A program made the position numbers and the translations under genes. This document shows, in pieces, positions 1-38,200 of a stretch of 38,200 bases of DNA. The DNA is taken from NCBI GenBank assembly GCA_016873355.1, contig VGXK01000001.1, positions 1 through 38,200 on the forward strand. The letters are read 5' to 3'. The stretch comes from Phycisphaerae bacterium. Its GTDB lineage: Bacteria > Planctomycetota > Phycisphaerae > Phycisphaerales > SM1A02. Every line of letters begins with the position of its first letter. Position 1 is the first letter of the stretch. The notes beneath the pieces were generated by a model that saw nothing but the letters and a program-made list of their open reading frames with translations, had not been told where the DNA came from and ran no database searches.

Positions 1-995
1 CGGATGAGGATCAGGGCACGGTCGTCGGCAGCATGTCGGGAAGCCTCTCCGTGAGCGATCGCTTCGCGCGGCGCGCCCCGGAAGGCGCCACGGCCGCGCC
101 GGCCGGCAAGGCGCTCGCCACGCCCGCGGTGCGACGCATCGCGCGGGAGATGAAGGTCGACATTGCGCGCGTGCCGCCGAGCGGACGCGGCGGGCGCGTG
201 ACGGCGAGCGATGTCGCGGCGTTCGCGGGCGGCGCGGGAACGGCGACGCTCGGCGGCGGTCCGCGCCTTGCCCCCGTTCCCAAGGATCTTCCGCCGGTCG
301 ACGCCGACGGCGTCTCGCAGCGCATTCCCTTCCGCGGCGTGCGCCGCAAGATCGCCGAAGCGCTCGATCGTTCCGTGCGCACCGCCGTTCACTTCACCGC
401 CACCGACGACGCGGACGTCACGGAGCTCGAGTCGAAGCGCCGCGAGTATTCGCGCGTCATCGGCCAGAAGCTCTCGATGCTGCCGTTCGTGATGGCGGCG
501 GTCTGCCGCGGACTGCGGCATCACCCGTCGATGAACTCGAACGTGGACGACGCGAACGCGATGATCCTCGTCAAGGGCGTGATCAATCTCGGCATCGCCG
601 TCGACACGGATGCGGGGCTCATGGTGCCGGTCGTTCGCAACGCCGATCGACTTTCGATCGTCGATCTCGGCGAGAGCGTGAGGTCGCTCGCCGCGCGCTG
701 CCGCGATCGCTCGATCACGCGCGAGGAGAGCCTCGGCGGGACCTTCACGATCTCGAACGTGGGCAGCTACGGCGCCATGTACGCCACCCCGATCATCAAC
801 TATCCCGAGGTCGGAATCCTCGCCGTCGGCCGCGCCAAGGAGCGCGTGCTCGTCAAGGACGGCCGCTTCTACGCGGGGTGGTCGCTGCCGCTCTCGATCT
901 CGTGCGATCACCGCGTGGTCGACGGCGCCGAGGCGGCTCGCTTCCTGAACACGGTGGTGCGACTGCTCGAGAGTCCGGTCGATCTGCTCGGCTGA
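1..995 (+). CDS. 2-oxoacid dehydrogenase complex E2 (dihydrolipoamide acyltransferase), 5'-truncated by the window edge
   Basis: Frame is open from nt 3 to TGA 993-995. Peripheral subunit-binding motif ATPAVRRIAREMKVDIARVPPSGRGGRVTASDV is followed by the acyltransferase catalytic domain with active-site motif SCDHRVVDGAEAARFL. Confidence 0.92.
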   Translation, partial: DEDQGTVVGSMSGSLSVSDRFARRAPEGATAAPAGKALATPAVRRIAREMKVDIARVPPSGRGGRVTASDVAAFAGGAGTATLGGGPRLAPVPKDLPPVDADGVSQRIPFRGVRRKIAEALDRSVRTAVHFTATDDADVTELESKRREYSRVIGQKLSMLPFVMAAVCRGLRHHPSMNSNVDDANAMILVKGVINLGIAVDTDAGLMVPVVRNADRLSIVDLGESVRSLAARCRDRSITREESLGGTFTISNVGSYGAMYATPIINYPEVGILAVGRAKERVLVKDGRFYAGWSLPLSISCDHRVVDGAEAARFLNTVVRLLESPVDLLG

Positions 996-1573
996 CGCGC
1001 ACAATCGCGCGCGAGCGCACCCGGCATCGATCGACGACTTGCGTTGCACGGCGCGCATCGCTCGCTGCAGCGCTTGCTCGGCCTCCAGCATCCGTTCGAG
1101 CCGCTCGATCTTCTCGCGGAACGAGAGCTTCATGAACTCGCGGTGCTGGTGGAGGCGCAGGCCGTCGAAGGTCGTGAGCTTCCCGTCGGCTTCGTCCGCG
1201 CCGTCGTCGGCTGCCGCGTCGCGGCCCTGGAGAACGGCTTCGCCGCCGACTTGAAGGAGGGCTTGCCGATGCGATTGCCGGACGACGCCCGAGTCACGTC
1301 CGTGATTCGCCTTGGAGTGCGGCGAGAGCGGCCCGCCCGCACGACGGACCTGCGCTCGGCGGCATTTCGTCCGTCAAACCCGCCGATTCTCGGCCAAGCG
1401 CGTCGCTCGCGGCGGCGGTGGCGAGGCGGCTCGGGCCCGGGCGGCGCGGCTCCTGCCGGGAGCGGCGGCACCGGCCATGTGGGGTGCGGTTGGACGCTCC
1501 GTTCGAGTGCCGCTCATCCCTTCGCGCCGAACCGCCGATGGTGCGGTCGAGTACCCTGCTTCCCCGCAATCGG

Positions 1574-1593
1574 AGGGGGCGAAACGCCCCTTT
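1574..1593 (+). terminator. Terminator-like GC hairpin in the leader of the sugar dehydrogenase gene
   Basis: GGGGCG (1576-1581), AAA loop, CGCCCC (1585-1590), then TTT (1591-1593), 30 nt upstream of ATG 1624. No recognisable gene ends nearby, so its role is unresolved. Confidence 0.3.
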
Positions 1594-1623
1594 CCTACGA
1601 GCCTCGACCGCCACGGAGAACCC

Positions 1624-3051
1624 ATGAGCCCCGCGACCGCGACCCGCAATTCGAAGAAGCGCTCGAGCACCAGGACGACCTCGCGCGCGAGCGCCCCAGC
1701 CGCCCGCATGAGCCCGGCCGCGAGCGCGCTCATGAAGAAGCTCGTCAATCGCACCGCCACGATCGGCGTCGTCGGACTCGGCTATGTCGGACTCCCGCTC
1801 ATCCGCGCCATCCGCGACGGCGGCTTCCCCGTCATCGGCTACGACATCGATCAGCGCAAGATCGATGATCTCGAAGCGGGCCGCGCGTACATCCAGCATC
1901 TCGGGCCGCGCTTCTTCAAGGATCTCTCGAAGGACAGGAAGTTCCGCCCCACGGCGAATCCGCGCCTGCTCGAGGAGGCCGACGCGATCCTGCTCTGCGT
2001 GCCCACGCCGCTCGGCAAGCATCGCGAGCCCGATCTCTCCTTCGTGCTGAACTCGACGCGCATGGTTTCGGAGGTGCTGCGCGAGGGTCAGCTCATCGTG
2101 CTCGAGAGCACGACCTATCCCGGCACCACGCGCGATGAAATGCTGCCGATCCTCGAGCACAGCCCGCGCGGTCGCCAGCTCGAGCACGGCAACGATTACT
2201 TCCTGGCGTTCAGCCCCGAGCGCGAGGATCCGGGCTCGATCGGCCGCACCGCCGCCGTCATTCCCAAGCTCGTCGGCGGTCTCGATCCCGTCGCCACCGA
2301 TCTCGCCATGGCCCTCTACAGCCGCGTGGTGAAGACCGCGCATCGCGTGACGAGCGCCGAGGTCGCCGAGAGCGCGAAGCTTCTCGAGAACATCTTCCGC
2401 GCCGTGAACATCGCGCTCGTGAACGAGATGAAGACGGTGCTCGCCGAGATGAACATCGACGTGTGGGAGGTGATCGCCGCGGCGAGCACGAAGCCGTTCG
2501 GCTTCATGCCCTTCTATCCGGGCCCGGGACTCGGCGGCCACTGCATCCCGCTCGATCCCTTCTACCTCTCGTGGAAGGCGCGCGAAGTCGGACGCACCAC
2601 GCGCTTCATCGAGCTCGCCGGCGAAGTGAACAGCGCCATGCCGCACTACGTGATCGAGCGCGTGCAGCACGCGCTGAACGACGACGGCAAGAGCCTCTCG
2701 GGCTCCAAGGTGCTCGTGATGGGCATCGCGTACAAGAAGAACATCGACGACAGCCGCGAGAGTCCGGCGGCGGAGATCATCGAGCTCCTGCGCGATCGCG
2801 GCGCCGTCGTGAGCTACCACGATCCGCATCTGCCGCACTTCCCCTCGATGCGCAAGCACCGCATCGATCTCAAGAGCAAGCCGCTCAACGCCGGCACGCT
2901 CCGTTCGCAGGACTGCGTGCTCATCGTCACCGATCACGACGCGGTCGACTACGACCTCGTGGGATCGGCGTCGAAGCTCGTCGTCGACACCCGCAACGCG
3001 ATGGAGCGGGTTCCGCCGAAGAGGGTGAAGGCGCGCCTCGTGAAGGCCTGA
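1624..3051 (+). CDS. Nucleotide-sugar dehydrogenase (UDP-glucose/GDP-mannose dehydrogenase family, UDP-N-acetyl-hexosamine dehydrogenase-like)
   Basis: ATG 1624 is preceded by GGAGA (1615-1619). N-terminal Rossmann motif IGVVGLGYVGLPL and catalytic-Cys motif GLGGHCIPLDPFYL are present. The upstream part of ORF 1312..3051 is Arg/Ala-rich and not protein-like. Confidence 0.9.
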   Translation: MSPATATRNSKKRSSTRTTSRASAPAARMSPAASALMKKLVNRTATIGVVGLGYVGLPLIRAIRDGGFPVIGYDIDQRKIDDLEAGRAYIQHLGPRFFKDLSKDRKFRPTANPRLLEEADAILLCVPTPLGKHREPDLSFVLNSTRMVSEVLREGQLIVLESTTYPGTTRDEMLPILEHSPRGRQLEHGNDYFLAFSPEREDPGSIGRTAAVIPKLVGGLDPVATDLAMALYSRVVKTAHRVTSAEVAESAKLLENIFRAVNIALVNEMKTVLAEMNIDVWEVIAAASTKPFGFMPFYPGPGLGGHCIPLDPFYLSWKAREVGRTTRFIELAGEVNSAMPHYVIERVQHALNDDGKSLSGSKVLVMGIAYKKNIDDSRESPAAEIIELLRDRGAVVSYHDPHLPHFPSMRKHRIDLKSKPLNAGTLRSQDCVLIVTDHDAVDYDLVGSASKLVVDTRNAMERVPPKRVKARLVKA

Positions 3052-3142
3052 TCCGGCGCCGGCGCTCGGGGGCGCGCCTTTCGACGCGGCGGAATCGCGT
3101 GGGCGCTTGTGGCGCTCCCGGCAGGGGCGTATCCTTCGCGGC

Positions 3143-3475
3143 ATGCGAAGCAAGGCGAATCGTTCCCTTCCGGCGACCCGCCTCGGCGCGGGCGTCGTCG
3201 GCGCGGTCGCGGCGCTCGGCGTGGCGAGCGCGTTCGCGGCCACCGCGTCGGCCGATCCGCAGGGCCAGGCGACCGTGCTCTCGCCCAACTCTGAAGGCGG
3301 GAAGGGCGGCGACCAGACCGCGGCCGGCGAGGCCAAGACGCCGAAGAAGCCCGACACGCCGCTCGACAACACCTGGCTCGCGCCGCCGCTTCCCGGCTAC
3401 GTGCTCATGTTCGTGCTCGGCGGCGCGGTCGTGGCGCTGAACCTCTGGTCGAGCAAGCGCACCCAACTCGACTGA
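3143..3475 (+). CDS. Hypothetical small protein (110 aa): signal peptide, low-complexity middle, C-terminal hydrophobic anchor
   Basis: Reads MRSKANRSLPATRLGAGVVGAVAALGVASAFAATASA, then a Gly/Lys/Pro-rich segment, then PPLPGYVLMFVLGGAVVALNLWSSKRTQLD. High GC3. The start is chosen at the Met directly before the signal-like region. Confidence 0.5.
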   Translation: MRSKANRSLPATRLGAGVVGAVAALGVASAFAATASADPQGQATVLSPNSEGGKGGDQTAAGEAKTPKKPDTPLDNTWLAPPLPGYVLMFVLGGAVVALNLWSSKRTQLD

Positions 3476-3518
3476 CGCGCGGCGCGATCCGACGAATCAA
3501 CCCTTCGAGGAGTTCCTC

Positions 3519-3815
3519 ATGAAGCAACGACGCACCGCACTGCACGGACTTGTCGTGCTCAACGCGCTGCTGCTCGGAGCGCTCGCCTACGTGACGTTCA
3601 ACCCGACGGCGAACGCACAGGCTCGGCGCAACGGCCTCTACACGATCGTCGGCGGAACGGTGAACGGTCAGCCCGCCGGCGTGGCGTACATCGTGGACGA
3701 AGTGAACCAGGAGATGGTCGCCATCTCGTGGAACGAGCCGAATCGCATTCTCACCGGTCTCGGCTACGCGAATCTCGCCACCGATGCGCAGCGTGCCGCG
3801 GCGTCCCGCCCCTGA
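3519..3815 (+). CDS. Hypothetical small secreted/membrane-anchored protein (98 aa), paralog A
   Basis: GAGGAG (3507-3512) lies 6 nt before the ATG. It has an N-terminal hydrophobic span LHGLVVLNALLLGALAYV and shares motifs with the next gene. Confidence 0.6.
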   Translation: MKQRRTALHGLVVLNALLLGALAYVTFNPTANAQARRNGLYTIVGGTVNGQPAGVAYIVDEVNQEMVAISWNEPNRILTGLGYANLATDAQRAAASRP

Positions 3816-3831
3816 ATCGGAGGAACACGCC

Positions 3832-4149
3832 ATGACGCAACGCTCCAGCAAGATCGGAACCTCGATTCTCGGCGCAAGCGCCTTCGTGCTCGCCGCGCTC
3901 ACGATCATCCAGGCGGGCAAGCCTCCCGCGTTCGCGGAGACGGCCAACAGCGGCGGATTCGGGTACAGCGTGGCCACGATCCGCAGCGGCCAGGGTCCGA
4001 ACGAGCGCCCGTACGAGCTCGTCTACGTGGTCGACAGCCGCGGCGAGACGCTCTTCATCTACTACATCGAGAACTCGACCGGGCAGCGCATGCAGCTGCG
4101 CCAGGCGCTCTCGCTGCCGGCGCTCTTCCGGCAGGCGCGCGGAGGATGA
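3832..4149 (+). CDS. Hypothetical small secreted/membrane-anchored protein (105 aa), paralog B
   Basis: GGAGGA (3819-3824) lies 7 nt before the ATG. It has an N-terminal hydrophobic span ILGASAFVLAALTII, and its stop lies 3 nt before the deoC start. Confidence 0.62.
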   Translation: MTQRSSKIGTSILGASAFVLAALTIIQAGKPPAFAETANSGGFGYSVATIRSGQGPNERPYELVYVVDSRGETLFIYYIENSTGQRMQLRQALSLPALFRQARGG

Positions 4150-4152
4150 GTC

Positions 4153-5145
4153 GTGCGCGACGGCGACCGCAACGGCAGCGCGGCGGCGACGGCGCCGTCG
4201 ACCGTTCGGGTCGCTGACTCCTTCGCGGGGCCGCTCTCGCCGCCCGTCGACGCGGTGATGGCGGCGCGTCGCGCCGCGTACTTCACCACGCGAAGCATCA
4301 AGACCGACTCGAAGCGCCAGGGTCTGCGCCTGGCGCTGTCGATGGTGGACCTCACCACGCTCGAAGGCAAGGACACGCCGGAGAAGGTCCGCGCGCTCTG
4401 CCGCAAGGCGATCCGTCCCTACGAGGGCGAGATCTCGCCCCCGGTTCCGAGCGTGGCCGCGGTGTGCGTCTATCCGAATCTCGTGCCGGTGGCGAAGGAG
4501 ACGCTGCGCGGAAGTCCCGTGAAGGTCGCGGCGGTGGCGACGGGATTCCCGAGCGGCCAGTATCCGCTCGAAGTTCGCCTGGCCGATGTTCGCGCCGCGG
4601 TTTCCGACGGCGCCGACGAGATCGACATGGTGATCAATCGCGGCGCGTTCCTCTCCGGGAAGTACGGCGTCGTCGCGGACGAGATTCGGCGCACGCGCGA
4701 GGCGTGCGGCGCCGCGCACCTCAAGATCATTCTCGAAACGGGCGAACTCGAGACGCTCGACCTGGTGCGACGCGCGAGCGATCTGGCGATTCACGCGGCG
4801 GCGTTGGCGGGGCCGGTTCGAGACGGTGAAGTGTTCATCAAGACCTCGACCGGCAAGGTCACGCCCGCGGCGACCATGCCCGTGACGCTCGTCATGCTCG
4901 AAGCGATCCGCGATCACTTCCTGCGGCACGGCGTGCGCATCGGCATGAAGCCGGCCGGCGGCATCCGCGCGGCGAAGCAGGCGCTCCACTACCTGGTGAT
5001 GGTGAAGGAGACGCTCGGCGAGGCGTGGCTGACGCCCGATCTCTTCCGATTCGGCGCGAGCGCGCTGGCGAACGACCTGCTGCGGCAGATCGTCAGGCTC
5101 GAGCGCGGCGTCTACATGGCCGGCACGGATTTCAGCGAGGCGTAG
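4153..5145 (+). CDS. deoC: Deoxyribose-phosphate aldolase (long form)
   Basis: GTG start at 4153. Motifs MVDLTTLEG, AAVCVYP, EIDMVIN and FIKTSTGK (Schiff-base lysine context) are typical of DeoC/DERA class I aldolases. Confidence 0.88.
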   Translation: MRDGDRNGSAAATAPSTVRVADSFAGPLSPPVDAVMAARRAAYFTTRSIKTDSKRQGLRLALSMVDLTTLEGKDTPEKVRALCRKAIRPYEGEISPPVPSVAAVCVYPNLVPVAKETLRGSPVKVAAVATGFPSGQYPLEVRLADVRAAVSDGADEIDMVINRGAFLSGKYGVVADEIRRTREACGAAHLKIILETGELETLDLVRRASDLAIHAAALAGPVRDGEVFIKTSTGKVTPAATMPVTLVMLEAIRDHFLRHGVRIGMKPAGGIRAAKQALHYLVMVKETLGEAWLTPDLFRFGASALANDLLRQIVRLERGVYMAGTDFSEA

Positions 5146-5232
5146 CGGGCGCCTGCGGCGATGGGGGCTGCGACCGCGGCGCGCCTAGAGCGGTTCCTCC
5201 TCAATCGTAGCGATCTGGCGGGCTGCGACTTC

Positions 5233-5298
5233 GTGTGGCATCGTCGGGCTCCATCGGCGGATCCTCAAGATCCGCCTGCTTCGCCCTCCTTGCCACAC
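5233..5298. terminator. Nested inverted repeat between the convergent deoC and thuA-like genes (candidate bidirectional terminator or structured RNA)
   Basis: Outer arms are GTGTGGCA (5233-5240) and TGCCACAC (5291-5298). Inner perfect 8-bp stem is GGCGGATC (5256-5263) and GATCCGCC (5269-5276) with loop CTCAA. Flanking T runs are weak. Confidence 0.4.
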
Positions 5299-5334
5299 TC
5301 GTCTCGCCAACGCCAGCTCGCTACGCCTGAGTCG

Positions 5335-6258
5335 TCACCGCTCTAGCGAACCATCGGACGGCGCGCTCGGTGTTGCGCTCGGCGTCGCGCCGCGGGTCGC
5401 CTTCGGCTTCGAGCTCGGCGCCGCGCTCGAATCGAGGCCCGCCGCCCAGAGGATTCCGCCGAGCAGATGCTCGCGGAAGAGCGGCTCGGAGAAGCTCTCC
5501 TTCGTGTGGCCGCCGCCCGTGTACCAAGAGCGGCCGCCGTCGAACTCGTGGTACCACGCGATCGGATGATCGGCGCCCATCGTGGCCGGCGCCGGTTCGT
5601 AGGTCGATTCGTCGAGCGACATGAGCACGCGGATTCCTTCGGTGCCGCGCGGATTCGATCGGAACGAGTACCACTCGTCGGTGCGCATCCAGCGTTCCGG
5701 AAGCATGCGCGTGCTCGCGTGATCGCGGACCTCCACGGTCTGCGTCGCAGACTGCACCGGCGGATGCGTCTGGAAGTACGCGCCGACGAGCTTGCCGTAC
5801 CAGGGCCACTCGTACTCGGTGTCGGACGCGGCATGAATCCCCGCATAGCCGCCGCCGGCGCGGATGTATCGCTCGAAGGCCGCTTGCTGCTCGTCGTTCA
5901 GGACTTCGCCGGAGGTCGAAAGCCAGACGACGGCGCGGTACCGCGTCAGGTTGTCGTCGGTGAACGCGGCGGCGTCTTCCGTCGCGTCGATCTCGAACGC
6001 GCCCGCGCCGATCTCGCGCACGGCGCGGATGCCGTCGGGAATCGAGTCGTGCCGGAAGGCCGCCGTCTTGGTGAAGACGAGCACGCGCGGCAGTGGCGCC
6101 GGCGCCGAATCGCCCTTCGGCTGCGGCGGCGCCGATTTCGGGGCCGGCGCAGCGCCCTGGGACGACGCGGCCGCCGGTCCCTGCCCGAGGCGGAGGCCGA
6201 CGGCCGCGATCATCATCAGAACGAACGCCGTGATCATCAACGGGCGCGAGCCGATCAT
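5335..6258 (-). CDS. ThuA-like (trehalose-utilisation family) secreted protein
   Basis: Signal-like N-terminus MIGSRPLMITAFVLMMIAAVGL. The region VLVFTKTAAFRHDSIPDGI ... VVWLSTSGEVL ... FERYIRAGGGYAGIHAASD ... WYGKLVGAYF is typical of ThuA-domain proteins. Confidence 0.8.
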   Translation of the reverse strand: MIGSRPLMITAFVLMMIAAVGLRLGQGPAAASSQGAAPAPKSAPPQPKGDSAPAPLPRVLVFTKTAAFRHDSIPDGIRAVREIGAGAFEIDATEDAAAFTDDNLTRYRAVVWLSTSGEVLNDEQQAAFERYIRAGGGYAGIHAASDTEYEWPWYGKLVGAYFQTHPPVQSATQTVEVRDHASTRMLPERWMRTDEWYSFRSNPRGTEGIRVLMSLDESTYEPAPATMGADHPIAWYHEFDGGRSWYTGGGHTKESFSEPLFREHLLGGILWAAGLDSSAAPSSKPKATRGATPSATPSAPSDGSLER

Positions 6259-6275
6259 GCCCGCAGGCTACTCGG

Positions 6276-9200
6276 TCATGGTTGCGCCGGCATCGGATCC
6301 ACGCGAATCGTGGCGTCGAGCAGGCCGAGATCGACGAGCCGCACCCGTGGCAGGCGAACGATCGCCACGCCGCTCACCGACCCGTGCGACTCGATCGTCG
6401 CGTCGATCGATCGAAGCGACTTCTCGAGCGCCGAATCGACCGCGGTGAAGCGCGCGACCACGGGCATGGGTTCCTCGCTGCCCGATGCGGCGGAGACCGG
6501 CGTGTCCGCATCCGGCGGCGACGACGATGCCTGCGCCAGTTCCTCCTTCGCCGCAAGCGCCTCGAGACCGGCGATCAAGAGCGACGCCTCGAGTCGCGAC
6601 GAGAGCTTCGTGAGCGACGCTTGACTGTATCGATCCGCCGCCGCCCCTCGTTCCGCATCGACGATCGCACGATGCGCCCGCATCTTCATGAACTGCGACG
6701 CCTTCGCGAGAAGGTCCGGCTTCGCGCACACGATCATGAACTCGTCGCCGAGCACGCGGAGCAACGCCGTGCCGCCGTTGCTTCTCCACTCGCCCGAGTC
6801 GACCATCGTCGTGAGCCGCTCGACGAGCTCCTCGACGCGTCGACGAACGAGTTCCATGTCGGCGGACTCCGCTCCGGATGGCCTGACGAGCGGTCGCAGG
6901 TCCCAGATCACGATCGTTTCATCGCCGACGCCGATCGACACGGGCGCCGCCGGCGGCGGCGCGGCGATCATGCCTCGAAGCGAGTCGAACATGCTCCGCA
7001 TCGTCTCGGCGACCCGGGAGTCCGCGTCGGTGACGACGACCCCCCCGATCAATCGAGTCGATCGCTCGCCGCCGGTCTGCTGCCAGGTCTCGGGCTCGAT
7101 CGCCTCCGTCGCCGCCTCGAGCAGGTCGCATCGCGCGTCGAACTCGGCGCCGTCTTCGGCCTTGAACGAGCGAATGTCGATCAGCGAGACCGTTCGCGGG
7201 TCCATCGGCACTTCGCTTCGAGTCACGGCGCCGATCGGCGATCGACCGATCTTGGCGAGCGCCGCGACGAAGCGATCGACCTTGGCGAGCACCGCGGGCT
7301 GATGCACGATCGCGATGCGCCCCGCCGGCAGAATCCTCGAGGCGCCCGCCCCTCCGCCGTTCTCGATCCAGCTCTGGGGATCGATGGCGGACATGATGCC
7401 GACCTGGAGCTCGCTCGCGTACTGATCGTCGATCTCCTTCGAGCTCTCGGGATCGGCGTCGGCCGGCGTGCTTTCGATGCCGAGAATCGCCTTGGCGTCG
7501 AGAACCCGAAGCGCTCGACTCGGAGCCGGCGACTCGTCGACTCGCGAATTCGGTGCGAGGTCGTGCGCGTCGCCGGCAGCCGCGGCCTTCCCGTCGAGCA
7601 GCTCTCCGACGCCGTCGTTCTTCAGCCACTTCTCGACTTCGCCGCGAGTCTGCGCGTCGACCTCCTTCAACGACGCGTCCGAGACTGCCGCCGGCGGAGT
7701 CATCGCGTCCGTCGGAGCGACGCCGGCGCCATCCGAGCGATCGGTGCGTTCCGGCGAAGTCGGCTCGCGCTCGCGAGGCTTGTGCTCACCCGCGTGCGCC
7801 ACGCCGAACCGATAGCCGGCGCGTTCCGCGCGGGCGCTGGGTTCGCCGATGGGAACTCCGCCGCCACCCCCGAAGCCGCCGCCGCCGCCTCCGACAACCG
7901 GAGTGCCCATGCTCACTCCTCGCGATGGGGGTCGTGGAGCGCCGGTGCCTCCCCATCTCCGGAGTTCCTCTCCACCGACCTCGCCGGGTTTCGCCTGACC
8001 GGCCTTCCCGGCGAACTTCATTCGAAGCTCGGCCTTCTCCCCGCTCGGCGCCGACGGTCTCGTGGCTCCGCCCTGCGTCAGGCGGCTCGAATCGGCAAGG
8101 GACTTGGACAACCTGCCGAAATCGCGAGCGGACTTGTCCTCGAGCCTGCGGCCCGCAGTCTCCGCGGGTGCGACGATCGCCGGAGGACGAGGAGAAGCGA
8201 TCGGCTGCGATGCCGGCGGTGGCGGCGGCGGTGGCGGCGGCGCCGCTACCGCCGCACTGTTTGGCGCCGCGGGGGCTTCGTTGCCGCTCGCCGGCGGTGC
8301 CGCTCCCGTCGCCAATGCATTCGAGGAAGTGCCTTCCTTCAGTCCCGAGAGACGCAGCCGGTCGACTTCCGTCGCGGCGGGATGGTTGATCGTGTGAACG
8401 CCGGCCGCGGCGGGATCGTTGCTCGTGAAAACGCCGGTCGCGGCGGCTGGCGCCTGGAATCCGTAGGTGTCGGCCAGCATTCCGAGCTTGAAGTCGGGCG
8501 CCTTGTCGAAGTCCAGCGGCGTCGCCAATCCTCCCGCCATGTAGAGATGCACCTCGTTGCCTTCGTCGTCGGCCATCATCTGCGGCGGCGCGCGAAGCAC
8601 CTTGAGCACCTCGCCCGCACTGCCGAAGTTGCCCTCCCAGCTCACGCCCTGCGGCAACTCGATCGGCACGGCCACGAGCACGGATCGACCGCCCACCGTC
8701 ACGCGCGACTTCTCCACCGCCACGAAACTCGTGAACGGCGACATGATGCGATGCTGCTCCGCGAGCCGCACCACCATGTCCCGAATCGGCGCCGGCACGT
8801 TCTCGTTCTGAAGTTCGTTCAAGTGCGGACGCAGGATGTCGTCCACCTGGAGCCGCGCCCAGATCGGCGCCACGACGCTCGAGTTGCCGTCGCCGTCGGT
8901 GAAATCGACGGGAATCGTCCGCTCCCACGGTCCTTGCCCGGTCATGCCGCGCACGCGGATCGAGCCGCGTCCCGACGCCGGGTATCGCCCCGCGATCACG
9001 AGCGGCTCGCGATCGTAGAGATCGGGAATGGCATCGGCCGGCGGCGTGACATGCGCCGTCTCGACGCCGTCGAACGACACGGAGATGTCCGTGAGCACGG
9101 GCGTGCGAACGCGATCGCTGAAGCGCGCGACGACTTCCTCCGCGTCGCTCGGCAGCAGCACGAACTCGGCGGCGCCGCGTCCCGCCCGCGCCATCTCCGA

Positions 9201-11390
9201 CAGCAGGAAGCGATTCACGCTGTTGCCGATGCCGAAGCTGAAGACGCGCGTGGTGCCCGCGTATCGACGCACCGCATCCACGATCGCCATGTCGTTGCCC
9301 ACATAGCCGTCGGTGAGGAAGCAGACGATGCGCGTGGGCGGCGCTCCCGGAGGCGGCGGCGAGGTCGCCGGCGCACCGGCCGTCGGCTCGTTCACGGGCA
9401 CCCAGCCCGGATCGTCGCGGCGTCGACTCTTCCAATTCGGCGCGTCGCCGGGCTTCAGCGCCGCGTCGATCGCCTTCATCATCTCCGTGCCGCCCGCGCC
9501 CTGCCGCGACTCCACGAACGCTCGCGCGAGCTTGAGGTTCTCCTCCGTCGCCGGCCGCGGCGCTGGCCACAGCACATGATGATCGCCGGCGAAGGTGATG
9601 AGGTTGAACGTGTCGCCCGTACGCATCGCGCCGAGCATTCGCGTCATCACTTCCTTGCTCTTCTCGATGGGGAAGCCGTTCATCGAGCCCGAGGTGTCGA
9701 GCACGAAGACGAGTTCCCGCGCTCGAATCGTCTCGGGCGCCACCCGCGCCGGAGGAATCATGTAGAGAAGGAAATAGCCGTCCTTGCCCGGCGAGCGCTG
9801 GGTGAGCACGCCTTCGGCCATCTCGCCGCCGGCGAGCTTCCAGGAGAGCACGAAGTCGCGGTTCGGAATCGTCTTGCCCTTCTCGAGCGTCACGACCGCG
9901 CGGCTCTGCGCCGGCTCGGAGACATCGATCTTGTGCAGCTCGCTGCGCAGGTTCGTGACGGCGGGTCCGCCCGTATCGATCGAGATGCGCAGGCTGAGAT
10001 CATGCCCCGCGCGCTCCGGCGGTCGCACCGGCATGGGCGTGATGAGCGCCGCGTCAGGCACCTGGTCCGTGCCCCGTGCGAATCCGGTGCCCGCGTTCTT
10101 CTCTCGCTTGGTTTCCGGGGGCGCGGGCGGACACCAGAACCAGCGGCCGGCGATCTCGCCGGTGCCGTCCGCGAGCAGCGTGCCGGGCTCCTCGCTCCCA
10201 TCGGGATACTTGACGATGAAGTCCGCGCGCACCTGCTCGAACGGGGGCGCGGCGCCCGCCGCCGCCACGCGAACCGGCCGCTCGATCGCCACCGCTCGCT
10301 GCAGCGCTTCGAGCAGTTCCATCGCCGTGATCGGGCCGACCTTGGCGGCGTTCTTCAACTGCTGCTGCTGCGTCATCTGCGCCGCCATCTGTTCCGGCGC
10401 AAGGAGGCGCACTCGATCGGGATCGAGACGAATCTGCGCCGGCGCCAGCAGGATCACGCCTTGTCGCAGCACCAGGCCCGCGGGCAGTCCGCCCATGCTC
10501 GGCGGCTGCGGCGGTCCGCCCGGAATGTAGCGCGGCCCCACCACCATCGGGAAGTCGAAGGTGAAGACGCCGTCGCGCATGGGAAGCGTTTCGACGTAGG
10601 AGATCTCGACGAGCACCTCCGCGCCCGGCTCGATGTTCGCCACGCTCTGCGTGAAGATGTTCGGGCGCTCCTGCTCGAGCAGGCTGGCGACGAATCCGTC
10701 GCGCCGCGCCGATTCGTAGATCTGGCGCGCGAGCGTTCGCTCCTTCACTTCGCCTTCGACGATGCGCTCCTCGCCGTGCGAGCGCACGATCATGCGCATG
10801 CGGTCGACCGCGGCGCGGTGGCTGAGCGGGAAGGTGTAGACCGCTTCGATGAGTCGCCCGTAGGTGTTCGCGTACTTCTGCGTCACCGTCACGCGCGACA
10901 CGAAGCCGGAGATCTGCGCGTCGACTGCGGTGTGCTGAAGCGGGCACGGACCGATGAGATTGCCGTCGCGATCGACGGCGTCCAGGCGCCCGCCCTCCGG
11001 CACCTGCACCAGGCCGATGTCGGCGCTCGCAGTGCGGGACGGCACGAGCATGAGGATGGCGCCCGCCACGAGCGCCACCGCCACCACCGCGGCCGCCCGC
11101 AGCGCCGGTGCCGTGCCGATGCGATGCAGCCGATCGCGCCAGGCGACGGGATGGCGCGCGAATGCGGCGCCCCCGGGGGCGCCGCCCGCGTTCGTCCGTT
11201 CCCCCGCCACCCGTGCGAGCAATTCGTCGCGATGCGCGGCCGCGGCCACCGCGCTCTCGTCGTGCCAGGCTCGAAGCAGCGAGTCGAGTTCGTCGCGCGG
11301 GGGCGCCGATGCCTCGATGCCGCCGTCGGTCCGGTTCGGAGTCTCGTTCGCTTCGCGACCTTCGTTCTGACCGTGTCGATCGTTCGTCAT
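6276..11390 (-). CDS. Giant (1704 aa) single-pass membrane protein: cytoplasmic anti-sigma-like N-terminus, TM helix, VIT domain, vWA domain, Pro/Gly low-complexity linker, three tandem W-x3-GG repeats
   Basis: ATG 11390-11388 overlaps the sigma stop (ATGA). TM span is APALRAAAVVAVALVAGAILMLV. VIT-like region runs ISGFVSRVTVTQKYANTYGRLIEAVYTFPL ... FDFPMVVGPRYIPG. PPERAGHDLSLRISIDTGGP follows, then a vWA MIDAS start ELVFVLDTSGSM. The ORF-track extension to 11756 runs antisense-free through the sigma gene and is rejected. Confidence 0.85.
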   Translation of the reverse strand: MTNDRHGQNEGREANETPNRTDGGIEASAPPRDELDSLLRAWHDESAVAAAAHRDELLARVAGERTNAGGAPGGAAFARHPVAWRDRLHRIGTAPALRAAAVVAVALVAGAILMLVPSRTASADIGLVQVPEGGRLDAVDRDGNLIGPCPLQHTAVDAQISGFVSRVTVTQKYANTYGRLIEAVYTFPLSHRAAVDRMRMIVRSHGEERIVEGEVKERTLARQIYESARRDGFVASLLEQERPNIFTQSVANIEPGAEVLVEISYVETLPMRDGVFTFDFPMVVGPRYIPGGPPQPPSMGGLPAGLVLRQGVILLAPAQIRLDPDRVRLLAPEQMAAQMTQQQQLKNAAKVGPITAMELLEALQRAVAIERPVRVAAAGAAPPFEQVRADFIVKYPDGSEEPGTLLADGTGEIAGRWFWCPPAPPETKREKNAGTGFARGTDQVPDAALITPMPVRPPERAGHDLSLRISIDTGGPAVTNLRSELHKIDVSEPAQSRAVVTLEKGKTIPNRDFVLSWKLAGGEMAEGVLTQRSPGKDGYFLLYMIPPARVAPETIRARELVFVLDTSGSMNGFPIEKSKEVMTRMLGAMRTGDTFNLITFAGDHHVLWPAPRPATEENLKLARAFVESRQGAGGTEMMKAIDAALKPGDAPNWKSRRRDDPGWVPVNEPTAGAPATSPPPPGAPPTRIVCFLTDGYVGNDMAIVDAVRRYAGTTRVFSFGIGNSVNRFLLSEMARAGRGAAEFVLLPSDAEEVVARFSDRVRTPVLTDISVSFDGVETAHVTPPADAIPDLYDREPLVIAGRYPASGRGSIRVRGMTGQGPWERTIPVDFTDGDGNSSVVAPIWARLQVDDILRPHLNELQNENVPAPIRDMVVRLAEQHRIMSPFTSFVAVEKSRVTVGGRSVLVAVPIELPQGVSWEGNFGSAGEVLKVLRAPPQMMADDEGNEVHLYMAGGLATPLDFDKAPDFKLGMLADTYGFQAPAAATGVFTSNDPAAAGVHTINHPAATEVDRLRLSGLKEGTSSNALATGAAPPASGNEAPAAPNSAAVAAPPPPPPPPPASQPIASPRPPAIVAPAETAGRRLEDKSARDFGRLSKSLADSSRLTQGGATRPSAPSGEKAELRMKFAGKAGQAKPGEVGGEELRRWGGTGAPRPPSRGVSMGTPVVGGGGGGFGGGGGVPIGEPSARAERAGYRFGVAHAGEHKPREREPTSPERTDRSDGAGVAPTDAMTPPAAVSDASLKEVDAQTRGEVEKWLKNDGVGELLDGKAAAAGDAHDLAPNSRVDESPAPSRALRVLDAKAILGIESTPADADPESSKEIDDQYASELQVGIMSAIDPQSWIENGGGAGASRILPAGRIAIVHQPAVLAKVDRFVAALAKIGRSPIGAVTRSEVPMDPRTVSLIDIRSFKAEDGAEFDARCDLLEAATEAIEPETWQQTGGERSTRLIGGVVVTDADSRVAETMRSMFDSLRGMIAAPPPAAPVSIGVGDETIVIWDLRPLVRPSGAESADMELVRRRVEELVERLTTMVDSGEWRSNGGTALLRVLGDEFMIVCAKPDLLAKASQFMKMRAHRAIVDAERGAAADRYSQASLTKLSSRLEASLLIAGLEALAAKEELAQASSSPPDADTPVSAASGSEEPMPVVARFTAVDSALEKSLRSIDATIESHGSVSGVAIVRLPRVRLVDLGLLDATIRVDPMPAQP
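6669..7508 (-). repeat. Three tandem divergent protein repeats (about 76-87 aa each) inside the giant gene
   Basis: Units lie at 7248-7508, 6969-7196 and 6669-6920. Each has h-x-h-x-D-h-[RK] near its start, then [DE]-x-x-x-W-x3-GG (SWIENGGG, TWQQTGGE, EWRSNGGT), then a hydrophobic strand and a helix. Confidence 0.7.
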
Positions 11391-11968
11391 GACTGCACCG
11401 CCTCTCGCAACTGCGCCGCGAGCGCTTCCCGCGCCCGCGCCAGCAGCTTGTAGAACGCGCTTCGACCAAGGCCCAGCGCCGACTGCGCCGCGGCCACGGG
11501 ATCCGAATCCAGGTAATAGAGGTGGATGGCCAGCCGCTCGTCGTCGTCGAGACGATCGAGCGCGTGCGTGAGCCGATCCAATCGTTCGCGCTGCACGGTG
11601 GCCTGCGCCGATGCGGGCGCCACCGTCGTCGTGGCTTCGTCGATCATGCGTTGCATGGCCGCTCCTTCGTGGTGGCGGCGACGACGCTCGGAGCGACGAC
11701 GCTCCGAGCAGACCAGCCGTGCGATCCGATAGACCCAGGAACGGAAGCCGCGGCAATCGTGGACTTCGTCGAGCTTGCGGAAGGCACGGATGAATGTCTC
11801 CTGAAGCGCGTCCTCGGCTTCGGCATCCGCCGCGGATCCGCCGGCGTTTCGCCGACAGAGCGACAGCACCACCGCGGCGTGCCGGTCGTAGATCCGGCGG
11901 AATGCCGCTTCGTGGCCCTGCCGGGCCTCCGCGAGGTCCGCGCAGTCGTCGTTCACCGTGTCGTTCAT
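11387..11968 (-). CDS. ECF-type RNA polymerase sigma-70 family factor (193 aa)
   Basis: Region 2 reads FRRIYDRHAAVVLSLC ... DAEDALQETFIRAFRKLDEVHDCRGFRSWVYRIA. Region 4 reads LDRLDDDERLAIHLYYLDSDPVAAAQSALGLGRSAFYKLLARAREAL. Start is taken at MNDTVNDD (11968). The longer ORF to 12526 is antisense to lipA. Confidence 0.88.
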   Translation of the reverse strand: MNDTVNDDCADLAEARQGHEAAFRRIYDRHAAVVLSLCRRNAGGSAADAEAEDALQETFIRAFRKLDEVHDCRGFRSWVYRIARLVCSERRRSERRRRHHEGAAMQRMIDEATTTVAPASAQATVQRERLDRLTHALDRLDDDERLAIHLYYLDSDPVAAAQSALGLGRSAFYKLLARAREALAAQLREAVQS

Positions 11969-12019
11969 GGCCGCTCGAATCGGATTGTCTCCACCAACGG
12001 CTACGATCGTTCCCTCACC

Positions 12020-13027
12020 ATGGCTGCTGAGGAAACCGCCTCCCTGCCCCGTCACCCCCGCCCGCTCGGCGGCGACACGGCGCGGAACCTGCCGACGGCG
12101 GCATGGAGCCTCACCGCGCAGGTGCTCAACAACGGCCCGGTGCCCCAGATGTTGCGCGACGGTCGCAAGCCGGAATGGCTGCGGGCTCGAATGCCGGGCG
12201 GCGCCGGCTACGAGCGACTCAAGCAGATCGTCGACACGCATCGACTGCACACGGTCTGCCAGGAGGCGAGCTGCCCCAACATGGGCGAATGCTGGAGTCG
12301 CGGCTCCGCCACGATCATGATCCTGGGCGACACCTGCACGCGAAGCTGCGGCTTCTGCAACGTGAAGACCGGTCGTCCCGCGGAAATCGATTTCGACGAG
12401 CCGCGTCGAGTGGCCGAGAGTCTGCGACTCATGGGCCTGAAGCACGTGGTCATCACCTGCGTCAATCGAGACGAACTGCCCGACGGCGGCGCCGCGATCT
12501 GGGCGGAGACGATCGAGCGCACGCACGACGCGTGCCCCGACATGAGCATCGAGGCGCTCGTGGGCGACTTCTGCGGCGATGAATCGGCGCTCCAGGTGGT
12601 CATCGATTCACGCCCGGAGATCCTGAGCCACAATCTCGAGACCGTTCGCCGCATGCACGCGGCGGTGCGCCCGCAGGCGCGGTACGAACGATCGCTCGCG
12701 GTGTTGGCGCAGATCAAGGCGAACGGACTCGTGACGAAGACCGGCATCATGGTCGGCATCGGCGAGCGGGACGACGAAGTGCTGGAACTCATCGACGACG
12801 TGCAGCGCGAGAGCCGCGCCGACATTCTCACCGTCGGTCAGTACCTGCGGCCGACGCGCAATCACCTTCCGGTCGATCGCTGGGTGACCCCCGGAATGTT
12901 CGACGAGTATCGGCGCGAAGCGCTCGCGCGCGGCTTCCGCGTGTGCCAGAGCGGACCGCTCGTGCGCTCGAGCTACCACGCCGACGAGGTCGGCGCCGAG
13001 GTGCTCGCCGAGCGACGACGCGGCTGA
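12020..13027 (+). CDS. lipA: Lipoyl synthase
   Basis: PEWLRARMP, the auxiliary cluster motif CQEASCPNMGECW and the radical-SAM motif CTRSCGFCNV are present. The start is uncertain (ATG 12020 or ATG 12149). Confidence 0.92.
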   Translation: MAAEETASLPRHPRPLGGDTARNLPTAAWSLTAQVLNNGPVPQMLRDGRKPEWLRARMPGGAGYERLKQIVDTHRLHTVCQEASCPNMGECWSRGSATIMILGDTCTRSCGFCNVKTGRPAEIDFDEPRRVAESLRLMGLKHVVITCVNRDELPDGGAAIWAETIERTHDACPDMSIEALVGDFCGDESALQVVIDSRPEILSHNLETVRRMHAAVRPQARYERSLAVLAQIKANGLVTKTGIMVGIGERDDEVLELIDDVQRESRADILTVGQYLRPTRNHLPVDRWVTPGMFDEYRREALARGFRVCQSGPLVRSSYHADEVGAEVLAERRRG

Positions 13028-13028
13028 G

Positions 13029-13460
13029 TCAGATGAACCGAAGCCCGGCTTCGTGGTGATCGATGCGACCCTCGTCGCGACGGATCGCCCTGCTCCAGAC
13101 CACGATGAACGAACGACGGATCGGCACTCGCTGCACGCCGTGATTCGTCGCCGCGCCGCCGACGCACGCGTGCCCTTCGCCGACCCCGCCGTTGCCGCCG
13201 TCGGCGAAGTCGGCAACCAGCTCGATCGCCGTTCCGGTCATGCCGTCTGGATGGCAGCAGGTGGTGCGGATCCGCGCCCCCGTCTCGCTCACGTCGACGG
13301 TCTGGTAGCGCATGGGTTCGCCCGGCCGATGGTGCCAGACGAGCACCAGCCAGCCCTGGAACTCGAGGCGATCGCCCCTGCGTCGCTCTGCTCCGCCGAT
13401 GGCCGCCGAGGTCGACTCGAACCCCGACGGTTCGGCCCGATGATCGGGAGCCGATTCCAT
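13029..13460 (-). CDS. Stand-alone PilZ-domain protein (143 aa), predicted c-di-GMP receptor
   Basis: Canonical RxxxR (ERRRGDR) is followed about 25 aa later by DxSxxG (DVSETG). It ends with GLRFI. The stop lies 1 nt from the lipA stop (convergent). Confidence 0.75.
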   Translation of the reverse strand: MESAPDHRAEPSGFESTSAAIGGAERRRGDRLEFQGWLVLVWHHRPGEPMRYQTVDVSETGARIRTTCCHPDGMTGTAIELVADFADGGNGGVGEGHACVGGAATNHGVQRVPIRRSFIVVWSRAIRRDEGRIDHHEAGLRFI

Positions 13461-13592
13461 GACGCAAGGCTCGAGTTCGTGCGAACCGGAGCAAGGCCGC
13501 ACGGCCGGACGGCGTCGCGTCGCGGTCGCCTTCGACCGGTGATTCGGCCCAGTCCGCTTCAGTCGCCCCGCGCGCCCACCGATAAGCCCACC

Positions 13593-14090
13593 ATGGCCAA
13601 GGCCACTCGCTTCGATCTCTCGCAACTGGAAGGCTGCACGGGCACGGTCTCCGATACGCCCGTGGCCATGCCTCGCGCGCTTCGCCCCGCACGACCGACC
13701 GACGCGCAAGATCGAGCGAAGCGTGTCGGGGCCGATGCGGCAACGCCCCCTGCGCCGACCGCGCCTTCGACGAGTTCGACCGCGCCGAGCGCATTGCCGG
13801 CGCAGACGGAACCGTCGGAATCGGCGGCGGCGCCCGAAGCGCCCGACGCCGCGCCGGCCCAGAGACTCGCGTCGACGAACGACGACGCCGCGGCCGCCCC
13901 CGCCGCACCTGCACCCGTTCCCGCGCCTCGCCGCAGCGTCTTCGACCTCGAGAACGATCGTCGAGCCAGGGAGCTTGATCGCGCCGACGATTCCGAGTCG
14001 CTCGATCGAGTTCGACTCGGCGTGATTCTCGCGCTCACGCTCTCGGCCTGGATTCCGGTGCTGCTCATCTGGTGGGCGCGGCTCGGATGA
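13593..14090 (+). CDS. Hypothetical tail-anchored protein (165 aa), Pro/Ala-rich and probably disordered, with a C-terminal TM helix
   Basis: Begins MAKATRFDLSQLEG and ends with the C-terminal span VRLGVILALTLSAWIPVLLIWWARLG. It lies 25 nt upstream of the M16 peptidase gene. The upstream part of ORF 13053..14090 is antisense to the PilZ gene. Confidence 0.5.
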   Translation: MAKATRFDLSQLEGCTGTVSDTPVAMPRALRPARPTDAQDRAKRVGADAATPPAPTAPSTSSTAPSALPAQTEPSESAAAPEAPDAAPAQRLASTNDDAAAAPAAPAPVPAPRRSVFDLENDRRARELDRADDSESLDRVRLGVILALTLSAWIPVLLIWWARLG

Positions 14091-14115
14091 TCTTCCGAGC
14101 CCTACACTCGCGGCC

Positions 14116-15348
14116 ATGTCCGTCGAGTTCCGACACGCCGCGCTCCCGAACGGTCTGACGGTCATCGCCGAGGTGGACGGCGACGCGCACACGGCCGCCG
14201 CCGGTTTCTTCGTGCGCACCGGCGCCCGCGACGAGTCGCGCGAGCTCATGGGGGTGTCGCACTTCCTCGAGCACATGATGTTCAAGGGCAGCGAGCGGCT
14301 CGGCGCCGAAGCGGTGAACGAGGCGTTCGACTCGATCGGCGCCGACCACAACGCGTTCACGTCGTCCGAACTCACCGCGTTCCATGCGCACGTGCTGCCC
14401 GATCGCTTCGACGAAGCCGTCGACACGCTCGCCGAGATCATGCGGCCGGCGCTTCGCACCGCCGACTTCGACGAGGAGAAGGGCGTCATCCTCGAAGAGA
14501 TCGCCATGTACGAGGACAACCCCTTCTGGCGTCTCTACGAGGCGGCGATGGATCGGTACTACGGCGATCATCCGCTCGGCCATCGCGTGCTCGGCACGCG
14601 CGACACGATCACCGCGCTCTCGCGCGATTCGATGCGGGAGTACTTCGAGCATCGATACTCCGCCGACAACACGGTCGTGGCGGCGGCGGGGCGCGTCGAC
14701 TTCGACGCGCTCGTGGCGCGGATCGGCGAGCGCTGCGGATCGTGGAAGCGGACCGGTGCGGTGCGCACGCATCGGCCGTTCGAACCCAGGGCGCTCTTGC
14801 TCCGAGACCGACATCCGAGCGCGCACCGCTCCTATCTGATGTTCGCGGCTCCGGCGCCGCCCTTCGAGGATCCGCGCCGCTACGCGGCCGCGGTGGCCAT
14901 GCAGATCCTGGGCGACGGCGAAGGCTCCCGCTTCCACTGGGCGCTCGTCGACACCGGCATCGCCGAAGAAGCCGACGCCAGCTACGACCCGCGCGACGGA
15001 CTCGGCCTCTTCATGATGAATGCCGCATGCCCCACCGACGCCGCGGACGAGGTGGAGCGCATCGTGCGCGAGCAGATCACGGCGCTTCGCGACTCGCTCG
15101 ATGAAGGCGACCTGCTCCGCGCCAAGCGCAAGATCGCCACTGCGATCGCGCTGGCGGGCGAGCGTCCTGCCGGGCGCATGCAGCGAATCGGCGTGCTCTG
15201 GACGATGCGCGGAATGCACCGAACGCTCGAGCAGGAAACCGAGGAGATCGAGCGGCTCGCGCTCGACGATCTGCGATCCTGCCTCGACGCCTTTCCGCCC
15301 GCGCCGTTGCTGGCGGCGCGGCTGGAACCGGAACAGACCAGCCGCTGA
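14116..15348 (+). CDS. M16 family (pitrilysin/insulinase-like) zinc peptidase
   Basis: The inverted zinc motif HFLEHMMFKG (HxxEH) sits near the N-terminus. Length and overall pattern fit the M16 family. Confidence 0.88.
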   Translation: MSVEFRHAALPNGLTVIAEVDGDAHTAAAGFFVRTGARDESRELMGVSHFLEHMMFKGSERLGAEAVNEAFDSIGADHNAFTSSELTAFHAHVLPDRFDEAVDTLAEIMRPALRTADFDEEKGVILEEIAMYEDNPFWRLYEAAMDRYYGDHPLGHRVLGTRDTITALSRDSMREYFEHRYSADNTVVAAAGRVDFDALVARIGERCGSWKRTGAVRTHRPFEPRALLLRDRHPSAHRSYLMFAAPAPPFEDPRRYAAAVAMQILGDGEGSRFHWALVDTGIAEEADASYDPRDGLGLFMMNAACPTDAADEVERIVREQITALRDSLDEGDLLRAKRKIATAIALAGERPAGRMQRIGVLWTMRGMHRTLEQETEEIERLALDDLRSCLDAFPPAPLLAARLEPEQTSR

Positions 15349-15399
15349 TCGCTCGCGGCGCGCCGGCGTTCGTACAGGCACCGCTCGGCATCGCCGGCT

Positions 15400-16848
15400 T
15401 CAGCGAATCTGCTCCGCCGCCGTCATCGGATCGTGCGCCGGCTTGAAGATCCCCACGCGATTGCGTCCGCCTCGCTGCGCGGCGGAGAGCGCCAGCATCG
15501 CGGCTCGCACGAGCGCGTCGGGGGAGTCGAACCGGGCGGCGCCGTGCACGGCCACGCCCGCGCTGATCGTGTTCGGCTCGCGGCTCCGCGTTGCCGGGAC
15601 CGTTCGCTCGCAATCGCGCCGAACTCGTTCCGCGAGCTTCATGGCCTCCCGTGCGCCGGCGGCGCCGGCTTCGACCGGAAGCACCACCGCCAGCAGCCCC
15701 TGCGAGATTCGATGCACCGACGCCGCGCTGCCTGCCGTCTCGGCGAGCCGTGCTTCGAGGCGCGCCACGGTCATCGCGTCCGGCGCCTGCCGGCGCAGCG
15801 TCGTGATCGCATCGGGCTCGATCAGGAGCAGCGCCGTGCCCCGGGCGTCCGTGGCGAGCAGATCGGCGAGCCGTCGCTCGAATCCGATCCTGTCTCCCTG
15901 CGCTTCCGCCTGCTCGGCGGCGCGGCGAGCCTCGGGATCCTGGAGCGCGCGAGCCCGATCGAGCAGCCGGTCGCCGTCGGCGCCGTCGCCGATGTCGATC
16001 TCGAGCATCGCCGCGAGTTCCGTGGCTCGCTTCCCGATCTGTTCGAGCAGCTGCCTCGCATCGCCGCCCCGCATCGCAAGCTCGCCCTCGCCGTGCCGCA
16101 GGAACGACGCCTCCGCGAACGCGCGGGCGCGGGCGTCGGTGCCGCCCGTGCCTCGCTCAGCGATTCCGGCGAGCGCCACGACGACCTCGAGCGACGGCAT
16201 GTGACGCGCCGGCTCGCGCTCGTGCGTCGCGATCGCGTTCGCGAGCTCCGGCGGAAGTCCCCAGCGCTTCGCCATCATCGCGCCGACTTCGGCGTGATCG
16301 ATTTCGAAGAAGCGCTGCTCGTCGCGGATCAGGCGCGAGTGGTCGCCCCTCGCTTCGTCCTTGACCTGAAGGTATCGGTCGCCGAAGGCGCGATACATGG
16401 AGACCATGCCGATCTCGGCGAGCAGTCCTGTGAGCTGCGCTTCGTCGGGGTCGACGCCCTTGCCGAAGCGAGCCAGCAGCCGCGCGGAGACGGCGTTGCG
16501 CACCGATCGACGCCAGTAGCTCCGCCATGGGAAGTCGATCTCTCGATCGTCGCCGCCGTCGAGCGTCCGCGCCAGCGAAAAGCCGAGCACGATCGATCGC
16601 ACGGCGCGAAGTCCGAGCAGCGTCGCGGCCTGCGAGATGTTCGCGCAGGGACGCGGCAGCGCGTAGTAGCTGCTGTTCACCGTGCGCAGAAGCCGCACGA
16701 CGAGCGCTTGATCGAGTTCGATCACTTCCGCGATCTCCGGGATCGTGGCGTGGCCGGACTCCGTGATGGAAAGAATCCGCCGCGCAACCGCCGGCATGGA
16801 CGGCAGCCGCGCTTCGGACAGAACCTCCTCGAGACGAACGTCGAGCAT
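15400..16848 (-). CDS. HDOD domain protein with a C-terminal degenerate GGDEF domain
   Basis: GGAGG lies 4 nt before ATG 16848. HDOD region reads LPSMPAVARRILSITESGHATIPEIAEVIELDQALVVRLLRTVNSSYYALPRP. The C-terminal GGDEF-like fold has SQGLL in place of GGDEF and ends AAMLALSAAQRGGRNRV. Confidence 0.8.
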   Translation of the reverse strand: MLDVRLEEVLSEARLPSMPAVARRILSITESGHATIPEIAEVIELDQALVVRLLRTVNSSYYALPRPCANISQAATLLGLRAVRSIVLGFSLARTLDGGDDREIDFPWRSYWRRSVRNAVSARLLARFGKGVDPDEAQLTGLLAEIGMVSMYRAFGDRYLQVKDEARGDHSRLIRDEQRFFEIDHAEVGAMMAKRWGLPPELANAIATHEREPARHMPSLEVVVALAGIAERGTGGTDARARAFAEASFLRHGEGELAMRGGDARQLLEQIGKRATELAAMLEIDIGDGADGDRLLDRARALQDPEARRAAEQAEAQGDRIGFERRLADLLATDARGTALLLIEPDAITTLRRQAPDAMTVARLEARLAETAGSAASVHRISQGLLAVVLPVEAGAAGAREAMKLAERVRRDCERTVPATRSREPNTISAGVAVHGAARFDSPDALVRAAMLALSAAQRGGRNRVGIFKPAHDPMTAAEQIR

Positions 16849-16868
16849 CAATCCTCCCCTTCCCCCGA

Positions 16869-17663
16869 TCAGATCGGGCGAGGTCCGGATCGCGTTGAGC
16901 GTCCCAGGAGATTTCCGAAGAGATGGGTGAGCGTGGGAGGTTCCATCTGCAGCGTCTCGCGCAGGTGGGCCGCGAGCAGGCGATTCGCCCGATCGAGCGT
17001 CTCGAGCGGCGCCGACGACACGCCGTCGGCGCCCGAGTTCACGCGCCGAAGCAACTCGAGCGTCTCGCGTCGCACGCGCCAGCCGTGCTCGGGCTCGATC
17101 TCGGTGAATCCGCCGCTGCGCGGGTCGAACCAGAGCGTCGCCGCACGGCCTTCCGCGTCGAGCGCGGGCTGCACGCCCGTCTCCTGGAGCAGACGCCACT
17201 GGAAACGCAGCAGCGCCTGCGCCGTCCGTGCCGCCTGTTCCGTCTGCGCCGAGACCTCCTGCGCTCGATCAGGCGACGAGCGACCGCCGACCGCGCGAAG
17301 AAGCGACGCGAACTCGTCGTAGAGGCCCGGATGCGGGTCCGCCGGCGCCACCATCCGCGCCACGAGATCGGCCGCGTAGAACGAGATGCGATTCGCCGGC
17401 AGCGAATCACGCAGTCCCGGGAAGGTCTCGAGCAGATCCCAGTCGGTGAAGGTGGCGAGCTCCGTGGTCGGCTTCACGATCACGCCGAACTCGCCGCGCG
17501 AGAGCAGGTCGATGCCGCCGCCGAAGCGCCCGCGTTCCCGGCGCGCTCCTTTCGCCAGTCCTCGCAGCACGCCGAGCGAGCGGCCGAAGACGCTCACCGT
17601 CTGGCTCGTCTCGGACCAGTCCCAATGTCGAAGGCAGATCCCCTCGTCGCGGAGGGCCGGCAT
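16869..17663 (-). CDS. recO: DNA repair protein RecO
   Basis: N-terminal OB-fold pattern DEGICLRHWDWSETSQTVSVFGRSLGVLRGLAKGARRER, with length and C-terminal helical region typical of RecO. Confidence 0.82.
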   Translation of the reverse strand: MPALRDEGICLRHWDWSETSQTVSVFGRSLGVLRGLAKGARRERGRFGGGIDLLSRGEFGVIVKPTTELATFTDWDLLETFPGLRDSLPANRISFYAADLVARMVAPADPHPGLYDEFASLLRAVGGRSSPDRAQEVSAQTEQAARTAQALLRFQWRLLQETGVQPALDAEGRAATLWFDPRSGGFTEIEPEHGWRVRRETLELLRRVNSGADGVSSAPLETLDRANRLLAAHLRETLQMEPPTLTHLFGNLLGRSTRSGPRPI

Positions 17664-17692
17664 GCCGCCATGCTACGACGAGCGCGCGGCGG

Positions 17693-18640
17693 TCAGCCGC
17701 CGGGGCCCTTGCGCTGCGTTGCGGCTTCTCGGCCGAACCGTTGGACGCAGTTCCGGCCTCGCTCCTTGGCGCGATAGAGCGCCGCGTCCGCGCACGCCAC
17801 GAGCGCCTCCTGCGACGGCGGGCCCTGCACCGACTCGAGATCGCACACGCCGAAACTCGCCGTCACCACGAGATCGCCGCTCACCGGCCACGCCTGGGAC
17901 TCGATCGCGGCGCGATGGCGCTCCGCCACTTCCGAGGCCTCGGCGACGCCCGTGTTCGGCAGGATCACGCCGAACTCCTCGCCGCCGTAGCGGCACGCGA
18001 TGTCGCTGGTGCGCCCCGACGAGAGGATCTGCGCCATGCGTTCGATCACCGTGTCGCCGAAGGGATGGCCGTACTGATCGTTGATTCGCTTGAAGCGATC
18101 CAGGTCGCACATGAGCAGCGACACCGGCTGCTTGTGGCGGATCGCCTCCGAGACCTCCTGCTGCAGGCGCTGCTCGAAGTAGCGGCGATTCCAGAGACCA
18201 CTGAGGCCGTCGATCTGCGCCTTCTGCTCGAGCATGCGGAAGAGGTGCTGCATGCGCAACGCGCTTCGCACACGCGCCCGGAGCTCCACCACTTCGAACG
18301 GCTTGGAGATGAAATCGACGGCGCCGAGATCAAGCCCGCGCACGCGATCCATCGTGTCGCCGGTGGCGCTGATGAAGATCACGGCGATCTGCTGCGTCTC
18401 CGGATCGGTCTTCAGGCGCGAGAGCACCTCGAAGCCGTCCATCTCGTCCATCTCGATGTCGAGCAGCACCACTTCGGGGTGCATCTCCCGCGCCATGCGC
18501 AGTCCTTCCGACGCCGACTGCGCGCTGAGGATCTCGATGCGCTCGTGCTGCAGCCGCACGCGCAGGAGCCGATGGATGGGCTCCGAGTCGTCGATGACCA
18601 GCAGTTTCGGAGTCGCGGGCTCGAAGACGCCGTTCCCCAT
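17693..18640 (-). CDS. Response regulator-diguanylate cyclase (REC-GGDEF)
   Basis: REC domain has LVIDDSEPI and the phospho-acceptor context VVLLDIEMDEMDG. GGDEF domain reads GLWNRRYFEQRL ... LLMCDLDRFKRINDQYGHPFGD ... with I-site RTSD five residues before an intact GGEEF. Confidence 0.92.
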   Translation of the reverse strand: MGNGVFEPATPKLLVIDDSEPIHRLLRVRLQHERIEILSAQSASEGLRMAREMHPEVVLLDIEMDEMDGFEVLSRLKTDPETQQIAVIFISATGDTMDRVRGLDLGAVDFISKPFEVVELRARVRSALRMQHLFRMLEQKAQIDGLSGLWNRRYFEQRLQQEVSEAIRHKQPVSLLMCDLDRFKRINDQYGHPFGDTVIERMAQILSSGRTSDIACRYGGEEFGVILPNTGVAEASEVAERHRAAIESQAWPVSGDLVVTASFGVCDLESVQGPPSQEALVACADAALYRAKERGRNCVQRFGREAATQRKGPGG

Positions 18641-18654
18641 GGATCACGCGAGCC

Positions 18655-18996
18655 TCAGCCCGCCTCCGTGACGCGGGCGAGCAATGACACGAACGACTCG
18701 AAGGCGCCGCGAGCGTCGTTCGACGGAGTCGACGCTCGATCCGCTCGCGCAAGGGCCGCTTCGAGCCGGGCTGCCGACTCGCCGATCTCGCCGAATCCGT
18801 AGCCTCCGGCGGCGCCCTTCATCTGATGCGCGATCGTCCGGACGCGGACCCGATCTCCGGAGCTCCACGCCTGTCGCAGTTCGTGCAATCGGTTCGGAAC
18901 TTCGGCGACGAAGAACGCCACGATCTCGCGCATCTCCGGATCATCGGCGAAACGACTGCGGATGGGGTCGGCGGTCATCGCGGCGCCATTGTCCAT
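18655..18996 (-). CDS. Single-domain Hpt (histidine phosphotransfer) protein
   Basis: Hpt signature is IAHQMKGAAGGYGF. The start is ambiguous (ATG 18996 or ATG 18978). The stop lies 14 nt before the REC-GGDEF start. Confidence 0.75.
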   Translation of the reverse strand: MDNGAAMTADPIRSRFADDPEMREIVAFFVAEVPNRLHELRQAWSSGDRVRVRTIAHQMKGAAGGYGFGEIGESAARLEAALARADRASTPSNDARGAFESFVSLLARVTEAG

Positions 18997-19275
18997 GACG
19001 ACTCGATGATCGCTCGGCGGGTTGTGGTCGATCAATGCACGCTCCTCCACTCGACCCCGGAATCTCCGATCCGCCGCGGGGCCCTCCAAGGGACATTGTG
19101 GCAGAAGGCACGACCGAAGGTGGGTCTGGACCGGGAACGCGTTCGAGTCGGCCCCTGCAAGCGGTTCGACGGCGATCGCCGTCGTGCGCCAATCGCGGGC
19201 CTTCACGCGACGCCCTACACTCGGATCGTTCTTCTTCGCCCCGCCGCACGAAAGTGCTGCGTCAGGAGCTTTCCC

Positions 19276-20256
19276 GTGATTCCCAAGCCTCCGCCCCGCG
19301 AGGGGCAGCTCGGCTTCATCTACTCGCCGCCGTACCGCATCCAGGGAATCTCGATCGCCGGCGAACAGACGGCGATCCACTGCCCCGAACTCGATCTCGC
19401 CTTCGACGTGGGACTCTGCCCGCGTCCGGTGCTCACCGCGTCGATCGTGGCGCTTTCGCACGCGCACATGGATCACTCGGCGGGCATTCCGTACTACTTC
19501 AGCCAGCGCACCTTCCAGAAGCTCGGCACGGGGCACGTGGTCTGCCATCCCGAGCTCGAAGCGCCGCTTCGCCAGATGATGGCCGGGTGGATCGATCTGG
19601 AGCGACAGCGCACGCCGCATGAGATCACGGCGCTGGCGCCCGATGCGTCGATGAGGATCCGCCCGAATCTGCTGCTCCGCGCAATCGAAGTGAGCCACAC
19701 CGGGCCGAGCCTGGGCTTCTGCGCCGTGGAGACGCGAAGCAAGCTGCGCCCCGAGTTCCGCGACCTCCCGCAGGAACGGCTGCGCGAGCTGCGCCTGGGC
19801 GGCACGGCGATCACGCACGCCGTGGAGATCCCGCTCGTGGCGTACACCGGCGACACGGAGATCGGCCCGTGTCTCTTCCGCGACGAATTCGCGCAGGCGG
19901 GAATCGTGGTCACGGAATGCACGTTCTTCGAGGCGGAACATCGAGATCGCGCCAAGGTCGGCAAGCACCTGCACGTGGAAGACCTCAAGACGCTGCTGAA
20001 GGCATGGAGCGCTCGCGACGTGGTCGTGGTGCACGTGTCGCGGCGCACGAACCTGGCGTTCGCGCGCGAGCGCCTGCGCGAAGTCTGCGGCGACGACGCG
20101 GAGCGCGTGCATCTGCTCATGGATCATCGCGCGAACCGCGCGCGATTCGAGCGTCAGCAGGCCGAGAGCGAATCCTCCGTCGCTGTCAAGGGGGAGTCCG
20201 ATGCGTCGTCGTCGAGCGAACCGCGCGACGAGGATCGCGCGTTGAATTCCGGTTGA
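19276..20256 (+). CDS. MBL-fold metallo-hydrolase (RNase Z/ElaC-like)
   Basis: GTG 19276 is preceded by AGGAG (19264-19268). The HxHxDH motif reads LSHAHMDHSAG. The upstream part of ORF 18826..20256 is antisense to the Hpt gene. Confidence 0.8.
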   Translation: MIPKPPPREGQLGFIYSPPYRIQGISIAGEQTAIHCPELDLAFDVGLCPRPVLTASIVALSHAHMDHSAGIPYYFSQRTFQKLGTGHVVCHPELEAPLRQMMAGWIDLERQRTPHEITALAPDASMRIRPNLLLRAIEVSHTGPSLGFCAVETRSKLRPEFRDLPQERLRELRLGGTAITHAVEIPLVAYTGDTEIGPCLFRDEFAQAGIVVTECTFFEAEHRDRAKVGKHLHVEDLKTLLKAWSARDVVVVHVSRRTNLAFARERLREVCGDDAERVHLLMDHRANRARFERQQAESESSVAVKGESDASSSSEPRDEDRALNSG

Positions 20257-20281
20257 CGGCCCTCGGAACTCGCTCTACATT
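20253..20281 (+). promoter_or_regulatory. Near-consensus sigma-70 promoter upstream of dnaA
   Basis: TTGACG (20253-20258), a 17-nt spacer, then TACATT (20276-20281). The -35 hexamer overlaps the stop codon of the preceding MBL gene. It would give a leader of about 180 nt before ATG 20468. Confidence 0.5.
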
Positions 20282-20467
20282 GCCGCCCGTCGAACTCACG
20301 CTCCCGCGCTGGTGGGCACTCGTGCGAGAGCTTGTGCGGAACTGGGTTGAACGGTTCGAATGCTTGGCTTCGCAGTGCGCCGACGCGCCTGCGGATTCTT
20401 TGGTGGGCGGAGTCGGTGTGTTCAGGCTGCCCGTGAGCACGCGGACGATTCCCGTGGAAGGGCGCGC

Positions 20468-21826
20468 ATGTCGCGAGCGGACCGTGAACTGCGGGACGGC
20501 ATTCTGGCGTACCTGCGGAAGCACCATTCCGGGCTCTGCCGCCACTGGTTCGACGACATCTCGGTGATCGGGATCGAGGGAGGCGTGCTGCGGCTCGTCA
20601 TGGAGGACGAGGTTCGACGCCGCTATCTGCAGCGCAGCGCGGCGCCGGCATTCGCGGAGGCGGCGCAGACGGTGACTGGGCGCCTGCTTGCCGTGCGATT
20701 CCTCGCGTCGAAGACGGGCTCGCCCGCCATCGATCGCGCCGACGGCACGAACGCGGACGGCTCGGAGCCGCCGGTGTCGCTCGACGACCAGATGATCCTG
20801 AGCCCCGACTTCAGCTTCGATCAGTTCGTGATGGGGCCGGAGAATCGGCTGGCGCATGCGGCGGCGCAGGCGGTGGCCGACCGGCCGGGGCGTGCGTACA
20901 ACCCGTTCGTCATCCACGGAGGCGTCGGACTTGGAAAGACGCACCTCCTTCAGGCCGTCTGCCAGGCGGTGCTTTCGCGCCAGCCATCGACGCGGGTGAC
21001 CTACATCAACTGCAGCACGTTCATCGACGCCTTCCACGACTGCGTGAAGGCCGGCCGCATGCCGGAGTTCCGCAACCGCTTCCGCATGGTCGACATGCTC
21101 GTCATCGACGACGTGCACCTCCTGTCGCGACACGAGCAGACGCAGGAGGAGTTCTTCCACACCTTCAACGCGCTGCACCAGGCCGGCAAGCAGATCATCC
21201 TGAGCGCCGATTCGATCCCGAACGAGATTCCGGCGCTGACCGAGCGGCTGGTCAGCCGGTTCAACTCGGGGCTGGTGGCGCGGGTCGATCGACCGGGATT
21301 CGAAACGAGAGTGGCGATCGTCAAGGCCAAGGCGCAACTCCACCAATTGACATTGCCGGAGGACGTGCCCGCATATGTCGCGGCTCGGGTGGCCTCGAAC
21401 ATCCGCGAGCTCGAGGGGGCGCTCGCGAGATTGCGGGCGCTGGCGCTGGCCACCGCGCGGCCGATCGACCTCGATCTCGCGAAGTTGGCGCTCGCCGACG
21501 AAGGGCGCCCCGACGACGAGCGCAGCCCCTCGATCCAGACGATCCTCGAAGCGGTGGTCCGCTACTACAACCTGCGGCTGGCGGACCTGCTCGGCAAGCG
21601 CCGGCACAAGTCCGTGGCATTGCCGCGGCAGGTGGCCATGTGGCTTGCGCGACGGCACACGCGGCACAGCCTGGAGGAGATCGGCGGCCACCTGGGCGGC
21701 CGTGATCACAGCACGGTGCTGCACGCGGTGCGGACGGTCGATCACCGCCGCGAACGCGATCCAACCCTGTCGAGCGACGTGGCCCGGCTCGAGCGATCGC
21801 TCGAGCGGCGGCACGCCACCGAGTGA
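20468..21826 (+). CDS. dnaA: Chromosomal replication initiator protein DnaA
   Basis: Walker A is FVIHGGVGLGKTHLLQAV and Walker B is LVIDDVHLL. The C-terminal DnaA signature reads VALPRQVAMWLARRHTRHSLEEIGGHLGGRDHSTVLHAVRTV. Start is chosen at MSRADRELRDGILAYL (domain I). Confidence 0.95.
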   Translation: MSRADRELRDGILAYLRKHHSGLCRHWFDDISVIGIEGGVLRLVMEDEVRRRYLQRSAAPAFAEAAQTVTGRLLAVRFLASKTGSPAIDRADGTNADGSEPPVSLDDQMILSPDFSFDQFVMGPENRLAHAAAQAVADRPGRAYNPFVIHGGVGLGKTHLLQAVCQAVLSRQPSTRVTYINCSTFIDAFHDCVKAGRMPEFRNRFRMVDMLVIDDVHLLSRHEQTQEEFFHTFNALHQAGKQIILSADSIPNEIPALTERLVSRFNSGLVARVDRPGFETRVAIVKAKAQLHQLTLPEDVPAYVAARVASNIRELEGALARLRALALATARPIDLDLAKLALADEGRPDDERSPSIQTILEAVVRYYNLRLADLLGKRRHKSVALPRQVAMWLARRHTRHSLEEIGGHLGGRDHSTVLHAVRTVDHRRERDPTLSSDVARLERSLERRHATE

Positions 21827-21873
21827 CTGACGGCCGGCACGACGCCCTCGGCGAGCGGTCCTGACCCTGGTCC

Positions 21874-21882
21874 TGTGGACAA
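21874..21882 (-). promoter_or_regulatory. DnaA box variant TTGTCCACA
   Basis: Plus strand reads TGTGGACAA, 8/9 match to TTATCCACA. It shares the extended context TCCACAGG with the box at 22232-22240. Confidence 0.5.
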
Positions 21883-22074
21883 CCCGTCCTCGAGCTGTCT
21901 CGCGTCGGCGTCGGCGAAGGCCGATTCCACGCCGAAATCGAGCACCCGGACGAGCCCCAGGGCGACACTGACTGCAGCGGCACCGGCAGCGACTCGCTGT
22001 TGACAGGCTTTCCACCGCGGAATCGGGTGCTCAACGCCCTGATTCCCTGCGGTTTCCAAGCCGAACGGGTTCAA

Positions 22075-22083
22075 CCATCCACA
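22075..22083 (+). promoter_or_regulatory. Degenerate DnaA-box-like site CCATCCACA
   Basis: 7/9 match to TTATCCACA, in the opposite orientation to the other two boxes. Confidence 0.3.
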
Positions 22084-22210
22084 GTCGGACAGGGCTCTCT
22101 GCTGATAGGGAGAAAGAGTTCTTATGGAAGGGTGACACCGAGCCGCCGTGGCCTGCAGGATCTGTCATCGGCGCCATGGGCCGAAGGCGGGCGTGCCGTC
22201 GAATCCGGTA

Positions 22211-23191
22211 TCAGATTCGCTGCGCGTGACCTGTGGATAACCGTCCGACGGCGAGCGGCCCGCGGGTTCGCAGGGGCTGGCACCCGGGACAGAACCAGGT
22301 GCCGCGTCCCGCGACGACGATGCGTCGAATCATCGACCGATCGCCGCGCGACCGGCAGCGCTCGCAGTCGGCGCCGGCGCGTCCGTAGACGCGATGCTGG
22401 CGCTGATACGAACCGAAATCTCCCGACGGATCTCGATAGTCGCGGACGGTGGAGCCGCCCTGTTCGATCGCGTCGCGCAGCACGATCCGGATCGCGTCGA
22501 CGAACTCGACGGCGAGGTGCGCCAGTCGATTCGCGCGGATGCAGGGATGCATGGCGATGCGGTGCATGATCTCGTCGGCGTAGATGTTGCCGATGCCGGC
22601 GACGATCGCCTGATCGAGAAGCAGGCTCTTGATCGGGCGTTTCGATCGGCGCAGCGATGCGGCAAGCTCCGTTGCATCGAGGTCGAGCGCGTCGGGACCC
22701 AGGTTCGACCAGTGCCGATCGAGTGCGCCTCGGGTCGGCAGCGCGGCGAGGCCGCCGAAACGGCGCGGATCCACGAAGCGCAGTTCGTAGTCGCGCTCGC
22801 CCGCGCGAAGCGACCACTCGGCGTGCGTGTGCGGAATCCGAGGCGCCGGCCATGGAGCCGGGCCGCCGTTCGCCCGCTGGTCGAGCAGCAGTCGCCCGCT
22901 CATGCCGAGCTGGACGAGCAGCACGCGGCCATCCTCCGCGACCAGCGCCAGTTGCTTGCCGCGGCGAACGAGCGACTCGATCGTCGCTCCGACGAGCAGC
23001 GAGCGTTCCGCGGCGGCGCTGCGGGGCCGGAGCGCCCGCTCCGGGCCTCCGCCCCGGCGCGGCAGGCGTTCATGCCGCTCGAGCGAGCGCAGCACGTCGC
23101 GCCGGCGCAGCAGTGCGCGCAGAACCGAGGCGCCCCTCAGGTGCGCCTCGAGTCGGCGGCGGATGGTCTCGACCTCGGGAAGCTCGGGCAT
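22211..23191 (-). CDS. mutM: Formamidopyrimidine-DNA glycosylase (Fpg/MutM)
   Basis: N-terminal MPELPEVE (the catalytic Pro must follow the initiator Met, which fixes the start at 23191 rather than 23221). H2TH motif is LLDQAIVAGIGNIYADEI. C-terminal zinc finger is CERC ... CPGC. Confidence 0.92.
   Translation of the reverse strand: MPELPEVETIRRRLEAHLRGASVLRALLRRRDVLRSLERHERLPRRGGGPERALRPRSAAAERSLLVGATIESLVRRGKQLALVAEDGRVLLVQLGMSGRLLLDQRANGGPAPWPAPRIPHTHAEWSLRAGERDYELRFVDPRRFGGLAALPTRGALDRHWSNLGPDALDLDATELAASLRRSKRPIKSLLLDQAIVAGIGNIYADEIMHRIAMHPCIRANRLAHLAVEFVDAIRIVLRDAIEQGGSTVRDYRDPSGDFGSYQRQHRVYGRAGADCERCRSRGDRSMIRRIVVAGRGTWFCPGCQPLRTRGPLAVGRLSTGHAQRI
22232..22240 (-). promoter_or_regulatory. 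Perfect consensus DnaA box TTATCCACA
   Basis: Plus strand reads TGTGGATAA. It lies in the last 21 codons of mutM, read in frame as TTA-TCC-ACA. I did not notice TTA codons elsewhere in the coding sequence I translated, consistent with the strong G/C third-position bias. Confidence 0.55.
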
Positions 23192-23213
23192 CGGCGCTTC
23201 ATATACTTCGCCC

Positions 23214-24290
23214 ATGTCCACTCAGCCATCGCCGCCGTCCTCGCCGCAACCAGGCCATGTGCGAAGCCAGGATCCGGTGAAGGCGATCGCCGAGACGCGG
23301 GAAGCGATCGGCCGGCTGCGCGCGGAGGTGCAGAAGGTGATCGTGGGGCAGGAGCAGGTCTTCGACCAGATCCTGCTCGCCATCTTCTGCGGCAGCCACG
23401 CGATCCTCGAAGGCGTGCCGGGACTGGCGAAGACGCTCATCATCAGCACGATCGCGAAATCGATGTCGCTCGAGTTCAGCCGCATCCAGTTCACGCCCGA
23501 CCTGATGCCGAGCGACATGACGGGCACCGAGGTGATCGAGGAGGACAAGTCGACGGGATCGCGCAGCCTTCGCTTCGTGCGCGGACCGATCTTTGCGCAC
23601 GTGGTGCTGGCGGACGAGATCAATCGCACGCCGCCGAAGACGCAGGCGGCGCTGCTCGAAGCGATGCAGGAGCGACAGGTCACCGTCGGCGGCGTGGCCC
23701 ACAAGCTGCCGACGCCGTTCTTCGTGCTCGCCACGCAGAACCCGATCGAGCAGGAAGGCACCTACCCGCTTCCCGAGGCGCAGCTCGATCGTTTCATGTT
23801 CAACATCCGCGTGCAGTACCCGAGCGAGCAGGAGGAATTCGAAGTGGTGCGCCGCACCACGAGCGGCACGGCGCCCGAGCCTTCGCCGGTGCTCGGTGCG
23901 CGCGACGTCACGCGCATCCAGGAGCTCGTGCGGCAGGTGCCGATCGCCGACCATCTCGTGCAATACGCGCTTCGGCTCGTGCGGGCGACGCGCTCCGGCG
24001 AGCACTCACCGAAGATCGTTCGCGATTACCTCTCCTGGGGCGCCGGCCCGCGCGCGAGTCAGTTCCTGGTGCTCGCCGCCAAGGCGCTTGCGGTGCTCGA
24101 GGGCGCCGAGCACGTCATGCCGGCGCACCTCCAGGCGGTGGCGCCGCCGATCCTTCGGCATCGGATCATCACGAACTTCAACGCCGAAGCCGACGGCGTC
24201 TCGAGCGATCGCATCGTCGAGACGCTGCTCGAGGAGATTCCCATCGATCGAGCCGCCGCGTCCGCACCGATCGGCCGCGTGATCTCGTAG
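23214..24290 (+). CDS. MoxR-family AAA+ ATPase
   Basis: VIVGQEQVFDQILLAIFCGSHAILEGVPGLAKT (Walker A variant typical of MoxR) and VVLADEINRTPPKTQAALLEAMQE. The start could lie a little downstream of ATG 23214. Confidence 0.92.
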   Translation: MSTQPSPPSSPQPGHVRSQDPVKAIAETREAIGRLRAEVQKVIVGQEQVFDQILLAIFCGSHAILEGVPGLAKTLIISTIAKSMSLEFSRIQFTPDLMPSDMTGTEVIEEDKSTGSRSLRFVRGPIFAHVVLADEINRTPPKTQAALLEAMQERQVTVGGVAHKLPTPFFVLATQNPIEQEGTYPLPEAQLDRFMFNIRVQYPSEQEEFEVVRRTTSGTAPEPSPVLGARDVTRIQELVRQVPIADHLVQYALRLVRATRSGEHSPKIVRDYLSWGAGPRASQFLVLAAKALAVLEGAEHVMPAHLQAVAPPILRHRIITNFNAEADGVSSDRIVETLLEEIPIDRAAASAPIGRVIS

Positions 24291-24297
24291 AAGCTTC

Positions 24298-25254
24298 ATG
24301 CGAGCCGAGCAGTACCTGGCGCCGGAGACGCTCTCGCAGCTCGCGCCGTTCTCGCTGCGGGCGCGGATGATCGTCGAGGGCGTGATGAGCGGCATGCACC
24401 GCTCTCCGTACCAGGGCCTCGCCGTCGAATTCGCGGAGCATCGTCCGTACACGCCCGGCGAAAGCCTTCGGCATCTCGACTGGAAGGTCTACGGGCGCAG
24501 CGACAAGCTCTACGTGAAGCGCTACCTCCAGGAGACGAACCTGGACGTGGTGCTGCTGATCGACGCCTCCGCGTCGATGCGCTTCGGAACGCTCGGTCAG
24601 AAGTCGGGATGGGGCGGAACCGAGGCGGGACGATCGCGCTCGCTGTGGACCAAGTTCGATTGCGCCACGGCCACGGCGGTGGCGCTCGCATACCTCTGCC
24701 TCGCGCAGCGGGACCGCGTGGGGCTCGTGCTCTTCGCCGACGGCGTGCAGGCGTCGCTGCGGCGATCGGGCGTGCGCGACCAGTGGCGCAAGATCGTGCA
24801 GGCGCTGACCACGGAACCGGTCGAACGCGCCACGATGATCGGCCGCAGCTGCGACGAAGTGCTGGCGACGACCCGCGGCCGCTGCCTCTTCTTCATCCTG
24901 AGCGACTTCCTCTTCCCGCCGGAGGAACTGCGGCTCGCGCTCGCGCGGCTGCGGCATCGAGGACACGACGTCGTGCTCGTCGAGATCCTCGACCGCCAGG
25001 AGATCCGCTTCGAGCTCGACGATCCGACGATCTTCGAGGGACTCGAAGGCGAGCCGCGCGTGATGGCGGACGCACGGCTTCTGCGGCGCGCCTACCTTGA
25101 CGAGCTCGCACGACATCGCGCGGAGATCGAACGACTCGTGCGCGGGTTCGGATACGACCGCGTGTCGCTCGACAGCCACGATTCGGTCGGTCCCGCGCTC
25201 GCCTCGCTGCTGGCGCGGCGCGAGGCGCTGGCGCGGCGGAGCGGCGCCGGATGA
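24298..25254 (+). CDS. DUF58-family (vWA-like) protein
   Basis: YVKRYLQETNLDVVLLIDASASMRFG is typical of DUF58 partners of MoxR. It starts 7 nt after the MoxR stop. Confidence 0.85.
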   Translation: MRAEQYLAPETLSQLAPFSLRARMIVEGVMSGMHRSPYQGLAVEFAEHRPYTPGESLRHLDWKVYGRSDKLYVKRYLQETNLDVVLLIDASASMRFGTLGQKSGWGGTEAGRSRSLWTKFDCATATAVALAYLCLAQRDRVGLVLFADGVQASLRRSGVRDQWRKIVQALTTEPVERATMIGRSCDEVLATTRGRCLFFILSDFLFPPEELRLALARLRHRGHDVVLVEILDRQEIRFELDDPTIFEGLEGEPRVMADARLLRRAYLDELARHRAEIERLVRGFGYDRVSLDSHDSVGPALASLLARREALARRSGAG

Positions 25255-27410
25255 ACCTGCTTCACCCCGGAATGGCGCTGGCCGCGCTCGCGGCCGTGAG
25301 CGTGCCGATCGTCATCCACCTGCTGCTCCGGCGGCGGCGGCGCGTGATCCAATGGGCGGCCATGGATCTGCTGAAGCGTGCGATGCAGCGAGACCGTCGT
25401 CGGCAGCGCGTCGAGCGCTGGCTGCTGCTCGCGGCGCGGTGTCTGCTCATCGCCATCGCGGGAATCGCGCTGGCGCAGCCGTTCGTGAAGTCGAGCGAGG
25501 CCTTCGGCGGCTCGGTGAGGACGGTGTGGCTCGTGATCGACGACGGCGTGGCGAGCGCGGAGCGCCTTCCCGACGGAAGCACGGCGCTCGAGCGGAGCAC
25601 GGCGGAGGGTCGGCGCATGCTCGAATCGCTCGGCGCCGCCGATCGCGTGGGCGTGATCTCCGCGGCGGCGCCGGTCCGACGGCTCGTCGACCCGCCGACC
25701 GCGGACAAGACGCGGCTCGATTCCCTGCTCTCGCAGATGTCGCCCGCCGACACCGGAAGCGATCTCTCCGCGGCGATTCGTTCCGCGGCGGAGGCGGCGC
25801 GGGAGTCGGAGGAGGCCGGCGAGATCGTGCTGCTCAGCGGATTCCGTCGCGGTTCGCTCGATCCATCGTCGATGGCGCCCTCGGTCGATGCGGAGGTGAA
25901 TGCCCGCTGGACGCTCTCGGCGCTCGAACCACTCTCGGGCTTCCCGTCGAACGCGTGGATGACGCGGGCGGAGGCGATCCGCACGGGCGAGGAGTCGGGA
26001 ATGGAAGGCGATCGCACGGTTCGCGTGCAGATCGAACGGCGGAGCGAGGCGCTTCCGCGAAGCGTTCGACGAGTCACCTCGGCGGGACCCGCGGCGGGCG
26101 CCGCCGACATCGCCCTGGACGCGGGCGAGCGCCGCGGCGGCGCCGATCTTCGGCTGCGGCGAGACGGCGCCGATGCGGAGGAATCGGGCGCCGCCTCGAT
26201 TTCGCTCGAGCTCGACCACGACGCCCAGCCGCGCGACGATCGACTCTTCGCGGTGCTTCCTTCCGAGCACCCGGCGCGGGTGGTCGTGCTCGATCGCCGC
26301 GGCGGTTCCGTGCGGGACCTCGAGCGCCTCGGCTCCGGCGTGTGGATGGCGCGAGCACTCGATCCCGGCAAGTCGGGCGCGCTCCAGGTGGACGAAGTCG
26401 ATCCGGGCTCGCTCGATCGCGCCATGCTCAAGGGCGCCGACGCGGCGATCGTGGCGAGACCCGATCTCGTGACCGCCGACGGATGGAAGATGCTGCGCGA
26501 GTTCGTCGCCGCCGGCGCCGCGCTGCTCGTGACGCCGTCGCCGGACGATTCCGGCCAGCGCTGGACGGAGTCGTTCCGAAGCTCGCTCGCGCCGTCGTGG
26601 ACGATCGATCCGGAAGTGGAGGGCGCGGTCACCGCGTGGCGGCTCGCGCCGCAGCAGCCCAGCTCGGCCACGCTGCGGCAGCTCGGCTCCGAGATTTCCG
26701 TGCTCGCGGCCCCGGTTTCGGTTTCGCGGCGGATCCGCATCGCCGCGCCGCCGACCGACGCGGAGGCGGCGCTCGTCTTCGACGACTCGACGCCGATGCT
26801 GCTCTGCGGTCGGCCGGGAGGCGCCTCGCGCGGATGGGTGGCGCTGCTCGCATGCGCCCCGGAGCTCTCGTGGACGGATCTGCCGGTTCGGCCGCTCATG
26901 GTCCCGCTGCTCCAGGAGGTCGTGCGACAGGGCCGGGCGCTCGCGACGATGGACGCGGGCAACCTCGTCGGCGCGCCGGCGTCGCTTCCGCGCGGCGCGG
27001 CGGCGCTCGAGATCGTTCCGCCCGCAGGTTCGGAGGGTGCGCCGCGAGGGACCGCGATCCTTCCCGCCGGCGCGGACGGGCGCACGCGCGATCCGGTGCT
27101 TGCGCCGGGACTTCACCGGGCGCTCGACGACTCGGGCCGCCCGATCGGCACCGTCGCCGTGAACGTCGATCCCGCCCGCGCGAGCATCGAGCCGAACGAT
27201 CCCGGCGCGGTTCTGGCGTGGCTCGAGCGAAGCGGATCGTGGCGCTGGCGCGGCGACGGATCGACCGAAGGAGAGGGCGCCTCCGCGAGCGCCGATGCCG
27301 AGGCGTCCTGGAGCATCTGGCTGCTCGGCGCGGCGGTCGCGCTCGCGCTGCTCGAGACGATCATGGCGCGGCTGCTGAGCCGAAGCGACGCGACGGAGCG
27401 CGGCGCATGA
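25251..27410 (+). CDS. BatA_N-type double-transmembrane protein with a degenerate vWA-like region (719 aa)
   Basis: ATGA overlap with the DUF58 stop. N-terminus MNLLHPGMALAALAAVSVPIVIHLLLRRRRR matches the aerotolerance-regulator N-terminal double-TM pattern. VWLVIDDGVAS lacks an intact DxSxS. A C-terminal TM span is present. Confidence 0.8.
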   Translation: MNLLHPGMALAALAAVSVPIVIHLLLRRRRRVIQWAAMDLLKRAMQRDRRRQRVERWLLLAARCLLIAIAGIALAQPFVKSSEAFGGSVRTVWLVIDDGVASAERLPDGSTALERSTAEGRRMLESLGAADRVGVISAAAPVRRLVDPPTADKTRLDSLLSQMSPADTGSDLSAAIRSAAEAARESEEAGEIVLLSGFRRGSLDPSSMAPSVDAEVNARWTLSALEPLSGFPSNAWMTRAEAIRTGEESGMEGDRTVRVQIERRSEALPRSVRRVTSAGPAAGAADIALDAGERRGGADLRLRRDGADAEESGAASISLELDHDAQPRDDRLFAVLPSEHPARVVVLDRRGGSVRDLERLGSGVWMARALDPGKSGALQVDEVDPGSLDRAMLKGADAAIVARPDLVTADGWKMLREFVAAGAALLVTPSPDDSGQRWTESFRSSLAPSWTIDPEVEGAVTAWRLAPQQPSSATLRQLGSEISVLAAPVSVSRRIRIAAPPTDAEAALVFDDSTPMLLCGRPGGASRGWVALLACAPELSWTDLPVRPLMVPLLQEVVRQGRALATMDAGNLVGAPASLPRGAAALEIVPPAGSEGAPRGTAILPAGADGRTRDPVLAPGLHRALDDSGRPIGTVAVNVDPARASIEPNDPGAVLAWLERSGSWRWRGDGSTEGEGASASADAEASWSIWLLGAAVALALLETIMARLLSRSDATERGA

Positions 27411-29725
27411 ACTGGATCGAGTCGACCGTCGCGTGGCTGCTGCGGCTTCCGAGCGATCACGCCGCGGGATCCTGGCGCTTCGGATTCGAGCGGCCGATTC
27501 CCGGCTGGGCATGGCTGCTCGCGGCGGTCGCCGCGGTGCTCGTCGGCGCGTGGTCGGTTCGAGCGTCGACGCTTCCGCGCGGTCGCCGATCGCTCATCGC
27601 GGCGCTTCGAGCGCTGCTGCTTCTGCTGCTGGCGCTGCTGCTCACGGGGCCGATGCTCACGCTTCCGCGCGAGCGCGTGGAGCCGGACTGGGTGCTCGTG
27701 GTGGCCGATCGCAGCGCGTCGTTGCGCGTGGGGGACGTGGAGCTCGACGGCGCGATGATCTCGCGCGACGCGCAGCTCGAGCGAGCCGTTCGAGGAAGTG
27801 CGGCGGTCTGGAAGGAACTCGATGCGACGCGTCGCGTCGTCTTCCTCGGATTCGACGCGGGGCTGCGGGAACTCGAGATCGACGAGCAGGGTCTGCCGAC
27901 GCTCGGCGCCGCCGACGGCATGGCCACGGAGATCGGGCCCGCGATCTCGGCGGCGCTCGATCGCGCGGCGGCGAGGCCGGTGGCCGGCGTCGTGCTGCTT
28001 TCCGACGGCCGCACGACCGTGCCGCCCGAGCGCGGATTGCTGCGCCGACTCTCGGCCGAAGGCGTGCGCGTGCACGTGGTGCCGCTCGGCGCCGACGCTC
28101 CGAGCGGGGATCACGCCATCCGCGCGATCGAAGCGCCGCAGCGCGCGTTCGTGCGCGACGAAGTGCCGATCGAGGTGGACCTCGATCGATCGCCGGGCGT
28201 CGGCGGCGCGCTGCGCGTGAAGCTCGTGGACGAGCAGAGCGGGCGACTGCTCGACGCGGCGGAGTTCGACGACGCCGAGACCGGCCGTCGCACGGTCACG
28301 CTCATCGGCCGGGCCGACGATCCGGGCGAGCGCTCGTGGCGCGTCGAGATCGAGCCGCAAGGGCGCGATCTCGTCGCCGACAACAACTCGAAGTCGTTGC
28401 GAATCGAGATCGTCGATCGACCGATCCGCGTGCTGTTCGTCGAGGGATATCCGCGCTGGGAGTACCGCTACCTGAAGAACCTGCTCGTGCGCGAGCACGG
28501 CATCGAGAGCTCGGTGATGCTGCTGTCGGCCGATCGCGACTTCGCCCAGGAAGGCAACGCGCCGCTCACGCGATTGCCGCGCACGAAGGAGGAATTCGCC
28601 GGATACGACCTGATCGTGATCGGCGACGTTCCCGCGGGGGCGTTCTCGTCGGCGCAGATGGAGGCGATCAAGGATCTCGTCTCCACGCGCGGCGCGGGCG
28701 TGCTCTGGATCGGCGGCGCGCGGCAGATGCCGCGGAGCTGGAAGGGGTCGGCGCTCGAGGAGCTGCTTCCGATCAAGGGATCGCTCGAGCTCGAGCGCTT
28801 CGACGAATCGGTGACGATGCGCCCGACGCCGCGCGCGCTGCGGCTCGGCCTCATGCGCGTGGAGGGGGCGCCGACGCCCGGATGGCCCGAGGCGCTCTCG
28901 TCGCCCGACACCGGGTGGTCGCGACTCGAGTGGGCGCAGCGGCTCGAGCCCGGAGATCTGAAGCCGACCGCGGAAGTGATCGCGGAGACGGCCTCGGGCG
29001 ACGGCGGCCGCGCGTCGCCGCTGCTCGTGTCGATGCGCTACGGCGCGGGGCAATCGATGTACCTGGCCACCGACGAGACCTGGCGCTGGCGCTACGGCCG
29101 CGGCGAGACGCTTCCCGAGCGCTTCTGGCTTCAGTTGCTGCGATCGCTTTCGCGGAGCGGCATGCACGGAAGCGATCGTCCGGTCGAGATCGTCGTGGAG
29201 CCGCGCCGCGCCGAGATCGGCGATCCCGTTCGCGTCGAAGTCGAGTTCCGCGATCCCGAGGCGATTCGCCCGGCGCCGTCTCGATTGCAGGCGAGCGTGT
29301 CGATCTCGCGCGAGCGAAGCGCGGCACCCGAGGATGCGGGCGTGGTCGAATTGACCCAGGTCGAGGGGATTCCCGGTCGATGGGTCGGCACGTTCTTCCC
29401 GGACCGAAGCGGAATGCACGCGATCTCGCTCCAGGGCCACGCGGGCGTCACGGCCGAGCTCGAAGTGGCCCGCACCGACCAGGAATCCGCGAATCCCCAG
29501 GCGGATCACGCATTGCTTTCGCACATTGCCGAGCAGACGCAGGGCGAGGTGATCGAGCCCGATTCGCTCCATCGGCTGCTGCGAGGCGACGTGCTGCCCA
29601 ACCGGGCCGTGACGATCGAGAACCCGCGGATCCATTCGCTCTGGGACACGCCGCTCGCCCTGATCCTGTTGATCCTCGTTCCAGCGGTCGAATGGAGTGT
29701 CCGACGATGGTCGAGGCTAGCCTGA
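27407..29725 (+). CDS. Double-TM vWA protein (intact DxSxS) with a C-terminal glutamine-amidotransferase-like region (772 aa)
   Basis: ATGA overlap with the previous stop. Two N-terminal TM spans, then WVLVVADRSASLRV (MIDAS). Later come RVLFVEGYPRWEYRYLKNLL ... DLIVIGDV ... GAGVLWIGG, then a C-terminal TM span LALILLILVPAVEW. The GATase-like call is tentative. Confidence 0.75.
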   Translation: MNWIESTVAWLLRLPSDHAAGSWRFGFERPIPGWAWLLAAVAAVLVGAWSVRASTLPRGRRSLIAALRALLLLLLALLLTGPMLTLPRERVEPDWVLVVADRSASLRVGDVELDGAMISRDAQLERAVRGSAAVWKELDATRRVVFLGFDAGLRELEIDEQGLPTLGAADGMATEIGPAISAALDRAAARPVAGVVLLSDGRTTVPPERGLLRRLSAEGVRVHVVPLGADAPSGDHAIRAIEAPQRAFVRDEVPIEVDLDRSPGVGGALRVKLVDEQSGRLLDAAEFDDAETGRRTVTLIGRADDPGERSWRVEIEPQGRDLVADNNSKSLRIEIVDRPIRVLFVEGYPRWEYRYLKNLLVREHGIESSVMLLSADRDFAQEGNAPLTRLPRTKEEFAGYDLIVIGDVPAGAFSSAQMEAIKDLVSTRGAGVLWIGGARQMPRSWKGSALEELLPIKGSLELERFDESVTMRPTPRALRLGLMRVEGAPTPGWPEALSSPDTGWSRLEWAQRLEPGDLKPTAEVIAETASGDGGRASPLLVSMRYGAGQSMYLATDETWRWRYGRGETLPERFWLQLLRSLSRSGMHGSDRPVEIVVEPRRAEIGDPVRVEVEFRDPEAIRPAPSRLQASVSISRERSAAPEDAGVVELTQVEGIPGRWVGTFFPDRSGMHAISLQGHAGVTAELEVARTDQESANPQADHALLSHIAEQTQGEVIEPDSLHRLLRGDVLPNRAVTIENPRIHSLWDTPLALILLILVPAVEWSVRRWSRLA

Positions 29726-29791
29726 TGCGGTTCGACGGCGGCGCCGCAGCGTCGGCAATCGCCGACTCGAAGCGTCGGTAAGAGGAGGTCC

Positions 29792-32700
29792 ATGCCGGCG
29801 ATGACGAGCATCGTGGAACGCCTGGAGCGCCTGCGGCGCCGTGCGCGCCTGGTGCTCCTGAGCGAGCGAAGCGCGGTGCTGCTCGCCGTGGCGATCGGCG
29901 CCGCGATGGGCTGGGTCGCCCTCGACGCCCTGCTTCGATTCCCCGCCACGCTGCGCTTCGTGGCGCTCGTGGTCGGCGTGATCGCGATCGCGTCGGCGAT
30001 CGCGCGATGGTGGTGGCCGGCGGCACGGTTCCGACCGTCGCTTCCGACGCTCGCGCTGCGGGTGGAGCGGCAGCGGCCGGACCTTGCGGGGCGGCTCGCC
30101 TCCGGCGTCGAGTTCGCGCAGCGTCCGGCGCCGGGCGTGCTCGAGAAGCGAGTCGTCGAATCGACGGAGCGGCTGGCCGGCGACGATCCGTTCACCGGCG
30201 TGATCCGCCGCGATCGATTGCGCCGCGCCCTTGTCGGCTGCGGCGCGGCGCTCGTGGCCGTGGCGGCGATCGCGGCCTTCCAACCGGAGTTCGCCGCGAT
30301 CGGCGCGAAGCGCCTGTTCGCGCCATGGAGCAGCGCGGAATGGCCCGCGCGGACGCTCGTGCAGTCGCTCATGGAAGGCGTCACGCATCTGCCGCGCGGT
30401 CGCGCGGTGCTGCTCCGCGCGGAGGCGGTGCGAGGGGATCCGGCGTCGATGCGCCCGTTCGTGCGCTATCGAACGACGCGGCAGGGCGTGGCGGGTCCGT
30501 GGCGGGACGCGGCGCTGGCGCGGCAGCACGGCGAGGTCTTCGAGCGACCGCTCGAGGTCGACGCCGATTCGATCGAGTTCCGCTTCGGCACGAGCGACGC
30601 GATGACCGACGCCGCGACGATCCACTTCGTGCGTCCGCCGGCGATCGAGCGAGCCACGCTGCGCGCCGAGCCGCCGGCGTACGCGTCCGCGGTGCAGGCG
30701 CCGAGCGAGACGGAGCTCGGCCCGGGAACGGACGCCCGCGCCACGCTCGCGGCGCCGCTGCTCGCCGGAAGCCGCGTGGAGCTCGACTTCGCGTTCAATC
30801 GCGAACTGCCGGTGCCTCGGCCGGACGACGACTCGCGCCGCGAGTGGCTGCGCCGCACGTTCGGCGGCGACCTGCCGGAGTCGACGCAGGTGGAGGCGCC
30901 GAACGCCCTGAGCGACCGCGTCACGCTGCGATTCGAGGCGAGCGACGATCTCGACCTTCCGATCGAGCTGCGCGACGAGCACGGAATCGTGGGCGACGAC
31001 GGTGCGCGATATCGGCTCGCGGTGTCGCCCGATCGTCCGCCCGCGGCGTCGATCACGGATCCCGCCGCGGACGAGATCGTGCTGCCGAGCGCGGCGCTCG
31101 CGGTGACGGCGGAGGCGAGGGACGACCTTTCGATCGACGAGATCGGCGTGCGCGTCGAGAAGGTCGGCGGCGAGGTGCGCGACACGATGGAGCGCCGGCG
31201 CGGCGAGAGCGCTCGCCTGTCGACCACCGTGACGCCGGAGCAGTTCGGCGCGGGGCCGGGCGACACGCTGCTCGTGTCCGCGATCGCCACCGACGACTTC
31301 GAGCAGGACGGCGTGCGCCGCGAGCCCACGATCTCGCCGCCGCGCCGGATCCGCGTGGTGAGCGAGGAGGAATTCACGCGGCAGATCCGGACGCAACTGG
31401 CGGCGATCCGCCATTCGGCGATCCGCGCGGAGGCGACGCAGCGCGAGATCATCGCGTCGACGGCGCCGAGCGAGCCGGCGGAGCCGGGCGAGCAGACGGA
31501 TCCGAACGCGGCGGCCGACGGCGACGGCGCGAACGCCGACCCCGATCGAGCGAACGCCGACGCGACCGCGCCGAAGCCGAGCGCCGAGGAGCTCGCGCGA
31601 CGGCAGGCGCGGGTCTCCGATCGCATCCAGGGAATGTCGGCCGCGATCGAGTCGCTCCAGTCCCGCGCCCGCGCGGGCGGACTCGAGCGCGACGCGATGA
31701 ACGAGATCCTGCGGCAATCGCAGGACCTGCTCGAAAACGCCGCGAGCCGGTCGGCGCAGGCGTCCACGCAACTCGCGGAGCGGGGCACCACGCCCGAGGC
31801 GGCCGAGTCCCAGGAAGCGGTCCGGGCCGAGCTCGAGGATCTCGTGCGCCTGCTCGATCGCGACGAGGACGCGTGGGTGGCCACGCGCCGCATCGAGCGA
31901 TTGCGAGAACAGATCGAGGGGCTGCTCGAGGAGACGCGTCGAACCGGCGAGCGCACCGTCGGCCGCGATCTCGAGCGCCTGTCGGCCGAGGAGCGCGTGG
32001 CGATCGATCGGCTCGCGTCGCGCGATCGCTCGGTGGCCGACGAGGCTCGCGAGACGATGGAGGAGCTGCGCGACCGCGCCGCCCGCCTGGCGGAGGCGGA
32101 TCGAGCCCGCGCGGCCGGCATGCAGGAGGCGGCGCGACGCGGCGAGGAGCGGCAGATCGCGCGGCGCGTGGAGCAGGCGGCCGAGGCGACGGCGCTCAAT
32201 CAGCCGACGAATGCGGAGCAGGCGCTGCGCGAGGCCGCCGAGACCGCGCAGAGCATGATGGACGCGATTCGAGACGATCGCCGCTCGCGCGTGGAGGAAT
32301 TGCGGCGTCGGCTTGCGGGTCTCGAGCAGAGCATCCAGGGGCTCGTGACGCAGGCGCAGACGGCGCTGTCGGCGCTGCGGGAGGCGGCGCCGACCGCGTC
32401 GGCGGCGTCGGACCTTGCACCGGTCAGCGAGGGCGTCGTGTCGCTCGATCGCAACATCGGCGCCGTGACGGACGAGGCGAGATCGGGCGGCGGCACGGAA
32501 CGGGTCGCCCGCGTGCTCGAGCGGGCGGGCGAGCGAAGCGCCGCGAGCGCCGGGCTGCTTCGCGCGGATCCGCCGCGCGTGCCCGAGGGGGACGAGGCCC
32601 TCGATCGCTCGCGGGGATTGCTCGTCGATGCGCTCGAAGCCGTGCGCGAGCAGCGGCGGAACACCGAGCAGCAGCAGGCGGACGCGAAGCGCCGCGAACT

Positions 32701-33364
32701 TGCGGCCGCGCTTCGAACGCTCTCGGAGCGCCAGGCGGGACTGCGGACCGCGAGCGAGCCGCTCGAGGGAGCGAAGTCCGCCGATCGACGACGGCTCGTC
32801 GAGGGTCGACGACTCTCGGTCGAGCAGTCGCTCATCCGGACCGCCGTGAACAATCTCAAGAGCGAGAACGAGGAGCTGGCGTCGAGCGATCTGTTCGTCT
32901 CGGCGCTGGCCAGGCTCGATGGCTGGATGGTCCGAAGCGAGTCGTCGCTGTCGTCGCTCTCGGTGACGAAGTGGACGCTCGAGGAGCAGTCGCTTTCCGC
33001 GGAAACGCTCGCGATGATGGGGCAGGCGCTCGCGGATGCGTCGGCATCCGACGATCCGTTCGCGGAAGCCGCGGGCGCGGCCGCGGGAGGCGCCGAAGCG
33101 GGCGGCGAAGGCGCGCAGGCGGGTCGTCGACCGCCGGCGATTCCGCCGGTGGCGGAACTCAAGCTCCTGCGCGAGTCGCAGGCGCAGCTTGCGCGTCGAA
33201 CCCGCATGGCCGACGAGGGAGGATTGACCGCGGCCGAGCGCCAGACGAGGCTGCGCGAACTCACGCAGCTTCAGCAGGAACTGCTCGACCAGGGCGAGGC
33301 CTGGATGGAGCGCATGCGGCAGATGTCGCCCGGCGGCACAGCGGAGGGCGCCGATGCGAAGTGA
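29792..33364 (+). CDS. 1190-aa membrane protein: three N-terminal TM spans, a beta-rich middle and a long Glu/Arg/Ala-rich coiled-coil C-terminal half (DUF4175-like)
   Basis: AAGAGGAGG lies before the ATG. TM spans are AVLLAVAIGAAMGWVALDALL, FVALVVGVIAIASAIARWWW and ALVGCGAALVAVAAIAAF. From about residue 560 onward it reads as continuous heptad-like helical sequence. The DUF4175 family assignment is from memory and tentative. Confidence 0.7.
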   Translation: MPAMTSIVERLERLRRRARLVLLSERSAVLLAVAIGAAMGWVALDALLRFPATLRFVALVVGVIAIASAIARWWWPAARFRPSLPTLALRVERQRPDLAGRLASGVEFAQRPAPGVLEKRVVESTERLAGDDPFTGVIRRDRLRRALVGCGAALVAVAAIAAFQPEFAAIGAKRLFAPWSSAEWPARTLVQSLMEGVTHLPRGRAVLLRAEAVRGDPASMRPFVRYRTTRQGVAGPWRDAALARQHGEVFERPLEVDADSIEFRFGTSDAMTDAATIHFVRPPAIERATLRAEPPAYASAVQAPSETELGPGTDARATLAAPLLAGSRVELDFAFNRELPVPRPDDDSRREWLRRTFGGDLPESTQVEAPNALSDRVTLRFEASDDLDLPIELRDEHGIVGDDGARYRLAVSPDRPPAASITDPAADEIVLPSAALAVTAEARDDLSIDEIGVRVEKVGGEVRDTMERRRGESARLSTTVTPEQFGAGPGDTLLVSAIATDDFEQDGVRREPTISPPRRIRVVSEEEFTRQIRTQLAAIRHSAIRAEATQREIIASTAPSEPAEPGEQTDPNAAADGDGANADPDRANADATAPKPSAEELARRQARVSDRIQGMSAAIESLQSRARAGGLERDAMNEILRQSQDLLENAASRSAQASTQLAERGTTPEAAESQEAVRAELEDLVRLLDRDEDAWVATRRIERLREQIEGLLEETRRTGERTVGRDLERLSAEERVAIDRLASRDRSVADEARETMEELRDRAARLAEADRARAAGMQEAARRGEERQIARRVEQAAEATALNQPTNAEQALREAAETAQSMMDAIRDDRRSRVEELRRRLAGLEQSIQGLVTQAQTALSALREAAPTASAASDLAPVSEGVVSLDRNIGAVTDEARSGGGTERVARVLERAGERSAASAGLLRADPPRVPEGDEALDRSRGLLVDALEAVREQRRNTEQQQADAKRRELAAALRTLSERQAGLRTASEPLEGAKSADRRRLVEGRRLSVEQSLIRTAVNNLKSENEELASSDLFVSALARLDGWMVRSESSLSSLSVTKWTLEEQSLSAETLAMMGQALADASASDDPFAEAAGAAAGGAEAGGEGAQAGRRPPAIPPVAELKLLRESQAQLARRTRMADEGGLTAAERQTRLRELTQLQQELLDQGEAWMERMRQMSPGGTAEGADAK

Positions 33365-33380
33365 TCGACGACGATGCGGG

Positions 33381-34148
33381 ATGACGACGACGGCGATTTC
33401 GCTCTGCCTCTGTGTGCTGTCGTTCGCGACCCCGCCGGCGCCCGCGCCGGCGCCGCCGCCGTCCGAATCGCCGCCGCCCGCCGCGCCCGCGCCCCCTCCG
33501 ACGCTCGACGACCTGCTCGGCTTGACGCCTCGAGCGGACGGCTCGACACCGCGCGGCGACGCCGATGCGCCGGCCCCCGGCGACGGCGAGCGCGGCGCGA
33601 CCCCGGGCGACGGCGCCCGCGCCCGCCTCGATCGCACGCTTCGCGAGGAGGAGCTCGAGGACGCCTTCGCGCAGGCGGTCGAGCTCATGCGCGAATCCGC
33701 CGATCGCCTCGGCGCCCGTGCCGACCTGGGCATCGACACGCAGCGCGTGCAGGAGGACGCGGTGCGACGACTCGATTCGATCATCGATGCGGCCAAGCGG
33801 ATGCGCCAACAGCAGCAATCGCAGCGATCGTCGTCGCGGAACCGCCAGGACTCGTCGTCGCAGCAGCCGCAGGGCGGCGAGCAGGAGATGCAGGCCGCGG
33901 CGCGTCGAGAAGCAAACGCGGCGCAGCGACGGGAACAGCGCGGTTCGCAGCAGGGCCAGGCGGAGCCTCCCGGACTCGAGGAAGGCGAGCTCGACGAGAC
34001 GATGCACGAGGGTCGCGTCGAGTGGGGATCGCTGCCCGAGCGCATTCGCGAGCTCGTGCAGCAGGGCCGGCGCGATCGCGTCTCCACGCTCTACCTGCGA
34101 TTGACGGGCGAGTACTACCGGCGCATGGCGGAGGAGGCGTCGCGGTGA
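33381..34148 (+). CDS. Hypothetical secreted protein (255 aa): signal peptide, Pro/Ala linker, Gln/Arg-rich region
   Basis: Begins MTTTAISLCLCVLSFATPPAPAPAPPP and ends LYLRLTGEYYRRMAEEASR. It starts 16 nt after the previous stop, and its stop overlaps the next start (GTGA). Confidence 0.6.
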   Translation: MTTTAISLCLCVLSFATPPAPAPAPPPSESPPPAAPAPPPTLDDLLGLTPRADGSTPRGDADAPAPGDGERGATPGDGARARLDRTLREEELEDAFAQAVELMRESADRLGARADLGIDTQRVQEDAVRRLDSIIDAAKRMRQQQQSQRSSSRNRQDSSSQQPQGGEQEMQAAARREANAAQRREQRGSQQGQAEPPGLEEGELDETMHEGRVEWGSLPERIRELVQQGRRDRVSTLYLRLTGEYYRRMAEEASR

Positions 34149-35305
34149 AGTCGATCGCCATCGTCGCGATCGCCGGCGCGCTGTTCGCCGCGCCGCCGAC
34201 GCCGAATCGCGCGCCGCCCGCCGAACCAAGCTCCCCTCCGTCGTCGTCGCCGCCGAGCGATTCGGAACCCGCACCCGTCGTTCCGCCGCGCGGCGAGCCC
34301 GATCCCGCGATCGAACCGCCCGATCCTGCGCCGCCGAAGCCGACGGCACAGAACAATCCGACCCGCGACGAGATCACGCCCGAGATGGAGCAGTCGATCG
34401 ATCGCGGACTCCGCTACCTCGCGTCGATCCAGAACGCCGATGGAACGTTCGGTCGCAATCGCTACTCCAAGAACGTGGCGATCACGGCGCTGGCGGGACT
34501 CGCGTTCATGGCCGACGGCAACCTGCCCGATCGCGGGCGCTACGGCGAGGTCGTGCGCCGCGCGCTCGACTTCGTGATCGCGGCGAGCACGGAGACGGGC
34601 CTGCTCGTGGCGGAGGGTTCGCACGGACCCATGTACGGCCACGGATTCGCGGCCCTCTTCCTCGGCGAGATCTACGGCATGAATCCGCAGGACGATCGCG
34701 TGCGCGACGCGCTCGTGCGAGCCGTGCAGCTCATCCAGAACAGCCAGAACCAGGAGGGCGGCTGGCGCTACAACCCGGTGCCGAACGACGCCGACGTGAG
34801 CGTCACCATCTGCGAGATCATGGCGCTTCGAAGTGCGCGGAACGCCGGCATCAAGGTGGAGCGCGACACGATCGACCGCGCGGTGCAGTACGTGCGCGAC
34901 TGCCAGAATCCCGACGGCGGCTTCCGCTACATGATCAGCGCCGGTCCAAGCGCCTGGCCCCGCAGCGCCGCGGGCGTGGCGAGCCTCTATTACGCCGGCA
35001 TCTACCAGGACGACGCGATCGACCGAGGACTCGAGTACCTGGTTCGCAACGCCTTCCCCGACGGCTCGGGCCCCGGATCGCAGACGCACTACTTCTACGG
35101 CCACTATTACGCGGTGCAGGCGATGTACCTGGCCGGCGGCGACCGATGGCGGCGCTGGTGGCCGGCGATCCGCGACGAGCTCGTGACGAAGCAGGACGAG
35201 ATGGGCGCCTGGTCGGACTACCAGTTCGGCCAGGCGTACTCGACCTCGATGTCGCTCATCATCCTTCAGATGCCGAAGCGATACCTGCCGATCTTCCAGA
35301 AATGA
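34145..35305 (+). CDS. Secreted prenyltransferase/squalene-oxidase-repeat (alpha/alpha-toroid, terpene-cyclase-like) protein (386 aa)
   Basis: GTG 34145 overlaps the previous TGA. Signal peptide and Pro-rich linker are followed by repeated motifs IQNADGTFG, SQNQEGGWRY and CQNPDGGFRY with intervening helical segments. Confidence 0.8.
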   Translation: MKSIAIVAIAGALFAAPPTPNRAPPAEPSSPPSSSPPSDSEPAPVVPPRGEPDPAIEPPDPAPPKPTAQNNPTRDEITPEMEQSIDRGLRYLASIQNADGTFGRNRYSKNVAITALAGLAFMADGNLPDRGRYGEVVRRALDFVIAASTETGLLVAEGSHGPMYGHGFAALFLGEIYGMNPQDDRVRDALVRAVQLIQNSQNQEGGWRYNPVPNDADVSVTICEIMALRSARNAGIKVERDTIDRAVQYVRDCQNPDGGFRYMISAGPSAWPRSAAGVASLYYAGIYQDDAIDRGLEYLVRNAFPDGSGPGSQTHYFYGHYYAVQAMYLAGGDRWRRWWPAIRDELVTKQDEMGAWSDYQFGQAYSTSMSLIILQMPKRYLPIFQK

Positions 35306-36765
35306 GCGTTTCCCCCGGCGCGATGCGTTGTCGGCGGGCGAGGCATGCGACGGCCGGCGCGCGAGCCGATTGCGCCGCCGTCTCGGTGCGGGCCATGAAC
35401 GGCATGCACGGCATGCACGGCATGCTCGCCGTGCTCGCCGCCCTGCTCGCTCCCGCCCTGCTCGTCGCGAGCGCGGATGCTCAGTTGCTTCGGCCGCCGC
35501 TACCGCGGGGCGAGACGCGTCCGATCGAGGCCGCGCCGCCGCCCGACGCGCCGACGGCGTCCCCGCCGACTCCGGCGCTCGGCGAGACGACGAGCATTCG
35601 AGCAACCGTGCTTCGCGCCGACGGCAACCACGCCTCGGGTGCGATTTCGCGCATCGACGACAGGGGCGTCGCCCTGCGAGCCGCCGACGGCGCGGAGAAG
35701 CGCAGCGAATGGCGCGACGTGCTCGGCCTGCTCGTCGACGGCGACGCGCGCGGAACGATGGACGGACCCGGATGGATCGTGCTCGCCGACGGCCAGCGAC
35801 TTCCCGGCGCCGAGGAGTCGAACGCCTCGGGCTGGCGATGGCGGCAGCCGCTCCTCGGCACGATCGAGCCGCCGTCCGGGTCGATCCGCGCGCTCTCGCT
35901 CGAAGGGGCGGCGCCGCCCCCGCCGATGCCCGGCGCCGACGTGATCCTGCTGCGCACGGGAGATCGGCTCGAAGGCTTCGTGTCGCGCCTGGCCGATCCG
36001 CTGCCGATCGAGACGCACGCGCCGGGTGCGCCCACGCTCGTGCCGATGAGTTCCGTGGCGGCGATCTCCTTCGTCACGGGCGATGCGGCGCCGGATCCGA
36101 CGCGGCGCCGGATCTGGACGAGCGACGGACTCGTGATCGACGCGGCGATCGTGCGCTACGGCGGCGGCGACGCGATGACGCTCGAGGGGCTCTCGATTCC
36201 CGGCGCGGCCGAGGCGACGATTCCGCTCGACCGCGTGCTGGCGATCTCGGGGGAGATCGCGGCGGCGCCGCTGGCGCAGCGTTCCATGACCGCGATCGAG
36301 ACGCCGCAGGGCGCCGTGCAGCGCTACGCGCTCACGCCGCCGCAGCGACTGCGCTGGCCGGACGAGCGCCCGAACGGAACGAAGGACGAGGCCGAGCGCG
36401 TGCTCGAGCGCGGCGAATGGCCGCTCGGACTCCAGCCGATCGCCTTCGACGGTCCCGCGATCCTCCGCATCGAGATCGACGCGCCGTCGACGCTCGTGGC
36501 AACGCTGCGGCTGCCCCGAGATCGCCGACCGCTGGGCCGGTTCGAGGTGGTCGCGCGCAGCGGCGGAGCGACGACGGGCCCGCTCTCGCTGGACGATGGG
36601 CGGCGCGAGCACGAGATCCGCATCGAGGCCGTGCCGCCGGCGATCGAGTTCGAGATCGTGGACACGGGAGGCGGTCCCGTCCAGGACGGCTTCGTGATCG
36701 AGCGGGGCGTGCTCATTCCGAAGTCGAACTCGGGCGCCAGCGATCGCGGTCGAAGCGATCGCTGA
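35302..36765 (+). CDS. Hypothetical secreted beta-rich protein with about four internal repeats
   Basis: ATG 35302 overlaps the previous TGA (ATGA). The alternative start ATG 35395 sits directly before the signal peptide MNGMHGMHGMLAVLAALLAPALLVASADA. Recurring pattern: VLRADGNHASG, VLADGQRLPG, LLRTGDRLEG, WTSDGLVIDA. Confidence 0.6.
   Translation: MSVSPGAMRCRRARHATAGARADCAAVSVRAMNGMHGMHGMLAVLAALLAPALLVASADAQLLRPPLPRGETRPIEAAPPPDAPTASPPTPALGETTSIRATVLRADGNHASGAISRIDDRGVALRAADGAEKRSEWRDVLGLLVDGDARGTMDGPGWIVLADGQRLPGAEESNASGWRWRQPLLGTIEPPSGSIRALSLEGAAPPPPMPGADVILLRTGDRLEGFVSRLADPLPIETHAPGAPTLVPMSSVAAISFVTGDAAPDPTRRRIWTSDGLVIDAAIVRYGGGDAMTLEGLSIPGAAEATIPLDRVLAISGEIAAAPLAQRSMTAIETPQGAVQRYALTPPQRLRWPDERPNGTKDEAERVLERGEWPLGLQPIAFDGPAILRIEIDAPSTLVATLRLPRDRRPLGRFEVVARSGGATTGPLSLDDGRREHEIRIEAVPPAIEFEIVDTGGGPVQDGFVIERGVLIPKSNSGASDRGRSDR
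35401..35427 (+). repeat. 9-bp tandem repeat x3 (GGCATGCAC, GGCATGCAC, GGCATGCTC)
   Basis: Read directly from the sequence. It is in frame, encodes GMHGMHGML at the extreme N-terminus of the signal peptide, and each unit contains the palindrome GCATGC. Confidence 0.9.
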
Positions 36766-38200
36766 TCCAGCCGAACGCGGGATCGAGTCGCCATCGCCTG
36801 GCTCCGCGCGGGGGCGCATGTCGAGCGATGCCGTCGTGCATCGCACGCAGCGCCGACATCGGAACCGGCGGGTGCTCCGGGAGCGACTCGAACGCCGGCG
36901 TCGATGCGCCGAATCCATGCGGCGACGAGGGCTCCCCGGCCGTCACGACCAGTCGCCGATCGGGCGGCGCCGCGTCGTCCCTTCGGAAACGAAGCTCGAG
37001 CGATGCGCCGCCGTCGCCCGCCCGGACGCTCGATGCGGGCGAGATCGGCTCGACGGGAACGCCGCGCGCCGCGGCGATCGCGAGCATGCGGCCGGGCACC
37101 ATCGAGGCCGGCGAGTCGAGCATCGACTCGACGACGAGCAGTCGATCGATCGACGCGAGCTCGAGCAGGTCCGGCACGGCGCCCATCGACTCGAGCGAGT
37201 GCTCCGTGACGACGACCGCGTCGAAGCGAGTCACGCCGAGCTCGACCGCGGCGCGCAGGATGGAGCGGGCCGCGGAACTTCCGGGTGCGCCGACGCCCAT
37301 CGAGCGGCCCGAGTCGCCCGCGTCGACGAGCAGCGCCGAGCGACCGGCGATCACGAGCGAACAGCGAGCGCGGCCGAGATCGAGGACCACGATCTGCGGC
37401 TCGCGGCCGGCCGAGGGCAGGAGCGGCATCAGCGCGACGACGATCCACGCACCCGCGAGCGCCATCGCCGCGCGCCGGTTCCGCTTCGACGCCGACACGA
37501 TCAGAAACGGCAGCGCGATGGCGACGAGCGACCACCACGCGGGAGGTCGAGGCAGGAGCGCGGTGGCCCCCGGAAGCGTCGCCACGCCTTCGACGGCGGC
37601 GAGGAAGACCGACCCGAGCATCGCCAGCAGCCAGCCGAGCGGCGCCGCGACCTCGATCGACCACGCCGCGACGACGGCGGCGAGCGTGCCCACGAGGGCG
37701 ATCGCCGACGCAAGCGGCGCGAGCACGACCGACGCCGGAATCGCCCAGGGCGCGCACTGCCCGAAGTGATGCAGCGTGATCGGCGTCACCACGATCCACG
37801 CCGCCAGCGATGCTGCGATCGGCCGCACCGCCATGCGAGTCAGCGCCACGCGACGAAGTCCTTCGGGATGCACGATTCCGCGCCGCACCAGATCGGGGCG
37901 ACGGCGCACGCTCCACCAGTGCGCGCGGTCGCAGAGTCGCTCGAGGCGTGCCGAGAGCGTCGGCGCCACTTCGAGCAGCGCCGCCACCGCCCCGAAACTG
38001 AGCTGGAACGCCGCGTCGCGCGCGTCGGCGGGATCGACCGCGGTCACCACGATCGCCACGACCGCGAGAATCGACGACGCGGGCCACGATCGCCCGGCGA
38101 GCAGCGCCGCTCCCGCGATCGAACCCGCAAGACCGGCGCGCAGCACCGACACCTGCGATTCGAGCACGAGCAGGAAGACGATCGACGCGCCGAGCAGGAT
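36713..38200 (-). CDS. comEC: ComEC/Rec2-family DNA internalisation channel protein, N-terminus beyond the window
   Basis: Polytopic membrane region with the conserved AFQLSFGAVAAL motif, followed by an MBL-like domain (SALLVDAGDSG ...). The frame is open to nt 38200. The last 53 nt overlap the convergent gene ending at 36765. Confidence 0.8.
   Translation of the reverse strand: MLLGASIVFLLVLESQVSVLRAGLAGSIAGAALLAGRSWPASSILAVVAIVVTAVDPADARDAAFQLSFGAVAALLEVAPTLSARLERLCDRAHWWSVRRRPDLVRRGIVHPEGLRRVALTRMAVRPIAASLAAWIVVTPITLHHFGQCAPWAIPASVVLAPLASAIALVGTLAAVVAAWSIEVAAPLGWLLAMLGSVFLAAVEGVATLPGATALLPRPPAWWSLVAIALPFLIVSASKRNRRAAMALAGAWIVVALMPLLPSAGREPQIVVLDLGRARCSLVIAGRSALLVDAGDSGRSMGVGAPGSSAARSILRAAVELGVTRFDAVVVTEHSLESMGAVPDLLELASIDRLLVVESMLDSPASMVPGRMLAIAAARGVPVEPISPASSVRAGDGGASLELRFRRDDAAPPDRRLVVTAGEPSSPHGFGASTPAFESLPEHPPVPMSALRAMHDGIARHAPPRGARRWRLDPAFGWISDRFDRDRWRPSSTSE

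Follow-up and report, generated by a model that had tools for sequence, protein, structure and literature searches.

The window analyzed here, a stretch of 38,200 nucleotides from a Phycisphaerae bacterium, carries three neighboring genes on its minus strand: one for an ECF sigma factor of 193 aa (11387-11968 including the stop codon, coding 11390-11968), one for a giant VIT-vWA protein of 1704 aa (6276-11390 including the stop codon, coding 6279-11390), and one for a ThuA-family protein with an N-terminal signal-like segment (5335-6258; PF06283, E 1.2e-80 in Pfam). As the initial annotation of this DNA had described, the TGA stop of the sigma gene overlaps the ATG start of the giant gene in a shared ATGA (11387-11390, minus strand), an arrangement that points to translational coupling, and the ThuA open reading frame, as read off the sequence, begins 17 nt past the stop of the giant gene. 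The reading frame of the giant gene is open upstream as far as 12014; translation from a start farther upstream was rejected, the open frame, which runs into the sigma gene, being an artefact of GC richness, and the ATG at 11390 is backed by the conserved ATGA and by the N-termini of homologues.

No convincing terminator was seen between the giant gene and the ThuA gene, and the search turned up neither a sigma-70-type promoter nor a terminator inside the operon. Co-transcription of all three genes, as proposed at first, fits the close spacing of the ThuA gene in the window, but the link to ThuA is not conserved elsewhere: the syntenic locus L087 has the ThuA gene ~480 nt off, with an opposite-strand ORF in between, and the other loci compared have none. 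Because the adjacency to the giant gene is seen in the window only, ThuA was rejected as a member of a conserved three-gene operon.

Domain searches bore out the assignment of the 193-aa protein as an ECF sigma factor. It scores above the Pfam cut-off for Sigma70_r2 (1.8e-12) and reaches 69.2 bits for TIGR02937 in NCBIfam (cut-off 42.9), whereas the match to Sigma70_r4_2 (1.7e-4, 21.6 bits) stays below its Pfam cut-off of 25.7; every equivalog NCBIfam model scored far under its own cut-off. With sigma-2 and sigma-4 domains only and a length within the range of ~170-220 aa, the protein belongs to the ECF (group 4) sigma-70 factors. It can be aligned over its full length to CnrH, SigW, and SigL, and CnrH (4cxf, E 2e-12) is its closest solved relative in a PDB search. 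We detected 469 homologues at E <= 1e-10, and the best 120 of these share 51-87% identity with the window's sigma and come mostly from metagenome-assembled genomes (MAGs) of Phycisphaerae. The sequence GGAGACA (11986-11992, minus strand) lies 23 nt upstream of the sigma ATG. At exactly this distance from the sigma start, ~17 distinct loci of homologues have (G/T)GAGAC(A/T) or GGACA, preceded ~13-18 nt upstream by a stretch that is A/T-rich and GAAT-like, and in the whole window the pattern occurs just five times on both strands. We infer that the box, a candidate -10-like element, is part of an autoregulated ECF promoter.

The first ~95 residues of the giant protein precede a single hydrophobic span, as described earlier and as seen in the ORF and its hydropathy profile. 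Within this segment lies a conserved, hitherto undescribed, and presumably cytoplasmic helix, our candidate for the anti-sigma element (residues 33-61, DELDSLLRAWHDESAVAAAAHRDELLARV; 11208-11294, minus strand). The motif, LDxLLRxWHxxNAxxAxxxRDxLL, spans ~30 residues, of which D36, L39, W42, H43, A50, and R54 are invariant. AlphaFold2 models a single helix from residue 34 to 68, with mean pLDDT of 87-96 in 10-residue blocks over residues 31-60, and the stretch between this helix and the membrane span, which varies in both length and sequence, is modeled with low confidence. Conservation of the motif falls on one face of the helix (p = 0.003), which, with the invariant W-H and R, suggests a specific protein partner.

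Residues 1-130 have no Pfam match even at E <= 10, zf-HC2, RskA, and RseA included, and searches of the N-terminus against NCBIfam, and against the PDB with a single sequence or a 62-sequence profile, returned nothing relevant. Class I anti-sigma domains are four-helix structures of ~80-100 aa, whereas here ~30 aa are conserved and one helix is predicted. There is no Cys in residues 1-125 and therefore no HxxxCxxC motif, in agreement with the initial annotation, which had called the N-terminus non-ZAS; the only classical N-terminus, of the LTAYALGEL type, was seen in a paralogue, the related VIT-vWA protein P0064, where a zf-HC2-like segment (E 0.008) takes the place of the motif. A 39-aa profile of the motif gave 133 matches only among 1.84e9 cluster representatives, nearly all of them from this family. 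As a counterpoint to an anti-sigma role, the motif shows no detectable resemblance to known anti-sigma domains and is far shorter than those of class I.

A synteny search among relatives showed that the pairing of the sigma gene with a VIT-vWA gene is conserved across Phycisphaerae-type planctomycetes. VIT-vWA homologues number more than 1300 at E <= 1e-5, motif-less forms included. We examined 84 homologous VIT-vWA loci, 35 of which combine the motif with readable upstream DNA. In all 35 the next gene upstream, in the same orientation, encodes a sigma of this family (phmmer E 1e-42 to 1e-62), and in 31 of them (~90%) the two genes overlap in an ATGA; the called genes also overlap by 4 nt in L001, L003, L004, L085-L087, L088, and L090. 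None of the ~45 motif-less homologues, which have ordinary signal peptides and come from Acidobacteriota, Nitrospirales, and some Planctomycetota, has an adjacent sigma gene. In the reverse direction, a VIT-vWA gene came next after three out of three sigma homologues (53-69% identity), the two genes overlapping by 4 nt each time. The motif was also found on proteins of quite different make-up: P0257 consists of the motif, the membrane span, and a TPR-like region, and P0318, P0339, and P0340 are minimal proteins with the motif, the span, and the C-terminal domain only. At P0257 and P0339 the overlapping upstream sigma is 52% and 47% identical, respectively, to that of the window. As judged from these comparisons, the motif and the sigma family travel together whatever the ectodomain. 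No other conserved anti-sigma candidate adjoins the sigma gene in the loci compared.

These data bear on the simplest objection, that the giant protein is no anti-sigma factor at all and that the sigma factor merely drives a giant envelope or adhesion protein of its own operon, the helix serving in dimerization, in targeting, or in holding back the export of so large a substrate. Signal peptides with long N-terminal extensions do occur in other large exported proteins, and neither sequence nor profile searches linked the helix to a known anti-sigma domain, both points being in favor of such a role. We nevertheless consider it very improbable, given that the motif tracks the sigma family even with a TPR-like or near-absent ectodomain, that motif-less VIT-vWA proteins never occur with the sigma, that the short gene overlap is retained in most loci, that the one-face conservation of the helix with its invariant residues hints at a specific partner, and that no rival candidate is conserved beside the sigma gene. 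Quite likely, then, the N-terminus of the giant protein acts as an anti-sigma factor, and its cytoplasmic part is probably what binds the sigma, in a non-ZAS manner. That the two proteins form a cognate ECF sigma/anti-sigma pair of a previously undescribed subtype is the reading we favor, with somewhat less assurance.

The hydrophobic span (residues 96-117; 11040-11105, minus strand) could either anchor the protein in the membrane or serve as a signal peptide's h-region. It is supported by hydropathy, by the alignment, and by an AlphaFold2 helix at residues 95-115, and Arg residues upstream of it favor an N-in topology. Shortly after the span, A121-S122-A123 (11022-11030, minus strand) forms an AxA site of the signal peptidase I type, 8 residues ahead of VPEGG, a conserved sequence in the VIT region. 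The earlier description of an N-terminus with no signal peptide is thus misleading, as Arg residues, the span, a Pro, and the AxA follow one another, and the site is conserved in 169 of 174 members. Ala occupies position -1 in all 32 sequences of one alignment and in 166 of 174 of the larger family set, 169 of the 174 have A, V, T, S, or G at -3, and Pro is present at -6 to -8 and never at +1. The segment thereby shows the sequence features of a signal peptidase I substrate, namely a positive n-region, an h-region, a helix breaker, small residues at -3 and -1, and no Pro at +1. Only 3-10 residues separate the AxA from the first conserved VIT strand, and the motif-less free-standing homologues have their ordinary signal peptides at the matching place. 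A Tat signal was rejected, there being no twin-arginine consensus before the hydrophobic span in the family alignment. Cleavage of the AxA site by signal peptidase appears probable, and its conservation suggests that the ectodomain may be cut off from the anti-sigma part in this way. The minimal variants P0318, P0339, and P0340 are without the site, so that a signal-peptidase cut cannot be universal in the motif family. Since the span resembles a signal peptide, with its R-rich n-region, Pro, and AxA, the likely route of sigma release would be proteolysis started by signal peptidase.

Release could also proceed with no cut at all. The helix would then bind the sigma, and a ligand at the vWA MIDAS or at the C-terminal domain would cause a conformational change transmitted through the single span, the AxA being a relic of an ancestral signal peptide. 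The co-occurrence of motif and sigma is common to this explanation and the main one, and the variants that have lost the AxA while retaining the motif, the span, and the C-terminal domain speak for it. On the other hand, an Ala at -1 in 95% of members and the consistent avoidance of Pro at +1 are hard to square with an unused site, and the variable, low-confidence stretch between helix and span argues against rigid signal transmission. We therefore regard transmission without proteolysis as improbable and keep to proteolytic release as the preferred route.

Outside the membrane, the giant protein would present the VIT region and the vWA domain with an intact MIDAS start that had been described at first (all coordinates on the minus strand). 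The VIT domain (residues 151-265; 10596-10940) matches PF08487 (5.7e-31) and, in the PDB, the VIT region of PARP4 (4.9e-31). The vWA domain (residues 559-751; 9138-9716) matches VWA_3 (PF13768, 3.4e-16), VWA (PF00092, 5.2e-11), and ITIH4 in the PDB (1e-19); its DTSGS (residues 565-569; 9684-9698) opens a full MIDAS of D565, S567, S569, T635, and D694 that is invariant in 32 homologues. A VIT followed by a vWA with a complete MIDAS (DxSxS...T...D) makes this an ITIH-like VIT-vWA protein.

The last ~700 residues, put down initially as Pro/Gly low complexity and repeats, do hold a linker and repeats, but they divide into three distinct parts, the last of them a folded domain. The linker (residues 930-1295, 366 aa; 7506-8603) is disordered and of low complexity, rich in Ala (17%), Gly (13%), and Pro (12%), and is not alignable among homologues. 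Three repeats of ~95 aa each follow (residues 1296-1582; 6645-7505), beta-beta-alpha units with the motif W..(N)GG that were defined by self-alignment and jackhmmer; 12 of 120 homologues carry one to four copies. The C-terminal domain (residues 1583-1704, 122 aa; 6279-6644) is conserved in 111 of the 120 homologues and is present in the minimal proteins as well. AlphaFold2 gave the repeats and this domain a mean pLDDT of 85, and Foldseek likened the domain to the alpha/beta fold of the subtilisin propeptide (I9), with a probability of ~1.0 and target TM-scores of 0.7-0.8, though with weak E-values of 0.03-0.3. The C-terminal 409 residues used as a query gave no scored match, probably because low-complexity words swamped the candidates, and jackhmmer was used instead; the C-terminal part of some homologues has Pfam Secretin_N matches.

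The initial annotation had seen here an anti-sigma factor with a whole adhesion module as its sensor. Comparative genomics speaks for the anti-sigma slot and the N-terminus, but the sensor part of that proposal is weakened by the TPR-like and near-absent ectodomains that also accompany the motif and the sigma. The VIT-vWA module may be a sensor, and that the ectodomain gates the first cut is conceivable, although we would sooner bet against it.

It should also be considered that the cut at the AxA may be a constitutive part of export, as with the free-standing homologues, in which case the ectodomain would drop out of any sensing role. Taken to its conclusion, the mature VIT-vWA protein would leave after a constitutive cut, the 123-residue remnant of helix and h-region would be the whole anti-sigma factor, and its clearance by signal-peptide or site-2 peptidases would free the sigma, which would thus report export and processing rather than a ligand. 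The n-, h-, and c-regions and the AxA are conserved as in a true signal peptide, the free-standing homologues carry cleavable signal peptides at the equivalent position, the site is very close to the first VIT strand, and the motif is paired with very different ectodomains as well. Moreover, the VIT-vWA cores of the ITIH type have been predicted to form deep 6_3 knots, for which a free chain end would be needed (bioRxiv 10.1101/2023.06.16.545156). Against this, a constitutive cut combined with an autoregulated promoter leaves no obvious control point, and the minimal variants miss the AxA; the strong conservation of the MIDAS and the C-terminal domain in the sigma-coupled family fits a functional ectodomain but is silent on sensing. 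Overall we hold this constitutive scheme to be rather unlikely, if less so than the other two alternatives.

The favored reading, a cognate pair with proteolytic release, finds its nearest counterparts in RsiV/sigmaV of Bacillus subtilis and C. difficile and RsiP/sigmaP of B. thuringiensis, for which signal peptidase is the site-1 protease (PMC4183432, PMC6066255, PMC8844934). These proteins, too, cross the membrane once, bind the sigma through a short N-terminus in the cytoplasm (putative in the giant protein), and have an AxA-type site just outside the membrane, and their ectodomain controls access to that site, as would hold for the giant protein if its own site were cut and gated. They differ in belonging to Firmicutes rather than Planctomycetota and to another sigma family; the cytoplasmic element of the giant protein is a single ~30-residue helix with no similarity to RsiV or RsiP, and its ectodomain is a 1580-residue succession of VIT, vWA, linker, and repeats. 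CnrY of Cupriavidus metallidurans, a short, purely helical class II anti-sigma factor of <50 residues with two helices, wraps around CnrH rather than building a four-helix domain of class I (PMC7406223), and CnrH is the sigma of solved structure nearest to that of the window. Class II domains are short helical segments in the cytoplasm ahead of a single membrane span; the length and helical nature of the motif, together with the relation of the sigma to CnrH, would fit this class. However, no sequence similarity between CnrY and the motif was detected, two helices stand against one predicted continuous helix, and CnrY, a small protein working with CnrX, is encoded at position -2. The operon order of sigma then anti-sigma, the single span, and a probable stepwise proteolysis are shared with class I systems of the RseA/sigmaE type, whose four-helix domain and its Pfam signatures are missing from the ~30 conserved residues of the giant protein.

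The claim that this architecture has no characterized example holds in part. In the literature searched, no VIT-vWA anti-sigma factor came up, although this group may have been listed earlier in the supplementary group descriptions of the ECF reclassification or in Wiegand et al. 2020. Anti-sigma factors bearing a vWA domain have nonetheless been predicted already, with DUF3520, for group ECF289 (PMC7826278). These have an extracytoplasmic vWA and are encoded at position +1 of ECF sigmas from the neighborhood of the former ECF20 (CnrH-like), features that the giant protein appears to share. The giant protein falls outside this vWA-DUF3520 type: DUF3520 is absent at E <= 0.01, a VIT is present, and the N-terminal motif is different. 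Its VIT and vWA core with MIDAS is common to the ITIH heavy chains (PDB matches are ITIH4, ITIH1, and PARP4) and to the "marine proteobacterial sortase target" of TIGR03788. Identity with the latter was rejected, as the score (8e-136, 454 bits) is below the cut-off of 551.65 and the C-terminus, ...RVDPMPAQP, has neither a sorting signal nor a terminal membrane span. Compared with free-standing VIT-vWA proteins, the giant protein adds the cytoplasmic extension, the long linker, the repeats, the C-terminal domain, and the coupling to the sigma.

On the favored reading, the ATGA overlap would lead to the sigma and the giant protein being made in fixed proportion, and the cytoplasmic N-terminus would tether the sigma at the membrane through its long amphipathic helix (~33-61). 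This helix would be an N-terminal extension on an otherwise normal Sec signal peptide, which would place the VIT-vWA module, the linker, the repeats, and the C-terminal domain outside the cytoplasmic membrane. Release would most likely occur by regulated intramembrane proteolysis, with a first cut at A121-x-A123 by signal peptidase I, after which a site-2 protease and cytoplasmic proteases would clear the remaining stub; the ORFs of the window that were scanned did not include a site-2 protease. The least secure step is the gating of the first cut by the VIT-vWA/MIDAS state of the ectodomain, through a ligand or surface contact. The freed sigma would then probably transcribe its own operon from the conserved GAGACA-box promoter. 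More tentatively still, and with the odds against it, the motif could be a new single-helix sigma-binding class that grew as an extension of a cleavable Sec signal peptide, so that the export of a giant VIT-vWA protein of the envelope, probably a knotted one, and its processing by signal peptidase are read as transcription and clearance of the 123-residue sigma-loaded remnant sets sigma activity.

ECF sigma/anti-sigma pairs rank third among the main routes of signal transduction in bacteria. Planctomycetota have dozens of ECFs per genome and, to our knowledge, almost none with a known regulator. Here, a family of sigma factors is joined by a specific partner motif of 30 residues and by a processing site that is conserved, the three forming one module at ~40 loci of Phycisphaerae-type planctomycetes. 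If the motif binds the sigma, it would define a new minimal class of anti-sigma domain, and the use of signal peptidase as a site-1 protease would reach from Firmicutes to a distant phylum. The bacterial VIT-vWA proteins, whose roles are largely unknown, thereby gain a testable tie to gene regulation.

The ECF sigma gene (11390-11968, minus strand, 193 aa), the giant gene for the 1704-aa VIT-vWA protein (6279-11390, minus strand) and a ThuA gene (5335-6258, minus strand; 1.2e-80) all lie on the minus strand of the window, whose G+C content is about 70%. The sigma TGA and the giant gene's ATG share an ATGA overlap (11387-11390, minus strand), and the ThuA gene starts 17 nt past the giant gene's stop; the coordinates bear out the initial annotation on both spacings. 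We found no convincing terminator in the gap between the giant and ThuA genes. The upstream neighbor of the sigma gene is a divergent lipoyl synthase gene, whose start lies only about 60 nt away. Domain searches recovered Sigma70 domains in the sigma protein and the VIT and vWA domains in the giant protein, as had been proposed from the sequence. The sigma-2 domain is clear (PF04542, 1.8e-12), sigma-4 is weaker (PF08281, 1.7e-4, under Pfam's cut-off), and the NCBIfam model for the ECF superfamily, TIGR02937, gives 69 bits, above its cut-off of 42.9.

The giant gene's frame also lacks stop codons in the 208 codons that precede its ATG, across the sigma gene (11390-12014, minus strand), giving a stop-to-stop ORF of 6276-12014. 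This looks like a GC-rich artefact at which gene callers could mis-start the giant gene; the database entry P0323 is a frameshifted call fusing the sigma to the N-terminus.

The giant protein begins with a variable segment that is disordered in the model (residues 1-32), followed by a strongly conserved motif (residues 33-61, consensus PPPxDELDxLLRxWHxxNAxRAxAxRDxLL) and a variable linker (residues ~62-95). The motif residues D36, L39, W42, H43, A50 and R54 are invariant. From an alignment of 40 sequences, AlphaFold2 predicts a single long helix over residues 34-68 (mean pLDDT 87-96 in 10-residue blocks over residues 31-60), and motif conservation lies on one helix face (moment 0.187 vs 0.072 for permutations, p=0.003). 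The motif is far shorter than class I anti-sigma domains, and we found no similarity to anti-sigma domains in Pfam, NCBIfam or the PDB. It contains no cysteine, in agreement with the earlier description of the N-terminus as a non-ZAS type lacking HxxxCxxC. A short helical binder for this sigma is plausible because its closest solved relative is CnrH (4cxf, E 2e-12), whose partner CnrY is the prototype for class II anti-sigma domains, which are short and helical (PMC7406223). The sigma family itself has conserved cysteines (C9, C38, C71 and C87 in the sigma; C38 invariant), with recurring DDC, DCxGF and VCSE motifs, and the invariant residues of the partner helix include a His (W42-H43); the sigma/helix interaction could conceivably have a redox or metal component.

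We then compared homologous loci, 80 of which came from scanning a single genome for each species and four from metagenome contigs. At every motif-bearing VIT-vWA locus with upstream DNA (35 loci), a sigma like that of the window lies directly upstream on the same strand (phmmer E 1e-42 to 1e-62), with the ATGA overlap in 31 and TAA or TAG plus a short gap in the other four. Homologues lacking both the N-terminal segment and the sigma, on which the initial annotation had made its reading hinge, do exist (about 45, in Acidobacteriota, Nitrospirales and some Planctomycetota), but the motif-bearing loci keep their sigma. The synteny it anticipated also held from the sigma side, where the gene after each of the three homologues retrieved (53-69% identity) encodes a VIT-vWA protein and overlaps the sigma gene by 4 nt. 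One of these loci, L087, comes from a Phycisphaeraceae MAG and shares synteny with the window (lipA, M16 peptidase, RecO, GGDEF, ThuA, DeoC); on this basis the window is assigned to Phycisphaerae.

A 39-residue motif profile searched against 1.84 billion cluster representatives (E<=1e-3) matched only 133 proteins, nearly all of them VIT-vWA proteins or their fragments. The exceptions are P0257, which joins the motif and membrane span to a TPR-like region, and P0318, P0339 and P0340, in which a short linker joins the motif and span to the same C-terminal domain, without VIT-vWA. In both variant loci examined, an ECF sigma gene immediately precedes the variant gene and overlaps it by 4 nt; its product shares 52% (P0257) or 47% (P0339) identity with the sigma of the window. 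Because these TPR-like and VIT-vWA-less variants keep the upstream sigma, gene order indicates that the N-terminal motif, not the ectodomain, is what the sigma family tracks, which is how a cognate sigma-binding module would behave if its outer domains were exchangeable. A VIT-vWA paralogue, P0064, starts instead with a classical N-terminus of the LTAYALGELD type, which matches zf-HC2 weakly (E 0.008). Since the motif is unlike known anti-sigma domains, the putative anti-sigma assignment of the giant protein's N-terminus rests on conserved context and modularity.

Beyond the linker lies a hydrophobic span (residues ~96-117), preceded by Arg residues and followed by Pro and A121-S-A123 (residues 118-123). 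The residue aligned to A123 is Ala in 166 of 174 family members, position -3 is occupied by A, V, T, S or G in 169, and position +1 is never Pro; a Pro stands 6-8 residues upstream, and Arg residues come before the hydrophobic stretch. By sequence, the span and its flanks show the three regions (n, h and c) of signal peptidase I substrates and follow their AxA rule, and VIT-vWA homologues free of the extension have ordinary short signal peptides at the corresponding position before the first conserved VIT strand. On both grounds, the sigma-coupled proteins are best described as exported VIT-vWA proteins whose predicted signal peptide is extended by 50-100 cytoplasmic residues. The single hydrophobic span of the initial annotation thus stands, but its view that there is no signal peptide is misleading, as the span is signal-peptide-like with an AxA site.

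The conserved AxA suggests how release of the sigma could start. In Bacillus RsiV and RsiP, the site-1 cut is made by signal peptidase itself, followed by a site-2 protease (PMC4183432, PMC6066255, PMC8844934). Given this precedent and the AxA conservation, we favor regulated intramembrane proteolysis that would begin at A121-x-A123. The cut may be gated by the ectodomain. It may instead be constitutive, as in free-standing homologues, in which case release of the sigma would signal that the giant protein has been exported and processed. Some support for this comes from the 6_3 knot reported for VIT-vWA cores of the ITIH type, since this knot requires a free chain end (bioRxiv 10.1101/2023.06.16.545156); against it, a constitutive cut leaves no obvious control point. 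The AxA is absent from the minimal variants P0318, P0339 and P0340, so dependence on signal peptidase cannot be a general property of the motif family.

The exported part comprises the VIT domain (residues 151-265, 5.7e-31), the vWA domain (residues 559-751, DTSGS at 565-569), with MIDAS residues D565, S567, S569, T635 and D694 invariant in 32 homologues, a linker rich in Ala/Gly/Pro (residues 930-1295), three repeats of ~95 aa each (residues 1296-1582) and a C-terminal domain (residues 1583-1704). What had been read as 700 residues of low complexity and repeats is instead this linker plus folded domains (AlphaFold2 model of residues 1296-1704, mean pLDDT 85). Among 120 homologues, the repeats occur in 12 (1-4 copies) and the C-terminal domain in 111. 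In the model, the C-terminal domain can be superposed on subtilisin propeptides (I9-like fold; Foldseek probability ~1.0, target TM-score 0.7-0.8, E-values only 0.03-0.3). The number of W..GG repeats (window 6645-7505, minus strand) ranges from 0 to 4 among orthologues, and Pfam Secretin_N matches fall at the repeat region in some longer homologues (P0039, P0046, P0265/L086); both features suggest modules of a ring-building or secretin-N-like type, which may touch structures of the outer envelope.

Autoregulated promoters are usual for ECF sigmas. About 17 distinct loci have a (G/T)GAGAC(A/T) or GGACA box whose start is exactly 23 nt ahead of the sigma ATG, with an A/T-rich GAAT-like stretch 13-18 nt farther upstream. 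The window's copy is GGAGACA (11986-11992, minus strand), and, counting both strands, the window contains just five matches to the box. As a lead only, it would fit an autoregulated promoter of the sigma.

Elsewhere, the window probably spans the chromosomal replication origin, because a dnaA gene (20351-21826, plus strand; Bac_DnaA 5e-60) lies near a cumulative GC skew minimum at ~20 kb (profile around 19-20 kb). A second vWA system, a MoxR (AAA_3)-DUF58-BatA/vWA operon of the Bat aerotolerance type, occupies 22791-27410 (plus strand). A link of the sigma module to MoxR/DUF58-type systems is conceivable because two minimal loci with motif and C-terminal domain (L090/L091) are followed by AhpC, DUF58 and TgpA transglutaminase. 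Two ORFs have no Pfam match: a 1212-aa ORF with coding-like codon bias (29726-33364, plus strand) and a probably spurious 501-aa ORF overlapping the M16 peptidase gene (13029-14534, minus strand).

At three distant loci (L001, L003, L004), the sigma/VIT-vWA pair adjoins genes upstream of the sigma for an outer-membrane efflux protein, a CzcB/YknX-type membrane-fusion protein and RmuC; metal efflux is linked to CnrH-type sigmas, and these neighbors could reflect conserved synteny or be a functional hint. Anti-sigma factors with vWA and DUF3520 have already been predicted for ECF289, one of four groups descended from the old CnrH-like group ECF20 (PMC7826278); the giant protein differs in lacking DUF3520, carrying a VIT domain and having a different N-terminal element. 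The initial annotation's statement that no characterized example of the architecture is known therefore holds in part: vWA anti-sigmas had been predicted, but we found no VIT domain tied to an anti-sigma factor in the literature, where an earlier listing among ECF groups or planctomycete surveys is possible. Overall, the pairing of sigma and giant protein is a genuine feature that is strongly conserved and not random. It belongs to a known kind, in which an ECF sigma is paired with an anti-sigma factor anchored in the membrane, here a predicted one; what is new is the minimal partner motif, modeled as a single helix, and its predicted siting on the signal-peptide-like anchor of a giant VIT-vWA protein.

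Follow-up and report, generated by a model that had tools for sequence, protein, structure and literature searches.

An eight-gene operon adjoining dnaA, kept across Phycisphaerae, joins a MoxR-DUF58-BatA core to four periplasmic partner genes

Introduction

The MoxR-DUF58-BatA gene core is known, common and still unexplained, and the locus described here raises the question of what such a core does in a new variant that adds four periplasmic partner genes. The window, i.e. the whole stretch of DNA that was analysed, comprises 38,200 nucleotides of a Phycisphaerae genome (GCA_016873355.1, contig VGXK01000001.1, positions 1 to 38,200). A previous sequence-only reading of the window had described eight tightly coupled genes and had inferred fixed stoichiometry and one envelope-spanning assembly from the coupling. 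Here we show that the cluster is an eight-gene operon adjoining dnaA and kept across Phycisphaerae, and we weigh the functions that it may have.

Results

The cluster consists of eight real genes at a constant chromosomal site

The eight open reading frames, all on the + strand, translate without internal stops at the coordinates given below together with those of the neighbouring genes.

dnaA, 20360-21826, + strand: just past fpg; Pfam Bac_DnaA
Upstream boundary, fpg/mutM, 22211..23191, - strand: divergent from gene 1; Pfam Fapy_DNA_glyco/H2TH
Gene 1, 23214..24290, + strand: MoxR-type AAA+ ATPase, 358 aa, cytoplasmic
Gene 2, 24298..25254, + strand: DUF58 protein, 318 aa, cytoplasmic, vWA-like
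Gene 3, 25251..27410, + strand: BatA_N double-TM protein with degenerate-MIDAS vWA, long periplasmic region and C-terminal TM helix, 719 aa
Gene 4, 27407..29725, + strand: double-TM protein with vWA (predicted intact MIDAS), beta-sandwich, GATase1-like/DUF7408, beta-sandwich and C-terminal TM helix, 772 aa
Spacer between modules A and B, 29726..29791, + strand: 66 nt; AAGAGGAGG immediately 5' of the gene 5 ATG
Gene 5, 29792..33364, + strand: divergent DUF4175-superfamily membrane protein, 1190 aa
Gene 6, 33354..34148, + strand: split C-terminal module of the gene 5 protein, 264 aa from 33354
Gene 7, 34145..35305, + strand: periplasmic single alpha/alpha-toroid of the prenyltransferase/squalene-cyclase repeat type, 386 aa
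Gene 8, 35302..36765, + strand: periplasmic protein with Pro-rich linker, beta motifs and C-terminal NPCBM-like beta-sandwich, 487 aa
Downstream boundary, comEC-like, 36713..38200, - strand: convergent; Pfam Competence 5e-31

The eight genes of the sequence-only reading were borne out by translation, codon-position GC and homologues. The codon-position GC of the eight frames follows the pattern of real genes (GC3 0.83-0.88 in sequence of ~70% GC), and more than 100 other loci carry homologues of all eight in this order, which rules out a chance set of high-GC reading frames. The order 1-8 holds in these loci even where identity drops to ~40% for gene 4 and to 23-30% for gene 5. All four junctions that had been described were found (ATGA at 25251-25254, 27407-27410 and 35302-35305 and GTGA at 34145-34148), and such stop/start overlaps would be expected to couple translation. 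The gaps of 7, 66 and 16 nt were also present with the starts first assigned, but the 16-nt gap becomes an 11-nt overlap if gene 6 starts at 33354.

Gene 1 starts 22 nt from the start of the divergent fpg gene (MPELPEV, 23191), with TATACT 6 nt upstream of gene 1, and at the far end of the cluster the 3' end of the comEC-like gene reaches 53 nt into gene 8, while its other end lies beyond the window. The dnaA/fpg order also stands beside the operon in 41 of 80 GTDB loci, and a comEC-like neighbour in loci L001 and L085 and in 24 scanned loci. The base composition of the cluster does not differ from that of its flanks, and PADLOC gave no match for any of the eight proteins. The constant site beside dnaA/fpg and the lack of PADLOC matches argue for a core cellular function. 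The cluster is best read as a chromosomally fixed, housekeeping-type one of the Phycisphaerae (Planctomycetota), composed of two modules, (1)-2-3-4 and 5-6-7-8.

Genes 1-4 form a core with two paralogous vWA membrane proteins

The domains assigned earlier to the core (MoxR, DUF58, BatA_N/vWA and DRSAS) were all reproduced by Pfam/TIGR matches. Gene 1 contains Walker A (GVPGLAKT) and Walker B (DEINR) motifs and matches Pfam AAA_3 (1.2e-63, 213 bits) and AAA_lid_2 (1.7e-18); it also matches chelatase and RavA models weakly, and the bpMoxR model of MoxR-vWA-beta-propeller ternary systems at 40 bits. Gene 2 matches Pfam DUF58 (2.4e-35) with DxSxS present as DASAS, and its D.S.SM motif is kept in 100 homologues. 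A search for a membrane segment in the MoxR protein and for a hydrophobic segment in the gene 2 protein found none.

Gene 3, joined to gene 2 by the ATGA overlap, matches Pfam BatA (1.8e-16), VWA_2 (4.7e-08) and TIGR02226 (5.6e-19). It reads IDDGVAS at the vWA motif, the MIDAS serines are not conserved in its family, and its TM1-TM2 loop holds 11 K+R. Genes 3 and 4 are full-length paralogues (hhalign 96.7%, E 3.8e-10, 560 columns), and, judged by sequence, an intact MIDAS is found only in gene 4 of the pair: it reads DRSAS, and among 30 homologues D101, S103, S105 and D200 are invariant and T174 nearly so. VWA was matched in 21, DUF7408 in 15 and GATase1_like in 12 of 30 gene 4 homologues; PDB profile matches were 3soz, 2gk3 and 3rht, and the AF2 model has a pLDDT of 84.7. 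A 4-nt overlap of genes 3 and 4 is possible in 103 of 113 loci, and gene 4 stands alone in loci L026 and L084.

Genes 5 and 6 are a DUF4175-type protein split in two

Although the three hydrophobic helices of gene 5 were confirmed, its description as a coiled-coil giant gives way to a high-confidence model (AF2, pLDDT 87.9) of a folded ectodomain. Besides the three TM helices the protein has a conserved cytoplasmic loop (~65-144) with conserved motifs, a periplasmic beta-sandwich array (~185-522) and a helical bundle (~525-1180); Foldseek matched the model to tandem Ig/MG-domain arrays only. The gene 5 profile reaches DUF4175 proteins that pass the GA threshold; the window protein itself falls below the Pfam DUF4175 threshold. 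Gene 5 is, on these profile matches, a divergent DUF4175-family protein. Like DUF4175 (PF13779)/TIGR02302 proteins it has N-terminal TM helices, a ~1000-residue extracytoplasmic region and Gly/Gln-rich low-complexity stretches, the difference being that in the lineage of the window the C-terminal module is a separate gene, gene 6.

As had been described for genes 6-8, each of the three opens with a hydrophobic segment, after which comes a linker of 11-14 Pro per 30 residues. Gene 6, taken earlier for an independent secreted protein, is, by its fusions and its end motif, the C-terminal part of the gene 5 protein that has been split off as a separate gene. The two are fused, with the gene 6 hydrophobic segment dropped, in P0006, P0007, P0010 and P0018 and in six loci, several lineages being represented. 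In gene 6 a signal/anchor segment and the Pro-rich linker precede an LDDLLG motif, a helical/Q-rich region and a C-terminal EWGxLPxRxR...YYRRLAEE motif, and this end motif recurs at the extreme C-termini of unsplit giants of other phyla (P0155, 31 bits; P0163, 17.7 bits). The ATG at 33354, with GGAGG 7 nt upstream, a basic MRSDRRR n-region and an 11-nt overlap with gene 5, is a more likely start of gene 6 than 33381, as first assigned.

Genes 7 and 8 are predicted to be lineage-specific periplasmic binding proteins

Gene 7 is the most conserved distal gene (53-95% identity across loci) and contains long invariant motifs. It matches Pfam SQHop_cyclase_C (3.7e-12) and Prenyltrans (1.6e-06), and its PDB matches are at the level of the repeat, not of the active site. 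The DxDD site is absent, there is a single toroid, and the likeness to cyclases is one of the repeat motif only.

In every locus the next reading frame past gene 7 encodes a homologue of gene 8 (HMM E <= 1e-57; 1e-22 in L002), although only 235 of 1.84 billion representative clusters belong to this small family. Gene 8 carries repeated DGQ..PG / TGD..G beta motifs; NPCBM was matched in 6 of 30 homologues (best 5.6e-25) and not in the window's own protein, and SH3 matches were weak. The protein is probably an SH3-like/NPCBM-like periplasmic protein that binds glycans. Because its first ~31 residues are conserved in no relative, the start in the ATGA junction is uncertain, and the true start may lie at or near 35395. 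Overall, genes 7 and 8 are best read as lineage-specific periplasmic binding proteins.

The two modules are adjacent in most relatives but are not uniformly coupled

Of 52 gene-4-anchored loci in Phycisphaerae-type genomes, 47 continue with genes 5-6-7; gene 4 is present in 39 of 46 gene-5-anchored loci, and genes 6 and 7 follow gene 5 in 50/50 loci; the distal genes thus do accompany the MoxR core in relatives. The modules are apart in 5/52 and 7/46 loci, about 10-15%: in L083 genes 1-4 are followed by an opposite-strand psd gene, and L143, L160, L151 and L165 contain genes 5-8 but lack genes 1-4 over a distance of 10 kb. Nor is MoxR always next to the other genes, being non-adjacent in 19 of 65 loci. 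The 4-5 junction of relatives has a median of ~107 nt (IQR 61-148; >=40 nt in 107/131 and <=10 nt in 8/131), its sequence is unconserved even among close relatives, and gene 5 has a strong Shine-Dalgarno sequence of its own. This spacer, the Shine-Dalgarno sequence, the separated halves and the non-adjacent MoxR genes speak against uniform tight coupling of all eight genes, and fixed stoichiometry of the whole set is therefore not implied.

The link between the core and gene 5 extends beyond the phylum. The acidobacterial locus L168 (GCA_016789705.1) reads DUF4159 - MoxR - DUF58 - BatA - DUF4175-like - VWA/GATase1_like, and the gene 4 HMM matches its last gene over the full length (E 1.7e-80). 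This multi-phylum cluster shares orthologues of genes 1, 2, 3, 4 and 5, and its giant ends in the gene 6 motif; it differs in its order (1-2-3-5-4), unsplit giant, DUF4159 gene and lack of genes 7 and 8. An unsplit giant also occurs in L169, directly 3' of an orthologue of gene 4. Because the giant sits inside an acidobacterial MoxR-DUF58 cluster, the link is older than the Planctomycetota. Gene 5 is consequently no stranger to clusters of this kind, and genes 7 and 8 alone are lineage-specific.

Discussion

We posit, at about even confidence, that the two-module cluster encodes one inner-membrane-anchored periplasmic complex, controlled by MoxR, for cell-envelope organisation. The topology first proposed, a cytoplasmic ATPase and DUF58 protein with inner-membrane proteins bearing large periplasmic domains, fits the sequence, since the positive-inside rule places every large domain of genes 3-8 in the periplasm. 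It also fits the BatA-like BB0173, experimentally an inner-membrane protein with a periplasmic vWA (PMC5700661). MoxR would act as a cytoplasmic AAA+ ATPase with DUF58 as its vWA-like adaptor, and genes 3 and 4 would each present a basic cytoplasmic loop between the N-terminal TM helices and a large periplasmic vWA/GATase1-like ectodomain ahead of the C-terminal TM. Genes 5 and 6 would jointly make up an inner-membrane protein of DUF4175 type, split in two, whose long ectodomain of beta-sandwiches and helical bundle lies in the periplasm. MoxR/DUF58 would spend ATP by acting on the cytoplasmic loops of the gene 3, gene 4 and gene 5 proteins, and the outcome would be either assembly of the complex or a conformational switch in a periplasmic MIDAS scaffold, in which gene 4 alone would keep a working MIDAS; the DUF4175 ectodomain and its partners would then be held by this scaffold. 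With the ATPase on one side of the membrane and the vWA ectodomains on the other, any coupling would have to run through short loops, for which this analysis found no precedent. The physical complex, ATPase action across the membrane and an envelope role are putative. The envelope role is suggested by analogy: CenR, the envelope regulator of R. sphaeroides, directly targets both a MoxR gene and a TIGR02302/DUF4175 gene (PMC9275681), which is only a lead.

Genes 1-4 and 5-8 could instead be independent neighbours, a Bat-like MoxR-DUF58-vWA operon and a periplasmic operon with its own promoter and an unrelated function. The conserved spacer, gene 5's own Shine-Dalgarno sequence and the loci with one module alone favour such independence, but we consider it unlikely, because the modules are adjacent in about 85-90% of loci over deep divergence, the acidobacterial core itself encloses a DUF4175-like gene, flanked by the orthologues of genes 3 and 4, and the gene 4 orthologue of L169 directly precedes an unsplit giant; moreover, separate transcription is compatible with a shared complex. 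MoxR/vWA proteins can also serve as maturation chaperones, as in CoxD/CoxE, NorQ/NorD, CbbQ/CbbO and the Mg/Co chelatases, and by analogy the gene 7 toroid would receive a metal or cofactor from genes 1-4, or be folded and exported by them. Several points would accord with this role: no other distal protein is as well conserved as that of gene 7, whose long invariant motifs would suit an enzyme or a tight binder; MoxR weakly matches chelatase and RavA models; and gene 4 keeps a full MIDAS metal site. It is nonetheless quite unlikely, given that the core with a DUF4175 partner occurs without gene 7 in other phyla, that the vWA domains are predicted on the periplasmic and the ATPase on the cytoplasmic side, and that gene 7 is a single, DxDD-less toroid.

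An aerotolerance or oxidative-stress system like the Bat operon of Bacteroides fragilis would share the MoxR-DUF58-BatA_N/vWA core, and Bat-type genes of Borrelia are oxygen-responsive (PMC5700661). We regard this as very unlikely here: BatC (TPR) and BatD are missing, the evidence for a BatE-like SH3 protein is weak, genes 5-8 show no hint of redox chemistry, and the Bat phenotype itself is without a known mechanism. The bpMoxR match might hint at a MoxR-vWA system of mobile conflict or anti-phage type, but this reading is extremely improbable and largely refuted: AAA_3 scores far higher than bpMoxR, the beta-propeller partner is missing, PADLOC is blank, the dnaA/fpg site is kept and composition is like that of the flanks.

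Compared with known systems, a complex for envelope organisation finds its best experimental hint, by analogy, in the RL3499-RL3502 operon of Rhizobium leguminosarum, mutation of which reportedly causes cell-morphology and envelope-integrity defects, going by the title of Vanderlinde et al. 2011. It is likewise reported to be a broadly conserved MoxR/DUF58/membrane-protein operon, but one of four genes only. It is not known to include a DUF4175, toroid or NPCBM-like partner. The chaperone pairs RavA-ViaA, CbbQ-CbbO, NorQ-NorD and CoxD-CoxE likewise combine an AAA+ MoxR ATPase with a vWA/MIDAS protein, and the DUF58 protein of the window would be the likely cytoplasmic adaptor; in these pairs, however, vWA partner and client share the compartment of the ATPase, whereas for genes 3 and 4 the prediction puts the MIDAS-bearing domains in the periplasm. 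The BatI operon of Bacteroides fragilis and its spirochaete counterparts (Borrelia bb0170-bb0176, Leptospira bat) share with the window the MoxR AAA+ ATPase, DUF58 and inner-membrane BatA_N double-TM proteins whose vWA/MIDAS faces the periplasm. Unlike the BatI operon, the window has no BatC (TPR), BatD or clear BatE; in place of a short BatB, its second vWA protein, paralogous to the first, has 772 aa and carries a GATase1-like domain, and the window adds four genes, encoding the split DUF4175 protein, the toroid protein and the NPCBM-like protein.

Gene calls and limits of the unit

The locus consists of eight plus-strand genes, here divided into module A (genes 1–4) and module B (genes 5–8):

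from 23214, +, gene 1, MoxR ATPase
24298–25254, +, gene 2, DUF58 protein
25251–27410, +, gene 3, BatA-like protein
27407–29725, +, gene 4, second vWA protein
29792–33364, +, gene 5, membrane giant
to 34148, +, gene 6
34145–35305, +, gene 7
to 36765, +, gene 8

The GC content of the window is ∼70%, and all frames contain long spurious ORFs. The eight frames named in the sequence-only reading are real genes: all translate cleanly, all show a coding signature in codon-position composition (high GC3, low GC2), and in other genomes homologues of all eight follow the same order. The four overlapping junctions (ATGA at 25251, ATGA at 27407, GTGA at 34145 and ATGA at 35302) were confirmed, as were gaps of 7, 66 and 16 nt. 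All the start codons originally assigned open translatable frames, but those of genes 6 and 8 need revision. For gene 6, a better start is ATG 33354, which has GGAGG 7 nt upstream, overlaps gene 5 by 11 nt and places a basic n-region (MRSDRRR) ahead of the hydrophobic core; in the related locus L001, gene 6 as called shares 14 nt with gene 5. The ATGA start of gene 8 is uncertain because its first 31 residues aligned with nothing among 96 neighbouring-ORF homologues or 1.84 billion representatives.

Opposite-strand genes bound the unit, fpg upstream and a comEC-like gene downstream. The start of fpg (MPELPEV, complement of 23189–23191) is separated by 22 nt from the MoxR ATG (23214). A TATACT box at 23202–23207 stands 6 nt ahead of this ATG and a Shine-Dalgarno sequence is absent, which together suggest that the MoxR mRNA may be leaderless; the same arrangement (aacTATACTtc...ATG) is found in L022, L027, L029, L051, L063 and L087. 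At the other end, gene 8 (+) and the convergent comEC-like gene (−) share 53 nt at their 3′ ends (36713–36765), leaving no space for an intergenic terminator, and L001 has a comparable 86-nt overlap between gene 8 and its convergent gene. A promoter and terminator scan was uninformative (zero promoter-like sites and a single terminator-like site on the wrong strand), and Rfam and tRNA scans gave zero matches.

The eight genes form two conserved modules

Homology matches place the window in Phycisphaerae-type Planctomycetota. With gene 4 as anchor, a scan of GTDB species representatives yielded 80 loci at 39–76% identity. Genes 2 and 3 were present in 64 of the 65 loci with sufficient upstream sequence, and MoxR was also present in 46 of these 65. 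Co-occurrence of genes 5–8 with the core, which the sequence-only reading had expected in relatives, was borne out: genes 5, 6 and 7 were present in 47 of the 52 loci with at least 9 kb of downstream sequence (5/52 carried none of genes 5–8), and in a metagenome scan anchored on gene 5, with a narrower alignment of gene 5 as query, gene 4 lay upstream in 39/46 loci and genes 6 and 7 lay downstream in 50/50. The complete ORFs after gene 7 were all gene 8 homologues by HMM, including 14 that tblastn had missed.

The locus is not, however, the uniformly coupled string of eight that had been proposed, but two modules. At the 3–4 junction, 103 of 113 loci offer a start codon that overlaps the preceding stop by 4 nt; the 4–5 junction is a spacer with a median of ∼107 nt (≥40 nt in 107 of 131 loci). 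These counts rest on estimated start positions. Gene 5 of the window has its own AAGAGGAGG; a conserved sequence in the 4–5 spacer was not found among close relatives. Called genes show breaks of three kinds: L083 has genes 1–4 followed by an opposite-strand psd gene, L084 has a solitary gene 4, and L085 runs from DUF58 through gene 8 with MoxR absent.

Approximately 30% of related loci begin at DUF58, with the MoxR gene absent within several kilobases; these include L009, L011/L085, L020, L058, L060, L064, L066 and L067, and in L085 a 252-aa protein without a Pfam match and an opposite-strand lgt gene precede DUF58. Arrangements differ in more distant relatives. On a TARA marine contig (L170), homologues of genes 5 and 6 adjoin an opposite-strand BatD-domain gene, and genes 7 and 8 are absent. 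In L169, a gene 4 orthologue immediately precedes an unsplit giant of 1682 aa; BatA and DUF58 genes are located close by, on the other strand.

Module A contains a MIDAS-active and a MIDAS-dead vWA paralogue

Gene 1 is a MoxR ATPase (AAA_3, E 1.2e-63), and the adjacent gene 2 encodes a DUF58 protein (E 2.4e-35) whose DxSxS motif is conserved. Gene 3 encodes a BatA_N double-TM protein with a vWA domain (BatA 1.8e-16, TIGR02226 5.6e-19, VWA_2 4.7e-08) whose MIDAS is degenerate, the MIDAS serines being nowhere conserved across the family. The gene 4 protein of the window has zero Pfam matches by itself; among 30 homologues, VWA was matched in 21, DUF7408 in 15 and GATase1_like in 12, and a profile search retrieved the GATase1-like PDB entries 3soz, 2gk3 and 3rht. 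The gene 4 MIDAS is intact, with D101, S103, S105 and D200 invariant and T174 nearly invariant. Its AF2 model (pLDDT 84.7) predicts two TM helices, the vWA domain, a beta-sandwich, an alpha/beta domain, a second beta-sandwich and a TM helix. Genes 3 and 4 are paralogous across 560 aligned columns (hhalign 96.7%, E 3.8e-10) and therefore form a MIDAS-dead (gene 3) and MIDAS-active (gene 4) pair, which suggests a heteromeric scaffold. Hydrophobicity and charge predict MoxR and DUF58 to be cytoplasmic and the large domains of genes 3–8 all to be periplasmic, in agreement with the topology established by experiment for the BatA-like protein BB0173 (PMC5700661).

Genes 5 and 6 encode a split DUF4175-type giant

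The gene 5 product had been described as a coiled-coil protein. Its AF2 model (pLDDT 87.9) instead predicts three TM helices and, in the cytoplasm, a small helical loop (∼65–144), together with a beta-sandwich array (∼185–522) and a folded bundle of long helices (∼525–1180). Foldseek returned for it tandem Ig/macroglobulin-domain arrays alone, at low TM-score, and whole-chain searches with the models of genes 5 and 4 yielded generic multi-domain matches only (TM-scores ∼0.1); these model-based matches support domain types, not function.

The window protein gave no DUF4175 match even at E ≤ 1, and 6 of 29 gene 5 family members matched DUF4175 weakly. The gene 5 A1 profile, however, retrieved five homologous proteins, P0154 (3e-132), P0157 (9e-24), P0159 (4e-18), P0161 (4e-15) and P0163 (2e-8), whose scores against PF13779 (DUF4175; Pfam gathering threshold 27.3 bits) are 38.6, 54.2, 46.1, 100.7 and 29.7 bits, respectively. 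By profile similarity, gene 5 belongs to the DUF4175 superfamily and is an old partner of the MoxR-DUF58-BatA core. It shares with that family the N-terminal TM helices and the long Gly/Gln-rich low-complexity extracytoplasmic region; the conserved C-terminal end of the family (Y..L...YF/YY..LA) is also present here, but is encoded on gene 6.

Gene 6 had been taken for a separate secreted protein, and fusions together with this C-terminal motif identify it as the split tail of the gene 5 protein. Genes 5 and 6 form one reading frame in P0006, P0007, P0010 and P0018 (1427–1518 aa), and six loci (L014, L087, L118, L125, L128 and L144) carry such fusions (1355–1524 codons). The fusions drop the hydrophobic N-terminus of gene 6 and keep its Pro-rich linker and LDDLLG motif, so the gene 6 domain stays periplasmic. 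A model of the C-terminal 51 residues of gene 6 (EWGxLPxRxR...YYRRLAEE) hits unsplit giants at their very C-termini, namely P0155 (31 bits, residues 1632–1676 of 1682), the acidobacterial P0163 (17.7 bits, residues 1180–1209 of 1215) and, more weakly, P0162 and P0156; E-values here are relative to 165 sequences only, and more weight falls on the consistent end position. The full-length gene 6 HMM did not detect the unsplit giants; the 51-residue model alone found them. LDDLLG is missing in DUF4175 proteins from other phyla and is thus lineage-specific. This natural split and fusion shows which pieces work as a single polypeptide.

Genes 7 and 8

Gene 7 is the best-conserved of the distal proteins and forms a single alpha/alpha toroid of ∼300 aa of the prenyltransferase/squalene-cyclase repeat type (SQHop_cyclase_C 3.7e-12, Prenyltrans 1.6e-06, with PDB matches too). 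Its similarity to PDB structures is repeat-level, with alignments fitting several target repeats interchangeably. Whereas class II terpene cyclases have two domains, ∼630 aa and a catalytic DxDD, gene 7 is a single toroid with no DxDD site, its conserved motif being DADVSVT; a cyclase enzyme is ruled out at the motif level. The gene 8 family, small at 235 representative clusters among 1.84 billion representatives, carries repeated DGQ..PG and TGD..G motifs, and 6 of 30 relatives have an NPCBM match in the C-terminal region (best 5.6e-25). Among the loci examined, genes 7 and 8 were seen in Planctomycetota only.

The operon lies beside dnaA

The local order in the window (18826–23221) is Lactamase_B_2 (+), dnaA (20360–21826, +), fpg (−) and MoxR. 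Cumulative GC skew has its minimum near 19000–20000 and GC skew changes sign at ∼20 kb, so the region beside the operon is probably the replication origin. Of 80 related genomes, 41 share the order lactB2-dnaA-fpg(−)-MoxR, and loci without an adjacent MoxR lack dnaA and fpg as well. This conserved dnaA-adjacent site marks the cluster as belonging to the basic biology of cells in a bacterial class that is poorly understood. Other genes in the window are as follows:

6276–12014, −, second vWA-type giant of the window, VIT + vWA, 1912 aa (VIT 7e-31, VWA_3 4.5e-16), not linked to the operon
15400–17268, −, HDOD protein with degenerate GGDEF
16869–17672, −, recO
17693–18643, −, response-regulator diguanylate cyclase

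The last three make up a signalling/repair group (15400–18643) in which the recO and HDOD/GGDEF ORFs overlap, and one of these two calls is doubtful.

A candidate envelope complex and its alternatives

The best-supported reading is that the eight products would form one inner-membrane-anchored periplasmic complex for envelope organisation, which MoxR and DUF58 may control from the cytoplasm via the short loops of genes 3, 4 and 5 on that side of the membrane. Deep synteny, the gene 5/6 split and fusion, the interleaved gene order of an acidobacterial locus (L168) and the shared topology argue for it, as do the fixed site beside dnaA and fpg and the lack of defence-system matches. Of the outside leads, the paper on Rhizobium RL3499–RL3502 reportedly tells, in its title, of cell-morphology and envelope defects. 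The other is the R. sphaeroides CenR envelope/division regulon, which contains both a TIGR02302/DUF4175 gene and a MoxR gene (PMC9275681). The main weaknesses of the single-complex reading are the separability of the modules and the membrane predicted to lie between the ATPase and the vWA domains.

That same separability bears on the view that the locus is two unrelated neighbouring operons, which, set beside the deep synteny, we consider unlikely. Less likely still is that the system serves as a maturation chaperone of the gene 7 product. Aerotolerance of the Bat type would fit the MoxR-DUF58-BatA core, yet BatC (TPR) and BatD (PF13584) have no match among the eight proteins, and we regard this role as slightly less likely again. 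A defence system is scarcely credible and was rejected: PADLOC gave no match for known defence systems, MoxR scored 40 bits against the bpMoxR model versus 213 bits against AAA_3, the location beside dnaA is fixed, and a beta-propeller or effector partner, as expected of MoxR-vWA conflict systems, was not found.

The envelope-complex reading can be extended, as a long shot, to a MoxR-powered trans-envelope machine with integrin-like "inside-out" signalling and a role in Phycisphaerae envelope growth or constriction. MoxR and DUF58, with ATP, would act on the basic loops that the gene 3/4 pair exposes to the cytoplasm, upon which the periplasmic MIDAS of gene 4 would open and bind an acidic motif in the split DUF4175 protein, one candidate being the invariant LDDLLG of gene 6; genes 7 and 8 would tether the machine to the outer membrane or the cell wall. 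To our knowledge, Phycisphaerae divide without FtsZ. The role in growth or constriction is hinted at by the origin-proximal site beside dnaA, the CenR regulon and the DUF4175 annotation carried by the Acinetobacter division protein AdvA (PMC7481262). The split and fusion and the MIDAS pair supply concrete protein pairs for testing.

Comparison with known systems

Of the elements of the classical Bat operon, adjacent MoxR and DUF58 genes and a BatA with BatA_N and vWA domains are found here. Whereas BatB is a short second membrane vWA protein, gene 4 has 772 aa and is a paralogue of gene 3, bearing GATase1-like/DUF7408 regions and an intact-MIDAS vWA domain. BatE contains SH3; here, a few of 30 gene 8 homologues have weak SH3-type matches (E 0.013–0.19), and the window protein has none.

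Another counterpart is the multi-phylum MoxR-DUF58-BatA-VWA/GATase1_like-DUF4175 cluster, whose five components are all matched by window genes 1–5. In the acidobacterial L168 the order is DUF4159, MoxR, DUF58, BatA, DUF4175-like and VWA/GATase1_like, and the gene 4 HMM matches over its entire length (E 1.7e-80). DUF4159 has no match among the eight products of the operon; at other DUF4175 loci the neighbours are DUF4159, TPR/Peptidase_MA_2 or MoxR. From L168 and these other loci it follows that genes 1–5, with gene 6 as part of 5, are the multi-phylum set. A description of this gene arrangement was not found in full-text searches; Kamneva et al. (2012), considered as an earlier account of such an operon in PVC bacteria, was ruled out, its subject being DUF1501 clusters. 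Overall, the arrangement is a variant of a known but functionally unexplained system type. MoxR-DUF58-BatA clusters are widespread over many phyla; the DUF4175-type giant is shown as an old companion of their core, and the Phycisphaerae version adds defined, strongly conserved periplasmic partners.
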